Shown piece after piece: positions 1 to 64,000 of a DNA stretch of 64,000 nucleotides (the first letter of the stretch is position 1; each line of letters starts with the position of its first letter). Location: positions 84,184-148,183 of the IMG/VR virus record IMGVR_UViG_3300045988_116318. One strand, 5' to 3'. Source of the stretch: a virus. The position numbers and the translations under genes are program-made. Under the pieces are notes generated by a model, which had not been told where the DNA came from, made no database searches, and saw only the letters and a list, made by a program, of their open reading frames with translations.

Positions 1-654
1 AACTCTTATGTTACAGAAAGGGTTGAGATTACGAATGATGAACTTCTTAAGGCAGGTATAGATCCTTCGGTTGAGGAGCGTAATTATCCGGTGGATGGTT
101 ACAAATCAAGTTTTGGAACCTGTGATTTTGTAGATACCGGAAAGAAGGAAGGTTATTCTTATGATAAGTATCTTATAAGTAATGGCCTTCCCCGTTTGGC
201 TTCTAAGGCTGATGTTAAGAATGATCTTTATGATATAGTAAAGGTTCACGGTTCTTACCTTAAGCCAGAAGAAATGAATGTTGTTAAAACCCTTGTTGAT
301 AATTTTATTGACATGTCTGATAACATATCAGTTCAGTTGGAAGGAATGGATGATAGGGGTTCGAGAGAAGTAGCGGTCAATTTCTATGATAAAAGGACTA
401 AAAATTCTAAAAATCCTGCATTGTTGTTCTCGGATTTTGTTCCTTTGGATCCAGGTAATGATGAGTATGCGGATTACTGGAATAACATTCACCAGAAGTG
501 TCCTCAGTACTTCTTTGTAAAATACGTGAAGGAGGCTGTTCAAGAACGTCTTGATCAGATGAGAGATCCGTATATGAGAGGAATAAATATCATGCCCAAC
601 ATGAATGATAAGTTTAGCAAGTTGAACGATTTTTTGCAGAAAATTTATGGCTGA
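1..654 (+). CDS. hypothetical protein, 5'-partial (reading frame open to window edge; ATG at 91 is internal)
   Basis: Frame 1 has no stop from nt 1 to TGA 652-654. Stop overlaps start of next gene (ATGgcTGA), indicating translational coupling. Confidence 0.6.
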   Translation, partial: NSYVTERVEITNDELLKAGIDPSVEERNYPVDGYKSSFGTCDFVDTGKKEGYSYDKYLISNGLPRLASKADVKNDLYDIVKVHGSYLKPEEMNVVKTLVDNFIDMSDNISVQLEGMDDRGSREVAVNFYDKRTKNSKNPALLFSDFVPLDPGNDEYADYWNNIHQKCPQYFFVKYVKEAVQERLDQMRDPYMRGINIMPNMNDKFSKLNDFLQKIYG

Positions 655-3600
655 CAATAATATAGATAGATATAATCCTGCTGCTAAAACCACTTACGAA
701 GATGTGGCAAGGCAAAGGAAATTAGCCGAAGAAGAGAATTACACTCCGGCTACATTACCAGAGACGACAACGCCTCTGGTTCCTAATTATATGCCTGGTG
801 AAGGTGTGTATGCCCAACCTAAATTTCCGGATTACGCATCAAGGATAGCTGCTGCCGAATACGAAGAACCGTATATAGCCAAGGAGATAAGCAACAGCTA
901 TTCGGAGGCACTGGCTCGTAACAGCTACAGGGGGGCTACACCTGCCCCGCCACCTCTTAATCCCTATGGACCGAAGGTAAGTATCCGTGAAAGTCATCAG
1001 ATGGGTAATGATGGGGTATGGCGTACAAAATATCCCAACTATATTCCGGGTATAAATAATGAGGATTATTATGCCAGAAGACAGAGCGGATGGAGTAAGT
1101 TTTGGAATGGTGTAGGCAAATTCGCTTTAAAGTCCGCATTGTACGGTGCTCAAGGAGTTGTGTCACTGCCTGACAAACTTATCAATATGGCATCTGAGGG
1201 AAGTTACAAAGCTGCGTTAAACACTAACATGGATAAGTTTGTAGGTGATCTTGACCAGCAAATAGACATGCTTCTTCCCCATTATTACAGGAAAGAGGTA
1301 GAAGATTATAATTTTGGTCAGAAGCTTTTTAAGGATACCGGTAATTTCTTGTGGAATGACGTCCTCGGTAATGGTATGTCTTTTACCGTAGGAGCCATGA
1401 TATCAGCGTACATGACCGGAGGACTTGGGGTTGGATCATTGGGCAATATAGGTGCTAAATTAGGTGGAAGAATCGGAGCTAAGTTGGCAGCAAGGCAAGC
1501 TGCCAATAGGGGCATAGGAAGCCTTAAAAGCGTGTTTAACGACTATGTAAGAAAAGGAGTTGCTACCGGGAGGAATGTAGGGGAGGCGGCTAAGACCATG
1601 ACGTTGTTGGCTACCAGTGCCGGATTCGAATCATCGGTTGAAGCAAATTCTTTTATGAAGCAATCCGAGTCTGATTTCAAGGATTATTATCGTAAGATTT
1701 ATGGTCGTGATCCCAATGCAGAGGAAATGGCTGTTTTTCGTAATTCTAATGCTGATGTAGGTAGTGCGATATTTGCTGCCAATATGGGTATAGTAGGATT
1801 ATCTAACTGGCTTCTTTTTGGCAAGTATATAGGTTTAGGAGGCAAGGCTATACCAGGGTTGGAAAAGAAACTTAATAAGCATCTATTTGGATTAGGGACG
1901 GAAGTCGCGAAGCCGGGAGAGATGGCTATTAAAATAACTAATCCCAATATAGGGCAGAAGATAGCTGGTAATGTTTTCAATATCATGAAAAGACCTGTGT
2001 CCGAAGGCTTATGGGAAGAAGGATCTCAAGGTGCTGTTCAGAATACGGCTGAGGAATATGTTAAGTCAAGATATGATAATGTAGCCATGAACGGAGCCGT
2101 TGATGTTCTTGATGCTATTTCTGAAGGATTTAAAAAGCAATATACGTCTAAAGAAGGATGGACTGAAATAGGAATCGGTGCTATTATCGGTTCTTTGTTT
2201 GGTATGAGGGAAGGCTTCTTTGGGGTGAAAGAGTATAGCAATAGTCAGATCTTGCTGGAAAGGCAAGTGAATGAATATAACAAAGCATCTTCTAATCTTA
2301 ACACGGCGGCTTTGAATACGTTGAAAAAATCAATGAGTTTAGGGCCTCAAGTTCGTTCCGATGCCCAGTCTATGACTGGTAAGGAGCTTGATGATGCTAT
2401 GTTTGAAAAGATGTCTATTGACAACCAAATGGGAACCTTAGAGGATTCGGCTGAAAATTTCCGGCAGATGATTGATATGATGCCTATTTCGGAAATAGCC
2501 GAAGCTAATGGAATGTCTTTGGAAGAGGCAAAGAAATACAAGGATTCTATTATTGATAATTATAACAATCGTCTTTCTGATTTCAGATCTGCCCAGAGTT
2601 TTGCTGAAGATCTTATAGGTGATGACTCTAAGATTGAGTTTAGGAAATACGTAGCTCGCAATGCTTTTCTTGGTCTTCAATCGGAATCAAGAATGAAAGA
2701 CATAGCTTCTGTCATAGAAACGCTTTCGGGGCAGCCTCGAGTGGCATATGCTCTAAGTACGTTCTCCCGGCTGTCGGACAGGGCAAGGGAGCGGGCTATG
2801 GCTATTCGTGGCATACGGTCAAGGATAGAAGAACTTGAATCCGAAATAGAAGATCTTGCCACCCGTCCTCGTAACGTAGATGGAAAAGACCCACAAGCTG
2901 AGTCCATACAACGAAAAACCAAAGAATTGGAAGATCTTAGAACCAATTACAATAATTCGTTGTCTGAGTTATCAACGTTAATAGGAAAAGAGTTTTCGAT
3001 AGAAGAGTTGGTAAGTAAAACCGAATCTGTTTTATCATCACCTCTTTCTCCTATAAGCTCACAAGATGTAATAGAGGCTTATGATACGCTCGTGGCTTTT
3101 GATGATTATTTCAATGTAAAATCAAGACAAGAAAAGAAGTTTACAGCCAAAGACAAAGCCATGAGATCCTTGGTAAATGAATACCGTAGGAGTTTGATGG
3201 ACTATAGGAATATGAATAATTTCTTGTCTAAGATGCTTGATAAAAGATTCTTAGCTGAGGAAAACAGGGGATTTTCAAAAGCGCTGTCTTCTCTATGGTC
3301 TACTCCTTATAAGGGGGATGACAAGGTTCCTGATTTTGCAGAGCCTAATAAAGTCGGTGAATATGACACTGATGAGGTAGTAGATCAAGCTGTGTCAGAA
3401 GGTAAGATTTCGGAAGACGAAGCTTGGACTATTAAAGCATTTATGCATGCTCTTGATAAAGTAAGAGAAGATAGGATGAAGGAAGCGGAAGATAATATAA
3501 AAGAGTCACCGCTTACGGAGTCTGTATCGGATGAAGATTATGAGGCTGCTATGGATAATCCTATTATGGTTCCGGCCGTAAGGCAGTCTATAATTGATAA

Positions 3601-6600
3601 ACTATATACAGGCAATGCTGATCTTCTTACTGCGAGAGAAAAAGATGTGTATGATAAATACAAACAAGATTTTGATGATTATGTATCATCTTTGGGTGAC
3701 AGTCCTGTTAATCTCATAAAATCATTATCTGAGAAGGCTGATAGGCTTACAAGTCCGAGATCTGTGTATGAGGATAATAAAGCTATTATTGATATGGCTA
3801 AATCCAATTTAGAACCAGATCAAAGGAAGGAACTTGATGATGCTATTTCTTCGTATGTTGATATAATGAACAGACGGGATAAAGGGGAGAAGGTTGACGA
3901 AGATAAGCTTGCCGATTCGGTATTTACCATAGAAGATCTTGGCCAGGTTGGAAACATCACAGATCTCCTTCCTTATGTTGAACAAAACAGGATTATTGAC
4001 AAAGGTCGTATCTCTGAATCTACGTTGAGTAATTTTGGGGAAGATGATGCTAATATAGATTCTCTTGTAAATGAGTTAGATGAATCCGATAATACGCCTG
4101 GAGCTAACATAGATAGCGCCCAGAATCCAGAGACGTTGATGGTTAGAAGAATATCCAACGATGGCAACGAAAGGTATGAAATTGCAGGTCTTAGAGCCGA
4201 TAAATTTATATCTTCTATAAAATCATTGGTTCCTATTCAAATAAGCTCTGAAACGAACGCTAATGGCACTAAAAGGTATTCTCTTAATATAGGTGGAGAA
4301 ACGGCTACTATAATTGAATTGCCTTATCATGCGAGATGGTCTATAGACAAAGAATCGGCTCGTGTTCTTAACCGTTACACAGACGTGTCTATTCAGGACG
4401 TGGGTAATTCCTATTCTTTGGTTTATAAGCGTCTTGATTCAGATGAATTGGTTCCGTACAGAACAGGTGTCGGATTCGGAGAGAATGAGGTAGATAAAAT
4501 AGATCAGGAAGCATTATCTTCTTTGAAAAAAGGAGATAAGGTTAATCTCGAAATAGATGTAAATGATACCTATAATCAGTCTCTTTTTGCCGAATACAAT
4601 GACGCTGTTCAGTCCGGCGATAAAAAAAGAATAGAATCTGCTGAGAATAAACTGGTATCCAATATGGTTATCAAGGTCATGAGTGGGAACAGATTCGTTT
4701 CTGTTGTAAAAGCTGATACAGGAGGCATAGATGGTATAAGTAAAATAAGAAGAACGGCTTTTAACAAGTGGAAGAAGGACGCCGGCCGGTCGGCTACCAT
4801 CGGCGTCGGCACGCATGTTGTTGCCCAGGCCCTTCCCGGAAGACCGGTGTTTAACATGAAGGTGAACGGTCAAGGATATGGCCAGGTAGAAAATCTCCCT
4901 ATTACCGAAAAAGGTGCTGAAAAAGTATCTGATGTGGGGTATGTATTAAATGGCAAAGTCGTGCTTAAGAACGGATCTAAATACACAGGATTCCCATTTG
5001 CTTATTCTATATTAAACGATAAGAAAAACAATTACAAAAATGTAAGAGTTCCGGTAGTCGTTATCAAGGGTAAGAATGGTCTTAATTATCTTTTCCCGGT
5101 TAGTCTACGTTCTGTGGAATCAGAGGAAGGAAAGAAATGGATTTCTTTTATAGATATGCTGCTTGAATCCGGTGACTCTGAATTGTTGCAGATGGGTCAA
5201 GATGACATACAAGATCTTAATGCGTATCTGACCAAGTTAGGTCTTGATCCAGCTTCGTATCAAGTATCGTATTTGAATCCTATTTCAGGTCTTAGAAAAG
5301 CTCGTGAGGCTATAGAAGAATTATCTACAGTTCCTGATGTTGTTAAGTGGGTAGAAGATGGAAGTAGGAGTGTGAAAGACATTGTGACGTCTGAAGTAGA
5401 ATCTGGAATAGATTTCGAAGGTGAGATGTTTGTTGCTCCTAAGATCAGGATTCAGTTTGGTAAATCATCTTCCAGACCTAAATCACTTATAGAAGATGAT
5501 CTCCCTTTCTCCGATGAGGGTAAGACCGTTACTTCCAAGGAAGATGTGGATATTTACGAAGAGGAAATGCCAGAGGAAGAGCCTGTCCAGGCGACTCAGC
5601 CGACGCCATCAACTCAGCCGGCTCCTGCGGCACAAGCTGCGCAGTCTTTACCTGGCAAGAAGCGTACCTCCAGGAAAAACTTCTCTCTTATGTTAAACGA
5701 AATAGAATCTCATATAGAAAAAGAAGGATTGCCGCCTTATGCTAATATTTTTGATTTTATAGCAAGGAAGATTGTAGGAGGCGATTTGAGGTTTCTTCGT
5801 GATAGAGGTAATCCTAAAAGCCTTAAGGAAGAAATGGGATTAGAACCTAAAGGAACAGTAGGTGATAAAATATCCACTCCTTCCAGTAAAGGTGGTAAGA
5901 CCTTAGAAGAATACGTTTCTTGGCTTCGTTCTCAAACAGATCAGGTGGTGGTTGATTATGTTGGGCCAAGATCTGACGAACAAATTATATCAGAGTTGAA
6001 AAACTTTTTGAAATATATTAATTTTGTTCCAAGCAAGGCTTTGAATTATTCTCTTAGAGTCAATGGCATGGATACCCTAAAAGAATATGGCACAAAAGAG
6101 GAAGTAGAAAAAATGGAATCTGATATCAATAGTTTGGTTTCTAAAGTTTTGCCTACGGTGGACAACCAAACTATAGAAGATGTTTCTACTGCAATAAAAT
6201 CAAACAACTTGCCTGCCATATGGGAGCCCGTGGAAAGCCTTGATATGACAAACGAGGAAAAAATAGAGTTTTTGAATAACGTAGCAGATTTCCTTAGCGG
6301 CATACCAGAGTATGATGCTGTCGTGGAGTCTATAGAGTCAGAATCAGATAATATTTTAAATGATGGAAAAGAAGGAAGTGCAGAAGGCGGTGCAGTACGC
6401 ACTGAGGAAGATGGCGATAAAAAGGGAGATGGAGAAGGCAAAGGACAATCCAGAACAAATGTCGAAGTTGAAGGAAATGTCGAATTACCTGGATCTACAA
6501 AAGGAGAAATAGGAAAAGACGAACCTCGTATATCCGAAGAACCGCTTACTTACATATCAAGGGTGACAACCCCTTATTTCCTGTACGGCGGTGATGAAGC

Positions 6601-6931
6601 ATATACATCTGTTCCGGCTAAGGTAGAACCTATACCGGAGAAGATAATGGGTCGTAATGGCATTAAATTTGGTATGAGTGTAGTCGAGTTAACCAAATTA
6701 GGGTACAAAAAAGCTGGTGGAAACTGGATATATAAATTCTATATGAACTCAGGTGTGTATGATTTGTATAATATAAGTTCCAGTGCATTCATCCGCTCTT
6801 TATCTCAATCTGGTAGAAAAATACAAAATATGATGAGTAATATGAGCCAGGAAGAGATAGATAGGAATAAGAATCTTGTAGAAGGTTCTGATAATTCGGA
6901 TTCGATAAATGAGTTAAATAAGGAGTGTTGA
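647..6931 (+). CDS. giant protein (2094 aa), putative virion/ejection-associated protein
   Basis: Uninterrupted 6.3-kb ORF. Gly-zipper hydrophobic stretch (GGLGVGSLGNIGAKLGGRIGAKLAA...GIVGLSNWLLFG). Long coiled-coil segments. Pro/Gln/Ala linker and Lys/Glu/Gly low-complexity tail. No catalytic motif recognised. Confidence 0.85.
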   Translation: MADNNIDRYNPAAKTTYEDVARQRKLAEEENYTPATLPETTTPLVPNYMPGEGVYAQPKFPDYASRIAAAEYEEPYIAKEISNSYSEALARNSYRGATPAPPPLNPYGPKVSIRESHQMGNDGVWRTKYPNYIPGINNEDYYARRQSGWSKFWNGVGKFALKSALYGAQGVVSLPDKLINMASEGSYKAALNTNMDKFVGDLDQQIDMLLPHYYRKEVEDYNFGQKLFKDTGNFLWNDVLGNGMSFTVGAMISAYMTGGLGVGSLGNIGAKLGGRIGAKLAARQAANRGIGSLKSVFNDYVRKGVATGRNVGEAAKTMTLLATSAGFESSVEANSFMKQSESDFKDYYRKIYGRDPNAEEMAVFRNSNADVGSAIFAANMGIVGLSNWLLFGKYIGLGGKAIPGLEKKLNKHLFGLGTEVAKPGEMAIKITNPNIGQKIAGNVFNIMKRPVSEGLWEEGSQGAVQNTAEEYVKSRYDNVAMNGAVDVLDAISEGFKKQYTSKEGWTEIGIGAIIGSLFGMREGFFGVKEYSNSQILLERQVNEYNKASSNLNTAALNTLKKSMSLGPQVRSDAQSMTGKELDDAMFEKMSIDNQMGTLEDSAENFRQMIDMMPISEIAEANGMSLEEAKKYKDSIIDNYNNRLSDFRSAQSFAEDLIGDDSKIEFRKYVARNAFLGLQSESRMKDIASVIETLSGQPRVAYALSTFSRLSDRARERAMAIRGIRSRIEELESEIEDLATRPRNVDGKDPQAESIQRKTKELEDLRTNYNNSLSELSTLIGKEFSIEELVSKTESVLSSPLSPISSQDVIEAYDTLVAFDDYFNVKSRQEKKFTAKDKAMRSLVNEYRRSLMDYRNMNNFLSKMLDKRFLAEENRGFSKALSSLWSTPYKGDDKVPDFAEPNKVGEYDTDEVVDQAVSEGKISEDEAWTIKAFMHALDKVREDRMKEAEDNIKESPLTESVSDEDYEAAMDNPIMVPAVRQSIIDKLYTGNADLLTAREKDVYDKYKQDFDDYVSSLGDSPVNLIKSLSEKADRLTSPRSVYEDNKAIIDMAKSNLEPDQRKELDDAISSYVDIMNRRDKGEKVDEDKLADSVFTIEDLGQVGNITDLLPYVEQNRIIDKGRISESTLSNFGEDDANIDSLVNELDESDNTPGANIDSAQNPETLMVRRISNDGNERYEIAGLRADKFISSIKSLVPIQISSETNANGTKRYSLNIGGETATIIELPYHARWSIDKESARVLNRYTDVSIQDVGNSYSLVYKRLDSDELVPYRTGVGFGENEVDKIDQEALSSLKKGDKVNLEIDVNDTYNQSLFAEYNDAVQSGDKKRIESAENKLVSNMVIKVMSGNRFVSVVKADTGGIDGISKIRRTAFNKWKKDAGRSATIGVGTHVVAQALPGRPVFNMKVNGQGYGQVENLPITEKGAEKVSDVGYVLNGKVVLKNGSKYTGFPFAYSILNDKKNNYKNVRVPVVVIKGKNGLNYLFPVSLRSVESEEGKKWISFIDMLLESGDSELLQMGQDDIQDLNAYLTKLGLDPASYQVSYLNPISGLRKAREAIEELSTVPDVVKWVEDGSRSVKDIVTSEVESGIDFEGEMFVAPKIRIQFGKSSSRPKSLIEDDLPFSDEGKTVTSKEDVDIYEEEMPEEEPVQATQPTPSTQPAPAAQAAQSLPGKKRTSRKNFSLMLNEIESHIEKEGLPPYANIFDFIARKIVGGDLRFLRDRGNPKSLKEEMGLEPKGTVGDKISTPSSKGGKTLEEYVSWLRSQTDQVVVDYVGPRSDEQIISELKNFLKYINFVPSKALNYSLRVNGMDTLKEYGTKEEVEKMESDINSLVSKVLPTVDNQTIEDVSTAIKSNNLPAIWEPVESLDMTNEEKIEFLNNVADFLSGIPEYDAVVESIESESDNILNDGKEGSAEGGAVRTEEDGDKKGDGEGKGQSRTNVEVEGNVELPGSTKGEIGKDEPRISEEPLTYISRVTTPYFLYGGDEAYTSVPAKVEPIPEKIMGRNGIKFGMSVVELTKLGYKKAGGNWIYKFYMNSGVYDLYNISSSAFIRSLSQSGRKIQNMMSNMSQEEIDRNKNLVEGSDNSDSINELNKEC

Positions 6932-6933
6932 GT

Positions 6934-7257
6934 ATGAGAAGGAGATACGAAGATGTTTCAAGTCTTGTTCAGTATCAGTTGAAGACCAATCAGCAGGGGA
7001 ATATAGAGGTTTATGTTGATGACAGGTTTGTTGGAAACGTAAGTGAAGGAGTCTGTAATTGGAAGGATATTGAATACAAGAGTAAGGTTACTATATCTTT
7101 GAAAGGAGTCGAGGATAAGGCTAAAACTTCAAGTAAAAGAGTCGGTCCTTATTGTCACATTTATAGCATATTTGGAGGAAATGAATCTTATCATGCAGGT
7201 CCGGATAGTAATATAAAAAAAGAGTCCGGTTACCACCTTTATAATGTATTGTTATAA
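6934..7257 (+). CDS. hypothetical protein (107 aa from ATG 6934; ORF track starts at GTG 6925)
   Basis: AAGGAG RBS about 8 nt upstream of ATG 6934. Immediately follows giant gene stop. Confidence 0.5.
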   Translation: MRRRYEDVSSLVQYQLKTNQQGNIEVYVDDRFVGNVSEGVCNWKDIEYKSKVTISLKGVEDKAKTSSKRVGPYCHIYSIFGGNESYHAGPDSNIKKESGYHLYNVLL

Positions 7258-7513
7258 AAATGGGGATATTACAACTACCACTACTTATACTAAAAATTTA
7301 TCTGGAACTCTTCAGATAGGTAAAACACAATTGACTATCAATTACAAACAAAGTAAAAGTCAGTCTTTCTCCGGTGGTTCTGGAGATTATGTAACATCCG
7401 TATCTGATTTCCCTTTTGTTACTGGTCCAGGAAATGATAGCGTTGAGTTCGAAGGAGAGGGAAGATTGATAGTTGAGACAGAGGCTTCGCATTATGAAAT
7501 AGAAGTTTCATAA
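7244..7513 (+). CDS. hypothetical protein (89 aa), Thr/Ser/Gly-rich
   Basis: ORF overlapping previous gene by 14 nt in the +1 frame. Confidence 0.45.
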   Translation: MYCYKNGDITTTTTYTKNLSGTLQIGKTQLTINYKQSKSQSFSGGSGDYVTSVSDFPFVTGPGNDSVEFEGEGRLIVETEASHYEIEVS

Positions 7514-7554
7514 TTTCTATTTTTATACTATCTTTGTCTAAAATATTTATCACT

Positions 7555-9813
7555 ATGGGTGTCAAATGTCAGATAGAAAAAAAGGAAAATGAAATAAAAC
7601 GGGTTAAGGCTCCTAACGGGGAGCCTTCCGTTCTTTACGAAAGTGCTTTAAAAGTATTAGGAAACAGCGAGCGGGCTCTTCAGGTATGGGCTAAGGCTTA
7701 CACTCCTGGTTTTTTGTCGTATTACGGTCATTGGAATAACCCGGCTCCAGGGGAGATGTTTAATACCGATTCCAATGGTGAACCTCTTTTAGAAGACGTG
7801 CTGTCGTATATGAAGCGTCAAACTTATTTTGCCGATCCTCTAACGGATCAGGATGTTAAGGATGTAAGAGATTTTCTTTTATCTACCTATGGTGTTTATA
7901 CGGCACCATCATTATCCAACATCATTCTTCATTATTTTTATGTAGATGGTAGTTTGATACTGAATGAGCAGAATTTAAGAAGATCAGGCTTGTATAATGA
8001 AACAGAGATAAGTAGAATCTTATCTGATCCTTCTGTTCTTAATGAAGTTTCGACATCCATGAGGAAGTTATTGGATTATTCCAATAACGAACATGATAGG
8101 GAAAAAGATAATTATTTTATGTCTGTTGACTATCAGTATGGTCCTATTGTTTACAAGAAGGGAGTGTTTAACCAATTTGGTAAAAAAGTACCATATAATC
8201 CTTCTGAGCTTTATTATGCTATGCGTAAAACAGTAGCCGGCATAAAAAACTTTTCTGAATTTTCATCTGCTTTTGAATCGTTGAGAAACTCATACCCTGA
8301 ACTGGTTGAGAAATTCGTTTCTGATAAAGAATTTGCCGAATCTATGTTTGATGAGTTCTCATCTACGAATAAGATTCCGGTAATAAACATAGAAGGGGAT
8401 GATGTGGTAGAAGGCAAGAGAAGATCCTTGTCTAAGCTACAAGATCTGTCTTATTACAATCCTGGCAAAATAGAGTTCCTAAGAGCTCGTATATCAGCTT
8501 ATTTACATAGGGTTAATGCCGACACCGAATCCGATTTAAGAAGCATGATATGGGATATAGAAGAGGCTTGTACGTGGTTTGGCATAGATATAATAGGGAC
8601 ATCGGAAACTTATGATGGCACAGAAGAATCTTTGAATAAGATAGATAATTTGATGCTGGATCTTGATATTTATGTGGCCAGGCATAATGATGTAAATTAT
8701 GCTCCAACGCTGGCATCTTCTATAGATGATGTTCTTGGTGATAGTACAGACTATTATTTTGGATTATTGCCGGAGTATATGGATAATTTGAATATCGTTT
8801 ATTCTGAATCCGATATAGACCCAGTAGAGGCATTTGAGAAACATTCATTGCTTAAGGTAGGAGATAATCTATATCAAAGGATCAGCAAAGATGATCTTAA
8901 CGAGATGTATCAAATATCAACAGTATTAGCCAAGCACAACCTAGCTCATTTTTCTACTAAAATATATCCTGAATCTTGTTTTAAGAACGGCGTTTTGGAT
9001 AAAGAGAAAGTACGGAACGTAGATAATAATACGCTCATGGATTCCATTAAAAAATACGTCAGATCGTTCATGGATTCTCAGAACACGGAGGACATGATAA
9101 TGACCAGGATGGCGTTTGGTCACCCGGCGGTACTTGACGTTCCTTACGTGGATGTGGATCGGGAGTATAGTCGATACATGAACAAAAAACAAGATAGCGA
9201 AAACCCATTATCCTTATTCGATTTATACCAATCTTACCTTGACAACAAACTCCATAAAACAAAATTATATGATAATGCCTATAAGTATCTTGACTTCAAA
9301 CCTGGTCCATCTTTGGGCCTTATTTCTGATGATCCTGATATTTTGAAATCAATAGAATTATCTTTATCTGGAAAAGACAGGTTGATGTTGTTTGATTATA
9401 GCATGACCAGTACCGACCCTTCTTTATCAGAATTGTTTTATTTGGAGAAGTATGACCCTTCGTATGCCGGGAATGATTTTGAACACTATTTTTACACCAG
9501 GCACCCGTATTTGTTAAAAGAAAAATCGGGTCCTAATATCGTAGAGCAAGATGGTGTTATAACAGCCGAAGGTATTTATGATAATTTTATAAGAGTAGGT
9601 AATAAGATATGGTCTAAAGTAAGCGAAAGTAGTTCCGGCTCTATCTACCAAAATCTGACAGGAACCGAATCGGAGGTGAAATACGATTCTACTCAGAAGG
9701 TTAAGACGGTAGAAACCGATTACGCTCCATACCAAAACAGATCTGGCCTGACGCAAGATATGATCGTAAGCAAGTCTGAATTGGATGATCTTAACAAATT
9801 AGAATGCAAATAA
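7555..9813 (+). CDS. hypothetical large protein (752 aa from ATG 7555; ORF track begins at TTG 7534)
   Basis: Long ORF with uniform composition, followed by hairpin+T-tract terminator. Confidence 0.75.
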   Translation: MGVKCQIEKKENEIKRVKAPNGEPSVLYESALKVLGNSERALQVWAKAYTPGFLSYYGHWNNPAPGEMFNTDSNGEPLLEDVLSYMKRQTYFADPLTDQDVKDVRDFLLSTYGVYTAPSLSNIILHYFYVDGSLILNEQNLRRSGLYNETEISRILSDPSVLNEVSTSMRKLLDYSNNEHDREKDNYFMSVDYQYGPIVYKKGVFNQFGKKVPYNPSELYYAMRKTVAGIKNFSEFSSAFESLRNSYPELVEKFVSDKEFAESMFDEFSSTNKIPVINIEGDDVVEGKRRSLSKLQDLSYYNPGKIEFLRARISAYLHRVNADTESDLRSMIWDIEEACTWFGIDIIGTSETYDGTEESLNKIDNLMLDLDIYVARHNDVNYAPTLASSIDDVLGDSTDYYFGLLPEYMDNLNIVYSESDIDPVEAFEKHSLLKVGDNLYQRISKDDLNEMYQISTVLAKHNLAHFSTKIYPESCFKNGVLDKEKVRNVDNNTLMDSIKKYVRSFMDSQNTEDMIMTRMAFGHPAVLDVPYVDVDREYSRYMNKKQDSENPLSLFDLYQSYLDNKLHKTKLYDNAYKYLDFKPGPSLGLISDDPDILKSIELSLSGKDRLMLFDYSMTSTDPSLSELFYLEKYDPSYAGNDFEHYFYTRHPYLLKEKSGPNIVEQDGVITAEGIYDNFIRVGNKIWSKVSESSSGSIYQNLTGTESEVKYDSTQKVKTVETDYAPYQNRSGLTQDMIVSKSELDDLNKLECK

Positions 9814-9857
9814 TTTTTGTACATATATATAGTTTTTTTATAGTTATAATTTGGGAA

Positions 9858-9886
9858 GTGAGGCTTGTGAAAGTCTCACTTTTCTT
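9858..9886 (+). terminator. rho-independent terminator-like hairpin (GTGAGGCT-tgtgaa-AGTCTCAC) plus T-tract
   Basis: 8-bp stem with 6-nt loop followed by TTTTCTT, 45 nt after stop of 7555..9813 gene. A second AAAGT/ACTTT hairpin with T-tract lies at about 9920-9950. Confidence 0.5.
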
Positions 9887-10034
9887 ATATATGCACATAT
9901 ATCAGCAACATACAAGAAAAGTCAGACTTTCGTTGTTTTTGGATTATTTTTATTAAGTTTGCAATATTAGTTTCAGGAAGGGATTATAGAAAAAAAGGAA
10001 GGTAAGAACAGAATGTAACTAATAACGGTAGGAA

Positions 10035-10232
10035 ATGAGAATCAGTACCATCAAACGTAATAACAGCATTCATCTTATGTATAAAAACATTATGAATGAT
10101 TTAGGTCAATTAAGAACTGTAGTTTCAAAATCCTATATTTATAATCTGATACAAAATCAAACCGGATTAAGTATCAGAACTATATCCCATGTCTTGAATC
10201 ACACGAAAGAACAGGATACAGATTCTTTGTGA
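10035..10232 (+). CDS. small hypothetical ORF (65 aa) in AT-rich intergenic region
   Basis: ORF only. Followed by GC hairpin CAGGG...CCCTG plus GTTTGTTTT around 10313-10350. Confidence 0.25.
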   Translation: MRISTIKRNNSIHLMYKNIMNDLGQLRTVVSKSYIYNLIQNQTGLSIRTISHVLNHTKEQDTDSL

Positions 10233-10519
10233 AAACCATACATTTTCATACATTTGTGTGTTCTTTAGTTTTTAGATTTAAGTTTTTCATGGTATTAGTT
10301 TAGATTAGTGTAGATCAGGGTTCGCAGTGATGCGGGCCCTGGTTTGTTTTAAAAAGTATTAAAATATTTGTTATTTAAAATCCTGTTCCTATCTTTGTTC
10401 CAGAAACAATGAACAACGAGATCCCACCTCTGGTTGTTTGATGTTGAAAGATATTTTTGGCTCATTAGGGTTTGTCATAGTGGGATCTGACATTCTCTTT
10501 TGGGCCTATTTTTTTTATT

Positions 10520-11173
10520 ATGGATAATACTTGTATTCCTTTTGTGTTAATAAACGACAGAAAAATGATTGACGCAAAACATGTTCATAAATTGTTAGAA
10601 TGTAAGTATGATTTTAAACATTGGATTAAGGATGTAATATCATCTTTTAATTTTAAGGATGGAATAGATTATATATCATATAGATATGATAATAATGGAG
10701 AACAAATAATAGATAATAATAGTCATGTATTTAGGCATGACTATTATTTATTCCCCAAATCGATTCTGTGTATCATCTATATGAAGTGTGATAGATCTTT
10801 ATTTAAAGATTTTATTTATGATATATTTGATTGTTGTAATATTAAAAATGACGATCGGGTATTAGATATAATACATAGATCTGTCGATAGGTATAATAAA
10901 AAATGTATAAAATATTTTACATATATAATAAGAAATAATAATAATGGTTTTTATAAAATAGGTAAAAGCTCTGATGTAAAAAGAAGGCTATCTGGGTTGT
11001 CTATTGTAGAAGATAACTTAACATTAATAGCTTATGTGAATAAAGATATAGAGAGCGAGCTTCATGCAAGATTTGATATCAAAGGGATATACAGAGAATG
11101 GTTCAACTTATCAGATTGCGATTTGAATGATATAATTGATAAATATAAATTCAAGTTGTGTGACATGGCTTGA
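10520..11173 (+). CDS. antirepressor-like N-terminal domain + T5orf172/GIY-YIG-like C-terminal domain protein
   Basis: N-terminus IPFVLINDRKMIDAKHVHKLLEC..FKHWIKD resembles KilA-N/AntA-type phage domains. C-terminus FYKIGKSSDVKRRLSGL matches the T5orf172 (YkIGkT...R..l) signature. Confidence 0.55.
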   Translation: MDNTCIPFVLINDRKMIDAKHVHKLLECKYDFKHWIKDVISSFNFKDGIDYISYRYDNNGEQIIDNNSHVFRHDYYLFPKSILCIIYMKCDRSLFKDFIYDIFDCCNIKNDDRVLDIIHRSVDRYNKKCIKYFTYIIRNNNNGFYKIGKSSDVKRRLSGLSIVEDNLTLIAYVNKDIESELHARFDIKGIYREWFNLSDCDLNDIIDKYKFKLCDMA

Positions 11174-11355
11174 ATTTTATTACAATAAAAAGTGATTAAG
11201 AGATGAGTCTATGGTGATATTTACTCATCTCTTCTTATTTTTCTGAAAATACTTCTCTTCTATAGGAAATAAACACACCCATATTCCACCCTGCAATCAT
11301 GATCTTTGTTACGTGCTTCATGCACGTATGTTTAACAATTAAATACTATAAAATT

Positions 11356-12363
11356 ATGGGTGGTGATAAAATCGTCCTTTTAGATGGAGCCGGGGCTAAC
11401 GGTGGTGGTGCAGCCACTAACGGTCTTCTTTCAATGATTCCCGGCATGTTTGCTAATTTGATAGGTGGTAATAAAATGGATCCGAATCTGGTGGCGGCTT
11501 TGATGAACGGTCGTAACAACCAGGACGGTTTCGGTGGGGCTAACGGTTGGTGGCTTTGGATAATTGTTTTGTTCTGGCTGTGGGGTGGACGCGGCTTCGG
11601 TAACGGTTTTGGAAATGGTGGTGATTGTTGCGCCAATGGTTTACCCGCTCAGTTGAATAACGATTACGGTCGTGAACTTTTGATGCAGGCAATTCAAGGT
11701 AATCGTAGCGCCATAGATCAGATCGCTTCTGCTTTGAACTGTTCTACTACTCAACTTCAGAACGCTATCTGCAACGTACAGGGTGCTATTGATAAAGTAG
11801 CTGGTCAGGTAGGTATGACTTCTCAGGCTGTTATCAACGCAGTTCAACAACAAGGTTGTGAAATCGGAAATCAAATCAGCTCTTGCTGCTGCAATCTGAG
11901 TTCGTTGATCAATCAAAGCACTTGCCAGACTCAGGGAATGATTACTCAGCAAGGTTTTGATAACCAGCTTCGCACGTTGGAACAAACCAATATCTTGCAG
12001 AACGGTCTCAACCAAGGTCTGGCTAACAATCGTGAGCAAGCTACAAGCCAATTCAATATCTTGTCTGCGAAACTTGACGCCCAAACCGTTATGATCAACG
12101 ACAAATTCTGTCAGTTGGAAATGAGGGAGATGCAGAACACTATTGCTCAACTTCGTGAAGAAAAAGCGGCTTTGACAGCTTCGGCATTATCTCAGCAACA
12201 AACCCAGAATATCGTTGGTCAATTACGCCCGACGGCCGTCCCGGCCTACCCCTCTTGTTCTCCTTACCAGGCTTATACTTGGGGACAGGTATTCGGAGGA
12301 GGTTGCTGCAATAACGGATGTGGATGTAACAACGGATGTTGCAATAACAACGCTGCTGTCTGA
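11356..12363 (+). CDS. Cys/Gly/Gln/Asn-rich low-complexity protein with one Trp-rich TM helix (336 aa from ATG 11356; ORF track starts at 11299)
   Basis: GGANGGGAATNG...WWLWIIVLFWLWGG...CCANG...SSCCCNLS...GGGCCNNGCGCNNGCCNNNAAV. Central Gln/Asn-rich coiled coil. Confidence 0.6.
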   Translation: MGGDKIVLLDGAGANGGGAATNGLLSMIPGMFANLIGGNKMDPNLVAALMNGRNNQDGFGGANGWWLWIIVLFWLWGGRGFGNGFGNGGDCCANGLPAQLNNDYGRELLMQAIQGNRSAIDQIASALNCSTTQLQNAICNVQGAIDKVAGQVGMTSQAVINAVQQQGCEIGNQISSCCCNLSSLINQSTCQTQGMITQQGFDNQLRTLEQTNILQNGLNQGLANNREQATSQFNILSAKLDAQTVMINDKFCQLEMREMQNTIAQLREEKAALTASALSQQQTQNIVGQLRPTAVPAYPSCSPYQAYTWGQVFGGGCCNNGCGCNNGCCNNNAAV

Positions 12364-12386
12364 TTTTATTAAGAGAGGAGGCTAAT

Positions 12387-12800
12387 ATGGCTTGTGTTTC
12401 TAAAATAGGATCGTTGTATGAGATGGTTACGAAGAATGTTATTGTCAGTACGACAAATACAATCTTCGGTATTAACCCACGGGCTTGGATCGCCCTTCCG
12501 TGTGAGGGTCTTGTCCTTCTTAAGATAAGGCAAGTAGTCCCCACAGCCGGAAGTGCTCTACCGGTACAGATTGCGGTCCCGGCAAACAGCACAGTTTCAA
12601 CAGTAGGATCCGACACCTGTTGCCCGGTTACGGGAGTGAATGTCGTGAACCCTATTAACGTAGCTGTCACGGGTGCTGCTATGGTAAATGGCACAGAACG
12701 CCTTCTGTACTTCAATAAAGTTCGTGGCGTGTTAAGATTAATGGATTGCTGTGTTCCAGTAGCGGCAGCCCAGGCGTCTGAAGTTAAAGCAGGTAAATGA
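12387..12800 (+). CDS. hypothetical protein (137 aa), Val/Thr/Ala-rich, possibly structural
   Basis: Strong AGAGGAGG RBS upstream of ATG 12387. Confidence 0.6.
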   Translation: MACVSKIGSLYEMVTKNVIVSTTNTIFGINPRAWIALPCEGLVLLKIRQVVPTAGSALPVQIAVPANSTVSTVGSDTCCPVTGVNVVNPINVAVTGAAMVNGTERLLYFNKVRGVLRLMDCCVPVAAAQASEVKAGK

Positions 12801-12856
12801 TTTCAGTAGGGTGATGGAGATCATCACCCTATTTTCACCTAAATAATATTTTGATC

Positions 12857-13345
12857 ATGTTTTCAGATTTGAAGAAAGGGTTTCAGGTACATACCCTTGA
12901 TACTAACACAGTACCTAAATACGAATTGGGAAAGGTAGTAGCCGTATCCGAACCCAGGTATCTTCCTCCCCAGCCGGGTCAGTATCAGGCGATGCAGACC
13001 CGCGTGGTGGATCTGACGGTAGAGCTCACTGGCGAAACCAAGACCTATACGGTCCCGGAATCCCAGAATGTGGCTAAGGCTATGGGTATAACATTATCTA
13101 CCAGCATAGATCCGATTATGAACGAACTGAATGCTATAAAAAGCACCAGTCAAGACATAATAGACAGCGTAGATACCCATCGTGCCAAGATAGAGGCTTG
13201 TGAATCTATATTAGAAGACATCAATCCGGCATTCAAACAAACGAGAGAGCAGGATCGTAAAATAGCTGGTATAGAAAATAAGGTGAATGACCTTACTGAT
13301 TCATTCGAAGATTTAAAGAAGTTGATTGTAGAACGTTTGAAATAA
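12857..13345 (+). CDS. hypothetical coiled-coil protein (162 aa from ATG 12857; track start TTG 12851)
   Basis: ORF with heptad-like C-terminal region. Confidence 0.6.
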   Translation: MFSDLKKGFQVHTLDTNTVPKYELGKVVAVSEPRYLPPQPGQYQAMQTRVVDLTVELTGETKTYTVPESQNVAKAMGITLSTSIDPIMNELNAIKSTSQDIIDSVDTHRAKIEACESILEDINPAFKQTREQDRKIAGIENKVNDLTDSFEDLKKLIVERLK

Positions 13346-13352
13346 GTATAAT

Positions 13353-13730
13353 ATGATAGTATATGATTTAAATTCAGGACATAGAGAATATCCTGGATAT
13401 GATGAGATAGAAGACAGGCGAGGTGGAGGCAGAGGCAGAAGCCGTCGTTCTGATGGGACGTACATGGAGTACGGACATGGGTTCCTTCCTCCTTATGATC
13501 ATTACGGTATGCATGAGAAGATGAAGGAAATGGAAGAACGCGAAAACGAGCTGGAAGAAAGGGAAAGAAGGCTCGAAGAGCGCGAACGTCGTCATGAAAT
13601 GGAGGACCGGGAATACCGGAGGATGGGTTACGAATCCTACCCGACCGATTACTATGGAGACGACAGATACTACGGTGACGGACCTCAGATGCGTAGAGGT
13701 CGCGGACGTGGCAGAGGTCGTTCTTATTGA
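13353..13730 (+). CDS. RGG/RE-repeat intrinsically disordered protein (125 aa)
   Basis: GGGRGRSRRSDG at N-term and RGRGRGRGRSY at C-term. Central ERENELEERERRLEERERRHEMEDREYRR charged repeats. Confidence 0.55.
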   Translation: MIVYDLNSGHREYPGYDEIEDRRGGGRGRSRRSDGTYMEYGHGFLPPYDHYGMHEKMKEMEERENELEERERRLEERERRHEMEDREYRRMGYESYPTDYYGDDRYYGDGPQMRRGRGRGRGRSY

Positions 13731-13823
13731 GGAGCAGACGCAGAGGATCCAGCTTATCAGAAATATGTAGATACTTACGGCTACCATTTTTCTAATGCTC
13801 TTGCTGATGAGGCGGTAAAGAAG

Positions 13824-14117
13824 ATGGTCAACGTCGATGGATCCAAGAGGATCTGGAAGCAGCCGGAAATAAAAGATATTTTTGAAAAGTGCGGAGCGAA
13901 GAAGCCGGATAAAGCGACATGGGGCGATGTCCAATATGTCTTTGCAATGTACTATTCGGATGGTTTTCCGAAGGTCTTCAAATGTGAGAACGAGTTGGTG
14001 AAAGCTACGTTAATGTATTTGGATGATCCGGATGCTCCCGAAGGAGTAGCCTTTATAAGATGGCTTGCCGTGCAAGATTACCTCGGCGAAAAAATAAACT
14101 GGAAGGATCTGACCTGA
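13824..14117 (+). CDS. hypothetical protein (97 aa)
   Basis: ORF with plausible composition. Confidence 0.55.
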   Translation: MVNVDGSKRIWKQPEIKDIFEKCGAKKPDKATWGDVQYVFAMYYSDGFPKVFKCENELVKATLMYLDDPDAPEGVAFIRWLAVQDYLGEKINWKDLT

Positions 14118-14279
14118 GATCCAGACCCAGGTCCTTCCGGTGGTGCGGGAGCCATAGTGAAAAATATGATTCCCGCATTCCCGTTTTTCCCGTTTGGAAA
14201 AAAAAGAATAAAAATATTATACCGGTCGGCGGGCAATAGAATACCCGTGGCCGGTTTGTTTCACATAACTTTTTTTGAC

Positions 14280-14456
14280 ATGAATATAGCACACGAATCT
14301 AAATCGAATAAAACCCCATTGTATTTAATAGGAGAGTTGATTGGCGTACCGAATACGGTTATGGACTCAGCATTGCATGAACTGAAAGATAGAATAGACA
14401 AAGACCCTAAATATAAAGATGTTAAAAATTGGCTCGAATCTTTACCCAAGATCTGA
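14280..14456 (+). CDS. small hypothetical protein (58 aa; internal ATG of ORF 14157..14456)
   Basis: Upstream part of the tracked ORF (FPFFPF...) looks non-coding and contains repeats and a hairpin. ATG 14280 is preceded by a T-tract. Confidence 0.4.
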   Translation: MNIAHESKSNKTPLYLIGELIGVPNTVMDSALHELKDRIDKDPKYKDVKNWLESLPKI

Positions 14457-14479
14457 ACCTATTTTTTTTCAATACCAGG

Positions 14480-14514
14480 CCCGATGCGATTTTAACGTAT
14501 CGGGTTTTTATTTT
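14480..14514 (+). terminator. rho-independent terminator (CCCGAT-loop-ATCGGG + TTTTTATTTT)
   Basis: 6-bp GC stem with 13-nt loop and T-tract, 24 nt after stop at 14456. Confidence 0.45.
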
Positions 14515-14584
14515 AATTCATATTGTTTTATTTTAAATCTAATTAATTTATGAATGTCGTACTTTTGTTGAAAAAGTATTTTTT

Positions 14585-14812
14585 ATGGAAAATAAGGAAG
14601 ATTACGTTGGTTACGAAGATCAAGAACTGTGTAACCGGTATTACAAAGAGGCTGAAGCCATGAGGCAAAAGCAGGACTGGTCTCGGCTTAGGGCTGTCCC
14701 TGCTCCGGCTAAGGGAACGCCATCGCCCGGCTGGGGTCAGCTTGGACGTGGAAATGATGTCCGTGTCAAGTATGTTAGCATCAATTCAGGATTAGGAGGG
14801 GACAGATTATGA
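14585..14812 (+). CDS. hypothetical protein (75 aa)
   Basis: ORF. Stop overlaps next start (ATGA). Confidence 0.45.
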   Translation: MENKEDYVGYEDQELCNRYYKEAEAMRQKQDWSRLRAVPAPAKGTPSPGWGQLGRGNDVRVKYVSINSGLGGDRL

Positions 14813-14970
14813 CCGTAGAAGAATTGGCTAATAAAAGATACGGTGGCGAATTTGTTTTCATGTTTGGTCATCTTGAAGGTAGAACAAGATTCGTTTTTGA
14901 ATGCTTTGATCCAAGACCTGATCATGAAGGTAAAAACACTTATATAGTTTCTTATTTTGAATACTGGTAA
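14809..14970 (+). CDS. small hypothetical protein (53 aa), not in ORF track (<60 aa)
   Basis: ATG 14809 preceded by GGAGGGG RBS at -8. ATGA overlap with upstream gene. Confidence 0.4.
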   Translation: MTVEELANKRYGGEFVFMFGHLEGRTRFVFECFDPRPDHEGKNTYIVSYFEYW

Positions 14971-15096
14971 TTGCATAATTCAATTGAACGCAAATCCAAA
15001 GGACCCAAGTGAATCTTTTTTTGACGTATATGATAAAGATGAAATGAAAATGATATACACAATAAATATCAGTATCTTGAAAGAAATGTTTGTCAT

Positions 15097-15414
15097 ATGA
15101 TCACCAAGCAAGATATACAAGCAGCAACATCGTATATTTTCCGAAGCAGTTTTGTCTCGGAGGACCAGGCAAGGAAAGCAATGGTAAGAGCTGGCAATAA
15201 CGCTACCAAGAACCTCGTCAAGACCTTTAGAGGCAAGTTGTTCAAGAAAGCTTTTGAAAGAGCCCGTAGAGGAAAGGATATCAGTTTTTTTGAAAGACAG
15301 GAAAAAGAAAGTGGTTTCAACTTTCTTTACAATCCTAATAATGGTCGTATGCAAAGCGGTCATATTATAATAGATGGAATTGATCTGTTTAAACAAATAA
15401 TTCATGAAAGGTAA
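15097..15414 (+). CDS. hypothetical basic protein (105 aa)
   Basis: ORF, Lys/Arg-rich. Confidence 0.5.
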   Translation: MITKQDIQAATSYIFRSSFVSEDQARKAMVRAGNNATKNLVKTFRGKLFKKAFERARRGKDISFFERQEKESGFNFLYNPNNGRMQSGHIIIDGIDLFKQIIHER

Positions 15415-15574
15415 AAAAGTTGATATTCGTTTAGGTAGAGGTCTGGCGAATCAGATTAAGATAAACAAAACCATTCCAGTGTCTCATAAACCAAAAGAAG
15501 AACGTCGAATGATGTTTATTTGTGGTGATGATATTGCTTCTCTTATAAAGCGGTTTGAAAATGAATCAAAGTAA
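15404..15574 (+). CDS. small hypothetical protein (56 aa), not in ORF track
   Basis: ATG 15404 overlapping the stop of the upstream gene. Confidence 0.3.
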   Translation: MKGKKVDIRLGRGLANQIKINKTIPVSHKPKEERRMMFICGDDIASLIKRFENESK

Positions 15575-15623
15575 TATAAAGTCGGGCATGTGTCTTGTCC
15601 GACTTTTTTTATATATTTGTGGC

Positions 15624-15947
15624 ATGGCAAGAGGTTATTATTGGATACCGCAGACAGATGAAACGTTAAATGGCAGAAGCTATTACGTGGCTAAGATAGT
15701 AGGGGATATCACGTTTGATACTAAACGAAAAAGAATCGTATTTCAAGCTGATAGGTATTTTCCTGTAGGATCTGTTTTCCATTTTACGCACAATTGCTTC
15801 AATTATATCATAACTTGCCGACTTCGTAAGCCGGGGCTTTGGTTTGAAGCCAGGAGAGAGGATTCGGGCCCTATTTGCCCTGAAGATATTGAGCGCTTTG
15901 AATCGGGAAGGTTTATACACCGAGATGGGTACATGCATTACATATAA
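15624..15947 (+). CDS. hypothetical protein (107 aa from internal ATG; track ORF 15555..15947)
   Basis: ORF. Start chosen to avoid overlap with 15404..15574. Confidence 0.35.
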   Translation: MARGYYWIPQTDETLNGRSYYVAKIVGDITFDTKRKRIVFQADRYFPVGSVFHFTHNCFNYIITCRLRKPGLWFEARREDSGPICPEDIERFESGRFIHRDGYMHYI

Positions 15948-16089
15948 GCTGAACTTGACGATTTTTCGTCAGATTATAATTTTTTCTCATATCATTTTTA
16001 AGCCATCAGACTGAGAAGTTAGATGGCTTTATTTTTTATGATATGCTTGATTTTTAACTACCTTTGTCTCATAACAAAAATGTTTTATC

Positions 16090-19000
16090 ATGGTATCAAC
16101 GTGTATTATTAAAAGAGATAATAAAAAGAAAGTTGTTTCTGTCTCTACCAGATCAGGGGACAGGTCTATGTTGTTTGATAAAATAGCATCTGTTCCTCTT
16201 ATGGAGAACAGGGAGCGGGCTACTACTGTTTTTAAAACCGTATTTTCTAATAAGTTCTTAAAGGCTTTTGGTGACTGGAGAAGGAATGTGCCTATCAACA
16301 AACAGGCTTACAATAAGGTAAAATCCAATATCGACCTTATTCCGGAAGCCTATAGAGAAAGGGTGCTGGATAAGGCTTCTAAGATGAGCAACCCTATTCT
16401 TGTGTCGAAATCAGATGCACCTTATGGGATTCAAGAATCAGGCTTTGGATTCTATAGCCAGGATCTGGGTGATAATATTATGTTGGTGGATGCTATGGTT
16501 CCGTCAGGTATTTCCATACCGGAAGGACCGGGAATAGACGCCGGCCAGTATCTACAAGATGCTATATCTTCAGACTTCACTCCCGTATCTATGGTACAGG
16601 ATAAGGGTGTTAATTATATGGTTATAAAAGACGGTCTTAAGATATTTAGCCCAGAAGAGCTACCACAGACAGATTCTAATCCTGTGGGTGTAACGTATCA
16701 GACCGGAGAGCCTCGTTTGTTTTTCATGAACGATCGTAGTCAATTATTTGAAGATTACGGAGAAGCTCTTCGCTCTGGCGGAAATGATATTAGAATAGGA
16801 TTCTTATCAGGCACCGTTCAAGAATCTACCGTGGATGGTGTGGCAGACATTACTTACAAGGCTGGAAAGTATGTTCTTAATAATCCCAAATCTTTTATAC
16901 CGGTCATGACCGCTTCTGCTTCTACTTCTTTATCAACAAAAGGTGGTATAATTAACTACCTTATAAAGAAAGGTCTTTTGTCCGGATCTAAGATATTCGA
17001 TCCTGAAACAAGAAGCTATTATCTTACAGGAGAAGGTCATACAGGACAAATTAGACTTTTCAATTCAGCCTTATCCTACACCGAGCTCCGTAATCATTTT
17101 GGTTCAGATGTTTCCATGAACGACCAAGGTATGATAACCATAAGCTCGTTGGATAATAGTAAGGTAACTATGAGGCTCGCCACCGGAGGAACGGAAAGGG
17201 TTAGCAAAGAGCAGATAAAGAACGATCTTAAGTCAGGAAGATACAATGAATTGGACGCCAAGTACGATCATTTTGATGCGCTTGTAGTTTCATTCATATT
17301 AGAAGACAACGATCTTTATGCTGATACTAAAGCTAAGATCGTATCAGATTATAGCAGGCAGGAACGTGATCAACGAAATTCTATTGTCGAGATACTGAAA
17401 ACGCTTGGCGTTAGTGTCATAGGTATGACCGATTATATAGAGAAGTACCAAACCAAATACGGGCATGAACCTTCTGCTAAGGCATTGGCGGATATTGCCA
17501 ATAACGTAATAGCAGTTGGTGAAGATGCTACTTTATCTGATTTAGTAGAAGAAACATCCCACTTCCTTGTAGAGGCATACAGAGATCAGAATGCTGTTGA
17601 GGCTGTTCTGCAAGATGTAGAAGGTACGGAAGAGTGGAACCAGTATGCAGGTCAGTATTATAATACATACGGTAAGGTATATGAAGGATCCGAGCTTGAT
17701 AATGCTGTTAGGAGAGAAATTCTTGGAAAGATCCTTGCCAGGGAGATGCAGACCGGCACAGCACAGGCGCCGGTAGAGCCCACCTCCTTCCTGGGGCGCG
17801 TCCGGCAGCTTCTCTCTGGAATTGTAAACTGGCTTAAATCAGCTTTATCTACCCAAAGACAAGATTTGAATAATGTTATTAAAAACATTCGCGATCTTGC
17901 TATTACCGACATAGATAAAGGATTTGACACCTCTCTGTTAAAGGATAATGATTTTACATTATACTCTCTTTCTTCTATGAACAAGAACAAGTTTCTTGAG
18001 TCTAAGATCAGATCACTAAGAAAAACCTTAAGAGACTTACGTCAGATAAGCTCTGATAGGGCTGTAACTACGTCTATGACTCTTGCTCAGCTTAAGACCA
18101 TAGAAGATAAGATAAATAAGGTAGAGACCGAAATAGACAAGAATGAGATGGCGGCTGCCATGAACAGCATGATCTCCACAGCCGAAGCTCAGGTCAGATA
18201 CTTAAGTAATGTGGTAAACACCATCCTTCATGGTGATACCAAAGACGGTAAGCTTCACTTCAATACCAATGATCGAAAGAACGTAGATATTATCAACAAT
18301 CAGGTTCTTCCGATCATGAACGATCTTCGAGGATATATCCGTAACAGAAGTACCGAATTTGATGAGCGTGAAAAGCAGGATTATACAAATAGGATCAATA
18401 CCGTCATTGCCGACATCAACGGTATTCAGTCTGATATTAAATCAGTACAAGATCTTGATGAAAGTACGTTGCTTGACAAGTTAATGAACGAACTTCATGT
18501 GCCGGCAGATAAGGTAAAGAGAGTAAAAGAGTTCTTTGATAAGGTTCAACACGATGTTTCTTGGATAAGTAGGTGGTTCGGTATATTAGAGCATTCTTCC
18601 AGCCCGTTCAACAACGCTCTTGGAGCTATGATTGCCAAAGACAATTACAATGCGATGGTGAATGCCCAGCCCGCCATATCCGACTTCCTGGCATATGCGA
18701 AAAAGCATGGTTTCAATAAATCTGAATTTGAAAAACTGCTTCAGAAAGTAGACGGCAAAACTTCTAATTACCTTCGTAGTGCTCTTGATATGGCTAAATA
18801 CGATCGTAATAAGAAGCTGGCGCAGATGCGAGCGTTTGCGACCGCCATGAACATAGAGATATCAGAAGAAGAAATCAATGATGTGGTTGACAATAACCGT
18901 AATTACGTATTTAAAAGAGAAGTAGTTGACAAGGACGGAAATACGGTTACTGAGAACGCTAAATTTAAACCGTCGTCCGATAGGGTTAATACCGATATTT

Positions 19001-22000
19001 TTACTATCGAACAGGAAAAAATCTATACGGAACAGATGGAAAAATGGGATGCTGAAAATTCGGAACTGGAATTTAGCGAAAGTTATGCCACAAGAATGGA
19101 ATCCATATACAAAAAGGCTGAAGAAGAATTAGGGCATCCGGTTTCTCAAACAACCAAAGAATACCTTAATGCTCTTTCTCGGCAGAAGCGGATATTGAGG
19201 CAGCCTTTTATTGATAGCAATGGTAATTTTGATGAGGTTGCTTACTATAAGAGTAGTAACTACGAAGAAGAAGGACTGCTTCGTAAACAACGTAAGGAAG
19301 CAGCTTCAGAATACATATATGTAGGAACCAGGAGAGTGGAAAAAACTGGCGACCAACTTAAGATGGCCAAAGAAATACAAGCCATAAATGAAGTTTGGAG
19401 AAAAGAATCAAATAATGCCACTAATGCCGTATCAGAATCGTTTTTGCAAAAATTAAGAACGATTCAGAACGAGTCAGGAGGAGAAGCTGCGTTGAAGACA
19501 CTTATGTTGGGAGGGCACCTGTCATTTAACGATCGGTTTTGGAATGACATAGAATCAGAACAGTCGGCACGTACCGAATCAAATAACAAGGCTTCGTATC
19601 TTAAAATGGCACAAGACATCATTAGTTCTACGACAAGTGATAGAGATGCGACTGACGTGGATTCGATTGTAAAAGATATAGAAAAAAATAAGGCTATTAT
19701 CAAGGAAATAATCAGCAACAACCGTGACGTGGCTGATATCGGAGAAATCAATGAAGCAACATTTACCTCATCTGAAAGAGATGCTTTTAGGGCCGCATCT
19801 GAAGCTATTGAAGCCGATTACGCTATTTTGATAGATTATGCTAAGATGGTGGGTCTTGAAGATATTGATAAGTACCTTACTAAAAGCAGTAAGGCTGAAA
19901 ACGAAGTAAATCAGTCTTATTTAAATGCTCTTGCTGACTCCAAGGAAGTGGAATGGAAGTTCGTACAACGTCATACTACGGCGAAGAAAGCAAAAAGGAT
20001 TCAGGCTTTAAGGGATAAGCTGTTTAAGGCTGCTGATAACCGATATCTGTTTACCGTATCTGAAACCAACTACCTGTCAGAAAAGCTTGGAATAAGCAAA
20101 GAATTAGACGGTAGATATTTCAGGAATGCTGTTAATACTAAGATGGCCAGCTTATTTTTAAATAATACAAGAGAAGAGGGTATAGAAGCTGACATAAAAG
20201 CAGGTATAGAAGAAGCTAATGCGATCGTTAATGAATTTGCCAGGAGCCAGGTCTTTTCGTACTATAAACGCATGGCACCTACCGGATATGCGGCTATGAT
20301 TGGTAAAATAGGCCGCGGTGAGATAGATGTGGCGCAGATGGTTAAAGACGTACAGAACGGAACATCCACCCAAGATTATGGCATGGACATATCATACCTG
20401 TCTTTCGACCCTGCAAGGGCATGGGTGGCTGAATCTGAAGCCGAAAATAGCGGTCGTAACCCTGATTATGTAAAAGATCATGGGTATGGTCATCGTATGC
20501 CCAAGAAAAGCCTGTATCGTGATGAATCGTATTTCAATGACTTTGGTATCAAGTATGATGCTGACGGTAATGAGGTTGCTACTAAAAACGTAGAGCAATG
20601 GAATATGATTCAAAAACTTAAGGAAATAAAAAGACAATCCCTTTCCTTATACAAAGAGCAGAGCCCGAACCTGTATGCTATTCCACAGATATCCAAACAA
20701 GATATAGAACGTGTGGAAGGATTGGGTATCAGCCTTAAAAGTACGGTCAGGAACTTCGTATCCGACTTATGTCTTGATCGCGTAGATGACTCCCTGTATG
20801 GTAAAACACGCCAGGGTGAGGTATATGATCCGGAAGATAGGGTTCGGTCCATACCTAAATACTACATATATGAATTAGAGAACCAAGATGACGTATCTCA
20901 TGATTTTGGTTACTCTTATTCGATGCTTATGATGCAGTCATCGTTATACAACGAAAAGCAGAAGTCTATAGAGCTCGCTCAAGGACTGGAGCAGATGTTA
21001 CTGAATAAACAATTTGAAGGTGGTAAAAAGGCTGAAGCAACCCAAGCATATCAGATGTTCAGGGACTTCTTCAACGATCATTATTATGGCATTAGGATGA
21101 ACACCAAAAAACTTACGGTGAACATCGGAGGATATACGGTAGACCTTACAAGAATTATGATGGCTGTTGAAAGATTTATGTCGGTCATGAACTTGGCACT
21201 GTCTCCGTTTGTGGCAGCTACCGGCGCCTTAACAGGTCATATCAACCTCATCATGGAATCTGCCGTAGGACAGTATATAAGCAAAGACTCCCTTAAATAC
21301 GCATCGGCTGAATTTTCACGCCTTGCTCCATCTTGTATAGCAGAAACCGGAGACATAGATAGGAAAAGCAAATTATATGTCATAGGTGAGAGAATGGGGA
21401 TATTCAATATCCGAAATCGTATGTATGGTGCCGGATACAATAGAGTGGCCAGGACCTTAATGCGTTCGCCTATGTATGCTTTTATGGAAATCCTGAACTA
21501 CCCTCTTGATCCGCAGGTTATGATTGCTACTATGGACAATGTTCGTTATTACAAAGGTCGGTTCTACACGTTCCAAGATTTCAAGATGGAAAAAGAACGT
21601 AATAAAGAACAGAGTACCATAAAAAGAGAATGGAATGCATTAAAAGATCGTACTTTATGGAGTATGGTAGATGTCGTGGATGGGAAGGTGGTTGTAAAGC
21701 CCGGATCAGGTGTTACTGTTGAGGAAGTTGAAACCCAGATGGCTATAACCAGAAATCAAGTTCGTAGCTTGTCGCAGATATGTAACGGATCTTTGAATGA
21801 AGAAAACCGAACTGCCGCATCGCGCAACTGGATAGCCAGGTTCATGACCGCCCACCGAGGATGGTTGGTGCTGGCGGCTCAACGTCTGTGGAAAAGACGT
21901 GGCTTCAATTTCCAGACAATGCAAGAAGAGGAAGGGTTGTCAATTACGTTAAAGAATATGATAGCCAAAACATTTAGCTTAGCTTCCGAGTCTGGTATGA

Positions 22001-22536
22001 AAAACATCATAGATGCCTGGAACGAAAATAAAGACAATATGAATGAGGTAGAGAAAACCAATCTCAAACGTCTCAGTGTCTATGCCGGCACGTTCCTTAT
22101 CATGCAGGCCGTATCTATGCTTCTTGCCGGATGGCGTGATGATGATGAAAACGAAGAAAGTTGGCTTACTCAATTTGGATCCTATGTCGGATTCAGAACC
22201 ATAAACGAAATAGCTTCACAGATGCCGTTTATTATGGAGCTTAACGTGGTAGATATCATTAACGATCCGTTCGTCATGGGACGGAAGCTGAAGGATCTTA
22301 CCGATCTTAGGAATTATTCACTTGATAAAGTAACATCCGGTACATACAAGGGAGAGTCTAAGTTATTTAGGCAACTCGCCAAACAGACGTTTATCAAACA
22401 ATGGTATAATATCAAGACGCCGGAAGACGTAGCGCGCGCCTATAATTGGTGGCAGCAGACGAACAACAAGTCAATGATGTTCTTCATCGGCGCCACTCCT
22501 GATTCGGAAGGAGACGATGATGTTAGCTACAAATAG
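16090..22536 (+). CDS. giant protein (2148 aa), putative virion/ejected protein
   Basis: Uninterrupted 6.4-kb ORF. Coiled-coil rich middle. Hydrophobic segments near C-terminus (LSVYAGTFLIMQAVSMLLAGW). No RNA polymerase DxDGD-type motif found by eye. Confidence 0.85.
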   Translation: MVSTCIIKRDNKKKVVSVSTRSGDRSMLFDKIASVPLMENRERATTVFKTVFSNKFLKAFGDWRRNVPINKQAYNKVKSNIDLIPEAYRERVLDKASKMSNPILVSKSDAPYGIQESGFGFYSQDLGDNIMLVDAMVPSGISIPEGPGIDAGQYLQDAISSDFTPVSMVQDKGVNYMVIKDGLKIFSPEELPQTDSNPVGVTYQTGEPRLFFMNDRSQLFEDYGEALRSGGNDIRIGFLSGTVQESTVDGVADITYKAGKYVLNNPKSFIPVMTASASTSLSTKGGIINYLIKKGLLSGSKIFDPETRSYYLTGEGHTGQIRLFNSALSYTELRNHFGSDVSMNDQGMITISSLDNSKVTMRLATGGTERVSKEQIKNDLKSGRYNELDAKYDHFDALVVSFILEDNDLYADTKAKIVSDYSRQERDQRNSIVEILKTLGVSVIGMTDYIEKYQTKYGHEPSAKALADIANNVIAVGEDATLSDLVEETSHFLVEAYRDQNAVEAVLQDVEGTEEWNQYAGQYYNTYGKVYEGSELDNAVRREILGKILAREMQTGTAQAPVEPTSFLGRVRQLLSGIVNWLKSALSTQRQDLNNVIKNIRDLAITDIDKGFDTSLLKDNDFTLYSLSSMNKNKFLESKIRSLRKTLRDLRQISSDRAVTTSMTLAQLKTIEDKINKVETEIDKNEMAAAMNSMISTAEAQVRYLSNVVNTILHGDTKDGKLHFNTNDRKNVDIINNQVLPIMNDLRGYIRNRSTEFDEREKQDYTNRINTVIADINGIQSDIKSVQDLDESTLLDKLMNELHVPADKVKRVKEFFDKVQHDVSWISRWFGILEHSSSPFNNALGAMIAKDNYNAMVNAQPAISDFLAYAKKHGFNKSEFEKLLQKVDGKTSNYLRSALDMAKYDRNKKLAQMRAFATAMNIEISEEEINDVVDNNRNYVFKREVVDKDGNTVTENAKFKPSSDRVNTDIFTIEQEKIYTEQMEKWDAENSELEFSESYATRMESIYKKAEEELGHPVSQTTKEYLNALSRQKRILRQPFIDSNGNFDEVAYYKSSNYEEEGLLRKQRKEAASEYIYVGTRRVEKTGDQLKMAKEIQAINEVWRKESNNATNAVSESFLQKLRTIQNESGGEAALKTLMLGGHLSFNDRFWNDIESEQSARTESNNKASYLKMAQDIISSTTSDRDATDVDSIVKDIEKNKAIIKEIISNNRDVADIGEINEATFTSSERDAFRAASEAIEADYAILIDYAKMVGLEDIDKYLTKSSKAENEVNQSYLNALADSKEVEWKFVQRHTTAKKAKRIQALRDKLFKAADNRYLFTVSETNYLSEKLGISKELDGRYFRNAVNTKMASLFLNNTREEGIEADIKAGIEEANAIVNEFARSQVFSYYKRMAPTGYAAMIGKIGRGEIDVAQMVKDVQNGTSTQDYGMDISYLSFDPARAWVAESEAENSGRNPDYVKDHGYGHRMPKKSLYRDESYFNDFGIKYDADGNEVATKNVEQWNMIQKLKEIKRQSLSLYKEQSPNLYAIPQISKQDIERVEGLGISLKSTVRNFVSDLCLDRVDDSLYGKTRQGEVYDPEDRVRSIPKYYIYELENQDDVSHDFGYSYSMLMMQSSLYNEKQKSIELAQGLEQMLLNKQFEGGKKAEATQAYQMFRDFFNDHYYGIRMNTKKLTVNIGGYTVDLTRIMMAVERFMSVMNLALSPFVAATGALTGHINLIMESAVGQYISKDSLKYASAEFSRLAPSCIAETGDIDRKSKLYVIGERMGIFNIRNRMYGAGYNRVARTLMRSPMYAFMEILNYPLDPQVMIATMDNVRYYKGRFYTFQDFKMEKERNKEQSTIKREWNALKDRTLWSMVDVVDGKVVVKPGSGVTVEEVETQMAITRNQVRSLSQICNGSLNEENRTAASRNWIARFMTAHRGWLVLAAQRLWKRRGFNFQTMQEEEGLSITLKNMIAKTFSLASESGMKNIIDAWNENKDNMNEVEKTNLKRLSVYAGTFLIMQAVSMLLAGWRDDDENEESWLTQFGSYVGFRTINEIASQMPFIMELNVVDIINDPFVMGRKLKDLTDLRNYSLDKVTSGTYKGESKLFRQLAKQTFIKQWYNIKTPEDVARAYNWWQQTNNKSMMFFIGATPDSEGDDDVSYK

Positions 22537-22755
22537 ACGAAGAATATCGGACTTGCATTGTTTTGGTATGATTCCAATATGCTATATTAGCATCGTCAAA
22601 GAGTAGATTGTACGTTTTTTGTTCTTACTTGAAAGATTATGTAGGTTTAATTTTTTCTGAAATTGTTTTCTTACCGGTTCTCAGTCAGGGATGATAGGGA
22701 ACCAGTTTCTTTTATGTTGTACCAAACAATTGCGATATGAGTTTAAATAAAAAAC

Positions 22756-22789
22756 AATTATGGCACCAAGAACTATTGGTGCCATAATT
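22756..22789. terminator. perfect 14-bp inverted repeat (AATTATGGCACCAA-gaacta-TTGGTGCCATAATT) at convergent-module junction; candidate bidirectional terminator
   Basis: Hairpin flanked by A/T tracts on both sides (tttaaataaaaaacaatt upstream on the + strand, which is a T-tract on the - strand). Confidence 0.5.
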
Positions 22790-22904
22790 GTTAAAACCGT
22801 TTATTGTAACAAGAGTCCACTACCTTTACCCTCTTTTCTTCTTTCTTACTTCCCCATTAGTTGATTTCCTTTCAACTATTCTAAGAGGAATATGAAACAA
22901 GTTT

Positions 22905-23393
22905 CTAAGCATTAATTTCATGACCTTCCCTATTTGTGAAAACTAAACCAATACCTTCTATAATATATCCTACTACAGGAGCTTTGTCAAATTCCTCCTT
23001 CGTAGCCCAGGTAGCATTATCAGGCATCAGATCCTTGAATGCGTCCGAAACATCACCTTGACACCAGCAGTTATTTGATACAACAATGCCTTTCCCTTCG
23101 ATATTGATATACATTTTTCTTCCACCACATCCAAGGGTGTTCCATCCGCTCGGTACGTTTTCCACCATAGGCTTAAGCACCCAGCTTACACCGTCTATCC
23201 TAACCCATCCAGGATCGTCTTTGTGCTTGTCGTACAAGTTTTGCCAAAAAGAGCATTCGTAGCACCACCCCCTGTCTTCCATGACAGTTCTTATCTCACA
23301 CCTTTCAAATCCATTTGCATCCATCGTGTGCGGAGAATGAGGCTGGTGAGGGGTGCCACATTTCGGACATACGAGTTTTAAATTATTTTTCAT
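22905..23393 (-). CDS. Zn-ribbon protein (162 aa)
   Basis: N-terminal CPKCG...H..H and further Cys/His clusters. Confidence 0.6.
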   Translation of the reverse strand: MKNNLKLVCPKCGTPHQPHSPHTMDANGFERCEIRTVMEDRGWCYECSFWQNLYDKHKDDPGWVRIDGVSWVLKPMVENVPSGWNTLGCGGRKMYINIEGKGIVVSNNCWCQGDVSDAFKDLMPDNATWATKEEFDKAPVVGYIIEGIGLVFTNREGHEINA

Positions 23394-23394
23394 A

Positions 23395-23628
23395 TTATTT
23401 CACTTTTACGATCTTAACAGAATCTCCGATATTGTATTCCCCTTGGTATCCAACGAATTTTATAAATCTATTACTGTTAAATATTGAAAATCCTCCGTCT
23501 TCACCATAATATATCACACATCCACCACGTAAAGGATTTAAATCGTATATAACCCATCCGTCATTAACTTGATTATCATATTTGCATGATGATAATACAA
23601 GTGTCATCAATAAAACAAAATATTTCAT
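23395..23628 (-). CDS. small lipoprotein (77 aa)
   Basis: MKYFVLLMTLVLSSC: signal peptide with lipobox L-S-S-C. Confidence 0.55.
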   Translation of the reverse strand: MKYFVLLMTLVLSSCKYDNQVNDGWVIYDLNPLRGGCVIYYGEDGGFSIFNSNRFIKFVGYQGEYNIGDSVKIVKVK

Positions 23629-23635
23629 ATTATTT

Positions 23636-23827
23636 TCAACATAAAAATTTATAACCTGGTTTTACCGCTTCCGCTTCTTCTTTTGTATCAAACATTAAGG
23701 TAGTGACAGCTCCTATGCCTTCACAAACGTAAGATACTTTCACCCACCACCTAAAAATCCCAGAGCCGTAATCATCATAGTACGGCTCAGAAAGAACTTC
23801 TTTCACGTACCCATCCAAATAATTCAC
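23636..23827 (-). CDS. hypothetical protein (63 aa)
   Basis: ORF tightly packed between neighbours. Confidence 0.4.
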   Translation of the reverse strand: MNYLDGYVKEVLSEPYYDDYGSGIFRWWVKVSYVCEGIGAVTTLMFDTKEEAEAVKPGYKFLC

Positions 23828-24546
23828 GATCGTTCCTCCTTGTTTTTAGATTCTGCCTCTTCGAGTATGCTGATCACCTTGTCAACAATATCCGAATCAG
23901 ACATTTTCTCAATAAAAACATCCATTGCCTTAGTTATGTCATTGGCTTCTTTTTCTTCAAGAGCTATTTCTCCACCGGTAATAGCATCAGACAATGATGT
24001 AGACAAGTGCCTTATTTTATCAATGCTCATAAACGTAAATGGATTACCACCTTGACCACCACCCATTTCTTTCATGATCTGATATCCACCTGAGATAAGT
24101 CTGCCTGATGTCGTGGCCAAGGAGGATACGATTAGGGACAGTACCGCCGCTTCCGTCCGCTCCTCGGACACACCCCTCGACCACACGGCTGCCCTTATAG
24201 CGCCGGCCAGGTCGTCTATGTATGGCATGAGGCAATCTTCCATCGCTTGTGTTATATCAGCTATAACCTCACTACGCTCTTTATTTATGTAGTAGATAGA
24301 AGCATTGTACCTCTTTATCTCTTTGTCCATGTCATTTAAAAGACGCTTGATATTGTGCTTATACATAGGACCACCCTTAATCACTTCCTTTAGCTTAAGA
24401 ATGTAATTATAAGCCTGGTCGTTTACGAACAACGTCATGGTCTCAACCGTTGAATGAAGCGTGTTGAGGCTGTTAAGAATCTTATCGAAATTGTTTATCA
24501 AATAAGCTTTTCTGGCTTTTGCCGCGTAGTTAATCATCGCATTCAA
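23824..24546 (-). CDS. hypothetical protein (240 aa)
   Basis: ORF. 4-nt overlap with downstream gene. Confidence 0.65.
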   Translation of the reverse strand: MNAMINYAAKARKAYLINNFDKILNSLNTLHSTVETMTLFVNDQAYNYILKLKEVIKGGPMYKHNIKRLLNDMDKEIKRYNASIYYINKERSEVIADITQAMEDCLMPYIDDLAGAIRAAVWSRGVSEERTEAAVLSLIVSSLATTSGRLISGGYQIMKEMGGGQGGNPFTFMSIDKIRHLSTSLSDAITGGEIALEEKEANDITKAMDVFIEKMSDSDIVDKVISILEEAESKNKEERS

Positions 24547-25072
24547 ATTTTAGATTTTCAAGTTCGTGTATTTGTAACTTAAGAGACTTAATTAAATCCG
24601 TTCTCTGTCCCTCTGCATGTTTTAAAGCCTCTTCCTTGCTTTCAAAAGCACAATCCCCTATCTGATAAGGGGTGTAACGACCAGGAGTGTCGGCTAATAA
24701 AAGACCACCACAATCTTCTATTCTGGCTTTTACCTTTCTTATTTTCCCATCTTTTAGACACATGTCTGTAACCCATACGAATTTACCATATAATTTATCA
24801 TACTCTTCTAATCTCTCTTCTTGCAATTCATACCATTTAGGCTTAGGAAATCTTAATGTGAATTTAACCTCAGTATCTTTTTCTAAGACATTAATATCAT
24901 ACGCCTCCGGCCACAGCTCTTTTATGCTGTCTTCGTCTTCGGCATACGCTACAAGTATGAATGAATCATCGGATTCACCACTACACCAATATGGATATTT
25001 TATAGGCCATTTGACTGGACGGTAGTCGTTACCGCAGTCGGATTTTTTAATGTAAAATCTTGCTCTAATCAT
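24530..25072 (-). CDS. hypothetical protein (180 aa)
   Basis: ORF. Confidence 0.6.
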   Translation of the reverse strand: MIRARFYIKKSDCGNDYRPVKWPIKYPYWCSGESDDSFILVAYAEDEDSIKELWPEAYDINVLEKDTEVKFTLRFPKPKWYELQEERLEEYDKLYGKFVWVTDMCLKDGKIRKVKARIEDCGGLLLADTPGRYTPYQIGDCAFESKEEALKHAEGQRTDLIKSLKLQIHELENLKFECDD

Positions 25073-25079
25073 ATCGTTA

Positions 25080-25391
25080 TTAATCTGATAATTTTTCTAT
25101 TTTAATTAATTTTGATGATAGATACATATTCCATTTCCCTCTGCCTCTGTCACCTTTTTCGTTTTGTTTTTGGATTGTCAAGTACAGATCTCCGTCTTCA
25201 CATACTTCAACTTTTTTCAAGAAGCCTATCATTTCATCTCCTGCTTCGTGTAAAATACGGATCTTATCTCCTTCTTTTAACCCATAATTGGAATCAAAAT
25301 ATTCTTTTTTGATTCTATCAATATTGTCTTTATGGTTTTTTATAGCATAAAGCTCTTTTCTTAATAAATAATTTAGTTGTTCTATTGTCAT
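25080..25391 (-). CDS. hypothetical protein (103 aa)
   Basis: AAGGAGG RBS upstream of the start codon. Confidence 0.55.
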   Translation of the reverse strand: MTIEQLNYLLRKELYAIKNHKDNIDRIKKEYFDSNYGLKEGDKIRILHEAGDEMIGFLKKVEVCEDGDLYLTIQKQNEKGDRGRGKWNMYLSSKLIKIEKLSD

Positions 25392-25945
25392 TTCTTTTCC
25401 TCCTTATTTAATGGTATCAACCCTTTTCCATGCTTGTCATACCACAGCATAGCTATGCAGTTCCATGCACATTGTGCAAGATGAAAACATCCTGTATCGG
25501 AATCCACTCTTTCCCCTTTCATGTATTCCATCAGGTGTCGAAACATCGCAGCACGGTACCGTTCAAATCCGTTGTCAAGGTTCTGCCAAGTATTAGGATC
25601 GTACTTTTTGGCTCCGGCATGATAGACTTTTACAATGTCCTCAATCTCTTCCATTGGAAGCAAATCCCATCGTAGTTTATCATCAATGATGTCATTTTTC
25701 ACCGATTTGTTTTCTATGGGGTCTTTGGTAAGAATAATATCCATAATATCCGTTTCTATGACGAACGTCTCCCCATTGCAACAAACCTCAGCATATTTAT
25801 CATTTACTTCTATGTCTGATACTGCCTCCGCTATAGCTCCTTTGACGATTTTAAATTCGGCACTGATTATATCATCTTTTAATATGCGAAAAATAGATCC
25901 TTTTGGATAAAGGATATTTTTAGTATTATCATCCATCTTTTCCAT
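25388..25945 (-). CDS. dATP/dGTP pyrophosphohydrolase-like domain protein (185 aa)
   Basis: C-terminal half LRWDLLPMEEIEDIVKVYHAGAKKYDPNTWQN...YRAAMFRHLMEYMKGERVDSDTGCFHLAQCAWNCIAMLW fits the phage dNTP diphosphohydrolase domain consensus (GakKY..nW...Y.dAl.RHl.....D.dsG.HlaH). Confidence 0.45.
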   Translation of the reverse strand: MEKMDDNTKNILYPKGSIFRILKDDIISAEFKIVKGAIAEAVSDIEVNDKYAEVCCNGETFVIETDIMDIILTKDPIENKSVKNDIIDDKLRWDLLPMEEIEDIVKVYHAGAKKYDPNTWQNLDNGFERYRAAMFRHLMEYMKGERVDSDTGCFHLAQCAWNCIAMLWYDKHGKGLIPLNKEEKK

Positions 25946-25997
25946 TGCTTTATCGTTGTTTTACCTCATTTCGATAGTAATATAATCCATCTTCGTC

Positions 25998-26285
25998 TTA
26001 TACCCTATCATTTCTGTTTTTCTCAAAATACTGTCTTACGGCTTCAATCGCCTTATCGTCATCAAAAGCCTCTACAAACCCCTCATAGAATCTATTTCGC
26101 TCCATAGAGAACGTATTGCTTCCATCCGGAATGGTTCTGAACACAACTACCTTCTCTCCATCTACGTTCGTTCCTATGATGTTGTTATGGAGAATAATAG
26201 AATACCGCCCAGAGTTTTTGTTCTGGACGACACTATGTTCGAGATTGTAGAGTCTAAGTAGTTCTCTTATTTCTTTTACTCCCAT
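25998..26285 (-). CDS. hypothetical protein (95 aa)
   Basis: ORF. Confidence 0.5.
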   Translation of the reverse strand: MGVKEIRELLRLYNLEHSVVQNKNSGRYSIILHNNIIGTNVDGEKVVVFRTIPDGSNTFSMERNRFYEGFVEAFDDDKAIEAVRQYFEKNRNDRV

Positions 26286-26286
26286 A

Positions 26287-27033
26287 TTATTTTACGTTTT
26301 TAGAAGTTACAGCCTCTTCTCCCCATTTCTTTACATATATAGATCTCATCATGTTCATTAAACTAGAGAAAGAAGAGATGGTTCCCATCTCTATGCAGAA
26401 TGCAAGATTAGACTGTAGGGTTTCAAGTTCTTTCAACTGCTCCTGTGTAGCCCTATTTCTTATCATGCTTTCATGCTCATTAAATACAATCCAATTTAAG
26501 CCTTTAGCCATCTTGGAGTAATCGGCATCCGGAAATCTTGATATAGCTCTTGACAAGACATTGTATTTATCACCTGCCTCTATTCGGTTTAAGATAAGCT
26601 TATCTGTTAACCACGTAACAACCTCAGCATACAACATAGGGTTTAGTTCCATAGCTACAAGCACCCATATATATGGATTACACATAGTTCTCCTATTCTC
26701 TCCTCTACCCATTGTCTTATAAGCTCCCATTTTTTTCATCACTTTTATAAGTGACTCTTTTTCAACAGATTGTATAAAACCAGGAAATCCTGATTCTATC
26801 TTATATCCTTGTTTTTCAAGGATATAGTAAACACGTTCCGCACTCTCCTTATTAGATAGGATATTCTCTATTCTCTTTTCATTCCACCCCATCTCAACCC
26901 TCTTCTTCGTATAGGCTTCCTGAAGGTCTGTCAAGGACATAAACGAAGTTTTAGTGTCCTGCTTAATTATTACGCCAAATAATTCTCGGTCTTTTGATAC
27001 CATTGTAACATTTGTTTTCATAAAATATAACAC
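26287..27033 (-). CDS. hypothetical protein (248 aa), possible KilA-N-like N-terminus
   Basis: ORF. N-terminal FGVIIKQDTKTSFMSLTDLQEAY is loosely KilA-N/Bro-N-like. Confidence 0.55.
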   Translation of the reverse strand: MLYFMKTNVTMVSKDRELFGVIIKQDTKTSFMSLTDLQEAYTKKRVEMGWNEKRIENILSNKESAERVYYILEKQGYKIESGFPGFIQSVEKESLIKVMKKMGAYKTMGRGENRRTMCNPYIWVLVAMELNPMLYAEVVTWLTDKLILNRIEAGDKYNVLSRAISRFPDADYSKMAKGLNWIVFNEHESMIRNRATQEQLKELETLQSNLAFCIEMGTISSFSSLMNMMRSIYVKKWGEEAVTSKNVK

Positions 27034-27119
27034 ATAAAAAAATAATACGATACAAAAATATGTATCGTATTATATCTATACAAATATATTGTGTTAAATT
27101 TTATGATTATATTTTTACG

Positions 27120-27482
27120 TTATGCGCCTATGGCTGCCTCTAAATTCCCTATAATACCAGTTTCTATGTCATTGATTTTATCATCAATGGTTGAAACCGC
27201 ATTCTCTAAATCCCCTACAATACTTTCTATATCATCAACAACCGCCTCCATATTAGCTACAGCCTCATCTGATTGATAATATCTTTCTGTATCTTGTAAC
27301 GACTCCGGCATATTATCTCTTGCTTCCGTCTCTTCGTCTAAAATCATATCAACATCATCCTTGGCTGAATCCAGATTATGCCTAACCTCTGACAGCTTTG
27401 ATTTGATAAACTCAAGATCTGTTTTATGCTTTTCCAAATTGGAAATAATATCCTCTATTTTCTTACGTCTTTTGCTGTTCAT
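27120..27482 (-). CDS. acidic coiled-coil protein (120 aa)
   Basis: ORF. Asp/Glu-rich heptads. Confidence 0.5.
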   Translation of the reverse strand: MNSKRRKKIEDIISNLEKHKTDLEFIKSKLSEVRHNLDSAKDDVDMILDEETEARDNMPESLQDTERYYQSDEAVANMEAVVDDIESIVGDLENAVSTIDDKINDIETGIIGNLEAAIGA

Positions 27483-28903
27483 GCTTTTATTCTATTATAA
27501 TATTCGATAATCTTTTCTTTCCTGTCTCCTGGTTTTACTGCCATATTCTCAGCCAAGAACCTAAAATACGACACTGGTATGTCCTTGAATCTAATTCCTT
27601 CATATTTTCCAAACCACATTATTATGCTGTCAAGATCGTCTTCTCTCCTACCATCTCCATTCACAGATTTAAGCGAGGCTGCCCGGCGAAGGATCTCGTC
27701 TTTGGTAATAATATCACCCATCCTTATATTGGACAGAAGTTGATCTCCGGCAAACATACACCAGCCCTTAGAAGGGAATTGTTCGATTGTCAGGTCTTCT
27801 ATTCGACCAAAGCGTCTCATGTTGTCGCAGCAATCAACTATCAGCGCCTCTTTCTTGTCAGGGTGGATGCGAACGGCACGGCCCACAATCTGGTAAAATA
27901 CTGAATATGAGAACGTTGGGCGACCAAACATCACACAATCAAGTTCAGGAAAATCAAATCCGGTAGCAAGCGTTGAATAATTAAAAACCACCTTCAACTT
28001 ACCTTCTTTGAAATCGGATATAATTTGTTCTCTTTTCTTTTTGGTTGTTAGCGATGTTACGACACCGGTTATGGCTCCCATCCTGGCATTCATGAACTCT
28101 GATATTCTATTACATGATTCGATAGAATCCATACAGACCAAAATGGCTTTACGTTCGTTCATAAGTTGAAGAAGGCGCTTGTAGATAGAATTGTTTAAGC
28201 CGTTTCGTACAATACTTTCTTTAATAGATTCGTTGGTGTATTCAGCTCCGGTGCTGTTTAACATCAGAGCCGATTCATCAAATGACCATCGTTCGTACTT
28301 AAGTGGACACCAAAAACCTTGAGAAGTTAGCTCTTGTATTTGTATTACATGAACCAACTTCTTGAAGAAGTTATGTTCGTCTTTCGTCAGCATATTAAGT
28401 TTGCTGTAGTTTCCTTCCAGCATGGAACTGTAGGTTCGGAGGCGGCAGGGAGTGGCGGTGAAGCCCAGCACCTTCGCCTCGGGAAACTCGCTCATAAACT
28501 CCATAAATTCAGAACCTTCCTCAGGGGAATACCCCGAGTGGCATTCGTCCACCAATAAGGTGTCTATCCCTATATCTTTCAACCTTGCTACGTCTTTCTT
28601 TATGCTTTTAAGTGTAGCATAAGTCATAGCCGATAATTCCTTTACGCCACATGAGGCAGAGTATATAGTAGGTTTGGAGCCAAACGATACAGCCTTAGCA
28701 TAATTCTGCTCCAGAATCTCTTTTGAGGGCTGTAATACTAACGTTGGTCTATTTATCTCATGCGCTATCTTGGATATCAGAAGGCTCTTACCCGCTCCGC
28801 ATGGGGCTACGATTATGCCAGGCTTCTTAGATCTTCCTGTAAGAAACTTAAGCCCGGCATCTACTGCCTCTTTTTGGTAAGGTCTAAGTTCAAAGCCCAT
28901 CAC
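27479..28903 (-). CDS. SF2 DEAD/DEAH-box DNA helicase (474 aa)
   Basis: Motif I APCGAGKS, motif II LVDECH, motif III TATP, motif VI QIVGRAVR. GTG start. Confidence 0.8.
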   Translation of the reverse strand: MMGFELRPYQKEAVDAGLKFLTGRSKKPGIIVAPCGAGKSLLISKIAHEINRPTLVLQPSKEILEQNYAKAVSFGSKPTIYSASCGVKELSAMTYATLKSIKKDVARLKDIGIDTLLVDECHSGYSPEEGSEFMEFMSEFPEAKVLGFTATPCRLRTYSSMLEGNYSKLNMLTKDEHNFFKKLVHVIQIQELTSQGFWCPLKYERWSFDESALMLNSTGAEYTNESIKESIVRNGLNNSIYKRLLQLMNERKAILVCMDSIESCNRISEFMNARMGAITGVVTSLTTKKKREQIISDFKEGKLKVVFNYSTLATGFDFPELDCVMFGRPTFSYSVFYQIVGRAVRIHPDKKEALIVDCCDNMRRFGRIEDLTIEQFPSKGWCMFAGDQLLSNIRMGDIITKDEILRRAASLKSVNGDGRREDDLDSIIMWFGKYEGIRFKDIPVSYFRFLAENMAVKPGDRKEKIIEYYNRIKA

Positions 28904-29276
28904 AATCTATTATATTATTTTTTGAAAGTTCTATTATCGCCTCTTTCAACATCTCCCTTGCCTTATTCTCATTATCTTCAAACAGGCATACACTGCATGT
29001 AGCACCTTTGGAGGGGTAGTCTCTGTAGGCTTCTGCTCTTTCTACAACGTACTCACAACAATAGTCGTGACTCATGTCTTTTGCTATACTTATGAAATGA
29101 TCTTCTCCATCCATCAACACGCAATATTCGGCATCGTTTTCGCATGCAATAACACCTTTGTTTTTTAAAATGGATAGCACTTTATTTCCAAAAAGTCCAA
29201 TATAGACCCATATACCTTTCCCTGCATTTTTGTAAAAAATACCCATCCCTTCTTTGATTGTGACTTTCTTTTCCAT
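28890..29276 (-). CDS. hypothetical Cys-containing protein (128 aa)
   Basis: ORF. Confidence 0.55.
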   Translation of the reverse strand: MEKKVTIKEGMGIFYKNAGKGIWVYIGLFGNKVLSILKNKGVIACENDAEYCVLMDGEDHFISIAKDMSHDYCCEYVVERAEAYRDYPSKGATCSVCLFEDNENKAREMLKEAIIELSKNNIIDCDGL

Positions 29277-29282
29277 AACCCC

Positions 29283-29597
29283 TTATTTTATATCAGTAAT
29301 TAAAATATATTTTTCAACAATATCTTCAAGATTCATAGAAAATAATAAACCTGGGCTTTTTTCATACTCGTACAGAGCGAACCCTTCCTTTATTTCTAAT
29401 ATCTTAATCACATGCTTGCCTCTTTCAAATGGATCCATGAAGTAGCCTTTGTATTCGTATCTTTGACCGACTTTTATTTTGTCGGTCTTCTTCTTCATCT
29501 TATACCGATCTATTGCCCTGCTTATTTTTATAAGAGTCGTTATAAACAAGTATAATAATAAAAAGACCGCTGCTCCTGCTATCAATGCTTCTTTCAT
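29283..29597 (-). CDS. membrane-anchored small protein (104 aa)
   Basis: N-terminal TM helix ALIAGAAVFLLLYLFITTLI. Confidence 0.5.
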   Translation of the reverse strand: MKEALIAGAAVFLLLYLFITTLIKISRAIDRYKMKKKTDKIKVGQRYEYKGYFMDPFERGKHVIKILEIKEGFALYEYEKSPGLLFSMNLEDIVEKYILITDIK

Positions 29598-29763
29598 TGC
29601 ACCTCTTTTAAGTAGTTAAACCATATATCCTCCAGTCTTTCCTGAAGCTCAAACGCTTTCTTGAAATTCCCGCATCTTACAGCAACGTCTCTCATGTATT
29701 CTACGTTTATAACTTCCAGATCTTGCCGGTATTTTGTTCTTAACTTTTGAACATCATCGTATT

Positions 29764-30783
29764 TCATCGTTTTATCTTTTTAGACGGATCCCAATCCGAA
29801 GAGAAAGGGCATTCGTTTTTGTTATGTAATCCAAAGTCGCAATAATAACACAGTGCTGACGGGCAGGGTAGCTTGTTTTGCGAAACAGGCTGGCTTAGGG
29901 TGGCACGCCGCTTGCTATACCTGGCTCCTTCTGCTCCCTGGATGTACGCTTGAAATGATTTTACACTATTATCTTCAAAATCATACATTTTAGACAAAGT
30001 GTCATTTAGCATCTCTATAGATTTTGTTTTACGTTCCTCATCCACCTTAACCTTTTGGTACTGCCTGGTCCTGGTAAAGAAATAGATGTTCATATCTGGC
30101 AGAACTCCACCATATTTTCTATAGATGTAAAATGAATATATAGGATGCTGTAAATTTGTTTCCAACTTCTTAGAATCAAAAACCTTATTACCTGATTTCC
30201 AATCTATGACATAATGGTGAACTACGTTCTTGCTTTTTATAGCCAGATGAAGGTCTACCGATCCTACTATGTACACATGAGTATGAATTACTCCATTTAT
30301 GTTAACAGGCTTAGGAAGACGGTACGGTAGCACAAAATCCTCTTCGACTCCTATTATGGCACCGTGTCTGATGAGTTTCTCACAGGGATTAAGATCACTA
30401 TCAGCTATCATAAACCTATTCCCGTCTTTTTTAAATAGATCTACAATCCAAGCAAGAAGCTCTCCAGATTGCTTCATGGCTATCATCATATTTTCCGGTG
30501 ATTGCCAAGGTATGTCTTCCTGGTAAGCATAGTAACTTATTGCTTCTCCAAGGTCTTTACCAGAAGGCTGTCTTCCGTTCTTAAAAAAGTATTCCAGTGT
30601 CTTATGGATAACCGTACCATAAGACGTAGCTTCTTGTTTTTCCGTAGACCTTTTGCCCTCTACGTAAGTCTTATACCATTTCATTGGACAGGTAAGAAAC
30701 GTATCTATCTGGGAATAAGATATGGCAAGACGTTTTACACCATTAAACTCCTTATATAGCAAATGCGTTTCCGGGACCATCAT
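29764..30783 (-). CDS. Cas4/RecB-like PD-(D/E)XK exonuclease with predicted Fe-S cluster (339 aa)
   Basis: N-terminal SYSQIDTFLTCPMKWY. Motif VIDWKSGNK (DxK). C-terminal CPSALCYYCDFGLHNKNEC Cys cluster. Confidence 0.6.
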   Translation of the reverse strand: MMVPETHLLYKEFNGVKRLAISYSQIDTFLTCPMKWYKTYVEGKRSTEKQEATSYGTVIHKTLEYFFKNGRQPSGKDLGEAISYYAYQEDIPWQSPENMMIAMKQSGELLAWIVDLFKKDGNRFMIADSDLNPCEKLIRHGAIIGVEEDFVLPYRLPKPVNINGVIHTHVYIVGSVDLHLAIKSKNVVHHYVIDWKSGNKVFDSKKLETNLQHPIYSFYIYRKYGGVLPDMNIYFFTRTRQYQKVKVDEERKTKSIEMLNDTLSKMYDFEDNSVKSFQAYIQGAEGARYSKRRATLSQPVSQNKLPCPSALCYYCDFGLHNKNECPFSSDWDPSKKIKR

Positions 30784-31127
30784 AAGTCATTGTCTTTAAA
30801 TCCTTCCGGGTAATATACGACATACTTCTTACCGTCTTCTGGTGTCATGGCAAACTGCATGTAGTTATTACGATTACGATGCTTGCCATCTAATCCTCGC
30901 TTCCAATACAGAATCCCATCTATATCCACAGAAGACCGTCCGCGTTCGGCTCTAACTACGTCCGTGTGTAGCAGATACCCGTCGGAAGACACGATCCACA
31001 CTTTATCCCCTTTGTTTAAATAAGATATTCTTTTTCTTACAACAACCTTTTTCTTATTATCTAATGCAAATTCCTCATCGGTCATACTCTTCATCCTCCT
31101 CTTCTTCTGTTTCAAAATCAATTCCAT
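30780..31127 (-). CDS. hypothetical protein (115 aa)
   Basis: ORF. 4-nt overlap with upstream gene. Confidence 0.55.
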   Translation of the reverse strand: MELILKQKKRRMKSMTDEEFALDNKKKVVVRKRISYLNKGDKVWIVSSDGYLLHTDVVRAERGRSSVDIDGILYWKRGLDGKHRNRNNYMQFAMTPEDGKKYVVYYPEGFKDNDL

Positions 31128-31637
31128 ATCTCATATTCTATTAAATATATTTAAAGCTATTCATATGTTTTAATACATCCCCTCGGAGACCTTCCGGTCT
31201 CCTTGGTAGATGTAAATCCCGTTAGGGATAAGTCAGGATTTCTCCTGTAAGTACCCATCGCCAATGTTATAAGAGGTTTTATATAATGGCAACACTGTTT
31301 CGTCAAATACACTACTCCTGTTTAATCACCATCCTTAGAGCAAGAAACTTGGATAAACATTCCTTGGTAACTATTTATTCTCAAATAACGTAGCCTCTGT
31401 TTCAAGGCTTAGGCTAATAACCCGATCTCTGAAAGAGATGTATTAAACTTTTATAATAGAATTATATTGGGTTAATACTATTTGGGGTTATAACACCGAT
31501 CATAATGCTTGGTCAGTTCTTCTGGTTCTAAATCTTGTCCAAAATCCATGTTAAAAATATCGTAATTAGTAAAGCACTTAAAATCACTGTCCCTGCCGGC
31601 AGGAAATCTATGAATGCTGCTTTTGCTTCTTCAATTA

Positions 31638-31676
31638 GGCCCAAGTGTAACCTTGGGCCATTGTATTTATTTTTTG
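31638..31676 (+). terminator. GC hairpin (GGCCCAAG-loop-CTTGGGCC) followed by ATTGTATTTATTTTTTG; terminator-shaped in + orientation
   Basis: 8-bp stem and T-tract read on the + strand. Abuts the flotillin stop on the - strand, where no U-tract follows. Confidence 0.35.
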
Positions 31677-33367
31677 TCATCTCCTTTTAACTTCTTTAAA
31701 GTATCTGCAATCGGAAGCTGATCAATGACTCCCAATGCCGGAGCGACGGTCTTAACAACATTGTTAAGAAAATTACCGGTACTGTTCTGACCGCCGTCAA
31801 ATACCGTGATATTTCCGAGGTTAATGTGCTCAAATGCCTTAACCTGTTCTCCGGCAATTTCTTTCCACTGATTAACCATCTTGTACTGGATGGCGATCTG
31901 AGGATTGGATTCTGCTGCTTCCACCATAGCCTTAAATCCGTCGGCTTCTGCCATTAACGACTTTTTCTTACCTTCGGCTTCTGCCTCCAGTTTCATCTGA
32001 ATAGCCTTTGCCTCTGCCTCAGCTTTTGCCAAATGTGCTGCCGCCTCAGCCTCAGCCCGGCGTTTGATCTTCTCTGCCTCAGCATCAGCTTGTAATATAG
32101 CCTCTTCCTTCTGGGTTTCAGCCGGCACAATCTTTTCAGCCTTAAGCGCAGCCTGAACTTTCTTAGCCTTAGCTTCTTCCACTTCTTTGTCGGCAAGCTC
32201 TTTTGCTGTTTTTACAGCCGCTTCCGATTTAACTTTTTCTTCTCCGGCCTTCTTCTCTGATTGAGCTTTGATAATCTGTAGTTCTGATACTGACACAGCA
32301 ACCTCCTTCTGGGCATTGTTGTATCCTATAGACGCATTTTTCTCAGCCTCAGCCTTCTTAATCTGAGCTTCAGAGTCTTGTATTGCTATAGCTGCTTCCT
32401 TGTCAGCTTCAGCCTTATTCTTTCCGACTTCTTCCATCCTTTCAGCCTCGGCTTTATTTACTTCAAGTTCTGCCTTAGATCTTACAATCGCCGATTCCTT
32501 GTCGGTTAAAGTTTTTGCGATAACCGCAGCCCTGTCTCTATCTGCTTGAGCTACGCCGATCTGTTTCTCTTTATCGGTTAAAGCCAAGGCTATTTCTTTT
32601 TCTTTCTTCGTTTCAGCTACTATTGTTTCCTTTTCTTTTTCAGTACAAGCAATTTGAATCTCTTGTTCTTTTTTGGTATTAGCCACAGCCGTTTCTTTCT
32701 CCTTCTGCTGTACAGCAATCTTAATAGCACCCAGTTTCTCCTGTTCTTCGATATTAGCCTGTGCTTCGTTCAGAGCCCTACTTTCAGCCTCCTTACCAAG
32801 GTTCATAATATAACCGGCTTCGTCTCTGATGTCACTGATGTTGATGTTCAGGAGGTAAAGACCTAACTTGTTAAGCTCGTTATCAATGTTCTTTCTTGCC
32901 TTATCCAAAAACTCATCCCTGTCAGAATTAAGTTTTTCGATTGTCATTTCAGCAATAATCAAACGCATCTGACCGTAAACGATGTCCGTAATAAGATTTT
33001 CAGTAGATTCGGTATCCATTCCCAAAAGTCTTTCTGCCGCATTTTGCATGATCTCTGGATTTGTACTGATAGCTACTGTAATAGTCGTAGGAACATCTAC
33101 TCTAATATTCTGAGATGACAAAGCACCGGTAAGCTTGCAATCTATTTGCATAGGCTCCATTGACAAAACATCATAGCTTTGAATAATAGGCAAGACAAAT
33201 GCCGCTCCACCATGATATAATTTCGCCGATTTCTTTTCCCCACCTGTCTTACCATAAACGACCAAGACCTGATTAGGCTTACATCTACGATACCTTGATA
33301 AGACTCCGATGATTGTCAAAATAATCACTACAGCTAAGATAGCTGACACGTACATGATTGTTGTCAT
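31667..33367 (-). CDS. SPFH/band-7 flotillin-like membrane protein (566 aa)
   Basis: N-terminal TM helix, SPFH core, long Glu/Ala/Lys repeat coiled coil (AEAEAKAIQMKLEAEAEG etc) typical of bacterial flotillins (FloT/YqiK). Immediately downstream of an NfeD-like gene. Confidence 0.8.
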   Translation of the reverse strand: MTTIMYVSAILAVVIILTIIGVLSRYRRCKPNQVLVVYGKTGGEKKSAKLYHGGAAFVLPIIQSYDVLSMEPMQIDCKLTGALSSQNIRVDVPTTITVAISTNPEIMQNAAERLLGMDTESTENLITDIVYGQMRLIIAEMTIEKLNSDRDEFLDKARKNIDNELNKLGLYLLNINISDIRDEAGYIMNLGKEAESRALNEAQANIEEQEKLGAIKIAVQQKEKETAVANTKKEQEIQIACTEKEKETIVAETKKEKEIALALTDKEKQIGVAQADRDRAAVIAKTLTDKESAIVRSKAELEVNKAEAERMEEVGKNKAEADKEAAIAIQDSEAQIKKAEAEKNASIGYNNAQKEVAVSVSELQIIKAQSEKKAGEEKVKSEAAVKTAKELADKEVEEAKAKKVQAALKAEKIVPAETQKEEAILQADAEAEKIKRRAEAEAAAHLAKAEAEAKAIQMKLEAEAEGKKKSLMAEADGFKAMVEAAESNPQIAIQYKMVNQWKEIAGEQVKAFEHINLGNITVFDGGQNSTGNFLNNVVKTVAPALGVIDQLPIADTLKKLKGDDKK

Positions 33368-33399
33368 AACTTTTAAAATTTAATTGTTGATAAAAAAAA

Positions 33400-33894
33400 T
33401 TAGATACTTAATTCTCCTTCTTCGTATTTTATATTCACCTTGTCACCGTTTTTGTAATTTTTTCCAGACAAGCACCTCACTCTCATCTGTTCCTGTCTTC
33501 CATTTTTCGAAATATTTACCATATAATGATTCTTACCTGATCTAAATACTATCTCCGCCTCTCTGCCATTTAAATCTTCCGGACATTCGTACACCATTTC
33601 TTGTTTTAACTTAAGAAGTAACTTATATACGTAAAACAAAACGATAAAGAAAAATGACCCTATTACGATCCCTACTAAATGGGAACCCGAAAAGTACGTA
33701 GTCCAGCTATATCCAAGAATAAAATGTGTTATGCCTTTGAATGATATGATGTCCGACAAAGACATGCTTAAATCAGAAGCGTTATCAATGTCAATATCCG
33801 TATCCAGATCAGATCCTAATATCGACAATAAAAACTGTATAACAAAAGCAAATGACGCTATTAAAGCCATGCATAAAATTATATCATTTCCCAT
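33400..33894 (-). CDS. NfeD-like membrane protein (164 aa)
   Basis: Three TM helices then C-terminal soluble beta-rich domain (EAEIVFRSGKNHYMVNISKNGRQEQMRVRCLSGKNYKNGDKVNIKYEEGELSI). Canonical NfeD-upstream-of-SPFH gene order. Confidence 0.6.
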   Translation of the reverse strand: MGNDIILCMALIASFAFVIQFLLSILGSDLDTDIDIDNASDLSMSLSDIISFKGITHFILGYSWTTYFSGSHLVGIVIGSFFFIVLFYVYKLLLKLKQEMVYECPEDLNGREAEIVFRSGKNHYMVNISKNGRQEQMRVRCLSGKNYKNGDKVNIKYEEGELSI

Positions 33895-34135
33895 ATCCTT
33901 CTGTTATTATTTTGTAAACAAGATCAGTCATATCTTTGATGGATTCTGTATCATAATCAATAATAACGATATTGAATTTTTGTTCCACCATCACTTCCAG
34001 TTCAATTCGATCAATAGAGTCTAATCCAAGTTCTTTAAACGACACATCTTCTTCATGAACTATATCTATTTCTGAATTAAGAAACTGAGTAATAATTATA
34101 TCCTCTATTATCTTTCTGATTCTTACTTTTTCCAT
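33884..34135 (-). CDS. acpP: acyl carrier protein (83 aa)
   Basis: FKELGLDSIDRIELEVMVEQKFNIVIID matches the ACP phosphopantetheine-attachment signature (LGxDSL/I D..EL..). Size and acidity typical. Confidence 0.75.
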   Translation of the reverse strand: MEKVRIRKIIEDIIITQFLNSEIDIVHEEDVSFKELGLDSIDRIELEVMVEQKFNIVIIDYDTESIKDMTDLVYKIITEGYGK

Positions 34136-34836
34136 TGCTTTCTAATTTTGTTAAACAAATACGTTTTTATGTTTTTCAATCGCTCTTTGTCTGTTTCAGA
34201 ACTTCCGGTAAACAAATAATCCGGATTGCCTTTAGCCGGCGGCGTAGGCAATTTAGATACGGCAAACAACCAATCCATTTCCTTATTCTTCTTAGACTCC
34301 AAATAAGGCCCGGTAGCGATCTTAAATTTTTCAGCTATTAAGTCAAAGAGCTTTGAATTTTTAAGGTTCATATGGACTGAAAAAGCCTGAGAAGGCGGTT
34401 TCCATATGAAGTTACATAAGCTCATTGTATAATCTCCTGACTCTGCTATATAAGATTCCGTTACCTGAAGTATGACCTCTTTCTTGAATGAGGTGTTACC
34501 CATAAACCAACACAATCTGGATTCCGCTTCTTTTCTGCTGACACCTATGTCTTTTGAATACGATTCGTACATTCCTATCATAATCTTCAACGTTTCCAGA
34601 ACCTCGTCCGTCATTTCCGGTGTCTCTATATAATTCACAAAAGACGTTCCTTTGTTGGTTAATCTCATCACACCTGATTTTAATTTCTCAACCAGGCCAA
34701 GCTCTATATACCTCCCAGCATCTTTTTCCAGCATGGCTTCGATCATAACCGTATCCTTCTGTCTTATAGCAAGAAGATTAGCCAGATCATTAGGAGTCAT
34801 GTCTGATGCTGCAAGTTGTCTGAAATTGATGTACAT
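34123..34836 (-). CDS. hypothetical protein (237 aa)
   Basis: ORF overlapping the ACP start by 13 nt. Contains a weak SRKEAE segment. Confidence 0.6.
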   Translation of the reverse strand: MYINFRQLAASDMTPNDLANLLAIRQKDTVMIEAMLEKDAGRYIELGLVEKLKSGVMRLTNKGTSFVNYIETPEMTDEVLETLKIMIGMYESYSKDIGVSRKEAESRLCWFMGNTSFKKEVILQVTESYIAESGDYTMSLCNFIWKPPSQAFSVHMNLKNSKLFDLIAEKFKIATGPYLESKKNKEMDWLFAVSKLPTPPAKGNPDYLFTGSSETDKERLKNIKTYLFNKIRKQWKK

Positions 34837-34838
34837 GC

Positions 34839-35048
34839 CTAATCAGCTTTAATAAAAATAACATCCTTACCATCCTCCCTCTCTACGTGATTACACGGGC
34901 CTGCGACTACATCTACCGACCCGCATGTAATGTGGTCGTTAAATATACATCCTTCACATCCTAAGTCTGGCTCTGGAGCATCCACACATTTTAATCTCAC
35001 AAGTCCGGCATCAAACACTTCTCCTACTTTAAATTCCTTCTTTTCCAT
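34839..35048 (-). CDS. small Cys-rich protein (69 aa from ATG 35048 with AAGGAGG RBS; track ORF extends to 35132)
   Basis: 6 Cys (CVDAPEPDLGCEGC...CGS...CNH). Strong RBS favours the internal start and removes overlap with the upstream gene. Confidence 0.45.
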   Translation of the reverse strand: MEKKEFKVGEVFDAGLVRLKCVDAPEPDLGCEGCIFNDHITCGSVDVVAGPCNHVEREDGKDVIFIKAD

Positions 35049-35064
35049 ATTTCCTCCTTGTTTT

Positions 35065-35667
35065 TTAACTGTTGTACCCTTCTTTAATAATCGAATTTCT
35101 ACCGGTAGATACCGACTGTCGAAGATCGTCATGTACAGAATCTACCGTAGAATACTTGTTTCTGGTTGTAAAAATCACTTCCAGCATCTCCTTGTAATCA
35201 CCTAAAGCTACTTCGTATCTCGGATCTACTTTGGCTTTTCTTTCAGCCTCAGCATTACTTTTAGCCAGCTCCCGGTCGAGGAGGTCTTCTTTGATTCGGT
35301 CAGCAATCATATCAAGTTCTTTTTTAATAACTTCTCCTGCTGCCCGAAGTTGACCTTCTACGTCACCAAGCTGGTCTTGGACGGTTCCTATTTCTTTCTT
35401 TAGGCGATCGTATTCGTTAATCATACTCATATCACCTGCATAACCAGAAAAGTCTTTGATTATTCTGGTCCCTTCTTTAAGGAGCTCAATGACTCGTCTT
35501 TTGCGTTCTCTGCTTATTAAAGACGGAAGACGATAATTCATATCCGCCACCGCCTTGTCGTGTATGGAGTTGATTAAAAACATCTCTCTTTCATCCCCTG
35601 CAAATTCAGTAAGAACCAAAAGGAACTTACTTATCAGGTATTCGTTTTCTTCTACGGTAAGTCTCAT
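35065..35667 (-). CDS. hypothetical coiled-coil protein (200 aa)
   Basis: ORF directly downstream of DnaB-like gene. Confidence 0.6.
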   Translation of the reverse strand: MRLTVEENEYLISKFLLVLTEFAGDEREMFLINSIHDKAVADMNYRLPSLISRERKRRVIELLKEGTRIIKDFSGYAGDMSMINEYDRLKKEIGTVQDQLGDVEGQLRAAGEVIKKELDMIADRIKEDLLDRELAKSNAEAERKAKVDPRYEVALGDYKEMLEVIFTTRNKYSTVDSVHDDLRQSVSTGRNSIIKEGYNS

Positions 35668-35679
35668 ACGTTTCTTTTT

Positions 35680-36813
35680 TTAATATACTGACTGTTCTTC
35701 CTTTACCTCTTGTTCTTGATCTTGATTGTTCGTAACGTCTTCCACAGTATAGAGCTTAGGCGGCGTCGGCGGCTGGTTGGGGTTCACGAACTTCGTCCCG
35801 CCCTCTCCGTACATCCATCCATGCCCCGGCAGGATCTCTGGGTGGATTGTATTAGTAAGCTCTTCCATACTAACTTGCCTTACCTTCAGTATATGATGAA
35901 ACACCAGTCCGGCTGTCCTGAATGATGTTTTGTTTTCAGTTTTAAACCGGTCAAGAGTCTGATACCAGTCTTTCCCAAATATCATATACTTGTCCAGCCC
36001 GTATCTGCGAGGATTATGCAAACCTATCATTAACGTACATAGTTGCCCCAGCGTATCAGACTGATAAAAGTCAGAAAGACGGGGAGGCTGCTCTTGAGGG
36101 CTTTTTATCCTTCCTTCTATCTCTCTGTTGAATTGGGATATGATGAGGAAAAATATGTTTTTATATACTAATTTAGCCTCGTTCATAACCGCCACCAAAT
36201 CATCTATAGCCGACTTAGGATCCAATCCCATTCTTTTTATCAAAGCAATATGATCGACTTTAAATATTATAAGACGTTTGTCTTTATGCTTAGTAGCTAT
36301 ATGATATACAGCCGCCTCAAACTCTTTTACCGTACACGGAGCATCGATGTATATTATATTATTTCTAATTTCACCTTGAAGGATTTCAAACATCCTCATC
36401 TCTTCTACTGTATTAGAATCTTGCCTTCTTAATATTTCAGGAGCCCGTTTTTTCATATCCTGGCTCATTCTGCGAAGAAGAAGATCTTGAGGATTCATTT
36501 CGAACTCGCAATTGACAAGAAAATAATCTTCTGCTTGCGGGTTGATCATCGGATTCATCACATTTTCCAATATCTTTTGGGCCACATACGATTTACCCAC
36601 AGATGGCCGAGCTCCTATGGCAATAGCATGCTGAGGGAAAATACCTCCAAGCAAAGCCTCATCAATATAATCGTATCCGGTTTTAGCGGGGATAAGCTCT
36701 CCCCGCCTGTATTTCAAGATATTCTCATACGCCTCCTCCATAACCTGTTTAGAGGTCTTGAATATCCTTCTTATATCTATCTTATTTGCTATCTCCTCGT
36801 GCATTTTTGTCAC
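35680..36813 (-). CDS. dnaB: DnaB-family replicative helicase, C-terminal RecA-like domain only (377 aa)
   Basis: Walker A IGARPSVGKS, Walker B LIIFKVDHIALI, H3/H4 motif IISQFNREIEGR (lSQLnR..E.R). Confidence 0.8.
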   Translation of the reverse strand: MTKMHEEIANKIDIRRIFKTSKQVMEEAYENILKYRRGELIPAKTGYDYIDEALLGGIFPQHAIAIGARPSVGKSYVAQKILENVMNPMINPQAEDYFLVNCEFEMNPQDLLLRRMSQDMKKRAPEILRRQDSNTVEEMRMFEILQGEIRNNIIYIDAPCTVKEFEAAVYHIATKHKDKRLIIFKVDHIALIKRMGLDPKSAIDDLVAVMNEAKLVYKNIFFLIISQFNREIEGRIKSPQEQPPRLSDFYQSDTLGQLCTLMIGLHNPRRYGLDKYMIFGKDWYQTLDRFKTENKTSFRTAGLVFHHILKVRQVSMEELTNTIHPEILPGHGWMYGEGGTKFVNPNQPPTPPKLYTVEDVTNNQDQEQEVKEEQSVY

Positions 36814-37060
36814 CTTTTGTATCCGATTTGGATCCCCTATTGGCTTTTACTGATTTATACCTAAGACCGTTCTTGGTATGAGAACAATCCTTGCCTTTCC
36901 TCCAGCCCTTGCCCTTCTTCTTGTCCGTTTCGTAGTTTTTACGACCAAGCTCTCGGCGTTTGGCTTTCTGTTCCGGTCTGGCATTTATCTCCTTGTCCTT
37001 TTTAGCCTTTTTCTTCCTGGCTTCGGGATGAGTCCTGTAGTACTCTGTTGATCTGCCCAT
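36782..37060 (-). CDS. highly basic Lys/Arg-rich small protein (92 aa)
   Basis: KKKAKKDKEINARPEQKAKRRELGRKNYETDKKKGKGWRKGK. 32-nt overlap with dnaB start. Confidence 0.4.
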   Translation of the reverse strand: MGRSTEYYRTHPEARKKKAKKDKEINARPEQKAKRRELGRKNYETDKKKGKGWRKGKDCSHTKNGLRYKSVKANRGSKSDTKGDKNARGDSK

Positions 37061-37112
37061 GTGCTTATATTTTTTTTGATTAATAATAGCACAAAGATAG
37101 GCAATTCGCGCC

Positions 37113-37679
37113 CTATTTCAACCTACCGTAGCTCATGTCGGGATCACACCAGACATACCCGTCTTTCTCATCATGAAGATACTCAGGACATCCTCTGCAT
37201 GCGCTACTGCCTGACACTATTTGATTGTTTTTGTTAGGGCACTTATCTCCAGGCTTATGCCATTCTATTCTCGAACCTGATCGCTCTTTGTTTACATGAC
37301 AGAACTGAAAGATTTTCCCCATCGTCTTCTCTCCGAACATACCTATATGTGTGTACTCTTCCGGTATAGAGAGAAATTCAGATAAATCTTTATACATCCT
37401 TTCCCGTTCCTCCGGCGTAGACCATAGTCTGTCAAGTTCGGCATGGACTCTTATCTTAAGAGACCTCAGTGATGGCCCCGCAAGCCGGCCTTTAGCTTTT
37501 CCCTTATTCGGCCCTGATTCATGAACACCGACATAAGCATTGCATGGTTTACACATCATAACCATCCCTAATCCTTTTCTGTTATATATTTTATCGGCAT
37601 TGACCAGCTCGGTTTCTTTTCCGCAATAAGGACAAATTTCGCCTCTTAAAACCCGTTGTTGGCGCTCATTAAGTTCCAT
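37113..37679 (-). CDS. Zn-ribbon/Cys-rich protein (188 aa)
   Basis: CPYCGK...CKPCNAY and C-terminal CRGCPEY clusters. Confidence 0.6.
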   Translation of the reverse strand: MELNERQQRVLRGEICPYCGKETELVNADKIYNRKGLGMVMMCKPCNAYVGVHESGPNKGKAKGRLAGPSLRSLKIRVHAELDRLWSTPEERERMYKDLSEFLSIPEEYTHIGMFGEKTMGKIFQFCHVNKERSGSRIEWHKPGDKCPNKNNQIVSGSSACRGCPEYLHDEKDGYVWCDPDMSYGRLK

Positions 37680-37921
37680 ACCCTATTCTTTTGTTTTTCT
37701 TTAAACTTTTCATACAAACTGCTTTCAGTTTCCATTTCCGAAATCTCTACCTCTACGTCCTCTCTTTTGAAAATTACTTTCTTGGCTGTCGGATATGCAC
37801 ATTTAGAGATACGAATAGCATTACGAATAGCGTAAACAAAATACGTTTCTGGTGACGATTCGATCACCACTACCTCATTTAAAGTGTTTTTGTAATTTTC
37901 CATATTATCTGCTTGCTTCAA
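37646..37921 (-). CDS. hypothetical protein (91 aa)
   Basis: ORF. Confidence 0.45.
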   Translation of the reverse strand: MKQADNMENYKNTLNEVVVIESSPETYFVYAIRNAIRISKCAYPTAKKVIFKREDVEVEISEMETESSLYEKFKEKQKNRVWNLMSANNGF

Positions 37922-38258
37922 TTACACACCCTGGATTATCTTCACATGCCTCTTTGTATTCGATAAGAAACTTAAGAAATGAATCATAAGACCCCCATCC
38001 GTTTTCTGGTTCGTATCTCAAAAGACTCTTTCTCTTGGAGATCATAATATATATACCTTTTGTGAGTATCTTCACCATCTCCTTAGTATCTATTTCCCTG
38101 CCCAATTCTTCCGGTCTCCAAACATAATCGTATAGTGTTTCTTTGTTTTCTGATACGAATATTTTTTGTGCCATCTTGTTCATGTTGTGGGTGATGTTTG
38201 CAACCCATTTACGATCCTCTTCTTTCTTCTTGCTCTTAATATAAACGTCCAGGCTCAT
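37905..38258 (-). CDS. hypothetical protein (117 aa)
   Basis: ORF. Confidence 0.5.
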   Translation of the reverse strand: MSLDVYIKSKKKEEDRKWVANITHNMNKMAQKIFVSENKETLYDYVWRPEELGREIDTKEMVKILTKGIYIMISKRKSLLRYEPENGWGSYDSFLKFLIEYKEACEDNPGCVIEASR

Positions 38259-39249
38259 AATATTTCTCTTTTACTTTGTTATTAATTATCAAATCTGCCA
38301 CATCATCTCCGTCCCCTACATTCTCAACACTCTGAAGATAGTCCGATACTTTTATCCTTGACTTCATCATCATCCCATCTATCTTTTTACTCCATGTGTC
38401 AAATGCTTGTCCTTTGTCCGGAAAAGCTACAGTCTTTCTATCTTTTAAAACATCTATCACTTCCGGTCTTAAGTTCTGCAACCCACCGGTAGCTACAAAT
38501 AACTCATCCGGTTTATTCACGGCGCATATAATAGCCGTCTTCTCTGACTCCACCAAATTAACTACCTTATCCGGATACTGGCTTAAAAGATGCTCTCCGA
38601 ACAGGCATTGTCTAAACAAGAAGTCTCTTGCATGCAACGAGTGATAAAACATGACATGAGGTCGCTCATTGTCACCGTCTTTTTCTTTCACTCTTTTTAC
38701 ATCAATCTCATTCCCCTGGCTGTCGGTCTTTATATAAAAGTCCATGATCTTTCCGGTTCTACATACAAAATCTTTGTCTATCTGCCAGAATACACAACAC
38801 CCTTTCCATCCCCATAAGTCCATTGTTCCGACATGATACCTTCTGAACACATCAGATACCCTTTCTTTTCCCCATAGAGACGATAAAAATCTAAATACGG
38901 TGTTTCTGTCGTCTGGAACCACAGTCCTCTCAAACTCGCTAAAAGGTATGTAATTTACAACGTCAGGATTTACAGGAGGACGATAAGCTCTTATACACTT
39001 GTTTCCCGAAATCCAAAGATCTTTGTCACCTACATCCTTACCAGTAGGTCGTTTATCGTAACCGCAAGTCCGTTCATGATCGCATCTTCCGAACTCGTTT
39101 CCAACAACCTGACCTGTTGCCACATCAATATAAGGAGTGAGGCACCGGCTTTTCCCGCAAGCCGGGCAGGTTAGCTTCAGTCGGCTCCTGCCAGGCCTGC
39201 GGTCAAGTTGAAACCGAGGTACGTTTTCGTATTTTCTAAAATCAAGCAT
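38236..39249 (-). CDS. DNA primase-like protein: N-terminal Zn-ribbon + C-terminal TOPRIM-like domain (337 aa)
   Basis: CPACGKSRC...CDHERTCGYDKRP Zn-binding. C-terminal VVNLVESEKTAIICAV...KDRKTVAFPDKGQAFD resembles TOPRIM (conserved Glu then acidic cluster). Confidence 0.5.
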   Translation of the reverse strand: MLDFRKYENVPRFQLDRRPGRSRLKLTCPACGKSRCLTPYIDVATGQVVGNEFGRCDHERTCGYDKRPTGKDVGDKDLWISGNKCIRAYRPPVNPDVVNYIPFSEFERTVVPDDRNTVFRFLSSLWGKERVSDVFRRYHVGTMDLWGWKGCCVFWQIDKDFVCRTGKIMDFYIKTDSQGNEIDVKRVKEKDGDNERPHVMFYHSLHARDFLFRQCLFGEHLLSQYPDKVVNLVESEKTAIICAVNKPDELFVATGGLQNLRPEVIDVLKDRKTVAFPDKGQAFDTWSKKIDGMMMKSRIKVSDYLQSVENVGDGDDVADLIINNKVKEKYYEPGRLY

Positions 39250-39592
39250 TTTTAATTCCTCTCATTGCTTCTATGATTCTATCTGCTATAGTTATAGACC
39301 ATGACACCACATCCGGTACATATACTCCGCAATCTATTTCACCTTTTCTATTTTGTGCTTTAATAAACTCAATAGAATAAGCCTTAACAAGATCGAATCT
39401 ACGTTGCTCCCAGTCTACATCTTTGTTTTCATCATCCACAGGAAGGGTATCGAGATAAAAATTTAAACTCTCACTTATCACACTCCCATTATTACCATAG
39501 AACTGTATTCTGTCATGGTCGCTTCTTGTAGTTGAGCTACTAAAGGTGATTACGTCTATTATCTCTCCTGTTTTTCTAATTTTTCTCTTCAT
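39242..39592 (-). CDS. hypothetical protein (116 aa)
   Basis: ORF. Confidence 0.5.
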   Translation of the reverse strand: MKRKIRKTGEIIDVITFSSSTTRSDHDRIQFYGNNGSVISESLNFYLDTLPVDDENKDVDWEQRRFDLVKAYSIEFIKAQNRKGEIDCGVYVPDVVSWSITIADRIIEAMRGIKNA

Positions 39593-39822
39593 ACTCTTCT
39601 TGTATTTCTGACCAGTATAGGCATTATTGTTTCAACGGTCTTGCCATATTTCTTATGAGATGCAAGTACGCATATTGCATATTTATCTCCTATTCTCAAA
39701 TCTTTCGATAATCTTAATCTCGAACCCCTTTCGATATTAATAAAATAATCACCAAAAGGATTGATATGTATCGGTTTTACGATTTCCACATAATCTCCTT
39801 TAGGAATAACAATATCGCTCAT
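39589..39822 (-). CDS. hypothetical protein (77 aa)
   Basis: ORF. Confidence 0.45.
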   Translation of the reverse strand: MSDIVIPKGDYVEIVKPIHINPFGDYFINIERGSRLRLSKDLRIGDKYAICVLASHKKYGKTVETIMPILVRNTRRV

Positions 39823-41135
39823 ATTACGAATCTTTTAGACATTTCCTCTGCAATATCATATACAACCGTATGATCTTCTTCATTGTACGGCTTATTGATA
39901 TTCAACACTCCTTTTCTCACTTTGAACTTCTTATCTTTTCTAAGGTGATTCAACATACCTTGTTGGAACACACAGTCCGCCTTTTCAAGTGCCACACTGT
40001 CTTCTGTCCATTCTTTCAGCGTATATCCTTTACTGCTCGTGCTTTTTGGAGAAAAGTTCATAATACGTGCATCAATGCCATACCATGCTTTAACCATTCT
40101 TCTTTCAGCTTCCAATTGGAATGCATATGATTCCCATATTCCTCCCGATTTAAAGTCAAGAATGACCACTTCTTCTTTTTCCACTTCTCTTACTTCCTTC
40201 TTCGGATCACCTTTTTTGAACTGTCCGGTAGCCCTTTGATATACGGCTCCAAAATAACCTTCTTCTTTGTATTTGAATGTCATTTTAACCATCGCATCTA
40301 TCGGCGTAGCTACCAAATAATCTTCTAATGACAATATTCTTTCAATCATCATCGGCTTAACCTTATACTCCGAACAAAACTTAGCAAACTTCATAACTCT
40401 GACAATCATATCGTCAAGATCATCTATGCTACCAAAGAATTTGTCAAGATTCTTTTTCGATATCTTAAGCTTGCCTTCTTGCACCGTCTTAACTATAAAA
40501 CTTCGATTTAAGACCATATCTCTACCTGTCAAGTACAATCCATATAGGTAGTGCATGATCGTTCCTTTATCTGCATCATATTCTGATACTTCTTCCGGAT
40601 TGCGACCAATCATCCTCATCTCCTGTCTCCATTCTTGAAGAGCCGTCTTGTCATCTACGAATCCGTCTCTAATCATGGTTGTTACCGAGGCGTATATCTT
40701 GGCTGTCCCATCGTCCATCTTTCTTACATAAAAACGATTACCGTCTAATGTCAATCTTACGAATTTGGGAGTCTCGATCTTCTTCAATTCATCACAGATA
40801 TAAAATGGCTCTAACGTTTCCTGATTTTCTGTAAACGGATTCGAATCTTCTTCTCCAGGGTTAGGAGCGGCTTCCTCCGCCGGAGCTTCCGGTTCCTCCT
40901 TCTGGGCCTGCTCTGGCTCAGGCGCCGGCTCTTCAACTACTGGAACCTGTCCGCCTCTTTCTGCTATGTCTCTGTTCTTTATTAAAGACATAACCTCCTT
41001 CTTCAACTGCTCTGGTGTTTGGTTAGGATCTGACACCGACATCACAACATCGTTCATTCTAAACAACGTATTTCCTTCTCCTTCTACCATAGGCACAAAC
41101 CCTAAATCTGTCAATATTTTTATTTTCTCTTTCAT
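39819..41135 (-). CDS. PD-(D/E)XK-family nuclease (YqaJ/lambda-Exo-like) with acidic Pro/Glu linker (438 aa)
   Basis: VVILDFKSGGIWESYAFQLEAE core (D-x-K with downstream Glu). Pro/Glu/Ala-rich low-complexity linker near N-terminus. Confidence 0.5.
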   Translation of the reverse strand: MKEKIKILTDLGFVPMVEGEGNTLFRMNDVVMSVSDPNQTPEQLKKEVMSLIKNRDIAERGGQVPVVEEPAPEPEQAQKEEPEAPAEEAAPNPGEEDSNPFTENQETLEPFYICDELKKIETPKFVRLTLDGNRFYVRKMDDGTAKIYASVTTMIRDGFVDDKTALQEWRQEMRMIGRNPEEVSEYDADKGTIMHYLYGLYLTGRDMVLNRSFIVKTVQEGKLKISKKNLDKFFGSIDDLDDMIVRVMKFAKFCSEYKVKPMMIERILSLEDYLVATPIDAMVKMTFKYKEEGYFGAVYQRATGQFKKGDPKKEVREVEKEEVVILDFKSGGIWESYAFQLEAERRMVKAWYGIDARIMNFSPKSTSSKGYTLKEWTEDSVALEKADCVFQQGMLNHLRKDKKFKVRKGVLNINKPYNEEDHTVVYDIAEEMSKRFVI

Positions 41136-41317
41136 GATCTTCCTCTAATTAATTCTTCTTTAATACAATGTAACACTGTTTCCACTTCATCTTTATCTCT
41201 ATCTTTCACTGCGATAGCTATATCCTTACCATAACTCTCTCTTCGTATGTGAGCATAAAAGATAGTTTCATCGTCAGCTTTTATTCTTATTTTATAAAGT
41301 TTTCTCATATCTGTCAA
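41132..41317 (-). CDS. hypothetical protein (61 aa)
   Basis: ORF. Confidence 0.35.
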   Translation of the reverse strand: MTDMRKLYKIRIKADDETIFYAHIRRESYGKDIAIAVKDRDKDEVETVLHCIKEELIRGRS

Positions 41318-41816
41318 TTATTTCAATAATTAATCTACCTCTTTCTTTAATCATTCCCCTGCTTTCCATATCCAGCACCTTCTTTACCGCATACTTCCAT
41401 ACAAAAGGAAATTCTGTTTCAAGTTTATCAAATTCCATCCGGTCAAGATACATGTCGAATACCGTATGCTCCGATTCATGAAGGAAAACTATATTATCCC
41501 TGCAAGTAGCAACCGACTTATATATCCTTTTCGGAAGTATGTGACATACGTTACATACTGTAGGAAAATGAATAGCCTTACCGGTCATAGACATCCGACT
41601 ATTATTTAACTCTTCCAGCATAAGACGAAAAAACCCAGATAAATCTGGGTTCTCTAACTTTTTCTTCTTGCTGCTGTTTTTAATGGATGTAATTCCGTCT
41701 TTTTTCTTCGGAGTCAACTCTTTGCTCCTGCAAGCCTGGCATAAGCCATGACTTCTTATCATCACTTTTCGTCCGCACCTTTCGCAGACGTATAGCTTCT
41801 TTTCCTTGCTTTCCAT
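41292..41816 (-). CDS. Zn-finger protein (174 aa)
   Basis: CERCGRK...CQAC and TVCNVCH clusters. Confidence 0.55.
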   Translation of the reverse strand: MESKEKKLYVCERCGRKVMIRSHGLCQACRSKELTPKKKDGITSIKNSSKKKKLENPDLSGFFRLMLEELNNSRMSMTGKAIHFPTVCNVCHILPKRIYKSVATCRDNIVFLHESEHTVFDMYLDRMEFDKLETEFPFVWKYAVKKVLDMESRGMIKERGRLIIEIIDRYEKTL

Positions 41817-42001
41817 TCGAATAATAATGATATTATTGAAAAGAACAATCCCGCTGAAGCCAGTAGATAAGGTACGTTCATTAATAATTTAGATACCTCG
41901 TCTGTCTTAATCACTATCAGAAGGAAAGCGCCTGCTGAAAGCAATGATATTATCGCCACAACAAGCGCTATGTTGGAAACTACATCAGCCTTACTCTTCA
42001 C
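41762..42001 (-). CDS. small two-TM membrane protein (79 aa)
   Basis: Two hydrophobic helices (IALVVAIISLLSAGAFLLIVI; LLASAGLFFSIISLLF). Confidence 0.45.
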   Translation of the reverse strand: MKSKADVVSNIALVVAIISLLSAGAFLLIVIKTDEVSKLLMNVPYLLASAGLFFSIISLLFEWKARKRSYTSAKGADEK

Positions 42002-42461
42002 TCTTCTTCTCGCCTAATTTTTCAGCTCCCTTCTGAAGATCGTATTTGAATACGTCAATGATCTTCGTTTCAGCAATAGCTTCGCAATTCCAGTCGCCCA
42101 ACGTACCCTGCATGCCTTTAGTCAACACAGCTTCGGCATCCTTAGGATTGCCGGCCTGGACATACATATAGCATGGAGTTTTCTTTTCTTTACCTTTCTT
42201 TTCATTCAGTGTAATGTAATTTACCTTACACTTATACCAGTACTCAGCTTCTCCGTTGAAGAAGATTTCCGACACTTTAATAGGATTTATTTTAACAATG
42301 TCGAACACTTGAAATAAATCCTTGAAAATCTCTAAAGATCTTGATTCTGCCTCTGTATAAGATAAGGCATCTACCAAATACTTTTCAGTTACTTTCTTTT
42401 TTTTGCCGTTCTCGATATTATCAATCTCGGCTTTTACCGTAATTTCAAACCAGCGATTCAT
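41991..42461 (-). CDS. hypothetical protein (156 aa)
   Basis: ORF. Confidence 0.55.
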   Translation of the reverse strand: MNRWFEITVKAEIDNIENGKKKKVTEKYLVDALSYTEAESRSLEIFKDLFQVFDIVKINPIKVSEIFFNGEAEYWYKCKVNYITLNEKKGKEKKTPCYMYVQAGNPKDAEAVLTKGMQGTLGDWNCEAIAETKIIDVFKYDLQKGAEKLGEKKSEE

Positions 42462-42472
42462 TGTATTAATAT

Positions 42473-42781
42473 TTAATTAGTTGATTTCTTTCCTTTCTCT
42501 ATACTATTTTTAAGTCTTTCAGAACACCACTGCAAAACGTCCATCATCATCATCTCATTGTTGGATAAGATACCTTTTATAACTAACGCCAATTGATGCT
42601 GTGACATTCTTTGACTCATATCAAATCTTCTTTCCTCTTCATTTACTATCGTAGCCACGAAATACTTACACCCCTCTAAGTGCGTCAGGGCTTCAATCAT
42701 AGCTTCTTTTATCTCTTTTTCTTCCATTCTGTTTGTTTTTTTTGGACAAAGATATGTCTTTTGATAATAAAAAAGATTCAA
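42473..42781 (-). CDS. hypothetical protein (102 aa)
   Basis: ORF. Confidence 0.5.
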   Translation of the reverse strand: MNLFYYQKTYLCPKKTNRMEEKEIKEAMIEALTHLEGCKYFVATIVNEEERRFDMSQRMSQHQLALVIKGILSNNEMMMMDVLQWCSERLKNSIEKGKKSTN

Positions 42782-42801
42782 AATGATTTAATTTAGCTTA
42801 A

Positions 42802-43470
42802 TTACTGCTCTTTTGATTCGTCCGGTATAGGCATGTCAAACTTTTTTCTGATAAACGACTCTGTTTCTTCATTGAATGGATAGGCCTCCTTAATAAAATT
42901 CATAGCTACCTCCATATCACCGTCTGCTATATCTTTATACCTTTCAAAGATACCAACCAGGTCATTGTTATATGAACGCTCTTGTTTTATGTTGTACACG
43001 TATTTCAACACCCTGTCTTTAATTTCATTGGCTTTTTTCACAGTATCATTGAAGGAATTTATACTTTCCAATTCTGGATCTTTGTTTTCCTTGTTTACCT
43101 TATCAAACTCTTCCTTGCTATATCCTGCTTCTCCTGTAATGGCTGGGCAAACACTTCCATTTATGATCCAAAACTGTTCATACGATCCTATCAGAAACTT
43201 TGATTCCATTTTAAATGCATTATATTTAACAAGCAAATTAGCCACCTCAGTTGCACCTTCTACGGTTCTAAAACCGATGCCGATATCTTTTAACATAAAT
43301 ACCGGAACTCCAGTTCTTGGATACACGACTTCTTTTTTGTTCTTTATATTCCAGTTTTTAGCTTCAATTGGAATACCTTTACCAACAAGCTCTTTGTCTA
43401 TATACAGATATATCTCTTTGCATGTCAATGACACAATCTCATCTCTGCTTAAATCAAAAACTGTTTTCAT
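42802..43470 (-). CDS. hypothetical protein (222 aa)
   Basis: ORF. The antisense + ORF 42965..43492 has a Ser/Leu/Phe-rich composition typical of a shadow ORF. Confidence 0.6.
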   Translation of the reverse strand: MKTVFDLSRDEIVSLTCKEIYLYIDKELVGKGIPIEAKNWNIKNKKEVVYPRTGVPVFMLKDIGIGFRTVEGATEVANLLVKYNAFKMESKFLIGSYEQFWIINGSVCPAITGEAGYSKEEFDKVNKENKDPELESINSFNDTVKKANEIKDRVLKYVYNIKQERSYNNDLVGIFERYKDIADGDMEVAMNFIKEAYPFNEETESFIRKKFDMPIPDESKEQ

Positions 43471-43670
43471 TTTTCTTTATTTATTAAATTAAACAACTTA
43501 CTTCTTTGTTCAGGCTCCGTATATTCTACCCATATATCGGCTGCCACATTTCTAAGAAATTCCATAAAGTCTTGATGATCCCTGTATTCAGCAGAATCAA
43601 CCTTTCTCACAAAACTTAGAATTTCCTTTAACATCTTGTTGTTTTCTTCAAGAAGTTCTCTGTCAGTCAT
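43467..43670 (-). CDS. hypothetical protein (67 aa)
   Basis: ORF. Confidence 0.4.
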   Translation of the reverse strand: MTDRELLEENNKMLKEILSFVRKVDSAEYRDHQDFMEFLRNVAADIWVEYTEPEQRSKLFNLINKEK

Positions 43671-43752
43671 AACCTTTCATATTTTCTTCTTAAGGTGATT
43701 ATGTATCATTTTAAACCAGTACATTTTGATACTTCACAGCTCCGACTACCTC

Positions 43753-43953
43753 CTACAACTCCACGTCCCTTTCCATTGTTGCCCGAAGATCTTCTTCTGT
43801 TAAAGAAAAAGACATAGTTAACGCAGGAGTATCCTTAAAATACCAATCACATAATTCTTTTAACTCTTTACGTTCGTCCTCGTTTTTACATTTATGAATG
43901 GTAAGGTAATTCATTCTTTCCTCTTTTTCTTTGTCTGTTAAATCTTTTTTCAT
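43753..43953 (-). CDS. hypothetical protein (66 aa)
   Basis: ORF. Confidence 0.4.
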   Translation of the reverse strand: MKKDLTDKEKEERMNYLTIHKCKNEDERKELKELCDWYFKDTPALTMSFSLTEEDLRATMERDVEL

Positions 43954-43998
43954 AATTCTAACTTTTAAAAATTAATAATTAATTGAGTATATAATTAC

Positions 43999-44361
43999 TT
44001 AAGGTGATAGATCATCCAAATAAGCCCATGATTCCATTTCATCTAATCTGCATAAAATACATCCTGGACGGCTGGATATAAAAGTTCTGTTCTCTTCCAA
44101 TATACCCATAATTGGATTCTTTGATCCTATTGTTGATTTCTTAGGGAGAAACACAATAAAACGGTGGCAATCCGGAATTACTGTTATAGAATGCCACACG
44201 CTGTTGATGCGCCATTCTGCACCTGCTATGAAATCTTCACGGCAATTATCCTTGCGTAGAACATAATCGTCTGCATCCACTTCTTTGAGAACGTTTCGCC
44301 GAAAATGTGTTTTACCTATGGAATAATTTTTTGCTGCTTTTTCAATATCTTCTCGTTTCAT
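43999..44361 (-). CDS. hypothetical protein (120 aa)
   Basis: ORF. Confidence 0.5.
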   Translation of the reverse strand: MKREDIEKAAKNYSIGKTHFRRNVLKEVDADDYVLRKDNCREDFIAGAEWRINSVWHSITVIPDCHRFIVFLPKKSTIGSKNPIMGILEENRTFISSRPGCILCRLDEMESWAYLDDLSP

Positions 44362-44374
44362 TTCTTTTTAAATT

Positions 44375-44794
44375 TTACAGTATAGATTGAACATATTCCA
44401 AATATTCTTGAGCTTGTTCAGGGGATTCGAATTGAGATGTCTCTTCGTTATATAAAGGAGCATAGTTGGCTTGTTTCAATAAATTGTCGTAAAACATATT
44501 GATGAATATTTTTAATAGATCGGCTGTATTATTCGCTGTTCCCATTGTTACTCCATGACATCCATCTCCCATATTTACATATTCGTTACTAAAAGACATC
44601 CCACCTTTTATATCATATCGAATTTGAGCGATGTATATGCGTTCGAAATGTACTTCAAACCAAAGATTATGTTCTGATTTTTCATATTCTTTGATTGATA
44701 AGCAGAATATGCCAAAAACAAATTTCAACTCTTCTTTTGTAATTCCTGCCGGATTTTTTGTCAATATTTCTTTAACTTGTTCTTTCGTTATCAT
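44375..44794 (-). CDS. hypothetical protein (139 aa from internal ATG; track ORF to 44851)
   Basis: Internal start MITKEQVKEIL avoids overlap with the upstream gene. Confidence 0.5.
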   Translation of the reverse strand: MITKEQVKEILTKNPAGITKEELKFVFGIFCLSIKEYEKSEHNLWFEVHFERIYIAQIRYDIKGGMSFSNEYVNMGDGCHGVTMGTANNTADLLKIFINMFYDNLLKQANYAPLYNEETSQFESPEQAQEYLEYVQSIL

Positions 44795-44807
44795 GATTCG
44801 ATATTTT

Positions 44808-45554
44808 TTAGTTGTTAGATAAAAGCAAAATCGGTTCATTTGACTCCGCAATTGCTTTTATTTGTTCTGGATTGATAAAACTCTTAATTTGTTCACTTAT
44901 CTTACAAATAGATTTGATCATATCAACGAATAATTTTGAGGTACATTCGTTGCATTCCACTTCCATTACCGGTTTATGTCGATTGTATGATATGCATGTT
45001 ACATAATTCAGCCAGTGCGCATAAGTTCCTTTTTCTGTATTTAACCTGCCGTATTCTACTTTTGTCTCTCCATTTCCATATTCAATTACTCTTTTTAGAA
45101 ATGGTTTTGCATAAACACTAAAACCAAAAGGTTGGGTGTTTAAGGCATCTAAACGAGAAGTTCCATCCCTCCATTTTCCATTCTCATCATTTCCTGTCCA
45201 TTCCTTAGAAGGTTTGGGGACAATATTTCCGTTTTTGTCATAGGAAAACATGCAATTCGTTTCCAGTTGATACTTAATAATAGGCACTTCTTCTACTATT
45301 TTATAACTTAAACATCTCTTCAGAACTTCCCTGATTTGACTTTCCAAATCAGAAAGTGCTATACTATTGAAATATCCTTCGTTGCCTAATCTGTTTGTAG
45401 GTAATTTGATCCCATAAGAATGAATCTTATCCACATCTTCTTTTGATAAAGTAGTGGTAAACACCCCTTCTTTGGTGACATTCACTTTAGCAGTTACAGA
45501 TAAACTGTTGTTAGCATTCTTTTCCGTTATATTTAGTGTTGTTAATGCTGCCAT
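44808..45554 (-). CDS. hypothetical protein (248 aa)
   Basis: ORF. Confidence 0.6.
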   Translation of the reverse strand: MAALTTLNITEKNANNSLSVTAKVNVTKEGVFTTTLSKEDVDKIHSYGIKLPTNRLGNEGYFNSIALSDLESQIREVLKRCLSYKIVEEVPIIKYQLETNCMFSYDKNGNIVPKPSKEWTGNDENGKWRDGTSRLDALNTQPFGFSVYAKPFLKRVIEYGNGETKVEYGRLNTEKGTYAHWLNYVTCISYNRHKPVMEVECNECTSKLFVDMIKSICKISEQIKSFINPEQIKAIAESNEPILLLSNN

Positions 45555-45572
45555 AATCAGATCTTTTTAAAA

Positions 45573-45824
45573 TCAATTTGAATAAATATAATGCATTCCT
45601 GCTTCATACACCTTATGTACATCAGGGTCATTCTTGTCTTCCGGTTCCAATTCGCTCTCTTCACGAGTATAATCCCATTCAGAGTTGTAGTACATATCCT
45701 CGTTTGTTTTTTCCAAGGAACAATCTTTCATTAGATTCATATTTTCTCCCCATACTGCAACTTCTTGTCGTTGCTCTTCTTCCGTCATAAGGGATATTTT
45801 GTCTTTCAATTCTTTCCAGGTCAT
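45573..45824 (-). CDS. hypothetical acidic protein (83 aa)
   Basis: ORF. Confidence 0.45.
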   Translation of the reverse strand: MTWKELKDKISLMTEEEQRQEVAVWGENMNLMKDCSLEKTNEDMYYNSEWDYTREESELEPEDKNDPDVHKVYEAGMHYIYSN

Positions 45825-45848
45825 GATTTTTAAAAGATGATTAATAGT

Positions 45849-46232
45849 TTATTCTACATCAAAAAGCTGATCTAACACCAACAATTCCGCATTCATATCT
45901 TCATCTTTCGGGAAACGAACTTTTATATTTCCAAACTTAGATGTCTTAAACAAGATGTAGGGGTTCATATCTTCGGCAGTCACCGGCTTATATTCCTTAA
46001 CTTCCGACATCTTGAGATACCAGTCACCTATTTTTACAAACCCAGAAAAGATAGAACACAGATGCGCTTTTACAGACTGTATCTCCTTTTCATCTTTGAA
46101 AGGTATAATTTCGTCCTTTCCCCTTATCCTGATTGACAAGAAAGGACGAATGTTATCTGTTTCATTTTGAAATTTGAAGCCTGTTATGGCTTGCTTGGGG
46201 ATTCTTCTTCCCATTAATATAAAATAGCTCAT
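45849..46232 (-). CDS. hypothetical protein (127 aa)
   Basis: ORF. Confidence 0.5.
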   Translation of the reverse strand: MSYFILMGRRIPKQAITGFKFQNETDNIRPFLSIRIRGKDEIIPFKDEKEIQSVKAHLCSIFSGFVKIGDWYLKMSEVKEYKPVTAEDMNPYILFKTSKFGNIKVRFPKDEDMNAELLVLDQLFDVE

Positions 46233-46543
46233 TGTGATAAGTGATTTTGTTTTATGTTAGGTAAGTAATTTGTAATAACATCAAGTGATATCCATAACTC
46301 TGGCTCTATGCTGTTTTTTATTCTATCACTGAAAAGAGAATTATCATCACAATCACAATGAGAGATTGTGATATAACAATCTTGATAATCCCACCAATGA
46401 GCCGATTTAAAATCGTCTCCTCCATTCCAAAACCCTATTCTTATACCTCTTGGGTTGAAATCTTCATCTATCCAACTTGGGTGATAAGCCAACACTTCTT
46501 CTCCCTCTGAAGGTTTTTCCTCTTTGAATTTCTTCCAGTTCAT
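46229..46543 (-). CDS. hypothetical protein (104 aa)
   Basis: ORF. Confidence 0.5.
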   Translation of the reverse strand: MNWKKFKEEKPSEGEEVLAYHPSWIDEDFNPRGIRIGFWNGGDDFKSAHWWDYQDCYITISHCDCDDNSLFSDRIKNSIEPELWISLDVITNYLPNIKQNHLSQ

Positions 46544-46643
46544 CTCACCTTTAATTAATTAGACACAAATATACAAGTTTTACTAAGATGCCCTTCTGTC
46601 ATCTCTTCGACATACTCCCACACCTAAAGTTCGCGGTAGTATG

Positions 46644-46997
46644 TCAATCTATTGATTTCTTCCCAATCTTTTTAATCTTTGTTGGTCTTGACAATCGATA
46701 ATCCTTTTCTATCGGCCTATCGAATACGTCATTCCTATATCCTTTATATCCTTTCTCGTAAATACTAACCCTTGCACAAAACTCAACCACATCGCCTGGT
46801 AATAAATCGGCGCTTTCGAATCCTTTTGTCAAATCAAACCACAAATGATCTGTTACTATTTTACCATCGAGTAACACGTCTTGTAAAAGTATTGTCTTTA
46901 CAGGTCCTTTATACCCATCCCTGAATCCAAAACGAATGAATGTCGCTGTAAATACGTGCCGATCTCTTGATCCTATTATTTTCAGTTCTTTTCTCAT
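46644..46997 (-). CDS. hypothetical protein (117 aa), third gene of ATPase cassette
   Basis: Start 7 nt after the ATPase stop. Confidence 0.55.
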   Translation of the reverse strand: MRKELKIIGSRDRHVFTATFIRFGFRDGYKGPVKTILLQDVLLDGKIVTDHLWFDLTKGFESADLLPGDVVEFCARVSIYEKGYKGYRNDVFDRPIEKDYRLSRPTKIKKIGKKSID

Positions 46998-47003
46998 CCT
47001 CTT

Positions 47004-47810
47004 TCATTTATTTGTTTCACTTATAAAATTGGTAATATCCTTTAGATACCCTTCTGTCATCTCTATGAAATTCACACAATCTAATTTACTTAATTTGTAA
47101 ATCAATACCGGATTGTGTACTATGGCTATAATTTGTGTTTGTGGTTTATGGAATGACAATACATTATAAATTTGCATTATGTTATCAATATCAAGATTCC
47201 TATCTGGCTCATCCATGAGAACCGTGTATTCAAAACTGCTTTCTGTTAATGTTATGCGGTTTCTTTCATAATACTTCAACAGGTTATCAATTCTTTTAAT
47301 CCAAAACGCATTTGATTTTTTCTTGTATTCTACAAGATCTTGTATTGGAAATACATAATCCTTTTGACCGAACATTAAATTGAAAAGTGATTCCAATGAT
47401 AACACCACTTTCTCTCCATAAGATCTTCGAATATTATTCACATACAAATCTAAGTTGCTGATGTTTTTCAATACGCTATCTCGATTCATCTCCGCCGATG
47501 GCAATAAACGGAATACTTTCCCTGCATAATCGGATGATATGTCAATCCCATCAAGAACCTTGTCATCATCATCAAATATGGGTGGAAAATCCAGTGCCTC
47601 GATCGGTATTTCAGAACACATGGATTTCTCACATAACGCATACATTGATATGATGTTAAGCAAGGTTGATTTTCCACTACCGTTTTTACCTATAATTACA
47701 TTCACTCCTGGCTTGAAAATAAATTCTCTGCCATTTTCAAATGCTTCTATATTAGAAACGTATTCAAATGGAGTTTTTGTATTGTCTTTTATTTTTACCG
47801 ATGTTATCAT
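47004..47810 (-). CDS. ABC/SMC-like (AAA_21-type) ATPase (268 aa)
   Basis: Walker A GKNGSGKST, signature-like RSYGEKVVLSL, Walker B/D-loop TVLMDEPDRNLD, H-loop AIVHNP. Confidence 0.7.
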   Translation of the reverse strand: MITSVKIKDNTKTPFEYVSNIEAFENGREFIFKPGVNVIIGKNGSGKSTLLNIISMYALCEKSMCSEIPIEALDFPPIFDDDDKVLDGIDISSDYAGKVFRLLPSAEMNRDSVLKNISNLDLYVNNIRRSYGEKVVLSLESLFNLMFGQKDYVFPIQDLVEYKKKSNAFWIKRIDNLLKYYERNRITLTESSFEYTVLMDEPDRNLDIDNIMQIYNVLSFHKPQTQIIAIVHNPVLIYKLSKLDCVNFIEMTEGYLKDITNFISETNK

Positions 47811-47822
47811 ATGTAATCCTTT

Positions 47823-48659
47823 TTAAAAATCAATTACCGCCCGAACCCTGCTACTGTTGTACTTGTCACTGTAGTACGCGCTACCAATGGAGAAGTCCAC
47901 GTACCACGCGACGCTCGGGCTGCTCTCGGTACTGGATCTATACCACGTCGAGGAGAGGGGAGATGCCGAAACATAAGCGAATGCTTTGTTTAGTTCGTCC
48001 ATATAATGGGCCATTAAATTTAATTGACCAAGAGATGGTATATACTCGCCATCTTTCAGCAAATTTTTCAACTTTGGATTTCTGGCTACAAGGCGTTCCG
48101 TATTGCCGCGTCCATCAATATCAAACAGCGCATCACATTTACGTTCGTAATATGTCTCACTTCCGGATTCTTTACGGCTATCATTGTCAAGCAACCGTAC
48201 ACTATCATGCTCCTCCAGCGAGATAGCAAACGATACGTCTTTGTGTTTTAATCCGATATAACGCACATTCTCTTTAATATTCTCTCCAGTAAACGGCTCA
48301 GCGTGTCCGTTTCCGTAGATTAGATACAAACCATCTTTTCTTGATGGTACTCTATTTTCACATACGCATCTTTCATTTTTTGGTCTTACAATTATGTTCA
48401 ACTCATTCAACACATGATCTTTTATGACTTCCTTGCTTATTCTTTCTACAAAACCATAATTCCTTTGTTTAAGCTCATCATTTACCATACATCTGATCCA
48501 ATTTTCTATCTGATTGTTTCCTCCGTATGTATTATGCATGCACCTTTTTACAAGCTTTTCCAATAATGGTTCTATGTTTTTGATTATATCTTCTTTGGTA
48601 AGGTGAAGTTCATTTAGTATGCAATTTCTTACCGCCTTGTATTCTTTACTTGTGCTCAT
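47823..48659 (-). CDS. hypothetical protein with DUF1566 (Lcl C-terminal)-like domain (278 aa)
   Basis: C-terminal WYRSSTESSPSVAWYVDFSIGSAYYSDKYNSSRVRAVIDF resembles the yWSST...aW.v.f..G....K....VRcVr motif. Confidence 0.5.
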   Translation of the reverse strand: MSTSKEYKAVRNCILNELHLTKEDIIKNIEPLLEKLVKRCMHNTYGGNNQIENWIRCMVNDELKQRNYGFVERISKEVIKDHVLNELNIIVRPKNERCVCENRVPSRKDGLYLIYGNGHAEPFTGENIKENVRYIGLKHKDVSFAISLEEHDSVRLLDNDSRKESGSETYYERKCDALFDIDGRGNTERLVARNPKLKNLLKDGEYIPSLGQLNLMAHYMDELNKAFAYVSASPLSSTWYRSSTESSPSVAWYVDFSIGSAYYSDKYNSSRVRAVIDF

Positions 48660-48811
48660 AATATATCTACTTAATACTGTGAATTATATTTTCTCTCTCC
48701 CACTGTCTTCCCCTATAGGATTATTCCATCCGTATTTTACAGCCATAGCTTTAAATAGAGGAAGTCCATAAAATCTATAATCATTCTCAGGATGAGCATA
48801 TACTGTTGATT

Positions 48812-49474
48812 TCATTTCAGTTCTTTAATTAAAGCATCCGCATATATTACAGCTAATTCAGCCGCCTTATCACACGTCTCCAATATTAATTCACCGTGAG
48901 GTCCACGCCCTGATACGGATGTGATCGGAAGCATGGTTTTTGCCATCTCGTATCTACGTTGTTCCCAATCTACATGGGTGTTACACGGTTCTTGATTGAC
49001 CTGTATATATCTTCCTTCAATATTAGAAGATCTTAATGTTTCCGCATTCTCTTCGCCGAATGCAACCAGAATAGACCCACATCCTGGACTTTCACCTATT
49101 GTTCCATCTTCTCTGTGGAATTTTATCCTTCCTTTCATGAACAATATACCTTTTGCTTTCGGGAATACAACATTCTGAAACATCTTATTGTCAAGACGAT
49201 TAAAAAGAAGAGCTATTCCATTATTGTGCTCTACCATACGAGTAATAAAATGCTCTATAGTCGGTCTTGAATAAGGTGGGTTTAACCATACCCTTCCTTC
49301 CCATTTTTGTTTTAATCCATCTTGCTCTTTGTTATACATAACCCTGGCTGTCCTCCATAACGGACGCATAGGCGCACATGGATCTAAATCAAATTCCCCT
49401 AAAGCGTCTATAATTTCTTTAGGTGTGTACCATTCATCTGTACTGTTTTTAGATTTCTCAAATGATGTATTCAT
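48812..49474 (-). CDS. dam: DNA N6-adenine methyltransferase, phage Dam-type (220 aa)
   Basis: N-terminal DEWYTPKEIIDALGEFDLDPCA and catalytic WLNPPYS (NPPY motif IV). Confidence 0.75.
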   Translation of the reverse strand: MNTSFEKSKNSTDEWYTPKEIIDALGEFDLDPCAPMRPLWRTARVMYNKEQDGLKQKWEGRVWLNPPYSRPTIEHFITRMVEHNNGIALLFNRLDNKMFQNVVFPKAKGILFMKGRIKFHREDGTIGESPGCGSILVAFGEENAETLRSSNIEGRYIQVNQEPCNTHVDWEQRRYEMAKTMLPITSVSGRGPHGELILETCDKAAELAVIYADALIKELK

Positions 49475-49492
49475 ATATCTATGTTTTATAAG

Positions 49493-50155
49493 TTAATCCC
49501 ATCCTCCAGTAGTGTACAAAGATACATCTTCCTCCTCTACATTTACACCTTTAAGAGCCTGTAGAAGTTTTTTCTTTGTCTCCCTACACATATTGTAACC
49601 ATACCCCTTATACTTATATGACCTTTCCCATGTACTTACCGGAAAAGGGATATTCTCGTCAATAACCAGCCTCTTCATATGAAGATGTTCGAAGAATTTC
49701 TCATGGTATAGAAGTTTATACTCGTATCCTACTATATCAGTAAATGAGAATGGAAAATAATCATCTTCTTTTTCTTCGTATTTAGGCTCCTTATAGTAAG
49801 CCATTTTTGTCACAGTAAAATCGAAGCTCCTAAGAATCTCTTCTGGCTTTCCAAACTCTGACTCTATGAACTCTATCCATACCTTTTCTCCCTCTTTCTG
49901 GAACGCACATACCTTCTCATTTCTGTACTTAAATTTCCATCCTTCTTTCTGATGTTTTTCATCATTGAACAAATCAATAGCTTCCTGAAAATCGCTTTCA
50001 CTTTCAAAGAAAATATCAATATCTTTTACTTTTTCTCCGGAAAGGATATTCTTAAAACATCCACCAGCTATGAATCCTTTGTGGCCTTCCATATACTTGT
50101 CAAGCCATCTTATTTGCCAGAAATTATCTGGAGTATCTATTACAAAATTGTTCAT
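49493..50155 (-). CDS. Pol-beta-superfamily nucleotidyltransferase, CCA-adding/poly(A)-polymerase head-domain-like (220 aa)
   Basis: IAGGCFKNILSGEKVKDIDIFF matches GGxVRDxLLGxxxxDxDi. LRSFDFTVTKMAY matches RRDFTINAm. Confidence 0.55.
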   Translation of the reverse strand: MNNFVIDTPDNFWQIRWLDKYMEGHKGFIAGGCFKNILSGEKVKDIDIFFESESDFQEAIDLFNDEKHQKEGWKFKYRNEKVCAFQKEGEKVWIEFIESEFGKPEEILRSFDFTVTKMAYYKEPKYEEKEDDYFPFSFTDIVGYEYKLLYHEKFFEHLHMKRLVIDENIPFPVSTWERSYKYKGYGYNMCRETKKKLLQALKGVNVEEEDVSLYTTGGWD

Positions 50156-50173
50156 ATCGTTTATATTTTACTG

Positions 50174-50428
50174 TTACCATGCGAGATAAAAATTCCGCTT
50201 CACAATAATACAGTGAGTGTAATTACTCAGATCAATTCCATTATTCGTAAATGTATCCAGGACCCGTTTTTCCACGTATTTGAGTTTTACCGTTATCCCC
50301 TTCTTAAACACTTCTATTAACTTCTCATTGCACTCAATAGGTCCAATAAGACAGTATCTATTCGAAGGGCTGTCTGATATACAATATGTCTGACATCCTA
50401 ACATGTTGCTTAAAATATTCTCATACAT
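50174..50428 (-). CDS. hypothetical protein (84 aa)
   Basis: ORF. Confidence 0.45.
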   Translation of the reverse strand: MYENILSNMLGCQTYCISDSPSNRYCLIGPIECNEKLIEVFKKGITVKLKYVEKRVLDTFTNNGIDLSNYTHCIIVKRNFYLAW

Positions 50429-50432
50429 ATTT

Positions 50433-50912
50433 TTATGATTTTAATATAGTGTCTACAAACTCCGTTATTTTATCAACAGATTCCTTTGACAAGGTATATC
50501 TTCTCCAATCCCATCTAAAATGCGCCTTTGGTAGATTTTTGGTAGAATATTTTTCATTTCCATCTTTATTAGTCCATTTATAATTATCATCCGGATCTGC
50601 GACTTTTAAGCCTGATTTAGGTCCGTTACGAAAGCTATATAGCATTCTTATAACTGATTCAAAGTCGCTATGTATCTCGAATAACATGTGATACACTTTG
50701 TTTATTAAAGCTCGGTCTTCTGACTTCAGATCTTCCCCGATCAATTCTCTAACGCTCCAATCCTTCAGTTCTGAATAACTTATAAAATTGAGCTTCCCAG
50801 GCTTCATAATAAGACCATCCCTTGATAATGCAAGTTCCAAGTCTTTCACAAATGATTCTTTCAGTTTCTTTTGTCCTAATAGAGCGGTGTATTTACTTAC
50901 CATGTTCATCAC
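50433..50912 (-). CDS. hypothetical protein (159 aa)
   Basis: ORF, GTG start. Confidence 0.55.
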   Translation of the reverse strand: MMNMVSKYTALLGQKKLKESFVKDLELALSRDGLIMKPGKLNFISYSELKDWSVRELIGEDLKSEDRALINKVYHMLFEIHSDFESVIRMLYSFRNGPKSGLKVADPDDNYKWTNKDGNEKYSTKNLPKAHFRWDWRRYTLSKESVDKITEFVDTILKS

Positions 50913-51179
50913 CCAAAGTTTTTCAATATTGTTCCAAATGAATCGTATTTGATTCCTAATATATCATGTGGTCGGTTAGAGCCACATTCACATTCGCCAA
51001 CTCTTGCGCCGGACCCGCACTCGCATAAGTCGATCCCCTAATGGTTGACGCAGTGGTTGCAGCAGCAGGACTGGTGAAGCCATGTGGCATCACCAGCATC
51101 CAAATCCAATCTTTCAAATGTTTCCCAAAACATGCTATTCGAAGCACCATTATCAAAATTGATAGTGACTGCTCTGCAT

Positions 51180-51455
51180 TTACATTTTTGTATGTATTCG
51201 ATTTTCATATGTATATTCTATTTTCAAAATATCTGGGGACAGATATTCTTGTAACTCTAATTTGCGTATTGGGACAAGACAATCCAGATGTTCATCGTCC
51301 ATTTCTTGCTTATCTTCGTCTACCCACATCAACGTGCCACATTCATAACATTCGGGGCACTTGTCAGCTCCACATGGAAGAAGCATTTGCGCTCCACATT
51401 TAGTACATCTTACCCAGTCACCATGCCGTATTCCTTCGTATGTTCTTGTTTTCAT
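51180..51455 (-). CDS. Zn-ribbon small protein (91 aa)
   Basis: CTKCG...CGADKCPECYECG. Confidence 0.5.
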   Translation of the reverse strand: MKTRTYEGIRHGDWVRCTKCGAQMLLPCGADKCPECYECGTLMWVDEDKQEMDDEHLDCLVPIRKLELQEYLSPDILKIEYTYENRIHTKM

Positions 51456-51595
51456 ATTTATTGTTTATCATTTATAACATTTACTTCTTCGCTCCACAAA
51501 TGTCTCTTATATATCGGAGTGATGCCAATCAGAAAATTCTTGTATTCCTCCTTTGTTCCTGTCATAAGGAGAAAAATCGGATAATTTTACCGTTT

Positions 51596-52334
51596 TCATT
51601 TTTTTTCTGGATTTTCAGTAATTCCCAAAAGACACTCGTTACCCTCAAAAGGAATACAATGAATAAACACCACCCCATTCAAACATTCATATTTAGTCTC
51701 CCCATCCTGATCGTCTGTAATTGTTCTTATGAATAAATTGCCCTCCCAATTGTCATCTTCATAATATTTTACTAACACTTTGTCAAACGGCTTAAAATCA
51801 TATTTCGGCTTTTCTTCAATTCCGAAGAAACGTTTCAGATACTCCTTAGCCTTTGGATTATTGCTTGCCTTTAATGCGCAAATCATCATCTGTTTTTCCG
51901 AATCTGTTGCAAGTCTATAACGTTCTATATTGTTTTCGTTTGCAGCAATATCATCCGATATATTAAGACTTGTTCCCGCTGCAAGACTCGCATACAAAGA
52001 TGTTAAATATTCCCCATGTATATTTAAAATAAAAATAAAACTTCCGTCTTCGTTGCTTAACACATCTCCATCTTTAAATGTAGTATATTCCGGGACTTCA
52101 AGAAGGAGGCGATTTTCGCTGCTAAATGCTTTTCCTGTAGCAGAAAACCAATCTGCCGATACAGAAATAGAATGAATTACAACCAATAACGGACAAATTG
52201 ACGAATTGTCTTCATATACGATTTCTGCTCTATTTCGTCCTTTCTCTGTCACAATCTGACCTACTCTTTCCCCTATGTTTATTTTTTTTCGCCGTTTCTA
52301 AATCAAACGGGATTGTTACCATTTTATATTCCAT
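51596..52334 (-). pseudogene. frameshifted paralog of downstream-encoded 247-aa protein (+1 A in an A8 tract at 52282-52289)
   Basis: Frame from ATG 52334 (MEYKMVTIPFDLETAKK) stops after 33 codons. After the A8 run the -1 frame continues (INIGERVGQIVTEKG...ECLNGVVFIHCIPFEGNECLLGITENPEKK). Both segments align to the paralog 52339..53082 (MENPIIVPFDLNTARKIKSGEIEGSVLIG...). Confidence 0.55.
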
Positions 52335-52338
52335 AATC

Positions 52339-53082
52339 TTATTTGTTTTTATTGGTTCCTAAAAGATGCTCATTTCCTTGGTATGGAATACACTCTTTGT
52401 ATCTCAAACCTCCCAAGCATTCATATTTGTATTCTTCTTCTCTTACTCTGGCAAATAAGTGTAGATTCCAATTTCCCAAATTGCTTGCTCTCACCAAGAC
52501 TTGATCGAATGGCTTAAAATCGCATTTCTTTTCTTTAGTCAGCAAGTATTCGTACTCACTTAGATATTGTTTTATTATTCCTGCTTTTTTAAGGTTTTCT
52601 GTATTAGCAATTCTTTCAGCAAAAGATTTTTTCTCTTCCTCTGTGGCTAATCTAACATACTTGGATTTATCCTCCACACACACACTTGTCCATATTGGAA
52701 CTTCTTCAGATGTAATCTCGCCATATGCCGATATACCATATATGCATCCCATATCTCCTTCTCTATTAATAATACCATTATATATAAATGGGTTCCCAAG
52801 CGTGCTTATTAATACATCTCCTTTCTTAAAATACGCTCCAGCCTCTACTTCCAATTCCAGAACGTTGTTGAAAAAAGTACGACCTTCTGTATCGGCATAT
52901 ATAGCACTTATCCCAGATTCATCTTTTTTTACAAAAAGTAAATTATAACGATCTGCACAGTCTTTTGACTCATATACAAATTCTATTTTAATATTACCAA
53001 TTAATACTGAACCTTCTATTTCTCCGCTTTTAATTTTTCTCGCCGTATTTAAATCAAACGGAACAATAATTGGATTTTCCAT
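52339..53082 (-). CDS. hypothetical protein (247 aa), intact paralog
   Basis: Shares N-terminal IPFDL-TA-K and C-terminal DFKPFD.VLV...KYECL.G.....CIP..GNE.LLG with the adjacent frameshifted copy. Confidence 0.65.
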   Translation of the reverse strand: MENPIIVPFDLNTARKIKSGEIEGSVLIGNIKIEFVYESKDCADRYNLLFVKKDESGISAIYADTEGRTFFNNVLELEVEAGAYFKKGDVLISTLGNPFIYNGIINREGDMGCIYGISAYGEITSEEVPIWTSVCVEDKSKYVRLATEEEKKSFAERIANTENLKKAGIIKQYLSEYEYLLTKEKKCDFKPFDQVLVRASNLGNWNLHLFARVREEEYKYECLGGLRYKECIPYQGNEHLLGTNKNK

Positions 53083-53128
53083 ATCTTTTTATTTTTAATT
53101 ATGTAATCAATAAAACAAGATGGGTTAC

Positions 53129-54190
53129 TTAAACCCATCCCAGTTGTTTTGCTATTCTCTCCATTTCGTTATATGCTATCCTATGACATCCAGCGGTTAG
53201 CAAATCGTTTTCGTACCGATTTAGACTCCACTGGTGACCGGTGATGTCCTCCACCAGACCGTGCCGAAACTCGGCGCCCCGGTGCATTGCCGACACAGCC
53301 CTCCACAGTTTTCTGGCTTCTGCTATTCCAATCTTTATCTGTTTACTTGTCTCAATAATATTTCCTTTTATACGAATCCAGGCGTTAGGTTTTTCACCAG
53401 GAATATAGAAAGGTGTATTCAAGAAATTGATTTCTCCTGACTTCCACTCTTCCAGTTTTTCATCAAAATCCTTGTAACGGGCTTCTTCTTCCTTTCTTAA
53501 TCTCTCTAATTTTATTCTTTCTCTTTCTTCCTCACCCTTTCTCCATCTTTCAGATCTTTCTGAATACTTAATCCATGTACCTTCCCCGCAAACTTCATCA
53601 ACAATCACATTTACGGTCCCTAACACTTTTAATCCTTGATGATCCAATAAAATTTGAAAGATGCGTTTTAATTCATGTACGTGCTTACGCTTGATACTAT
53701 CTCCGCTCTTGGATAATTCATGATTGGTTCCAAGCCAATCATTAGCACTCTTTTTAAGGATACTCTTAGCAGTCCCCATGTTAAAGAACTGAATGTAATC
53801 CATCATATTCCCAAAAGCGCCCCAAATATCTGTATAAGATAATTCTGTTTTAGCTCTTTTGTATTTTTCAATAGACTTCTTAATTGATTCCAGTTTGCTG
53901 GCAACAAACCTCATATTACCAGTATCCGATATATTATCCCCTACACTGAAAACCATTGCCCAAGTTGGTATCGCATTACGAACATAGCGTTGATGTTTGC
54001 TCGTGGTAGCAGAATAATAATCTTCATTTATCAGGTATGCTTTCTTCCCTTGTTTGTTTTTTACTATTCTCCCGACTTCAAAGTGATGCCCATAAGAATA
54101 AATACTTGTACCTACAAAGAAGAAATTGCTCCCTGATGCTGATTCTTCTTGTTCATGAGCCCACAAGTGAGCGACCATTGAATTGTTCAT
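53129..54190 (-). CDS. hypothetical protein (353 aa) with charged ERxxLERLRKEEE coiled-coil segment
   Basis: ORF. Confidence 0.65.
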   Translation of the reverse strand: MNNSMVAHLWAHEQEESASGSNFFFVGTSIYSYGHHFEVGRIVKNKQGKKAYLINEDYYSATTSKHQRYVRNAIPTWAMVFSVGDNISDTGNMRFVASKLESIKKSIEKYKRAKTELSYTDIWGAFGNMMDYIQFFNMGTAKSILKKSANDWLGTNHELSKSGDSIKRKHVHELKRIFQILLDHQGLKVLGTVNVIVDEVCGEGTWIKYSERSERWRKGEEERERIKLERLRKEEEARYKDFDEKLEEWKSGEINFLNTPFYIPGEKPNAWIRIKGNIIETSKQIKIGIAEARKLWRAVSAMHRGAEFRHGLVEDITGHQWSLNRYENDLLTAGCHRIAYNEMERIAKQLGWV

Positions 54191-54202
54191 ATAAATATCT
54201 TT

Positions 54203-54493
54203 TTAATTGTTTAACTTACCTCTACTATATAATCCTCTTTGTTCATATTTTTCAATACATTCGGTTATCATATCGCAGAACACTTGCCCTTCTTTTTCGG
54301 AACCTCTGAAGTAACCAATCATCTTCAGGATATTCCCGTTAAACTCATGGACAAACTTGTTATAATAATGTTCACCCATTACCCGTCCGTATTTTTCTAC
54401 GAACAAATCCTTGTCCAGTGATTCATCCTTAAAGCAACGGTTGTAATCCCATCTTACGATACGAAACAATGTTTCAAAATTCAATCTTTCCAT
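54203..54493 (-). CDS. hypothetical protein (96 aa)
   Basis: ORF. Confidence 0.5.
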   Translation of the reverse strand: MERLNFETLFRIVRWDYNRCFKDESLDKDLFVEKYGRVMGEHYYNKFVHEFNGNILKMIGYFRGSEKEGQVFCDMITECIEKYEQRGLYSRGKLNN

Positions 54494-54603
54494 ATCTTGT
54501 ATTTTATGGATTTCCTCACATTCTTCATCCGTTAATCCAGTGTAATCATCATTGATTAACGGGCAAGCCTAATAAGAAGGCAGTCTGTATCTTATTACCT
54601 CTA

Positions 54604-55029
54604 TCATAGCTTTATCAGTTCACAATTTGCATCTTCAAATACCGGAATCATCCCTTGTTCTCTAAAATAAGCAGTGGCCACTTTAAAGGCATACAGCGGA
54701 TTTACTTTCTGGATTTCCCGCTGTGATTTGTAGAAAGATAACGGTTTACATACATAGAAGTTTTCATTGCCAAGACTCCCAAAAAGCCAATCCATACTAC
54801 CTTCATCACAATTAGTGCCACCCAGTATTATTAAATCACATCCGGTCTTTCGGGTTCCAAGAATAAATATCTTATTCTTGTTTTCCGGTTGCATAAATAT
54901 CTCCCTGTCAATCCTAAACCAGTCGCCTTGGCAACTCTCCACATCCCGGCGAACAATTTCGTCAATTTCAAGTGCATATTCTTCTTGTGTTTTCATAAAA
55001 TATGTTATTAAAATGTTCAATAATTTCAT
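54604..55029 (-). CDS. hypothetical protein (141 aa)
   Basis: ORF. Confidence 0.55.
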   Translation of the reverse strand: MKLLNILITYFMKTQEEYALEIDEIVRRDVESCQGDWFRIDREIFMQPENKNKIFILGTRKTGCDLIILGGTNCDEGSMDWLFGSLGNENFYVCKPLSFYKSQREIQKVNPLYAFKVATAYFREQGMIPVFEDANCELIKL

Positions 55030-55139
55030 CTACTGTAGCCTTACGCCACGCGAAGCAGGCCGCGTCTCCTCTGAACCTGGGCTCTTCGCACTCTCCCCGC
55101 CTGTCTTCTGTGGCGTCCGTCACTATCAGCCATTATAAC

Positions 55140-55949
55140 CTATTCTTCTAAGCCATTCTCTATCATGACTTCCTTTATCAATTCATCTGTCTCCTCGTAA
55201 CATCCCCAGCAAGAATCAACCTCTTCCCATTCTTCTCCCTCTTCATCCTCCCTGGATTCATCTTTGTATTTCTTGACAAATTTCACTTTCTTTTCAAGAA
55301 CGTACCCTTTTACATCTCCCCACATCCACATACCTATGGACTTTACCTCATTATCTATAATCTTGGCACAATCTTCTTTCCAATCTCCTTCTTTGTCGCA
55401 GACTTCATTATCATATTTTTCTTTTGTAGCGTATGCTATCCCTTTTATATAATCACCTTGACTATAACCCCTTGTTGACCACTCTATAGCCACCACATCT
55501 TTTCCGTATTTGGATATGATATCTAACAAATCTTCGTCATCCATATCCTCTATTAATTCTCCTCTGTAATCAAAGTCCGTCAAATCACTTGGAAAAAACT
55601 CTTGACCTATATATGGACTTGTCTTATGCTTCAACTCCCATACATTGTTACCTCTGTTGTATGTGAATGAGATCTCATTCGCTTCCCCTTTCTTTAAATA
55701 TTTTACAATGTCTTTCTGTTTTATATGCTTCATTACAATAGCATCAATAACATCTCTAAGATCATGCTTGTTATCGTAGAAGAAAGTTTTCCAATTGCAT
55801 TCATCATGCAATCGATGCATATCAGAGTATTCAAAAAAGAATGACCCAAACAAACCCCAATTAGTTATAGGGCATTCTGAATCACGGCAATAATACACTT
55901 TAATGCGATAATCGCCTACTTCTTTTGTTGTGATAAGATCGTCTTCCAT
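55140..55949 (-). CDS. hypothetical acidic protein (269 aa)
   Basis: ORF. Asp/Glu-rich C-terminus. Confidence 0.6.
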   Translation of the reverse strand: MEDDLITTKEVGDYRIKVYYCRDSECPITNWGLFGSFFFEYSDMHRLHDECNWKTFFYDNKHDLRDVIDAIVMKHIKQKDIVKYLKKGEANEISFTYNRGNNVWELKHKTSPYIGQEFFPSDLTDFDYRGELIEDMDDEDLLDIISKYGKDVVAIEWSTRGYSQGDYIKGIAYATKEKYDNEVCDKEGDWKEDCAKIIDNEVKSIGMWMWGDVKGYVLEKKVKFVKKYKDESREDEEGEEWEEVDSCWGCYEETDELIKEVMIENGLEE

Positions 55950-55960
55950 GTCTTTATATT

Positions 55961-56413
55961 TTAAATAGTTCTTAATTTTTCTTCGATAAATTCATCTATT
56001 ACATCATAGTATGATCCATCAAAATCACAATTCCCATATTTCTCTGTAAACTCTTTGTTCCACTCTTGAATGATGTTAAATGCCTCTTCCCTACTACATT
56101 CTTTTAGTCTCATTAGATCATCTACGGCTGTCACCGACATCTCTTGCAGATTTCGTAAATAATTCAAATCTATGCTATATGGTAGCTTACCTACTTCTAT
56201 ACATACATGATGATCTTGTTTAAAGGCATCCTGCAAGTCTTCAAGACTCTCTATCAATGACTCGGACTCATCATCTACCCTCACCTTGTATAACTCAAAA
56301 TCTTCATTTTCTGCCGACACCCATATCTTGTAGGCTTTTTCGTTGGACAATCTTTTCCAAACAAATCCGTCACTGAACACAATTAGGCTACCTGTTACTA
56401 TCGTTTCTTTCAT
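55961..56413 (-). CDS. hypothetical protein (150 aa)
   Basis: GAGGAGG RBS upstream. Confidence 0.55.
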   Translation of the reverse strand: MKETIVTGSLIVFSDGFVWKRLSNEKAYKIWVSAENEDFELYKVRVDDESESLIESLEDLQDAFKQDHHVCIEVGKLPYSIDLNYLRNLQEMSVTAVDDLMRLKECSREEAFNIIQEWNKEFTEKYGNCDFDGSYYDVIDEFIEEKLRTI

Positions 56414-56694
56414 TTTTCTTCCTCCTCATTATCCCATCCTAAACAAGAATCTAAATGTGAAATAAAAATTGTAGCTCCCTTATTTTCTTCTACAGTAGGA
56501 TACTCTACCTCATAATAGTCAAATTCAGAGCTCTCTAATCCGACCCTATCTTCATCCCATCCATTTTTGGTTCCATCCTCTGCCATTTCTTTAAGTTTTT
56601 CCAAAGCCTCTTCTGGTGTTTCTGCTTCAATGGATAATCTATCTTTCATCCATCCATAAACCCTTCTTTCTACTTCAAATATAAATTCTTTCAT
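56410..56694 (-). CDS. hypothetical acidic protein (94 aa)
   Basis: ORF. Confidence 0.5.
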   Translation of the reverse strand: MKEFIFEVERRVYGWMKDRLSIEAETPEEALEKLKEMAEDGTKNGWDEDRVGLESSEFDYYEVEYPTVEENKGATIFISHLDSCLGWDNEEEEK

Positions 56695-56734
56695 TTCGCT
56701 ATTTTTTTTTGTTTATTATATTTCACATCTTGTA

Positions 56735-57055
56735 TCAAACAACCTCCTTGGAAGTATTATTTAATGGTGATTCCTTCAATCTCTTTAGATTAAATCCTAT
56801 CATATTCCCACACTGTGGACACTTAAAACCATAAGGTTCACTAACCATCCTGTCACTTCTGTTGCACATCATACAGTATGGGCGCCATCCGTCATACCAT
56901 GTCCCTCCCTTGGCTTCCTTCAATCTTCTCAACTTTTCTTTTTCTGGAAGATCTATATTCTGTTTTAGTGTTTCCATTAATCTGTTGTTTACCGTGATAA
57001 TATCAATATCTGAGACATCAAAACATAATACAGCTATTTTGATTTTCGCTTCCAT
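56735..57055 (-). CDS. Zn-ribbon protein (106 aa)
   Basis: CMMCNRSDRMVSEPYGFKCPQCGNM. Confidence 0.5.
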   Translation of the reverse strand: MEAKIKIAVLCFDVSDIDIITVNNRLMETLKQNIDLPEKEKLRRLKEAKGGTWYDGWRPYCMMCNRSDRMVSEPYGFKCPQCGNMIGFNLKRLKESPLNNTSKEVV

Positions 57056-57243
57056 GATTGTTTATTGTTCTACATCAATAATCCCATACTCTGCTACTTC
57101 CAACACATCCTGCACTATTTCCGGATAGTCAGTCGTATCTAACGAAGCATCTTGAACGTATGCTTCCGCTAATTTCTTGGCTTCTTCAAACGATTCGGCT
57201 TGTATATATAAATCAAGCGTCAATGAAAACGGATATAACATAG

Positions 57244-57558
57244 CTAATCTGTTATTCTGTAATAATAATCAAGTTCTTCTCCCTTAAAGTTGTTCATGGC
57301 ATATTCGTCAGCTTCCCTCCACAACCGGTCATACAATGCAGCCAGTTCACGATTGCTTTCATAATGCTGCCAGATTTTATGATTCAATACCAGCGTCAAT
57401 TCTGTAAAGAACTTATAATCGTCTTTCCATTCGCTAAACGCACGTTTGTAGGTATCTTTGACACCTGCTATACCATACTTGTCGGCTATGCTGAAATCCT
57501 CCCAAAAGGTAGTCATCAGGTCATAGCCGACTTCTTGCATAAATTCTCGAAATGTCAT
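57244..57558 (-). CDS. hypothetical protein (104 aa)
   Basis: ORF. Confidence 0.5.
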   Translation of the reverse strand: MTFREFMQEVGYDLMTTFWEDFSIADKYGIAGVKDTYKRAFSEWKDDYKFFTELTLVLNHKIWQHYESNRELAALYDRLWREADEYAMNNFKGEELDYYYRITD

Positions 57559-57631
57559 AAGCTATTATTTTAGGTATATAATTGCCTTATCTTATCAATG
57601 ATCTCTTCCTTATGCCAGGGCGGGCGCCGCC

Positions 57632-57820
57632 TTACTCCGGCTGTTCCACCCACTCCCTGTATCCTACGTTAAAACCAATAGGATCATACCTTTTGATCAT
57701 AGTACCATAATTCTCTCTACCACAATACCTGTTTTCCCCTCCAATGATCCATGCCTCATCGTCTCTATCTGGAGATATTGAGTTAAGAAACTTCTCATAA
57801 TCTTTTCTGCTCTTTCCCAT
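57632..57820 (-). CDS. hypothetical protein (62 aa)
   Basis: ORF. Confidence 0.35.
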   Translation of the reverse strand: MGKSRKDYEKFLNSISPDRDDEAWIIGGENRYCGRENYGTMIKRYDPIGFNVGYREWVEQPE

Positions 57821-58166
57821 CTTTGTCTTGATTTAAACAATAGTTAATAAAATAAGCAACCTGTTCATTTTCCCCTGTATTATCATAATCACCTAAAGTC
57901 ATATCATCATAATCCAGCAGAACTATACGAAAATCGTTTTTTTTGACATACACCTCCGTTAAAAACATAGGAATCCCATTAATTTCTATTATCACCGGAA
58001 ACTGATCATCAAAGTCAAACGCATCATTAGTTTCTTTAAACTCTTTAAATTTTAGCTTTATAATTCCATTGTTTTCTGCTAATGCTTCTTTGATGTACTT
58101 TAATCTTTTTGCATTCAGACTGACCTCTGCTTCTTCTATTTCTTTATACAATTTATTTAGATCCAT
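57795..58166 (-). CDS. hypothetical acidic protein (123 aa)
   Basis: ORF. Confidence 0.5.
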   Translation of the reverse strand: MDLNKLYKEIEEAEVSLNAKRLKYIKEALAENNGIIKLKFKEFKETNDAFDFDDQFPVIIEINGIPMFLTEVYVKKNDFRIVLLDYDDMTLGDYDNTGENEQVAYFINYCLNQDKDGKEQKRL

Positions 58167-58678
58167 ATTCCACTATATTCCACTATATTTATGTTATCGA
58201 ATTTTTCTTTTATAATATCCAAGACTCCGTACTCGTTTGTTATCATAGCATGCATCCCTGGCTTCATTCTCCACAGATTAAAATACCTTGTCACATTCAT
58301 AGTGGCATTAAATAATGATATTTCATATCTTGTGTTTCCATTTTTATCACGCCCTATGTTTTTAATATAACATATGTCTGGCTTGTATTTGAAATAATTA
58401 AAAAGCCTATACCATCCCTTCCCGTTACATGTTTCACAATTCCATATTCCAGCAAGCCTCCTGTATCCCCTTACTGGTATTTTCTCTATTTCTTTTGGCA
58501 TGATTTCAATATACTTTCCTTCTCCGATTGGTATGGTCATATTACCTGCCTCTTCAGTGCAAAAGTATTCTATTTCAGATGCCATTCCTTTATACACATA
58601 GAACCGGTATAAGTTCCCGTCAGGGTCTACCCGATCCATGTAATATAATATCACTTTATCTACTTTTATATTTTTCAT
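58157..58678 (-). CDS. hypothetical protein (173 aa)
   Basis: ORF. Contains WNCETCNGKGWY. Confidence 0.55.
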   Translation of the reverse strand: MKNIKVDKVILYYMDRVDPDGNLYRFYVYKGMASEIEYFCTEEAGNMTIPIGEGKYIEIMPKEIEKIPVRGYRRLAGIWNCETCNGKGWYRLFNYFKYKPDICYIKNIGRDKNGNTRYEISLFNATMNVTRYFNLWRMKPGMHAMITNEYGVLDIIKEKFDNINIVEYSGIWI

Positions 58679-58926
58679 TCTTTTATTCTCCTTATCTTTA
58701 AATTGTTATTCCCACAGTATTCCTTCAACCAACTATCCGTTAGATAACGATTAACTCTATCGTATTTCTTTTTCGGACCCTTGCTCCAGAATTTCCATTC
58801 GTTTGTGATATTGTCCCCATATTTATCAAACCAATAAATATAATACACTACGTTACCGTATAAATCTACTCTTTTTCTTTCCTGTATGACTACCTCGTAA
58901 GGCATCTTCTTGTCTCTTTTCTCCAT
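58675..58926 (-). CDS. hypothetical protein (83 aa)
   Basis: ORF. Confidence 0.45.
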   Translation of the reverse strand: MEKRDKKMPYEVVIQERKRVDLYGNVVYYIYWFDKYGDNITNEWKFWSKGPKKKYDRVNRYLTDSWLKEYCGNNNLKIRRIKE

Positions 58927-59004
58927 CTTTGTCCTCCTTTCTTGAATAAAAAAAACGGCACCTATCTTCGCAGACCAGTGCCGGTAACTAACTTACATGG
59001 AAAA

Positions 59005-59409
59005 CTACTTAACCTCAACTAATTCTACAGAGCTGTAGAATTTAGTGAAGCTACCAACAAATTCTCTTATATTTTTATATTCTTCTGGTCGTTTTCTGTT
59101 ACCGTCTTTTATATAATTTACCCACAGTCTATCTTCTATGCTCTTAATCGCATTTTCTATAGTAAATTCGTCGCTGACACACATTAAACACGAAGACCCT
59201 GTTTTCTTATGTGGTTTATATACCCTTGAAAAAGACCACATTTTTATCCTGTCATATATATATCCATTGTTTGGATAAACGAATCCTATCCGGCTGTCAC
59301 CTTCTTTGGCGTAAAACACACCTGGCTCCTTCCCACCCTTTCTATATACTACAAATCCTTTTTCTTTTAGGATCTTAACTATCTTATTTATCTTGTTCTC
59401 TACGTTCAT
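59005..59409 (-). CDS. hypothetical protein (134 aa)
   Basis: ORF. Confidence 0.5.
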   Translation of the reverse strand: MNVENKINKIVKILKEKGFVVYRKGGKEPGVFYAKEGDSRIGFVYPNNGYIYDRIKMWSFSRVYKPHKKTGSSCLMCVSDEFTIENAIKSIEDRLWVNYIKDGNRKRPEEYKNIREFVGSFTKFYSSVELVEVK

Positions 59410-59866
59410 TGTAATGCAAGTATTTAAAAACTACCCTCATTATAGTTGCGAAGTTCTCTACCTTAACCCACTCATGAGCCACTGCTCTAAGTACAGACGT
59501 TTCATATGTTGGAATATTATCTTCTTCAACCACCTTACAAGAAGCCAGAACTCCTTCGGTCGGCTTTAGTCCACGGTCATGCAGCTCGCAGAGACCGTCT
59601 GGCCGGCGGAATGCGCACCACCCGTCTTTCTCTGTCGGCTGGATCATCGCTATTGGTTTTTCTTTCACTGCAAGATACCCTACCATCCACATTGTTTCTT
59701 TTAACCTATCAGCGTATCCGGCATCTATGATAGCCTCTATGTCTTTTGGCGTACCAATACAAGGAACCTTACACATGTTCTTGCATTTATCACATGTACA
59801 AGGTTGCTCCCATCTATTATGATCTATGCCTACCAACTTCTTTATCCGTTCTACTTCCTCTTTCAT
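59384..59866 (-). CDS. YkgJ-family (CxxCxxCC) Cys-cluster protein (160 aa)
   Basis: CTCDKCKNMC then WCAFRRPDGLCELHDRGLKP, matching C.fl...G.C.iy..RP..Cr of the UPF0153/YkgJ family. Confidence 0.5.
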   Translation of the reverse strand: MKEEVERIKKLVGIDHNRWEQPCTCDKCKNMCKVPCIGTPKDIEAIIDAGYADRLKETMWMVGYLAVKEKPIAMIQPTEKDGWCAFRRPDGLCELHDRGLKPTEGVLASCKVVEEDNIPTYETSVLRAVAHEWVKVENFATIMRVVFKYLHYNERREQDK

Positions 59867-59867
59867 G

Positions 59868-60149
59868 TCACACTTCTTTCGTTAGTTTATCATAATATGC
59901 TTTCAATTCCGGTGAAGCATATTCCATAAATGCCTCAAATAAACATGGTACTTCTACTATCGCGTATATAGCGCACCCTTTCATCGTTGAAAGCTGTTCA
60001 AGATCATTACTGTACAGGCACGTAACATAAGCACCTACATTAAATACATGTAAATCTATCCTTACGTATTCCATACATAAAGATAATGACTTAAACAAAT
60101 CCTTTACATCATTCTTATCAAAGAGTTCTACAAATTCTCTCAATTTCAT
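59868..60149 (-). CDS. hypothetical protein (93 aa)
   Basis: ORF. Confidence 0.45.
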   Translation of the reverse strand: MKLREFVELFDKNDVKDLFKSLSLCMEYVRIDLHVFNVGAYVTCLYSNDLEQLSTMKGCAIYAIVEVPCLFEAFMEYASPELKAYYDKLTKEV

Positions 60150-60529
60150 CTTACTACCCTTTCCACGTGTTTAATTAATACTACTGCCATCCCTTTGCCG
60201 GTTTTTATCGCACATTCCGATCCTTTTATCCATTCTACACATCCTACATACTTTTCTGTAGAATGAAAACCTGGATTGTATTTCCCGGATGTACTAAACT
60301 CTACCGTATCCCCTACCTTCAGATCCTCAAAAGCAATAGCCCATGTGGTCCAAATTCTATCATGTCTTCCAGGCTGAATGGCTCCGATTACGCCTTTCTT
60401 ACGACCGTTTTTTATTGCCTTTAGTATTATCTTTCTATCACCTTCAATAAGGCTGCAAAAACGCCCATAAAAGGTCAAATCAACCTGTTTTCCTCCTATT
60501 TCTTCTCTTATTTTTGTTATTCTGTTCAT
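60146..60529 (-). CDS. hypothetical protein (127 aa)
   Basis: ORF. Confidence 0.5.
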   Translation of the reverse strand: MNRITKIREEIGGKQVDLTFYGRFCSLIEGDRKIILKAIKNGRKKGVIGAIQPGRHDRIWTTWAIAFEDLKVGDTVEFSTSGKYNPGFHSTEKYVGCVEWIKGSECAIKTGKGMAVVLIKHVERVVR

Positions 60530-60773
60530 TTTCTGATTTTGTTTTATTTTTTTCTTTGTTTTTTCTATCTTCTATAGAAGATGATAATAACATTATCTTT
60601 TCTATGTTACTTTTTGACTGTAAAAAAGAATCGCATTTCATTACTACTACGATCTTCTTAAGTTCTCCATTATCATACAGCGATACACGCATCATGTTTG
60701 GCACCTCGTCCACTATCAGACCTGGAGTAGTCTTAGCCATTTTACGTAGCTTATTATACTCCGGTCTTTCCAT
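60480..60773 (-). CDS. hypothetical protein (97 aa) with basic Asn/Lys/Arg tail
   Basis: ORF. 50-nt overlap with downstream gene. Confidence 0.4.
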   Translation of the reverse strand: MERPEYNKLRKMAKTTPGLIVDEVPNMMRVSLYDNGELKKIVVVMKCDSFLQSKSNIEKIMLLSSSIEDRKNKEKNKTKSENEQNNKNKRRNRRKTG

Positions 60774-61038
60774 TTCCTCTGTTGATTACTCTATAGTATT
60801 TATCTTTATCCCCCTCTTCTAACTTCTCCAGATAGAAAATCCCATCATGCAAATGAGATAAGCAAAACCGGTATCCGTATTTCTGCGTTCTTCTTACATG
60901 ATCCCGCAATCTTATTTCTTCACTTTTGTCTTGTACTTTGATCTTAATACTGTCTCCTTCTTTGATTGTGTATAAAATAGTTTGAATCTCTTCCTTTTTC
61001 ATATTATAAAATAATTTAACGGCAGCACCTATACTCAC
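60754..61038 (-). CDS. hypothetical protein (94 aa)
   Basis: ORF. Confidence 0.45.
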   Translation of the reverse strand: MSIGAAVKLFYNMKKEEIQTILYTIKEGDSIKIKVQDKSEEIRLRDHVRRTQKYGYRFCLSHLHDGIFYLEKLEEGDKDKYYRVINRGNGKTGV

Positions 61039-61065
61039 GCACTACTACTGCCTTATGTTTAACAA

Positions 61066-61290
61066 TTAAATACTTAACTCTTCAATGGTCAAGCCTTTTT
61101 CTTTTACCCACTTTAGCATCGCGCATAATTCTGTTTCTGACTTATATTTCGGATCACGCCACGCCCATCCGAATTTATCCAGGACATGATGATATAACCG
61201 TGTAAATGTCTTTGAATAAATGCTCCGAACCTTCCGGTATAAGTGTTTCCGTTGTTGCAAAATCGGAATACGACAAACATCCGTAAGCAT
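61066..61290 (-). CDS. hypothetical protein (74 aa), overlaps 61175..61861 by 116 nt
   Basis: ORF only. Fills a gap but conflicts with the upstream gene's 3' end. Confidence 0.25.
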   Translation of the reverse strand: MLTDVCRIPILQQRKHLYRKVRSIYSKTFTRLYHHVLDKFGWAWRDPKYKSETELCAMLKWVKEKGLTIEELSI

Positions 61291-61861
61291 ATTCTGTTAT
61301 TTCACTCCACGCTTCTCTGGCTTTAAATCCAAATTCTTTTACAAAAGCCAAAGTTAGATACATATTTAATAATATTGTTACATCATATCCGGAATCCGAC
61401 TTTCTTTCTATTATTTCCTTTTCAAATTCCTTTAAATCTTCAGGCCCTAAAAAGATGTATCCTGATACCGACCGGTAATTAGCCTCCGCATACTTCTTGC
61501 ATTTATCATCATTGACAATCTTACCAATGTTAGATAACATCTTTTGCCTCCATTCATCACAAAACTCTACCTCTACGTTCATCCAATCAGTACCATAATT
61601 ATATTCTTTCGGATATCCGACCGATGTTACCTTTATGTTATTCACGCCATATCCGTAAAGGCGTTCACTTACCTCATTCGCCCATTCCTGTACAAAAGGA
61701 ATAAACTTATTGCAATAAGAATCAAAATCAAAATCCGATTCTTCCTCATATTCCGGCATCTCTTCATAATCTTGTTCAAAGAAATGACGAGGATCTGCTA
61801 TTGTTTCATAGAAACTTACGCTGATGAAACAAAACTCGTTGGTTGTCGTTTTTAATATCAT
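61175..61861 (-). CDS. hypothetical protein (228 aa)
   Basis: ORF. Confidence 0.6.
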   Translation of the reverse strand: MILKTTTNEFCFISVSFYETIADPRHFFEQDYEEMPEYEEESDFDFDSYCNKFIPFVQEWANEVSERLYGYGVNNIKVTSVGYPKEYNYGTDWMNVEVEFCDEWRQKMLSNIGKIVNDDKCKKYAEANYRSVSGYIFLGPEDLKEFEKEIIERKSDSGYDVTILLNMYLTLAFVKEFGFKAREAWSEITEYAYGCLSYSDFATTETLIPEGSEHLFKDIYTVISSCPG

Positions 61862-62112
61862 AGCTTTTTGTATTTACGTACATTTTTCTTGCCATAGAAT
61901 CTACACATGGCACGAATCTGACTATAAAATACTTTTGTCCTCCTGGCCTCAAAGTATTTAAACATTTCTTCATTCTTTGTTTCCCACACGTAATCCGTTT
62001 GGGAACTCATGCGATCTTTCTCCTTGCGTGAATAATGGTAATATGATACCACAACACGTTTCATACCATTCTTTACAGGTACGATATTTACGTCTATACT
62101 ATTCTCTGTCAT
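61858..62112 (-). CDS. hypothetical basic protein (84 aa)
   Basis: ORF. Confidence 0.45.
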   Translation of the reverse strand: MTENSIDVNIVPVKNGMKRVVVSYYHYSRKEKDRMSSQTDYVWETKNEEMFKYFEARRTKVFYSQIRAMCRFYGKKNVRKYKKL

Positions 62113-62231
62113 ATTATTATTGTTTTATGCATTATACAAATACAAAGAGCGCATACCTTCACAGGCCGGCGCTCCTTTCAATAAAAATGAAAAAACTAAT
62201 ATTACATAAACATATTGTTTTCTACTCTTTA

Positions 62232-62465
62232 TTACAATACTTTTGTTCCGCAATTATTATATCTTCCGTACTCTTTTTTCGTATCATTCAAGATTTCAAA
62301 AACCATCTTCTTGTGATCTTCGTTTGGTAACCTATCCTTAACAGCCGATATTACGCCCGCTATAGACGTAAAGCCTGAATCTGTTATTGAACACAGCAAC
62401 ACGCCTCTGTCGGCTCCGGTGCTTATCGCTGACGCCTTTATAATATCATTCTTATATATTCTCAT
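62232..62465 (-). CDS. hypothetical protein (77 aa)
   Basis: ORF. Confidence 0.45.
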   Translation of the reverse strand: MRIYKNDIIKASAISTGADRGVLLCSITDSGFTSIAGVISAVKDRLPNEDHKKMVFEILNDTKKEYGRYNNCGTKVL

Positions 62466-62485
62466 AACTTTTTTGTTTTATTGTT

Positions 62486-62581
62486 TGTGAGATGCCCAGA
62501 ATCGAACCAGGACCGGCACATACGCACCGGCACGCCGCGTCATCCCCTCTATGATACAGAAATAGGCATGCCTATCCTCAC
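62486..62581 (-). ncRNA. tRNA-like structured element 1 (T-arm-like hairpin GGTTCGATTC with closing stem GTGAGGA / ATCTCAC); not a canonical tRNA
   Basis: The - strand RNA would read GTGAGGATAGGCATGCC...GGTCCTGGTTCGATTCTGGGCATCTCACA. The T-loop-like TTCGATT and a 6/7-bp terminal stem are conserved with element 2. No canonical D or anticodon arm could be folded by eye. Confidence 0.25.
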
Positions 62582-62640
62582 GAACCGACATGCCAAAACC
62601 CAAAACTTAATTTGATGAATAAAATAGATTAACAAAAATA

Positions 62641-62955
62641 CTATTCTAATTCTTTTATAATATCTTTCACAATATTCAGCCTTACCTCCTTCGTTTCTGG
62701 ACTAATACAACCAAACCACCCATAAAACTTTCTTGTTTCCTCTGGTTCTGTGGCCATACTTATCTTCTCCTCCAATTCCGGGAAATATATTCTCACCATT
62801 TCGTCTGAACGAAACTCATAGATATTTTTATGTGTTTTGAAATACATAAACACTGCATTTCTTAACGCAACACATATGTATTCCCCATCCTCTAACCTAT
62901 CAATCATCTCATATACCTTTTTCCATATGAATAATCGCTCTTCTTTTGTAAACAT
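62641..62955 (-). CDS. hypothetical protein (104 aa)
   Basis: ORF. Confidence 0.5.
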   Translation of the reverse strand: MFTKEERLFIWKKVYEMIDRLEDGEYICVALRNAVFMYFKTHKNIYEFRSDEMVRIYFPELEEKISMATEPEETRKFYGWFGCISPETKEVRLNIVKDIIKELE

Positions 62956-62969
62956 ATCCTTCTTTATTT

Positions 62970-63311
62970 TTATGGTATTATTTGACTGTATGCAGACTTT
63001 TCCATGTACACAATATTATGCTCCTGTCCAAATATCTTCTTTGCCGCCTCTTTCTTTATCGCACAATATCTTCCTGTACGATACGGATTCTTTTGATCTG
63101 ATCCATCTTCAACCTCGATAATAAAACAACCACCATCATCTATTATCTTTTTGCAATCGTCACATACTCCGCCCGTGCATATATGATGCGGCGCCTGACC
63201 TTTGATATTATTTCCTAATAAAGCAATGCCCATCTCTGCACCACATATCATGCAGACTTCTATAGACGGATTCAATCCGTGTTCTGGATGTAATGTAATA
63301 CCATTTTTCAT
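62970..63311 (-). CDS. Zn-binding Cys/His-rich protein (113 aa)
   Basis: CMICGAE...HHICTGGVCDDCKK. AAAGGAGG RBS upstream. Confidence 0.55.
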   Translation of the reverse strand: MKNGITLHPEHGLNPSIEVCMICGAEMGIALLGNNIKGQAPHHICTGGVCDDCKKIIDDGGCFIIEVEDGSDQKNPYRTGRYCAIKKEAAKKIFGQEHNIVYMEKSAYSQIIP

Positions 63312-63339
63312 TTTCTTTCCTCCTTTGTTTTTAATGTTG

Positions 63340-63465
63340 TGTGAGATCGCCGGAATCGAACCGACCTACTGCACCATGAATCCCATAAAGCAAATACTCC
63401 GATCTTCGCAGACGGGAGCATTCTGTCTAAAGCATAAGAAAATTAATGAAGAAAATCTTCCTCAC
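63340..63465 (-). ncRNA. tRNA-like structured element 2 (GTCGG-TTCGATT-CCGGC hairpin; same GTGAGGA / ATCTCAC terminal stem); not a canonical tRNA
   Basis: The - strand RNA would read GTGAGGAAGATTTTC...GGTCGGTTCGATTCCGGCGATCTCACAC, with a long AT-rich insert after the 5' arm. It abuts the stop codon of a 26-aa ORF. Confidence 0.25.
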
Positions 63466-63546
63466 TTACGCCATAGCATCTAAAATAGCTATCAACACTA
63501 TTTCTATGACAAGCATAATAGAGAATGTCTTAAATATCTTTTTCAT
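63466..63546 (-). CDS. 26-aa hydrophobic peptide (MKKIFKTFSIMLVIEIVLIAILDAMA), not in ORF track
   Basis: Strong AAGGAGGAG RBS 5 nt upstream of ATG 63546. Single predicted TM helix. Confidence 0.3.
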   Translation of the reverse strand: MKKIFKTFSIMLVIEIVLIAILDAMA

Positions 63547-63654
63547 ATCTCCTCCTTTTTTTATCTGTTCTTTTCACGTTCCACAATAAACTGTTCCGGC
63601 TCTGCCCTGGCCTACGCTCCACCTACAACCGCAGGCCTTAGCCCAAGGCGCCGC

Positions 63655-63924
63655 CTACTCCCCCTCTATGGCAGCCTGTTCGTACACACAAGTCCAGTCT
63701 CCATCTACACAACTAACACTACGCGATAACAAACATTTATCCTTATAACAATCATAAAAAATACACCTCTCACAACCGTAATCCTTAACGTCTACACAGC
63801 GAACTACCTTAGCATATACTATACCATCACTGCCTTCTATTCCTTTCACCACAAAAATAGAACCTTCTACTTCTTTACTCAAATCTAAATCGGGTGCAAA
63901 ATCATATACGTTCATACCATCCAT
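63655..63924 (-). CDS. Cys-rich small protein (89 aa)
   Basis: CVDVKDYGCERCIFYDCYKDKC...CVDGDWTC. Confidence 0.5.
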   Translation of the reverse strand: MDGMNVYDFAPDLDLSKEVEGSIFVVKGIEGSDGIVYAKVVRCVDVKDYGCERCIFYDCYKDKCLLSRSVSCVDGDWTCVYEQAAIEGE

Positions 63925-64000
63925 ATTTTAATTGTTAAACATTTCACTTACTACTAACATATAGAATACCGTTTTAAACGACTTATCTATTGAATTTTGT

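What the first reader, a model, noticed from the sequence alone, without database searches (positions are those of the whole stretch)
62486..63546. Two paralogous tRNA-T-arm-like structured elements in early-gene intergenic spaces
Two intergenic segments, 62486-62581 and 63340-63465, are about 850 bp apart. On the - strand both end with a T-arm-like hairpin (GGTCCTGG TTCGATT CTGGG and GGTCGG TTCGATT CCGGC). Both are closed by the same terminal helix 5' GTGAGGA ... ATCTCAC(A) 3' (five Watson-Crick pairs plus a G:T wobble). This looks like a tRNA acceptor stem plus T-arm with no encoded CCA. I could not fold a D-arm or anticodon arm in either copy. Element 2 has a 30-nt AT-rich insertion and starts right at the stop codon of a 26-aa membrane peptide that has a perfect RBS. 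They may be degenerate or intron-containing tRNAs, tRNA-like decoys or mimics, att-site remnants, or a new structured RNA family. The same GTGAGG...CTCAC inverted repeat also forms the terminator hairpin at 9858-9886.
Basis: seen in the sequence. Interest (0 to 1): 0.55.

Follow-up and report, generated by a model that had tools for sequence, protein, structure and literature searches.

The report
Hairpin plus stripped-down tRNA-like elements
The two segments are real, conserved, tRNA-derived RNA elements, each a capped hairpin followed by a tRNA-like unit that lacks the anticodon arm. The same two-part module occurs in many gut phages, where it probably marks cutting points in multi-gene transcripts.

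Summary
The sequences are at the stated coordinates on the minus strand, and both T-arm hairpins are real. In element 1 that GTGAGGA lies inside the cap of a 30-nt GNRA-capped hairpin (62594-62565). The same kind of hairpin occurs in many unrelated phage contigs, and its stem covaries strongly.

Each element is a two-part module. First comes the hairpin. Then comes a tRNA-like unit with no anticodon arm: a 6-7 bp acceptor-like helix stacked directly on the T-arm. In E1 this helix is GGGAUG/CAUCUC; in E2 it is (U)GGGAUU/GAUCUC(A). An "AC" and an A-rich leader follow, and the next start codon lies 23-30 nt downstream.

The same hairpin sits 1-11 nt upstream of genuine tRNAs, including this phage lineage's own tRNA-Arg and a Crassvirales tRNA-Glu. 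It also precedes about 20 unrelated mini tRNA-like units. ARAGORN and Rfam find nothing at E1 or E2.

Both elements vary less than synonymous sites. No host tRNA shares their 3' end.

Most likely they work like plant mitochondrial t-elements or mascRNA: host RNase P and RNase Z cut the transcript, and the hairpin protects the upstream 3' end. That function is inferred, not shown.

The parts
62565..62594 (-). E1 hairpin: stem GGCAUGUC/GGCAUGCC plus cap GGUUC-GUGA-GGAUA (GNRA loop, G.U wobble, G.A mismatch).
   Evidence: CM R1 scores it 38.3 bits, E=1.7e-9. This sequence is in the seed. The family stem covaries. It is kept in 36 distinct relatives, 99.8% of cells paired.
62547..62564 (-). E1 U-rich linker UAUUUCUGUAUCAUAGAG between the hairpin and the tRNA-like unit
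   Evidence: This linker is longer than the 3-7 nt seen in other families.
62541..62546 (-). E1 acceptor-like 5' strand GGGAUG
   Evidence: Pairs with 62494-62489. RNAalifold chooses this helix, as does RNAfold. In L016, G:C became A:U here.
62512..62540 (-). E1 connector that replaces the D and anticodon arms. It includes the hairpin GCCGGUGC-GUAU-GUGCCGGU (62531-62512), which is deleted in some relatives.
   Evidence: 98.6% of cells paired. L039 and L070 carry 14-nt deletion variants.
62495..62511 (-). E1 T-arm CCUGG-UUCGAUU-CUGGG
   Evidence: 99.4% of cells paired; variants CCCGG/CCGGG and UCUGG/CCAGG.
62489..62494 (-). E1 acceptor-like 3' strand CAUCUC, directly abutting the T-stem
62466..62488 (-). 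E1 tail ACAAACAAUAAAACAAAAAAGUU. It starts with the discriminator-like A and C and forms an A-rich leader to the ATG of the 77-aa ORF at 62465.
   Evidence: In relatives the downstream gene cassettes change just after this tail.
63393..63422 (-). E2 hairpin: stem AAUGCUCC/GGAGUAUU plus cap CGUCU-GCGA-AGAUC
   Evidence: Two pairs show compensatory changes (A:U to G:C in 15 sequences, U:A to C:G in 4). The descriptor scan finds it. CM R1, built without it, gives only 11.8 bits, E=0.64.
63379..63385 (-). E2 acceptor-like 5' strand UGGGAUU, preceded by the linker UGCUUUA (63392-63386)
   Evidence: Pairs with 63348-63342. In L059 three changes on the 3' strand all keep these pairs.
63349..63378 (-). 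E2 13-nt connector CAUGGUGCAGUAG (63378-63366) and T-arm GUCGG-UUCGAUU-CCGGC (63365-63349)
   Evidence: T-stem 100% of cells paired; variant GCUGG/CCGGC.
63312..63348 (-). E2 acceptor-like 3' strand GAUCUC(A) (63348-63342) and tail CACAACAUUAAAAACAAAGGAGGAAAGAAA leading to the ATG of the 113-aa ORF at 63311
   Evidence: Nucleotide diversity (pi) is 0.009-0.014.
63423..63465 (-). Conserved AT-rich segment upstream of the E2 hairpin. Role unknown; possibly a decayed copy of the hairpin cap.
   Evidence: pi is 0.033. GTGAGA is replaced by GTAATA in L033 with no change on the 3' side.
63466..63546 (-). 26-aa hydrophobic ORF whose stop codon abuts the segment above
   Evidence: pi is 0.039.
58955..58984 (-). 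Further copy of the GNRA-capped hairpin (cap GGUCU-GCGA-AGAUA), followed by U7 and not by a tRNA-like unit
   Evidence: CM R1 25.9 bits, E=1.7e-5
61022..61051 (-). Further copy of the hairpin class (cap AGUGC-GUGA-GUAUA), intergenic
   Evidence: CM R1 17.5 bits, E=0.009
62146..62175 (-). Further copy of the hairpin class (cap GGCCU-GUGA-AGGUA), intergenic, with a U-rich stretch after it
   Evidence: CM R1 15 bits, E=0.06

Best explanation
Each element is a two-part cis-acting RNA module, transcribed with the minus-strand genes.

Part 1 is a 30-nt hairpin. It has an 8-bp stem of free sequence under a conserved cap: four pairs including a G.U wobble, an N.A mismatch, and a GNRA tetraloop.

Part 2 is a tRNA-like unit with no anticodon arm. 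A 6-7 bp acceptor-like helix stacks directly on a canonical T-arm. A short connector contains a GG and, in E1, an extra hairpin. The unit ends in an unpaired "AC" like the phage's own CCA-less tRNAs.

Inferred mechanism: host RNase P cuts at the 5' side of the tRNA-like unit and RNase Z cuts at its 3' side. The upstream message would then end at the protective hairpin. The downstream message would start with a short A-rich leader 23-30 nt before its start codon. This is tRNA punctuation, as in plant mitochondrial t-elements and MALAT1/mascRNA.

Shown: the anatomy, the conservation, the family membership and the link to genuine tRNAs.
Inferred: transcription, cleavage, and the role of the hairpin.
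For: Hairpin:
- Across 25 sequences from many phages, 93% of cells are paired, 10 of 12 pairs change on both sides, and 0 of 500 shuffles reach this.
- Among 169 cap matches taken without filtering, 121 have 8 of 8 stem pairs.
- G.U outnumbers A.C by 74 to 22 in 83 unique hairpin stems, which points to RNA on this strand.
- The window holds 8 such hairpins against 0.42 expected. All are intergenic and on the coding-sense strand.

Link to tRNAs:
- The hairpin lies 1-11 nt upstream of ARAGORN-called tRNAs in many contigs.
- This includes tRNA-Arg of this phage lineage (L002 762-791, tRNA at 797) and tRNA-Glu of a Crassvirales genome.

tRNA-like unit:
- About 20 clusters of non-tRNA units that share little sequence have the same layout.
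- RNAfold recovers the closing helix in 18 of 21 representatives, against a null rate of 0.42 (p=4e-5).
- The best-run test gives a Fisher combined p of 1.8e-5. The 5' strand starts 3-7 nt after the hairpin in all but the E1-type elements, where it starts at 18 nt.
- Compensatory variants occur between related elements: GGGACG/CGUCCC, GGGGCG/CGCCCC, GGGAAG/CUUCCC; CGCCCA/UGGGCG and CGCCCG/CGGGCG.
- RNAalifold on the E1 family gives the hairpin plus GGGAUG/CAUCUC.

Selection: pi is 0.014 for the E2 unit, 0.048 for the E1 unit and 0.04-0.05 for the hairpins, against 0.11 at third codon positions of the flanking ORFs.

Context:
- In 13 of 22 representatives an ORF starts 9-34 nt after the unit.
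- The phage's real tRNAs also lack CCA and are followed by C.
- The only Rfam resemblance is a sub-threshold mascRNA hit to one relative.
- t-elements were found by the same GGTTCRANYCC motif and are cut by RNase P/Z (PMC1920247).
Against: - There is no expression or cleavage data.
- Within the E1 and E2 families, variation is mostly wobble-compatible single changes.
- Each closing helix is individually weak against composition-preserving shuffles (p 0.01-0.5). MFE folding does not recover it in E2.
- The stack is 11 layers in E1 and 11-12 in E2, against 12 in a tRNA.
- RNAalifold did not predict the E1 T-stem.
- A stable hairpin 1-11 nt upstream of a cleavage site is not a known RNase P requirement, so its conserved cap remains unexplained.
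- In the window the hairpins are followed by U-rich stretches, so they may be plain terminators.
Confidence: 0.45

Rival explanations
1. The released tRNA-like units are the functional product. They would be stable small RNAs that act in trans as tRNA mimics. For example, they might receive CCA, bind or soak up host tRNA-binding enzymes, or act as decoys for defence systems that attack tRNA acceptor ends.
For: - The acceptor/T-arm stack is the part of a tRNA kept under selection.
- E1 and E2 both carry a G:U at the third acceptor pair (read from the sequence).
- The units are widespread and multi-copy in phages that also carry real tRNAs.
Against: - The G:U is lost in close relatives (A:U, G:C), so it is not a conserved alanine identity mark.
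- The units sit tightly upstream of start codons in 13 of 22 cases, which suggests a cis role.
- No abundance or CCA data exist.
Confidence: 0.15
2. They are decaying tRNA pseudogenes sitting next to ordinary terminator hairpins. They would have no RNA function, and their conservation would reflect only how recently the genomes diverged.
For: - A third element just outside the window resembles the phage's tRNA-Cys 3' end.
- Partial tRNAs occur in the family (L124, L181).
- Variation within each family is too low to prove selection on pairing.
- The hairpins in the window are followed by U-rich stretches.
Against: - The elements vary 2-8 times less than synonymous sites next to them.
- About 20 clusters that share little sequence keep the same reduced layout: acceptor helix and T-arm present, anticodon arm lost.
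- The T-loop is almost invariant in about 200 copies.
Confidence: 0.15
3. They act mainly at the DNA level. They would be short conserved linkers at which recombination swaps the downstream gene cassettes, like the PeSL promoter/stem-loop cassettes of T4-type phages.
For: - In csAssE-Sib an extra ORF of about 400 bp lies immediately 3' of each element.
- Spacing between the two elements falls into classes (about 854, 1195, 1249, 2209 bp).
- The same downstream cassette start follows E1 in many genomes and E2 in one.
- PeSLs are described in PMC2839356 and PMC4122927.
Against: - This does not explain the strand-specific G.U bias, the covarying stems or the link to genuine tRNAs.
- It is compatible with, rather than an alternative to, an RNA function.
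Confidence: 0.1
4. One reading: a 96-nt and a 126-nt RNA, each closed by the acceptor-like helix GUGAGG/UCUCAC, with the T-arm two nucleotides inside it.
For: - Six complementary positions are present in both elements.
- They are kept in 98.9-99.1% of cells in relatives.
- Folding of truncated E1 picks this helix.
Against: - In E1 the 5' strand is the loop and cap of the hairpin. With the full hairpin included, RNAfold and RNAalifold choose the other helix.
- Among 12 other family members the cap is never this complementary to the 3' end; the best run is 2-5.
- The helix is broken in L016, L033 and L059.
- "GU..AC" of the pairing comes from two motifs that are conserved for other reasons: the GUGA loop and the AC tail.
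Confidence: 0.05
5. The module is a 5'-UTR regulator of the downstream gene. For example, a leaky terminator might be coupled to a tRNA-like domain that binds a host or phage factor controlling read-through, stability or translation.
For: - The module is close to start codons.
- U-rich stretches follow the window's hairpins.
- The 46-nt spacer 62595-62640 upstream of the E1 hairpin is invariant.
- The conserved cap suggests a binding partner.
Against: - No alternative (antiterminator) pairing is supported. The GACAUGCC variant disfavours the one candidate I examined (sequences; my reading).
- The same hairpin precedes ordinary tRNAs with no U-stretch.
Confidence: 0.1

Closest known systems
Plant mitochondrial t-elements (tRNA-like processing signals; Forner et al. 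2007, PMC1920247)
   Same: They are non-canonical tRNA-like structures recognised by the GGTTCRANYCC T-arm motif. They lie between or next to protein genes, and their ends define mRNA 5' and 3' ends through RNase P and RNase Z. Stem-loops take part in forming the ends.
   Different: Those are organellar elements with mapped ends. Here the elements are in phage genomes, nothing is mapped, and a sequence-conserved GNRA-capped hairpin is coupled upstream.
mascRNA / MEN-beta tRNA-like RNA (Rfam RF01684)
   Same: A tRNA-like unit with a defective anticodon arm sits immediately downstream of a structure that protects the 3' end. RNase P cleavage creates the 3' end of the upstream RNA. This is the only Rfam family with any resemblance: 14.2 bits, E=4.5, to relative L129.
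   Different: That family is eukaryotic and nuclear, and the protective structure is a triple helix rather than a hairpin. The score is far below the gathering threshold of 42.5, so there is no homology.
tmRNA tRNA-like domain
   Same: The topology is the same: acceptor 5' strand, then an insert, then the T-arm, then the acceptor 3' strand. There is no anticodon arm. E1 and E2 have a G:U at the third acceptor pair.
   Different: There is no tag reading frame, no pseudoknots and no encoded CCA. The size is 43-59 nt, not about 350 nt. ARAGORN finds no tmRNA. The G:U is not conserved.
PeSL cassettes of T4-type phages (PMC2839356, PMC4122927)
   Same: These are repeated regulatory stem-loop cassettes between small accessory genes, and gene cassettes are gained, lost or swapped at them.
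   Different: PeSLs are promoter plus terminator motifs with no tRNA-like part. No promoter has been established here.
Canonical phage tRNA genes
   Same: The T-loop, the acceptor/T stacking and a CCA-less 3' end followed by C are shared. The same upstream hairpin is present, in the same phage lineage (L002).
   Different: There is no anticodon arm and no D-stem. Neither ARAGORN nor the Rfam tRNA model detects them.

Membership tests
Canonical tRNA | Cloverleaf with D-arm and anticodon arm, detectable by ARAGORN or the Rfam tRNA model | tested here: not met
   ARAGORN finds 0 genes in the window. Rfam finds nothing at E<=10 in 62300-63750. Only 13 nt (E2) or 29 nt (E1) lie between the acceptor strand and the T-arm.
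Canonical tRNA | T-arm: 5-bp stem ending in G53:C61 and a 7-nt loop UUCRANY | tested here: met
   The arms are CCUGG-UUCGAUU-CUGGG and GUCGG-UUCGAUU-CCGGC. They are 99.4-100% paired in relatives.
tmRNA | Tag-peptide reading frame, pseudoknots, and detection by ARAGORN | tested here: not met
   ARAGORN finds no tmRNA. The units are only 43-59 nt long.
Bacterial Y RNA-like (YrlA) and other Rfam tRNA-like families | A match to the Rfam covariance model | tested here: not met
   Searches give no such match.
t-element-like tRNA punctuation signal | A GGTTCRANYCC motif inside a non-canonical tRNA-like fold, with an acceptor-like helix next to the T-arm | tested here: met
   Support for the acceptor-like helix is collective (p about 1e-5 across families) and weak for any single element.
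t-element-like tRNA punctuation signal | Lies between co-oriented protein genes in one transcript | tested here: inconclusive
   The position and orientation fit. Co-transcription was not tested.
t-element-like tRNA punctuation signal | Element ends coincide with mapped RNA ends, and RNase P/Z cut there | not testable with these tools
   No transcript data or enzymology are available.
GNRA-capped hairpin + tRNA(-like) module of phages (defined here) | An 8-bp free-sequence stem under the cap N-G-N-N-N-GNRA-N-N-N-U-A, with three Watson-Crick or wobble pairs, G2.U13 and N1.A14 | tested here: met
   E1 scores 38.3 bits but is in the seed. E2 passes the descriptor scan except that C replaces A at position 14. 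E2 scores only 11.8 bits, E=0.64, under a model built without it, so E2 membership by score is inconclusive.
GNRA-capped hairpin + tRNA(-like) module of phages (defined here) | A T-arm-bearing unit starts a few nt downstream on the same strand and ends in an unpaired AC | tested here: met
   The E1 linker is 18 nt, longer than the usual 3-7 nt. The E2 linker is 7-8 nt. Both units end in ...CUC-AC.
Intrinsic (Rho-independent) terminator (hairpin part only) | A G+C-rich hairpin followed directly by a U-run | tested here: inconclusive
   58955-58984 is followed by U7, and 16000-16029 by UAUUUUUU. E1 and E2 have only U-rich stretches. The simple scan did not call any of the minus-strand copies in 56000-64000, the only region scanned. 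Copies upstream of tRNAs lack a U-run.
attP / tRNA 3'-end integration site | A host tRNA gene with an identical 3' part | tested here: not met
   The 22-nt pattern, scanned over 185,579 species genomes, gave 3 stretches, none a tRNA. One is a contig carrying this phage's own sequence.

The most novel reading that the evidence does not exclude
The GNRA-capped hairpin plus tRNA or mini-tRNA is an undescribed, widespread RNA module of gut phages, including Crassvirales. A dedicated host or phage factor would read its conserved cap (G.U wobble plus N.A mismatch under a GNRA loop). The anticodon-less tRNA-like units would be a new class of functional tRNA mimics. They would serve either as bacterial-virus "t-elements" that punctuate transcripts or as released decoys for tRNA-directed enzymes or defences.
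Probability: 0.35. Interest if true: 0.75.

Novelty: new variant of a known kind. Interest (0 to 1): 0.6.

Why it matters
If the module is a processing signal, tRNA punctuation would extend from organelles and a few eukaryotic long non-coding RNAs to tailed phages. It would give a simple sequence rule for predicting transcript boundaries in uncultivated gut phages.

The conserved hairpin cap is a concrete handle for finding the factor that binds it.

There is also an annotation consequence. In GenBank record OR575929 the counterpart of E1 lies inside a CDS called "hypothetical protein" (locus L001 2541-2699), which is probably wrong. Gene callers and tRNA finders miss this class altogether.

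Finally, the elements mark the points where accessory gene cassettes are exchanged between related phages.

Tried and rejected
- ARAGORN and Rfam, at gathering score and at E<=10, found nothing at E1 or E2.
- Single-sequence folding is not better than shuffles: z = -0.7 for E1 and -2.05 for E2.
Including the full hairpin corrected this.
- The att-site idea was rejected after the genome scan.
- The two ORFs inserted after E1 and E2 in csAssE-Sib are not paralogues and have no Pfam domain, so there is no mobile-gene signature.
- I considered a switch in which the 3' strand of the E1 hairpin pairs with GGCGUGCC in the connector. I dropped it because the GACAUGCC variant favours the hairpin (sequences; my reading).
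- I considered sarcin-ricin-loop mimicry by the cap. I dropped it because positions 4:11 covary as a normal pair.
- Counts within the E1 and E2 families cannot separate the two closing helices.
- A MAFFT alignment across families put the acceptor strand out of register, so I built no covariance model of the full module.
- The simple promoter/terminator scan was uninformative.
- Literature searches for the motif strings, for csAssE-Sib and for phage mini-tRNA-like elements found nothing relevant.
- BLAST of module sequences against GenBank phages found mostly generic tRNA similarity, plus one Crassvirales genome that carries the hairpin.
Full report
**What is there**

The window is about 93% identical to the 151-kb gut phage csAssE-Sib (OR575929) over this region. 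Genes from about 22.9 kb to 64 kb run on the minus strand.

They lie between small minus-strand ORFs. The exact T-loop 10-mer GGTTCGATTC occurs only at these two places, 854 bp apart. With one mismatch allowed, that motif is not rarer than chance (2 found, 4.0 expected), so the sequence alone proves little. ARAGORN finds no tRNA or tmRNA in the window. Rfam finds nothing at either element at gathering score or at E<=10.

**Relatives**

Nearly all are close relatives carrying both elements.

- Spacing between the two elements falls into classes (about 854, 1195, 1249, 2209 bp).
- In csAssE-Sib an extra ORF of about 400 bp sits directly 3' of each element. The two inserted ORFs are unrelated to each other and have no Pfam domain.
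- Gene cassettes therefore change just after the element tails. One genome has the "E1-type" cassette behind E2.
- No bacterial genome among 185,579 species representatives has a tRNA ending in this sequence. That argues against an attachment-site remnant.
- Relatives show a third T-arm element about 1.8 kb upstream of E2, beyond the end of the window. It resembles the phage's tRNA-Cys 3' end. A genuine Met-Gln-Arg-Cys tRNA cluster lies about 9 kb upstream.

**The key turn**

Looking for more distant copies, I scanned for GTGAGRATA followed by GGTTCGA.

The motif is a hairpin. Its cap reads GGUUC-GUGA-GRAUA: a GNRA tetraloop closed by C:G, U:R and U:A, then a G.U wobble and a G.A mismatch. The cap sits on a 7-8 bp stem whose sequence differs completely between phages. 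In the window this is GGCAUGUC|GGUUCGUGAGGAUA|GGCAUGCC at 62594-62565.

- Across 25 diverse examples, 93% of cells are paired, 10 of 12 pairs change on both sides, and no shuffle of 500 reaches this. I chose these examples from hits with at least 5 of 8 stem pairs.
- Among 169 cap matches taken without filtering, 121 had 8 of 8 stem pairs.
- G.U outnumbers A.C by 74 to 22 in the stems of 83 unique hairpins, as expected for an RNA hairpin on this strand.

**Other copies of the hairpin in the window**

I built a covariance model from 22 hairpins. Run on the window with filters off, it scores:

| Position | Strand | Bits | Note |
|---|---|---|---|
| 62565-62594 | - | 38.3 | E1 hairpin; this sequence is in the seed |
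| 58955-58984 | - | 25.9 | |
| 61022-61051 | - | 17.5 | |
| 22675-22704 | + | 16.8 | |
| 16000-16029 | + | 15 | |
| 62146-62175 | - | 15 | |
| 63393-63422 | - | 11.8 | central hairpin of E2, E=0.64 |

A simple descriptor scan finds eight such hairpins against 0.42 in shuffles. All are intergenic, all are on the coding-sense strand, and all are followed by U-rich sequence.

The E2 hairpin (AAUGCUCC|CGUCU-GCGA-AGAUC|GGAGUAUU) has the same design. It also shows clean compensatory changes among relatives: A:U to G:C in 15 sequences and U:A to C:G in 4.

**The tRNA-like part**

The same hairpin lies 1-11 nt upstream of tRNAs that ARAGORN accepts. Examples include tRNA-Arg in this phage lineage's own cluster (L002 762-791, tRNA starting at 797) and tRNA-Glu of a Bohxovirus (Crassvirales) genome.

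It also precedes about 20 clusters of non-tRNA units that share little sequence. Most of these share one layout:

- a 6-7 bp helix closes the unit, and its 5' strand usually starts 3-7 nt after the hairpin;
- its 3' strand abuts the T-stem, or is separated from it by one layer;
- a 12-35 nt connector replaces the D and anticodon arms. It has a GG a few nt after the 5' strand and often a small hairpin;
- the unit ends in an unpaired "AC" followed by A-rich sequence.

In the window this gives:

- E1: GGGAUG (62546-62541) pairs with CAUCUC (62494-62489).
- E2: UGGGAUU (63385-63379) pairs with GAUCUCA (63348-63342).

Support for this helix is collective rather than individual.

- MFE folding recovers it in 18 of 21 representatives, against a null rate of 0.42 (p=4e-5).
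- A best-run test gives a Fisher combined p of 1.8e-5, although single elements give p of only 0.01-0.5.
- Related elements show compensatory variants: GGGACG/CGUCCC, GGGGCG/CGCCCC, GGGAAG/CUUCCC; CGCCCA/UGGGCG and CGCCCG/CGGGCG.
- RNAalifold on 37 E1 sequences returns the hairpin plus GGGAUG/CAUCUC. It does not return the T-stem.

Within the E1 and E2 families both closing helices are kept in about 99% of cells, and the shuffle controls are not exceeded. These data cannot separate them.

  - Its 5' strand in E1 is the loop and cap of the hairpin.
  - No other family member shows comparable complementarity between cap and 3' end.
  - L016, L033 and L059 break it. L016 and L059 keep the alternative helix, through a G:C to A:U double change in L016 and three compatible changes in L059.
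- How the complementarity could arise: much of it comes from two motifs conserved for other reasons, the GUGA loop and the AC tail.

**Selection and context**

| Region | Nucleotide diversity (pi), 28 relatives |
|---|---|
| E2 tRNA-like unit | 0.014 |
| E2 tail | 0.009 |
| E1 tRNA-like unit | 0.048 |
| Hairpins | 0.037-0.052 |
| Third codon positions, flanking ORFs | 0.11 |
| First and second codon positions | 0.02-0.06 |

Length changes in a G-run and 14-nt deletions rule out a conserved reading frame across E1. Even so, the GenBank relative annotates a CDS there.

An ORF starts 9-34 nt after the unit in 13 of 22 representatives. The distance is 23 nt for E1 and 30 nt for E2. The phage's genuine tRNAs also lack CCA and are followed by C.

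**Interpretation**

The anatomy is that of a tRNA reduced to the part that RNase P, RNase Z and the CCA-adding enzyme recognise. That recognition is established knowledge of these enzymes, not something tested here. An upstream hairpin is coupled to it.

The closest working analogues are plant mitochondrial t-elements, which were found by the same GGTTCRANYCC motif and shown to direct RNase P/Z cuts that form mRNA ends (PMC1920247). Another analogue is the MALAT1/mascRNA arrangement. The only Rfam resemblance, to a relative and far below threshold, is to mascRNA.

I therefore favour transcript punctuation, at about 0.45. Host RNase P and RNase Z would excise the unit. The hairpin would protect or define the upstream 3' end. 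The downstream gene would receive a short A-rich leader.

The alternatives are: trans-acting tRNA mimics or decoys; decaying pseudogenes next to terminators; DNA-level recombination linkers like the PeSLs of T4-type phages (PMC2839356); and a 5'-UTR regulator. Several of these are compatible with each other. None of the functional steps is shown. The reason for the conserved cap is unexplained.

**Verdict**

- The proposed fold and boundaries are probably wrong.
- It is a new variant of a known kind (tRNA-like processing elements). It is not in Rfam 15, and I did not find it in the literature I could search.

Noticed in passing
window 31247-31491 (-): There is a HEARO RNA match (RF02033, 95.2 bits; this is the IscB-associated omega RNA family). 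No IscB-sized ORF lies downstream on the same strand. The next ORFs are a 115-aa ORF (30780-31127) and a PD-(D/E)XK nuclease (29764-30783).
   Followed up: partly
window 62595-62640 (-): The 46-nt spacer between the 104-aa ORF and the E1 hairpin (UAUUUUUGUUAAUCUAUUUUAUUCAUCAAAUUAAGUUUUGGGUUUU) is invariant in 28 distinct relatives (pi=0.000). That is more conserved than the flanking coding sequence. It may be a promoter or a binding site.
   Followed up: no
window 63590-63700 (-): A segment of about 70% G+C lies between the 89-aa ORF and the 26-aa ORF in an otherwise 37% G+C region. Unlike E1 and E2 it is variable among relatives (pi about 0.16).
   Followed up: no
window 9854-9883, 16000-16029, 22675-22704 (+); 58955-58984, 61022-61051, 62146-62175 (-): These are six further GNRA-capped hairpins of the same design. 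All are intergenic, on the coding-sense strand and followed by U-rich sequence. None has a tRNA-like unit after it.
   Followed up: partly
L002 7790-7890 (relatives; about 1.8-1.9 kb beyond window position 64000 on the minus strand): A third T-arm element (UUCGG-UUCGAUU-CCGGA, then GCAACCUCUAAA) has a 3' end resembling the phage's tRNA-Cys. A degenerate copy of the hairpin cap (CGUACAGGAUAGG) lies inside its acceptor-like helix. ARAGORN does not call it.
   Followed up: partly
window 63940-64000 (-) and L002 8830-8990: In relatives, the roughly 950-bp non-coding region upstream of the 89-aa ORF holds three tandem copies of a unit of about 52 nt (ACAAAAUUCAAUAGAUAAGCGUUUUAAAACAGUGUUCUGUAGAUCAUUUCC). 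The window ends inside one copy. This may be an origin or an early control region.
   Followed up: no
L001 (OR575929) 2541-2699 and 1464-1868, 2711-3136: GenBank annotates a 52-aa "hypothetical protein" across the E1 counterpart. Two extra ORFs (134 and 141 aa, no Pfam hit, unrelated to each other) are inserted directly 3' of E2 and E1 compared with the window.
   Followed up: partly
L064 (relative), E1 hairpin: A tandem duplication of half the hairpin: GGCATGTC-cap-GGCATGTC-cap-GGCATGCC.
   Followed up: no
window 647-6931 and 16090-22536 (+); 31667-33367 (-): Two very large ORFs (2094 and 2148 aa) have no Pfam match at E<=0.001. Separately, there is a phage-encoded SPFH/flotillin-like protein of 566 aa.
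   Followed up: no
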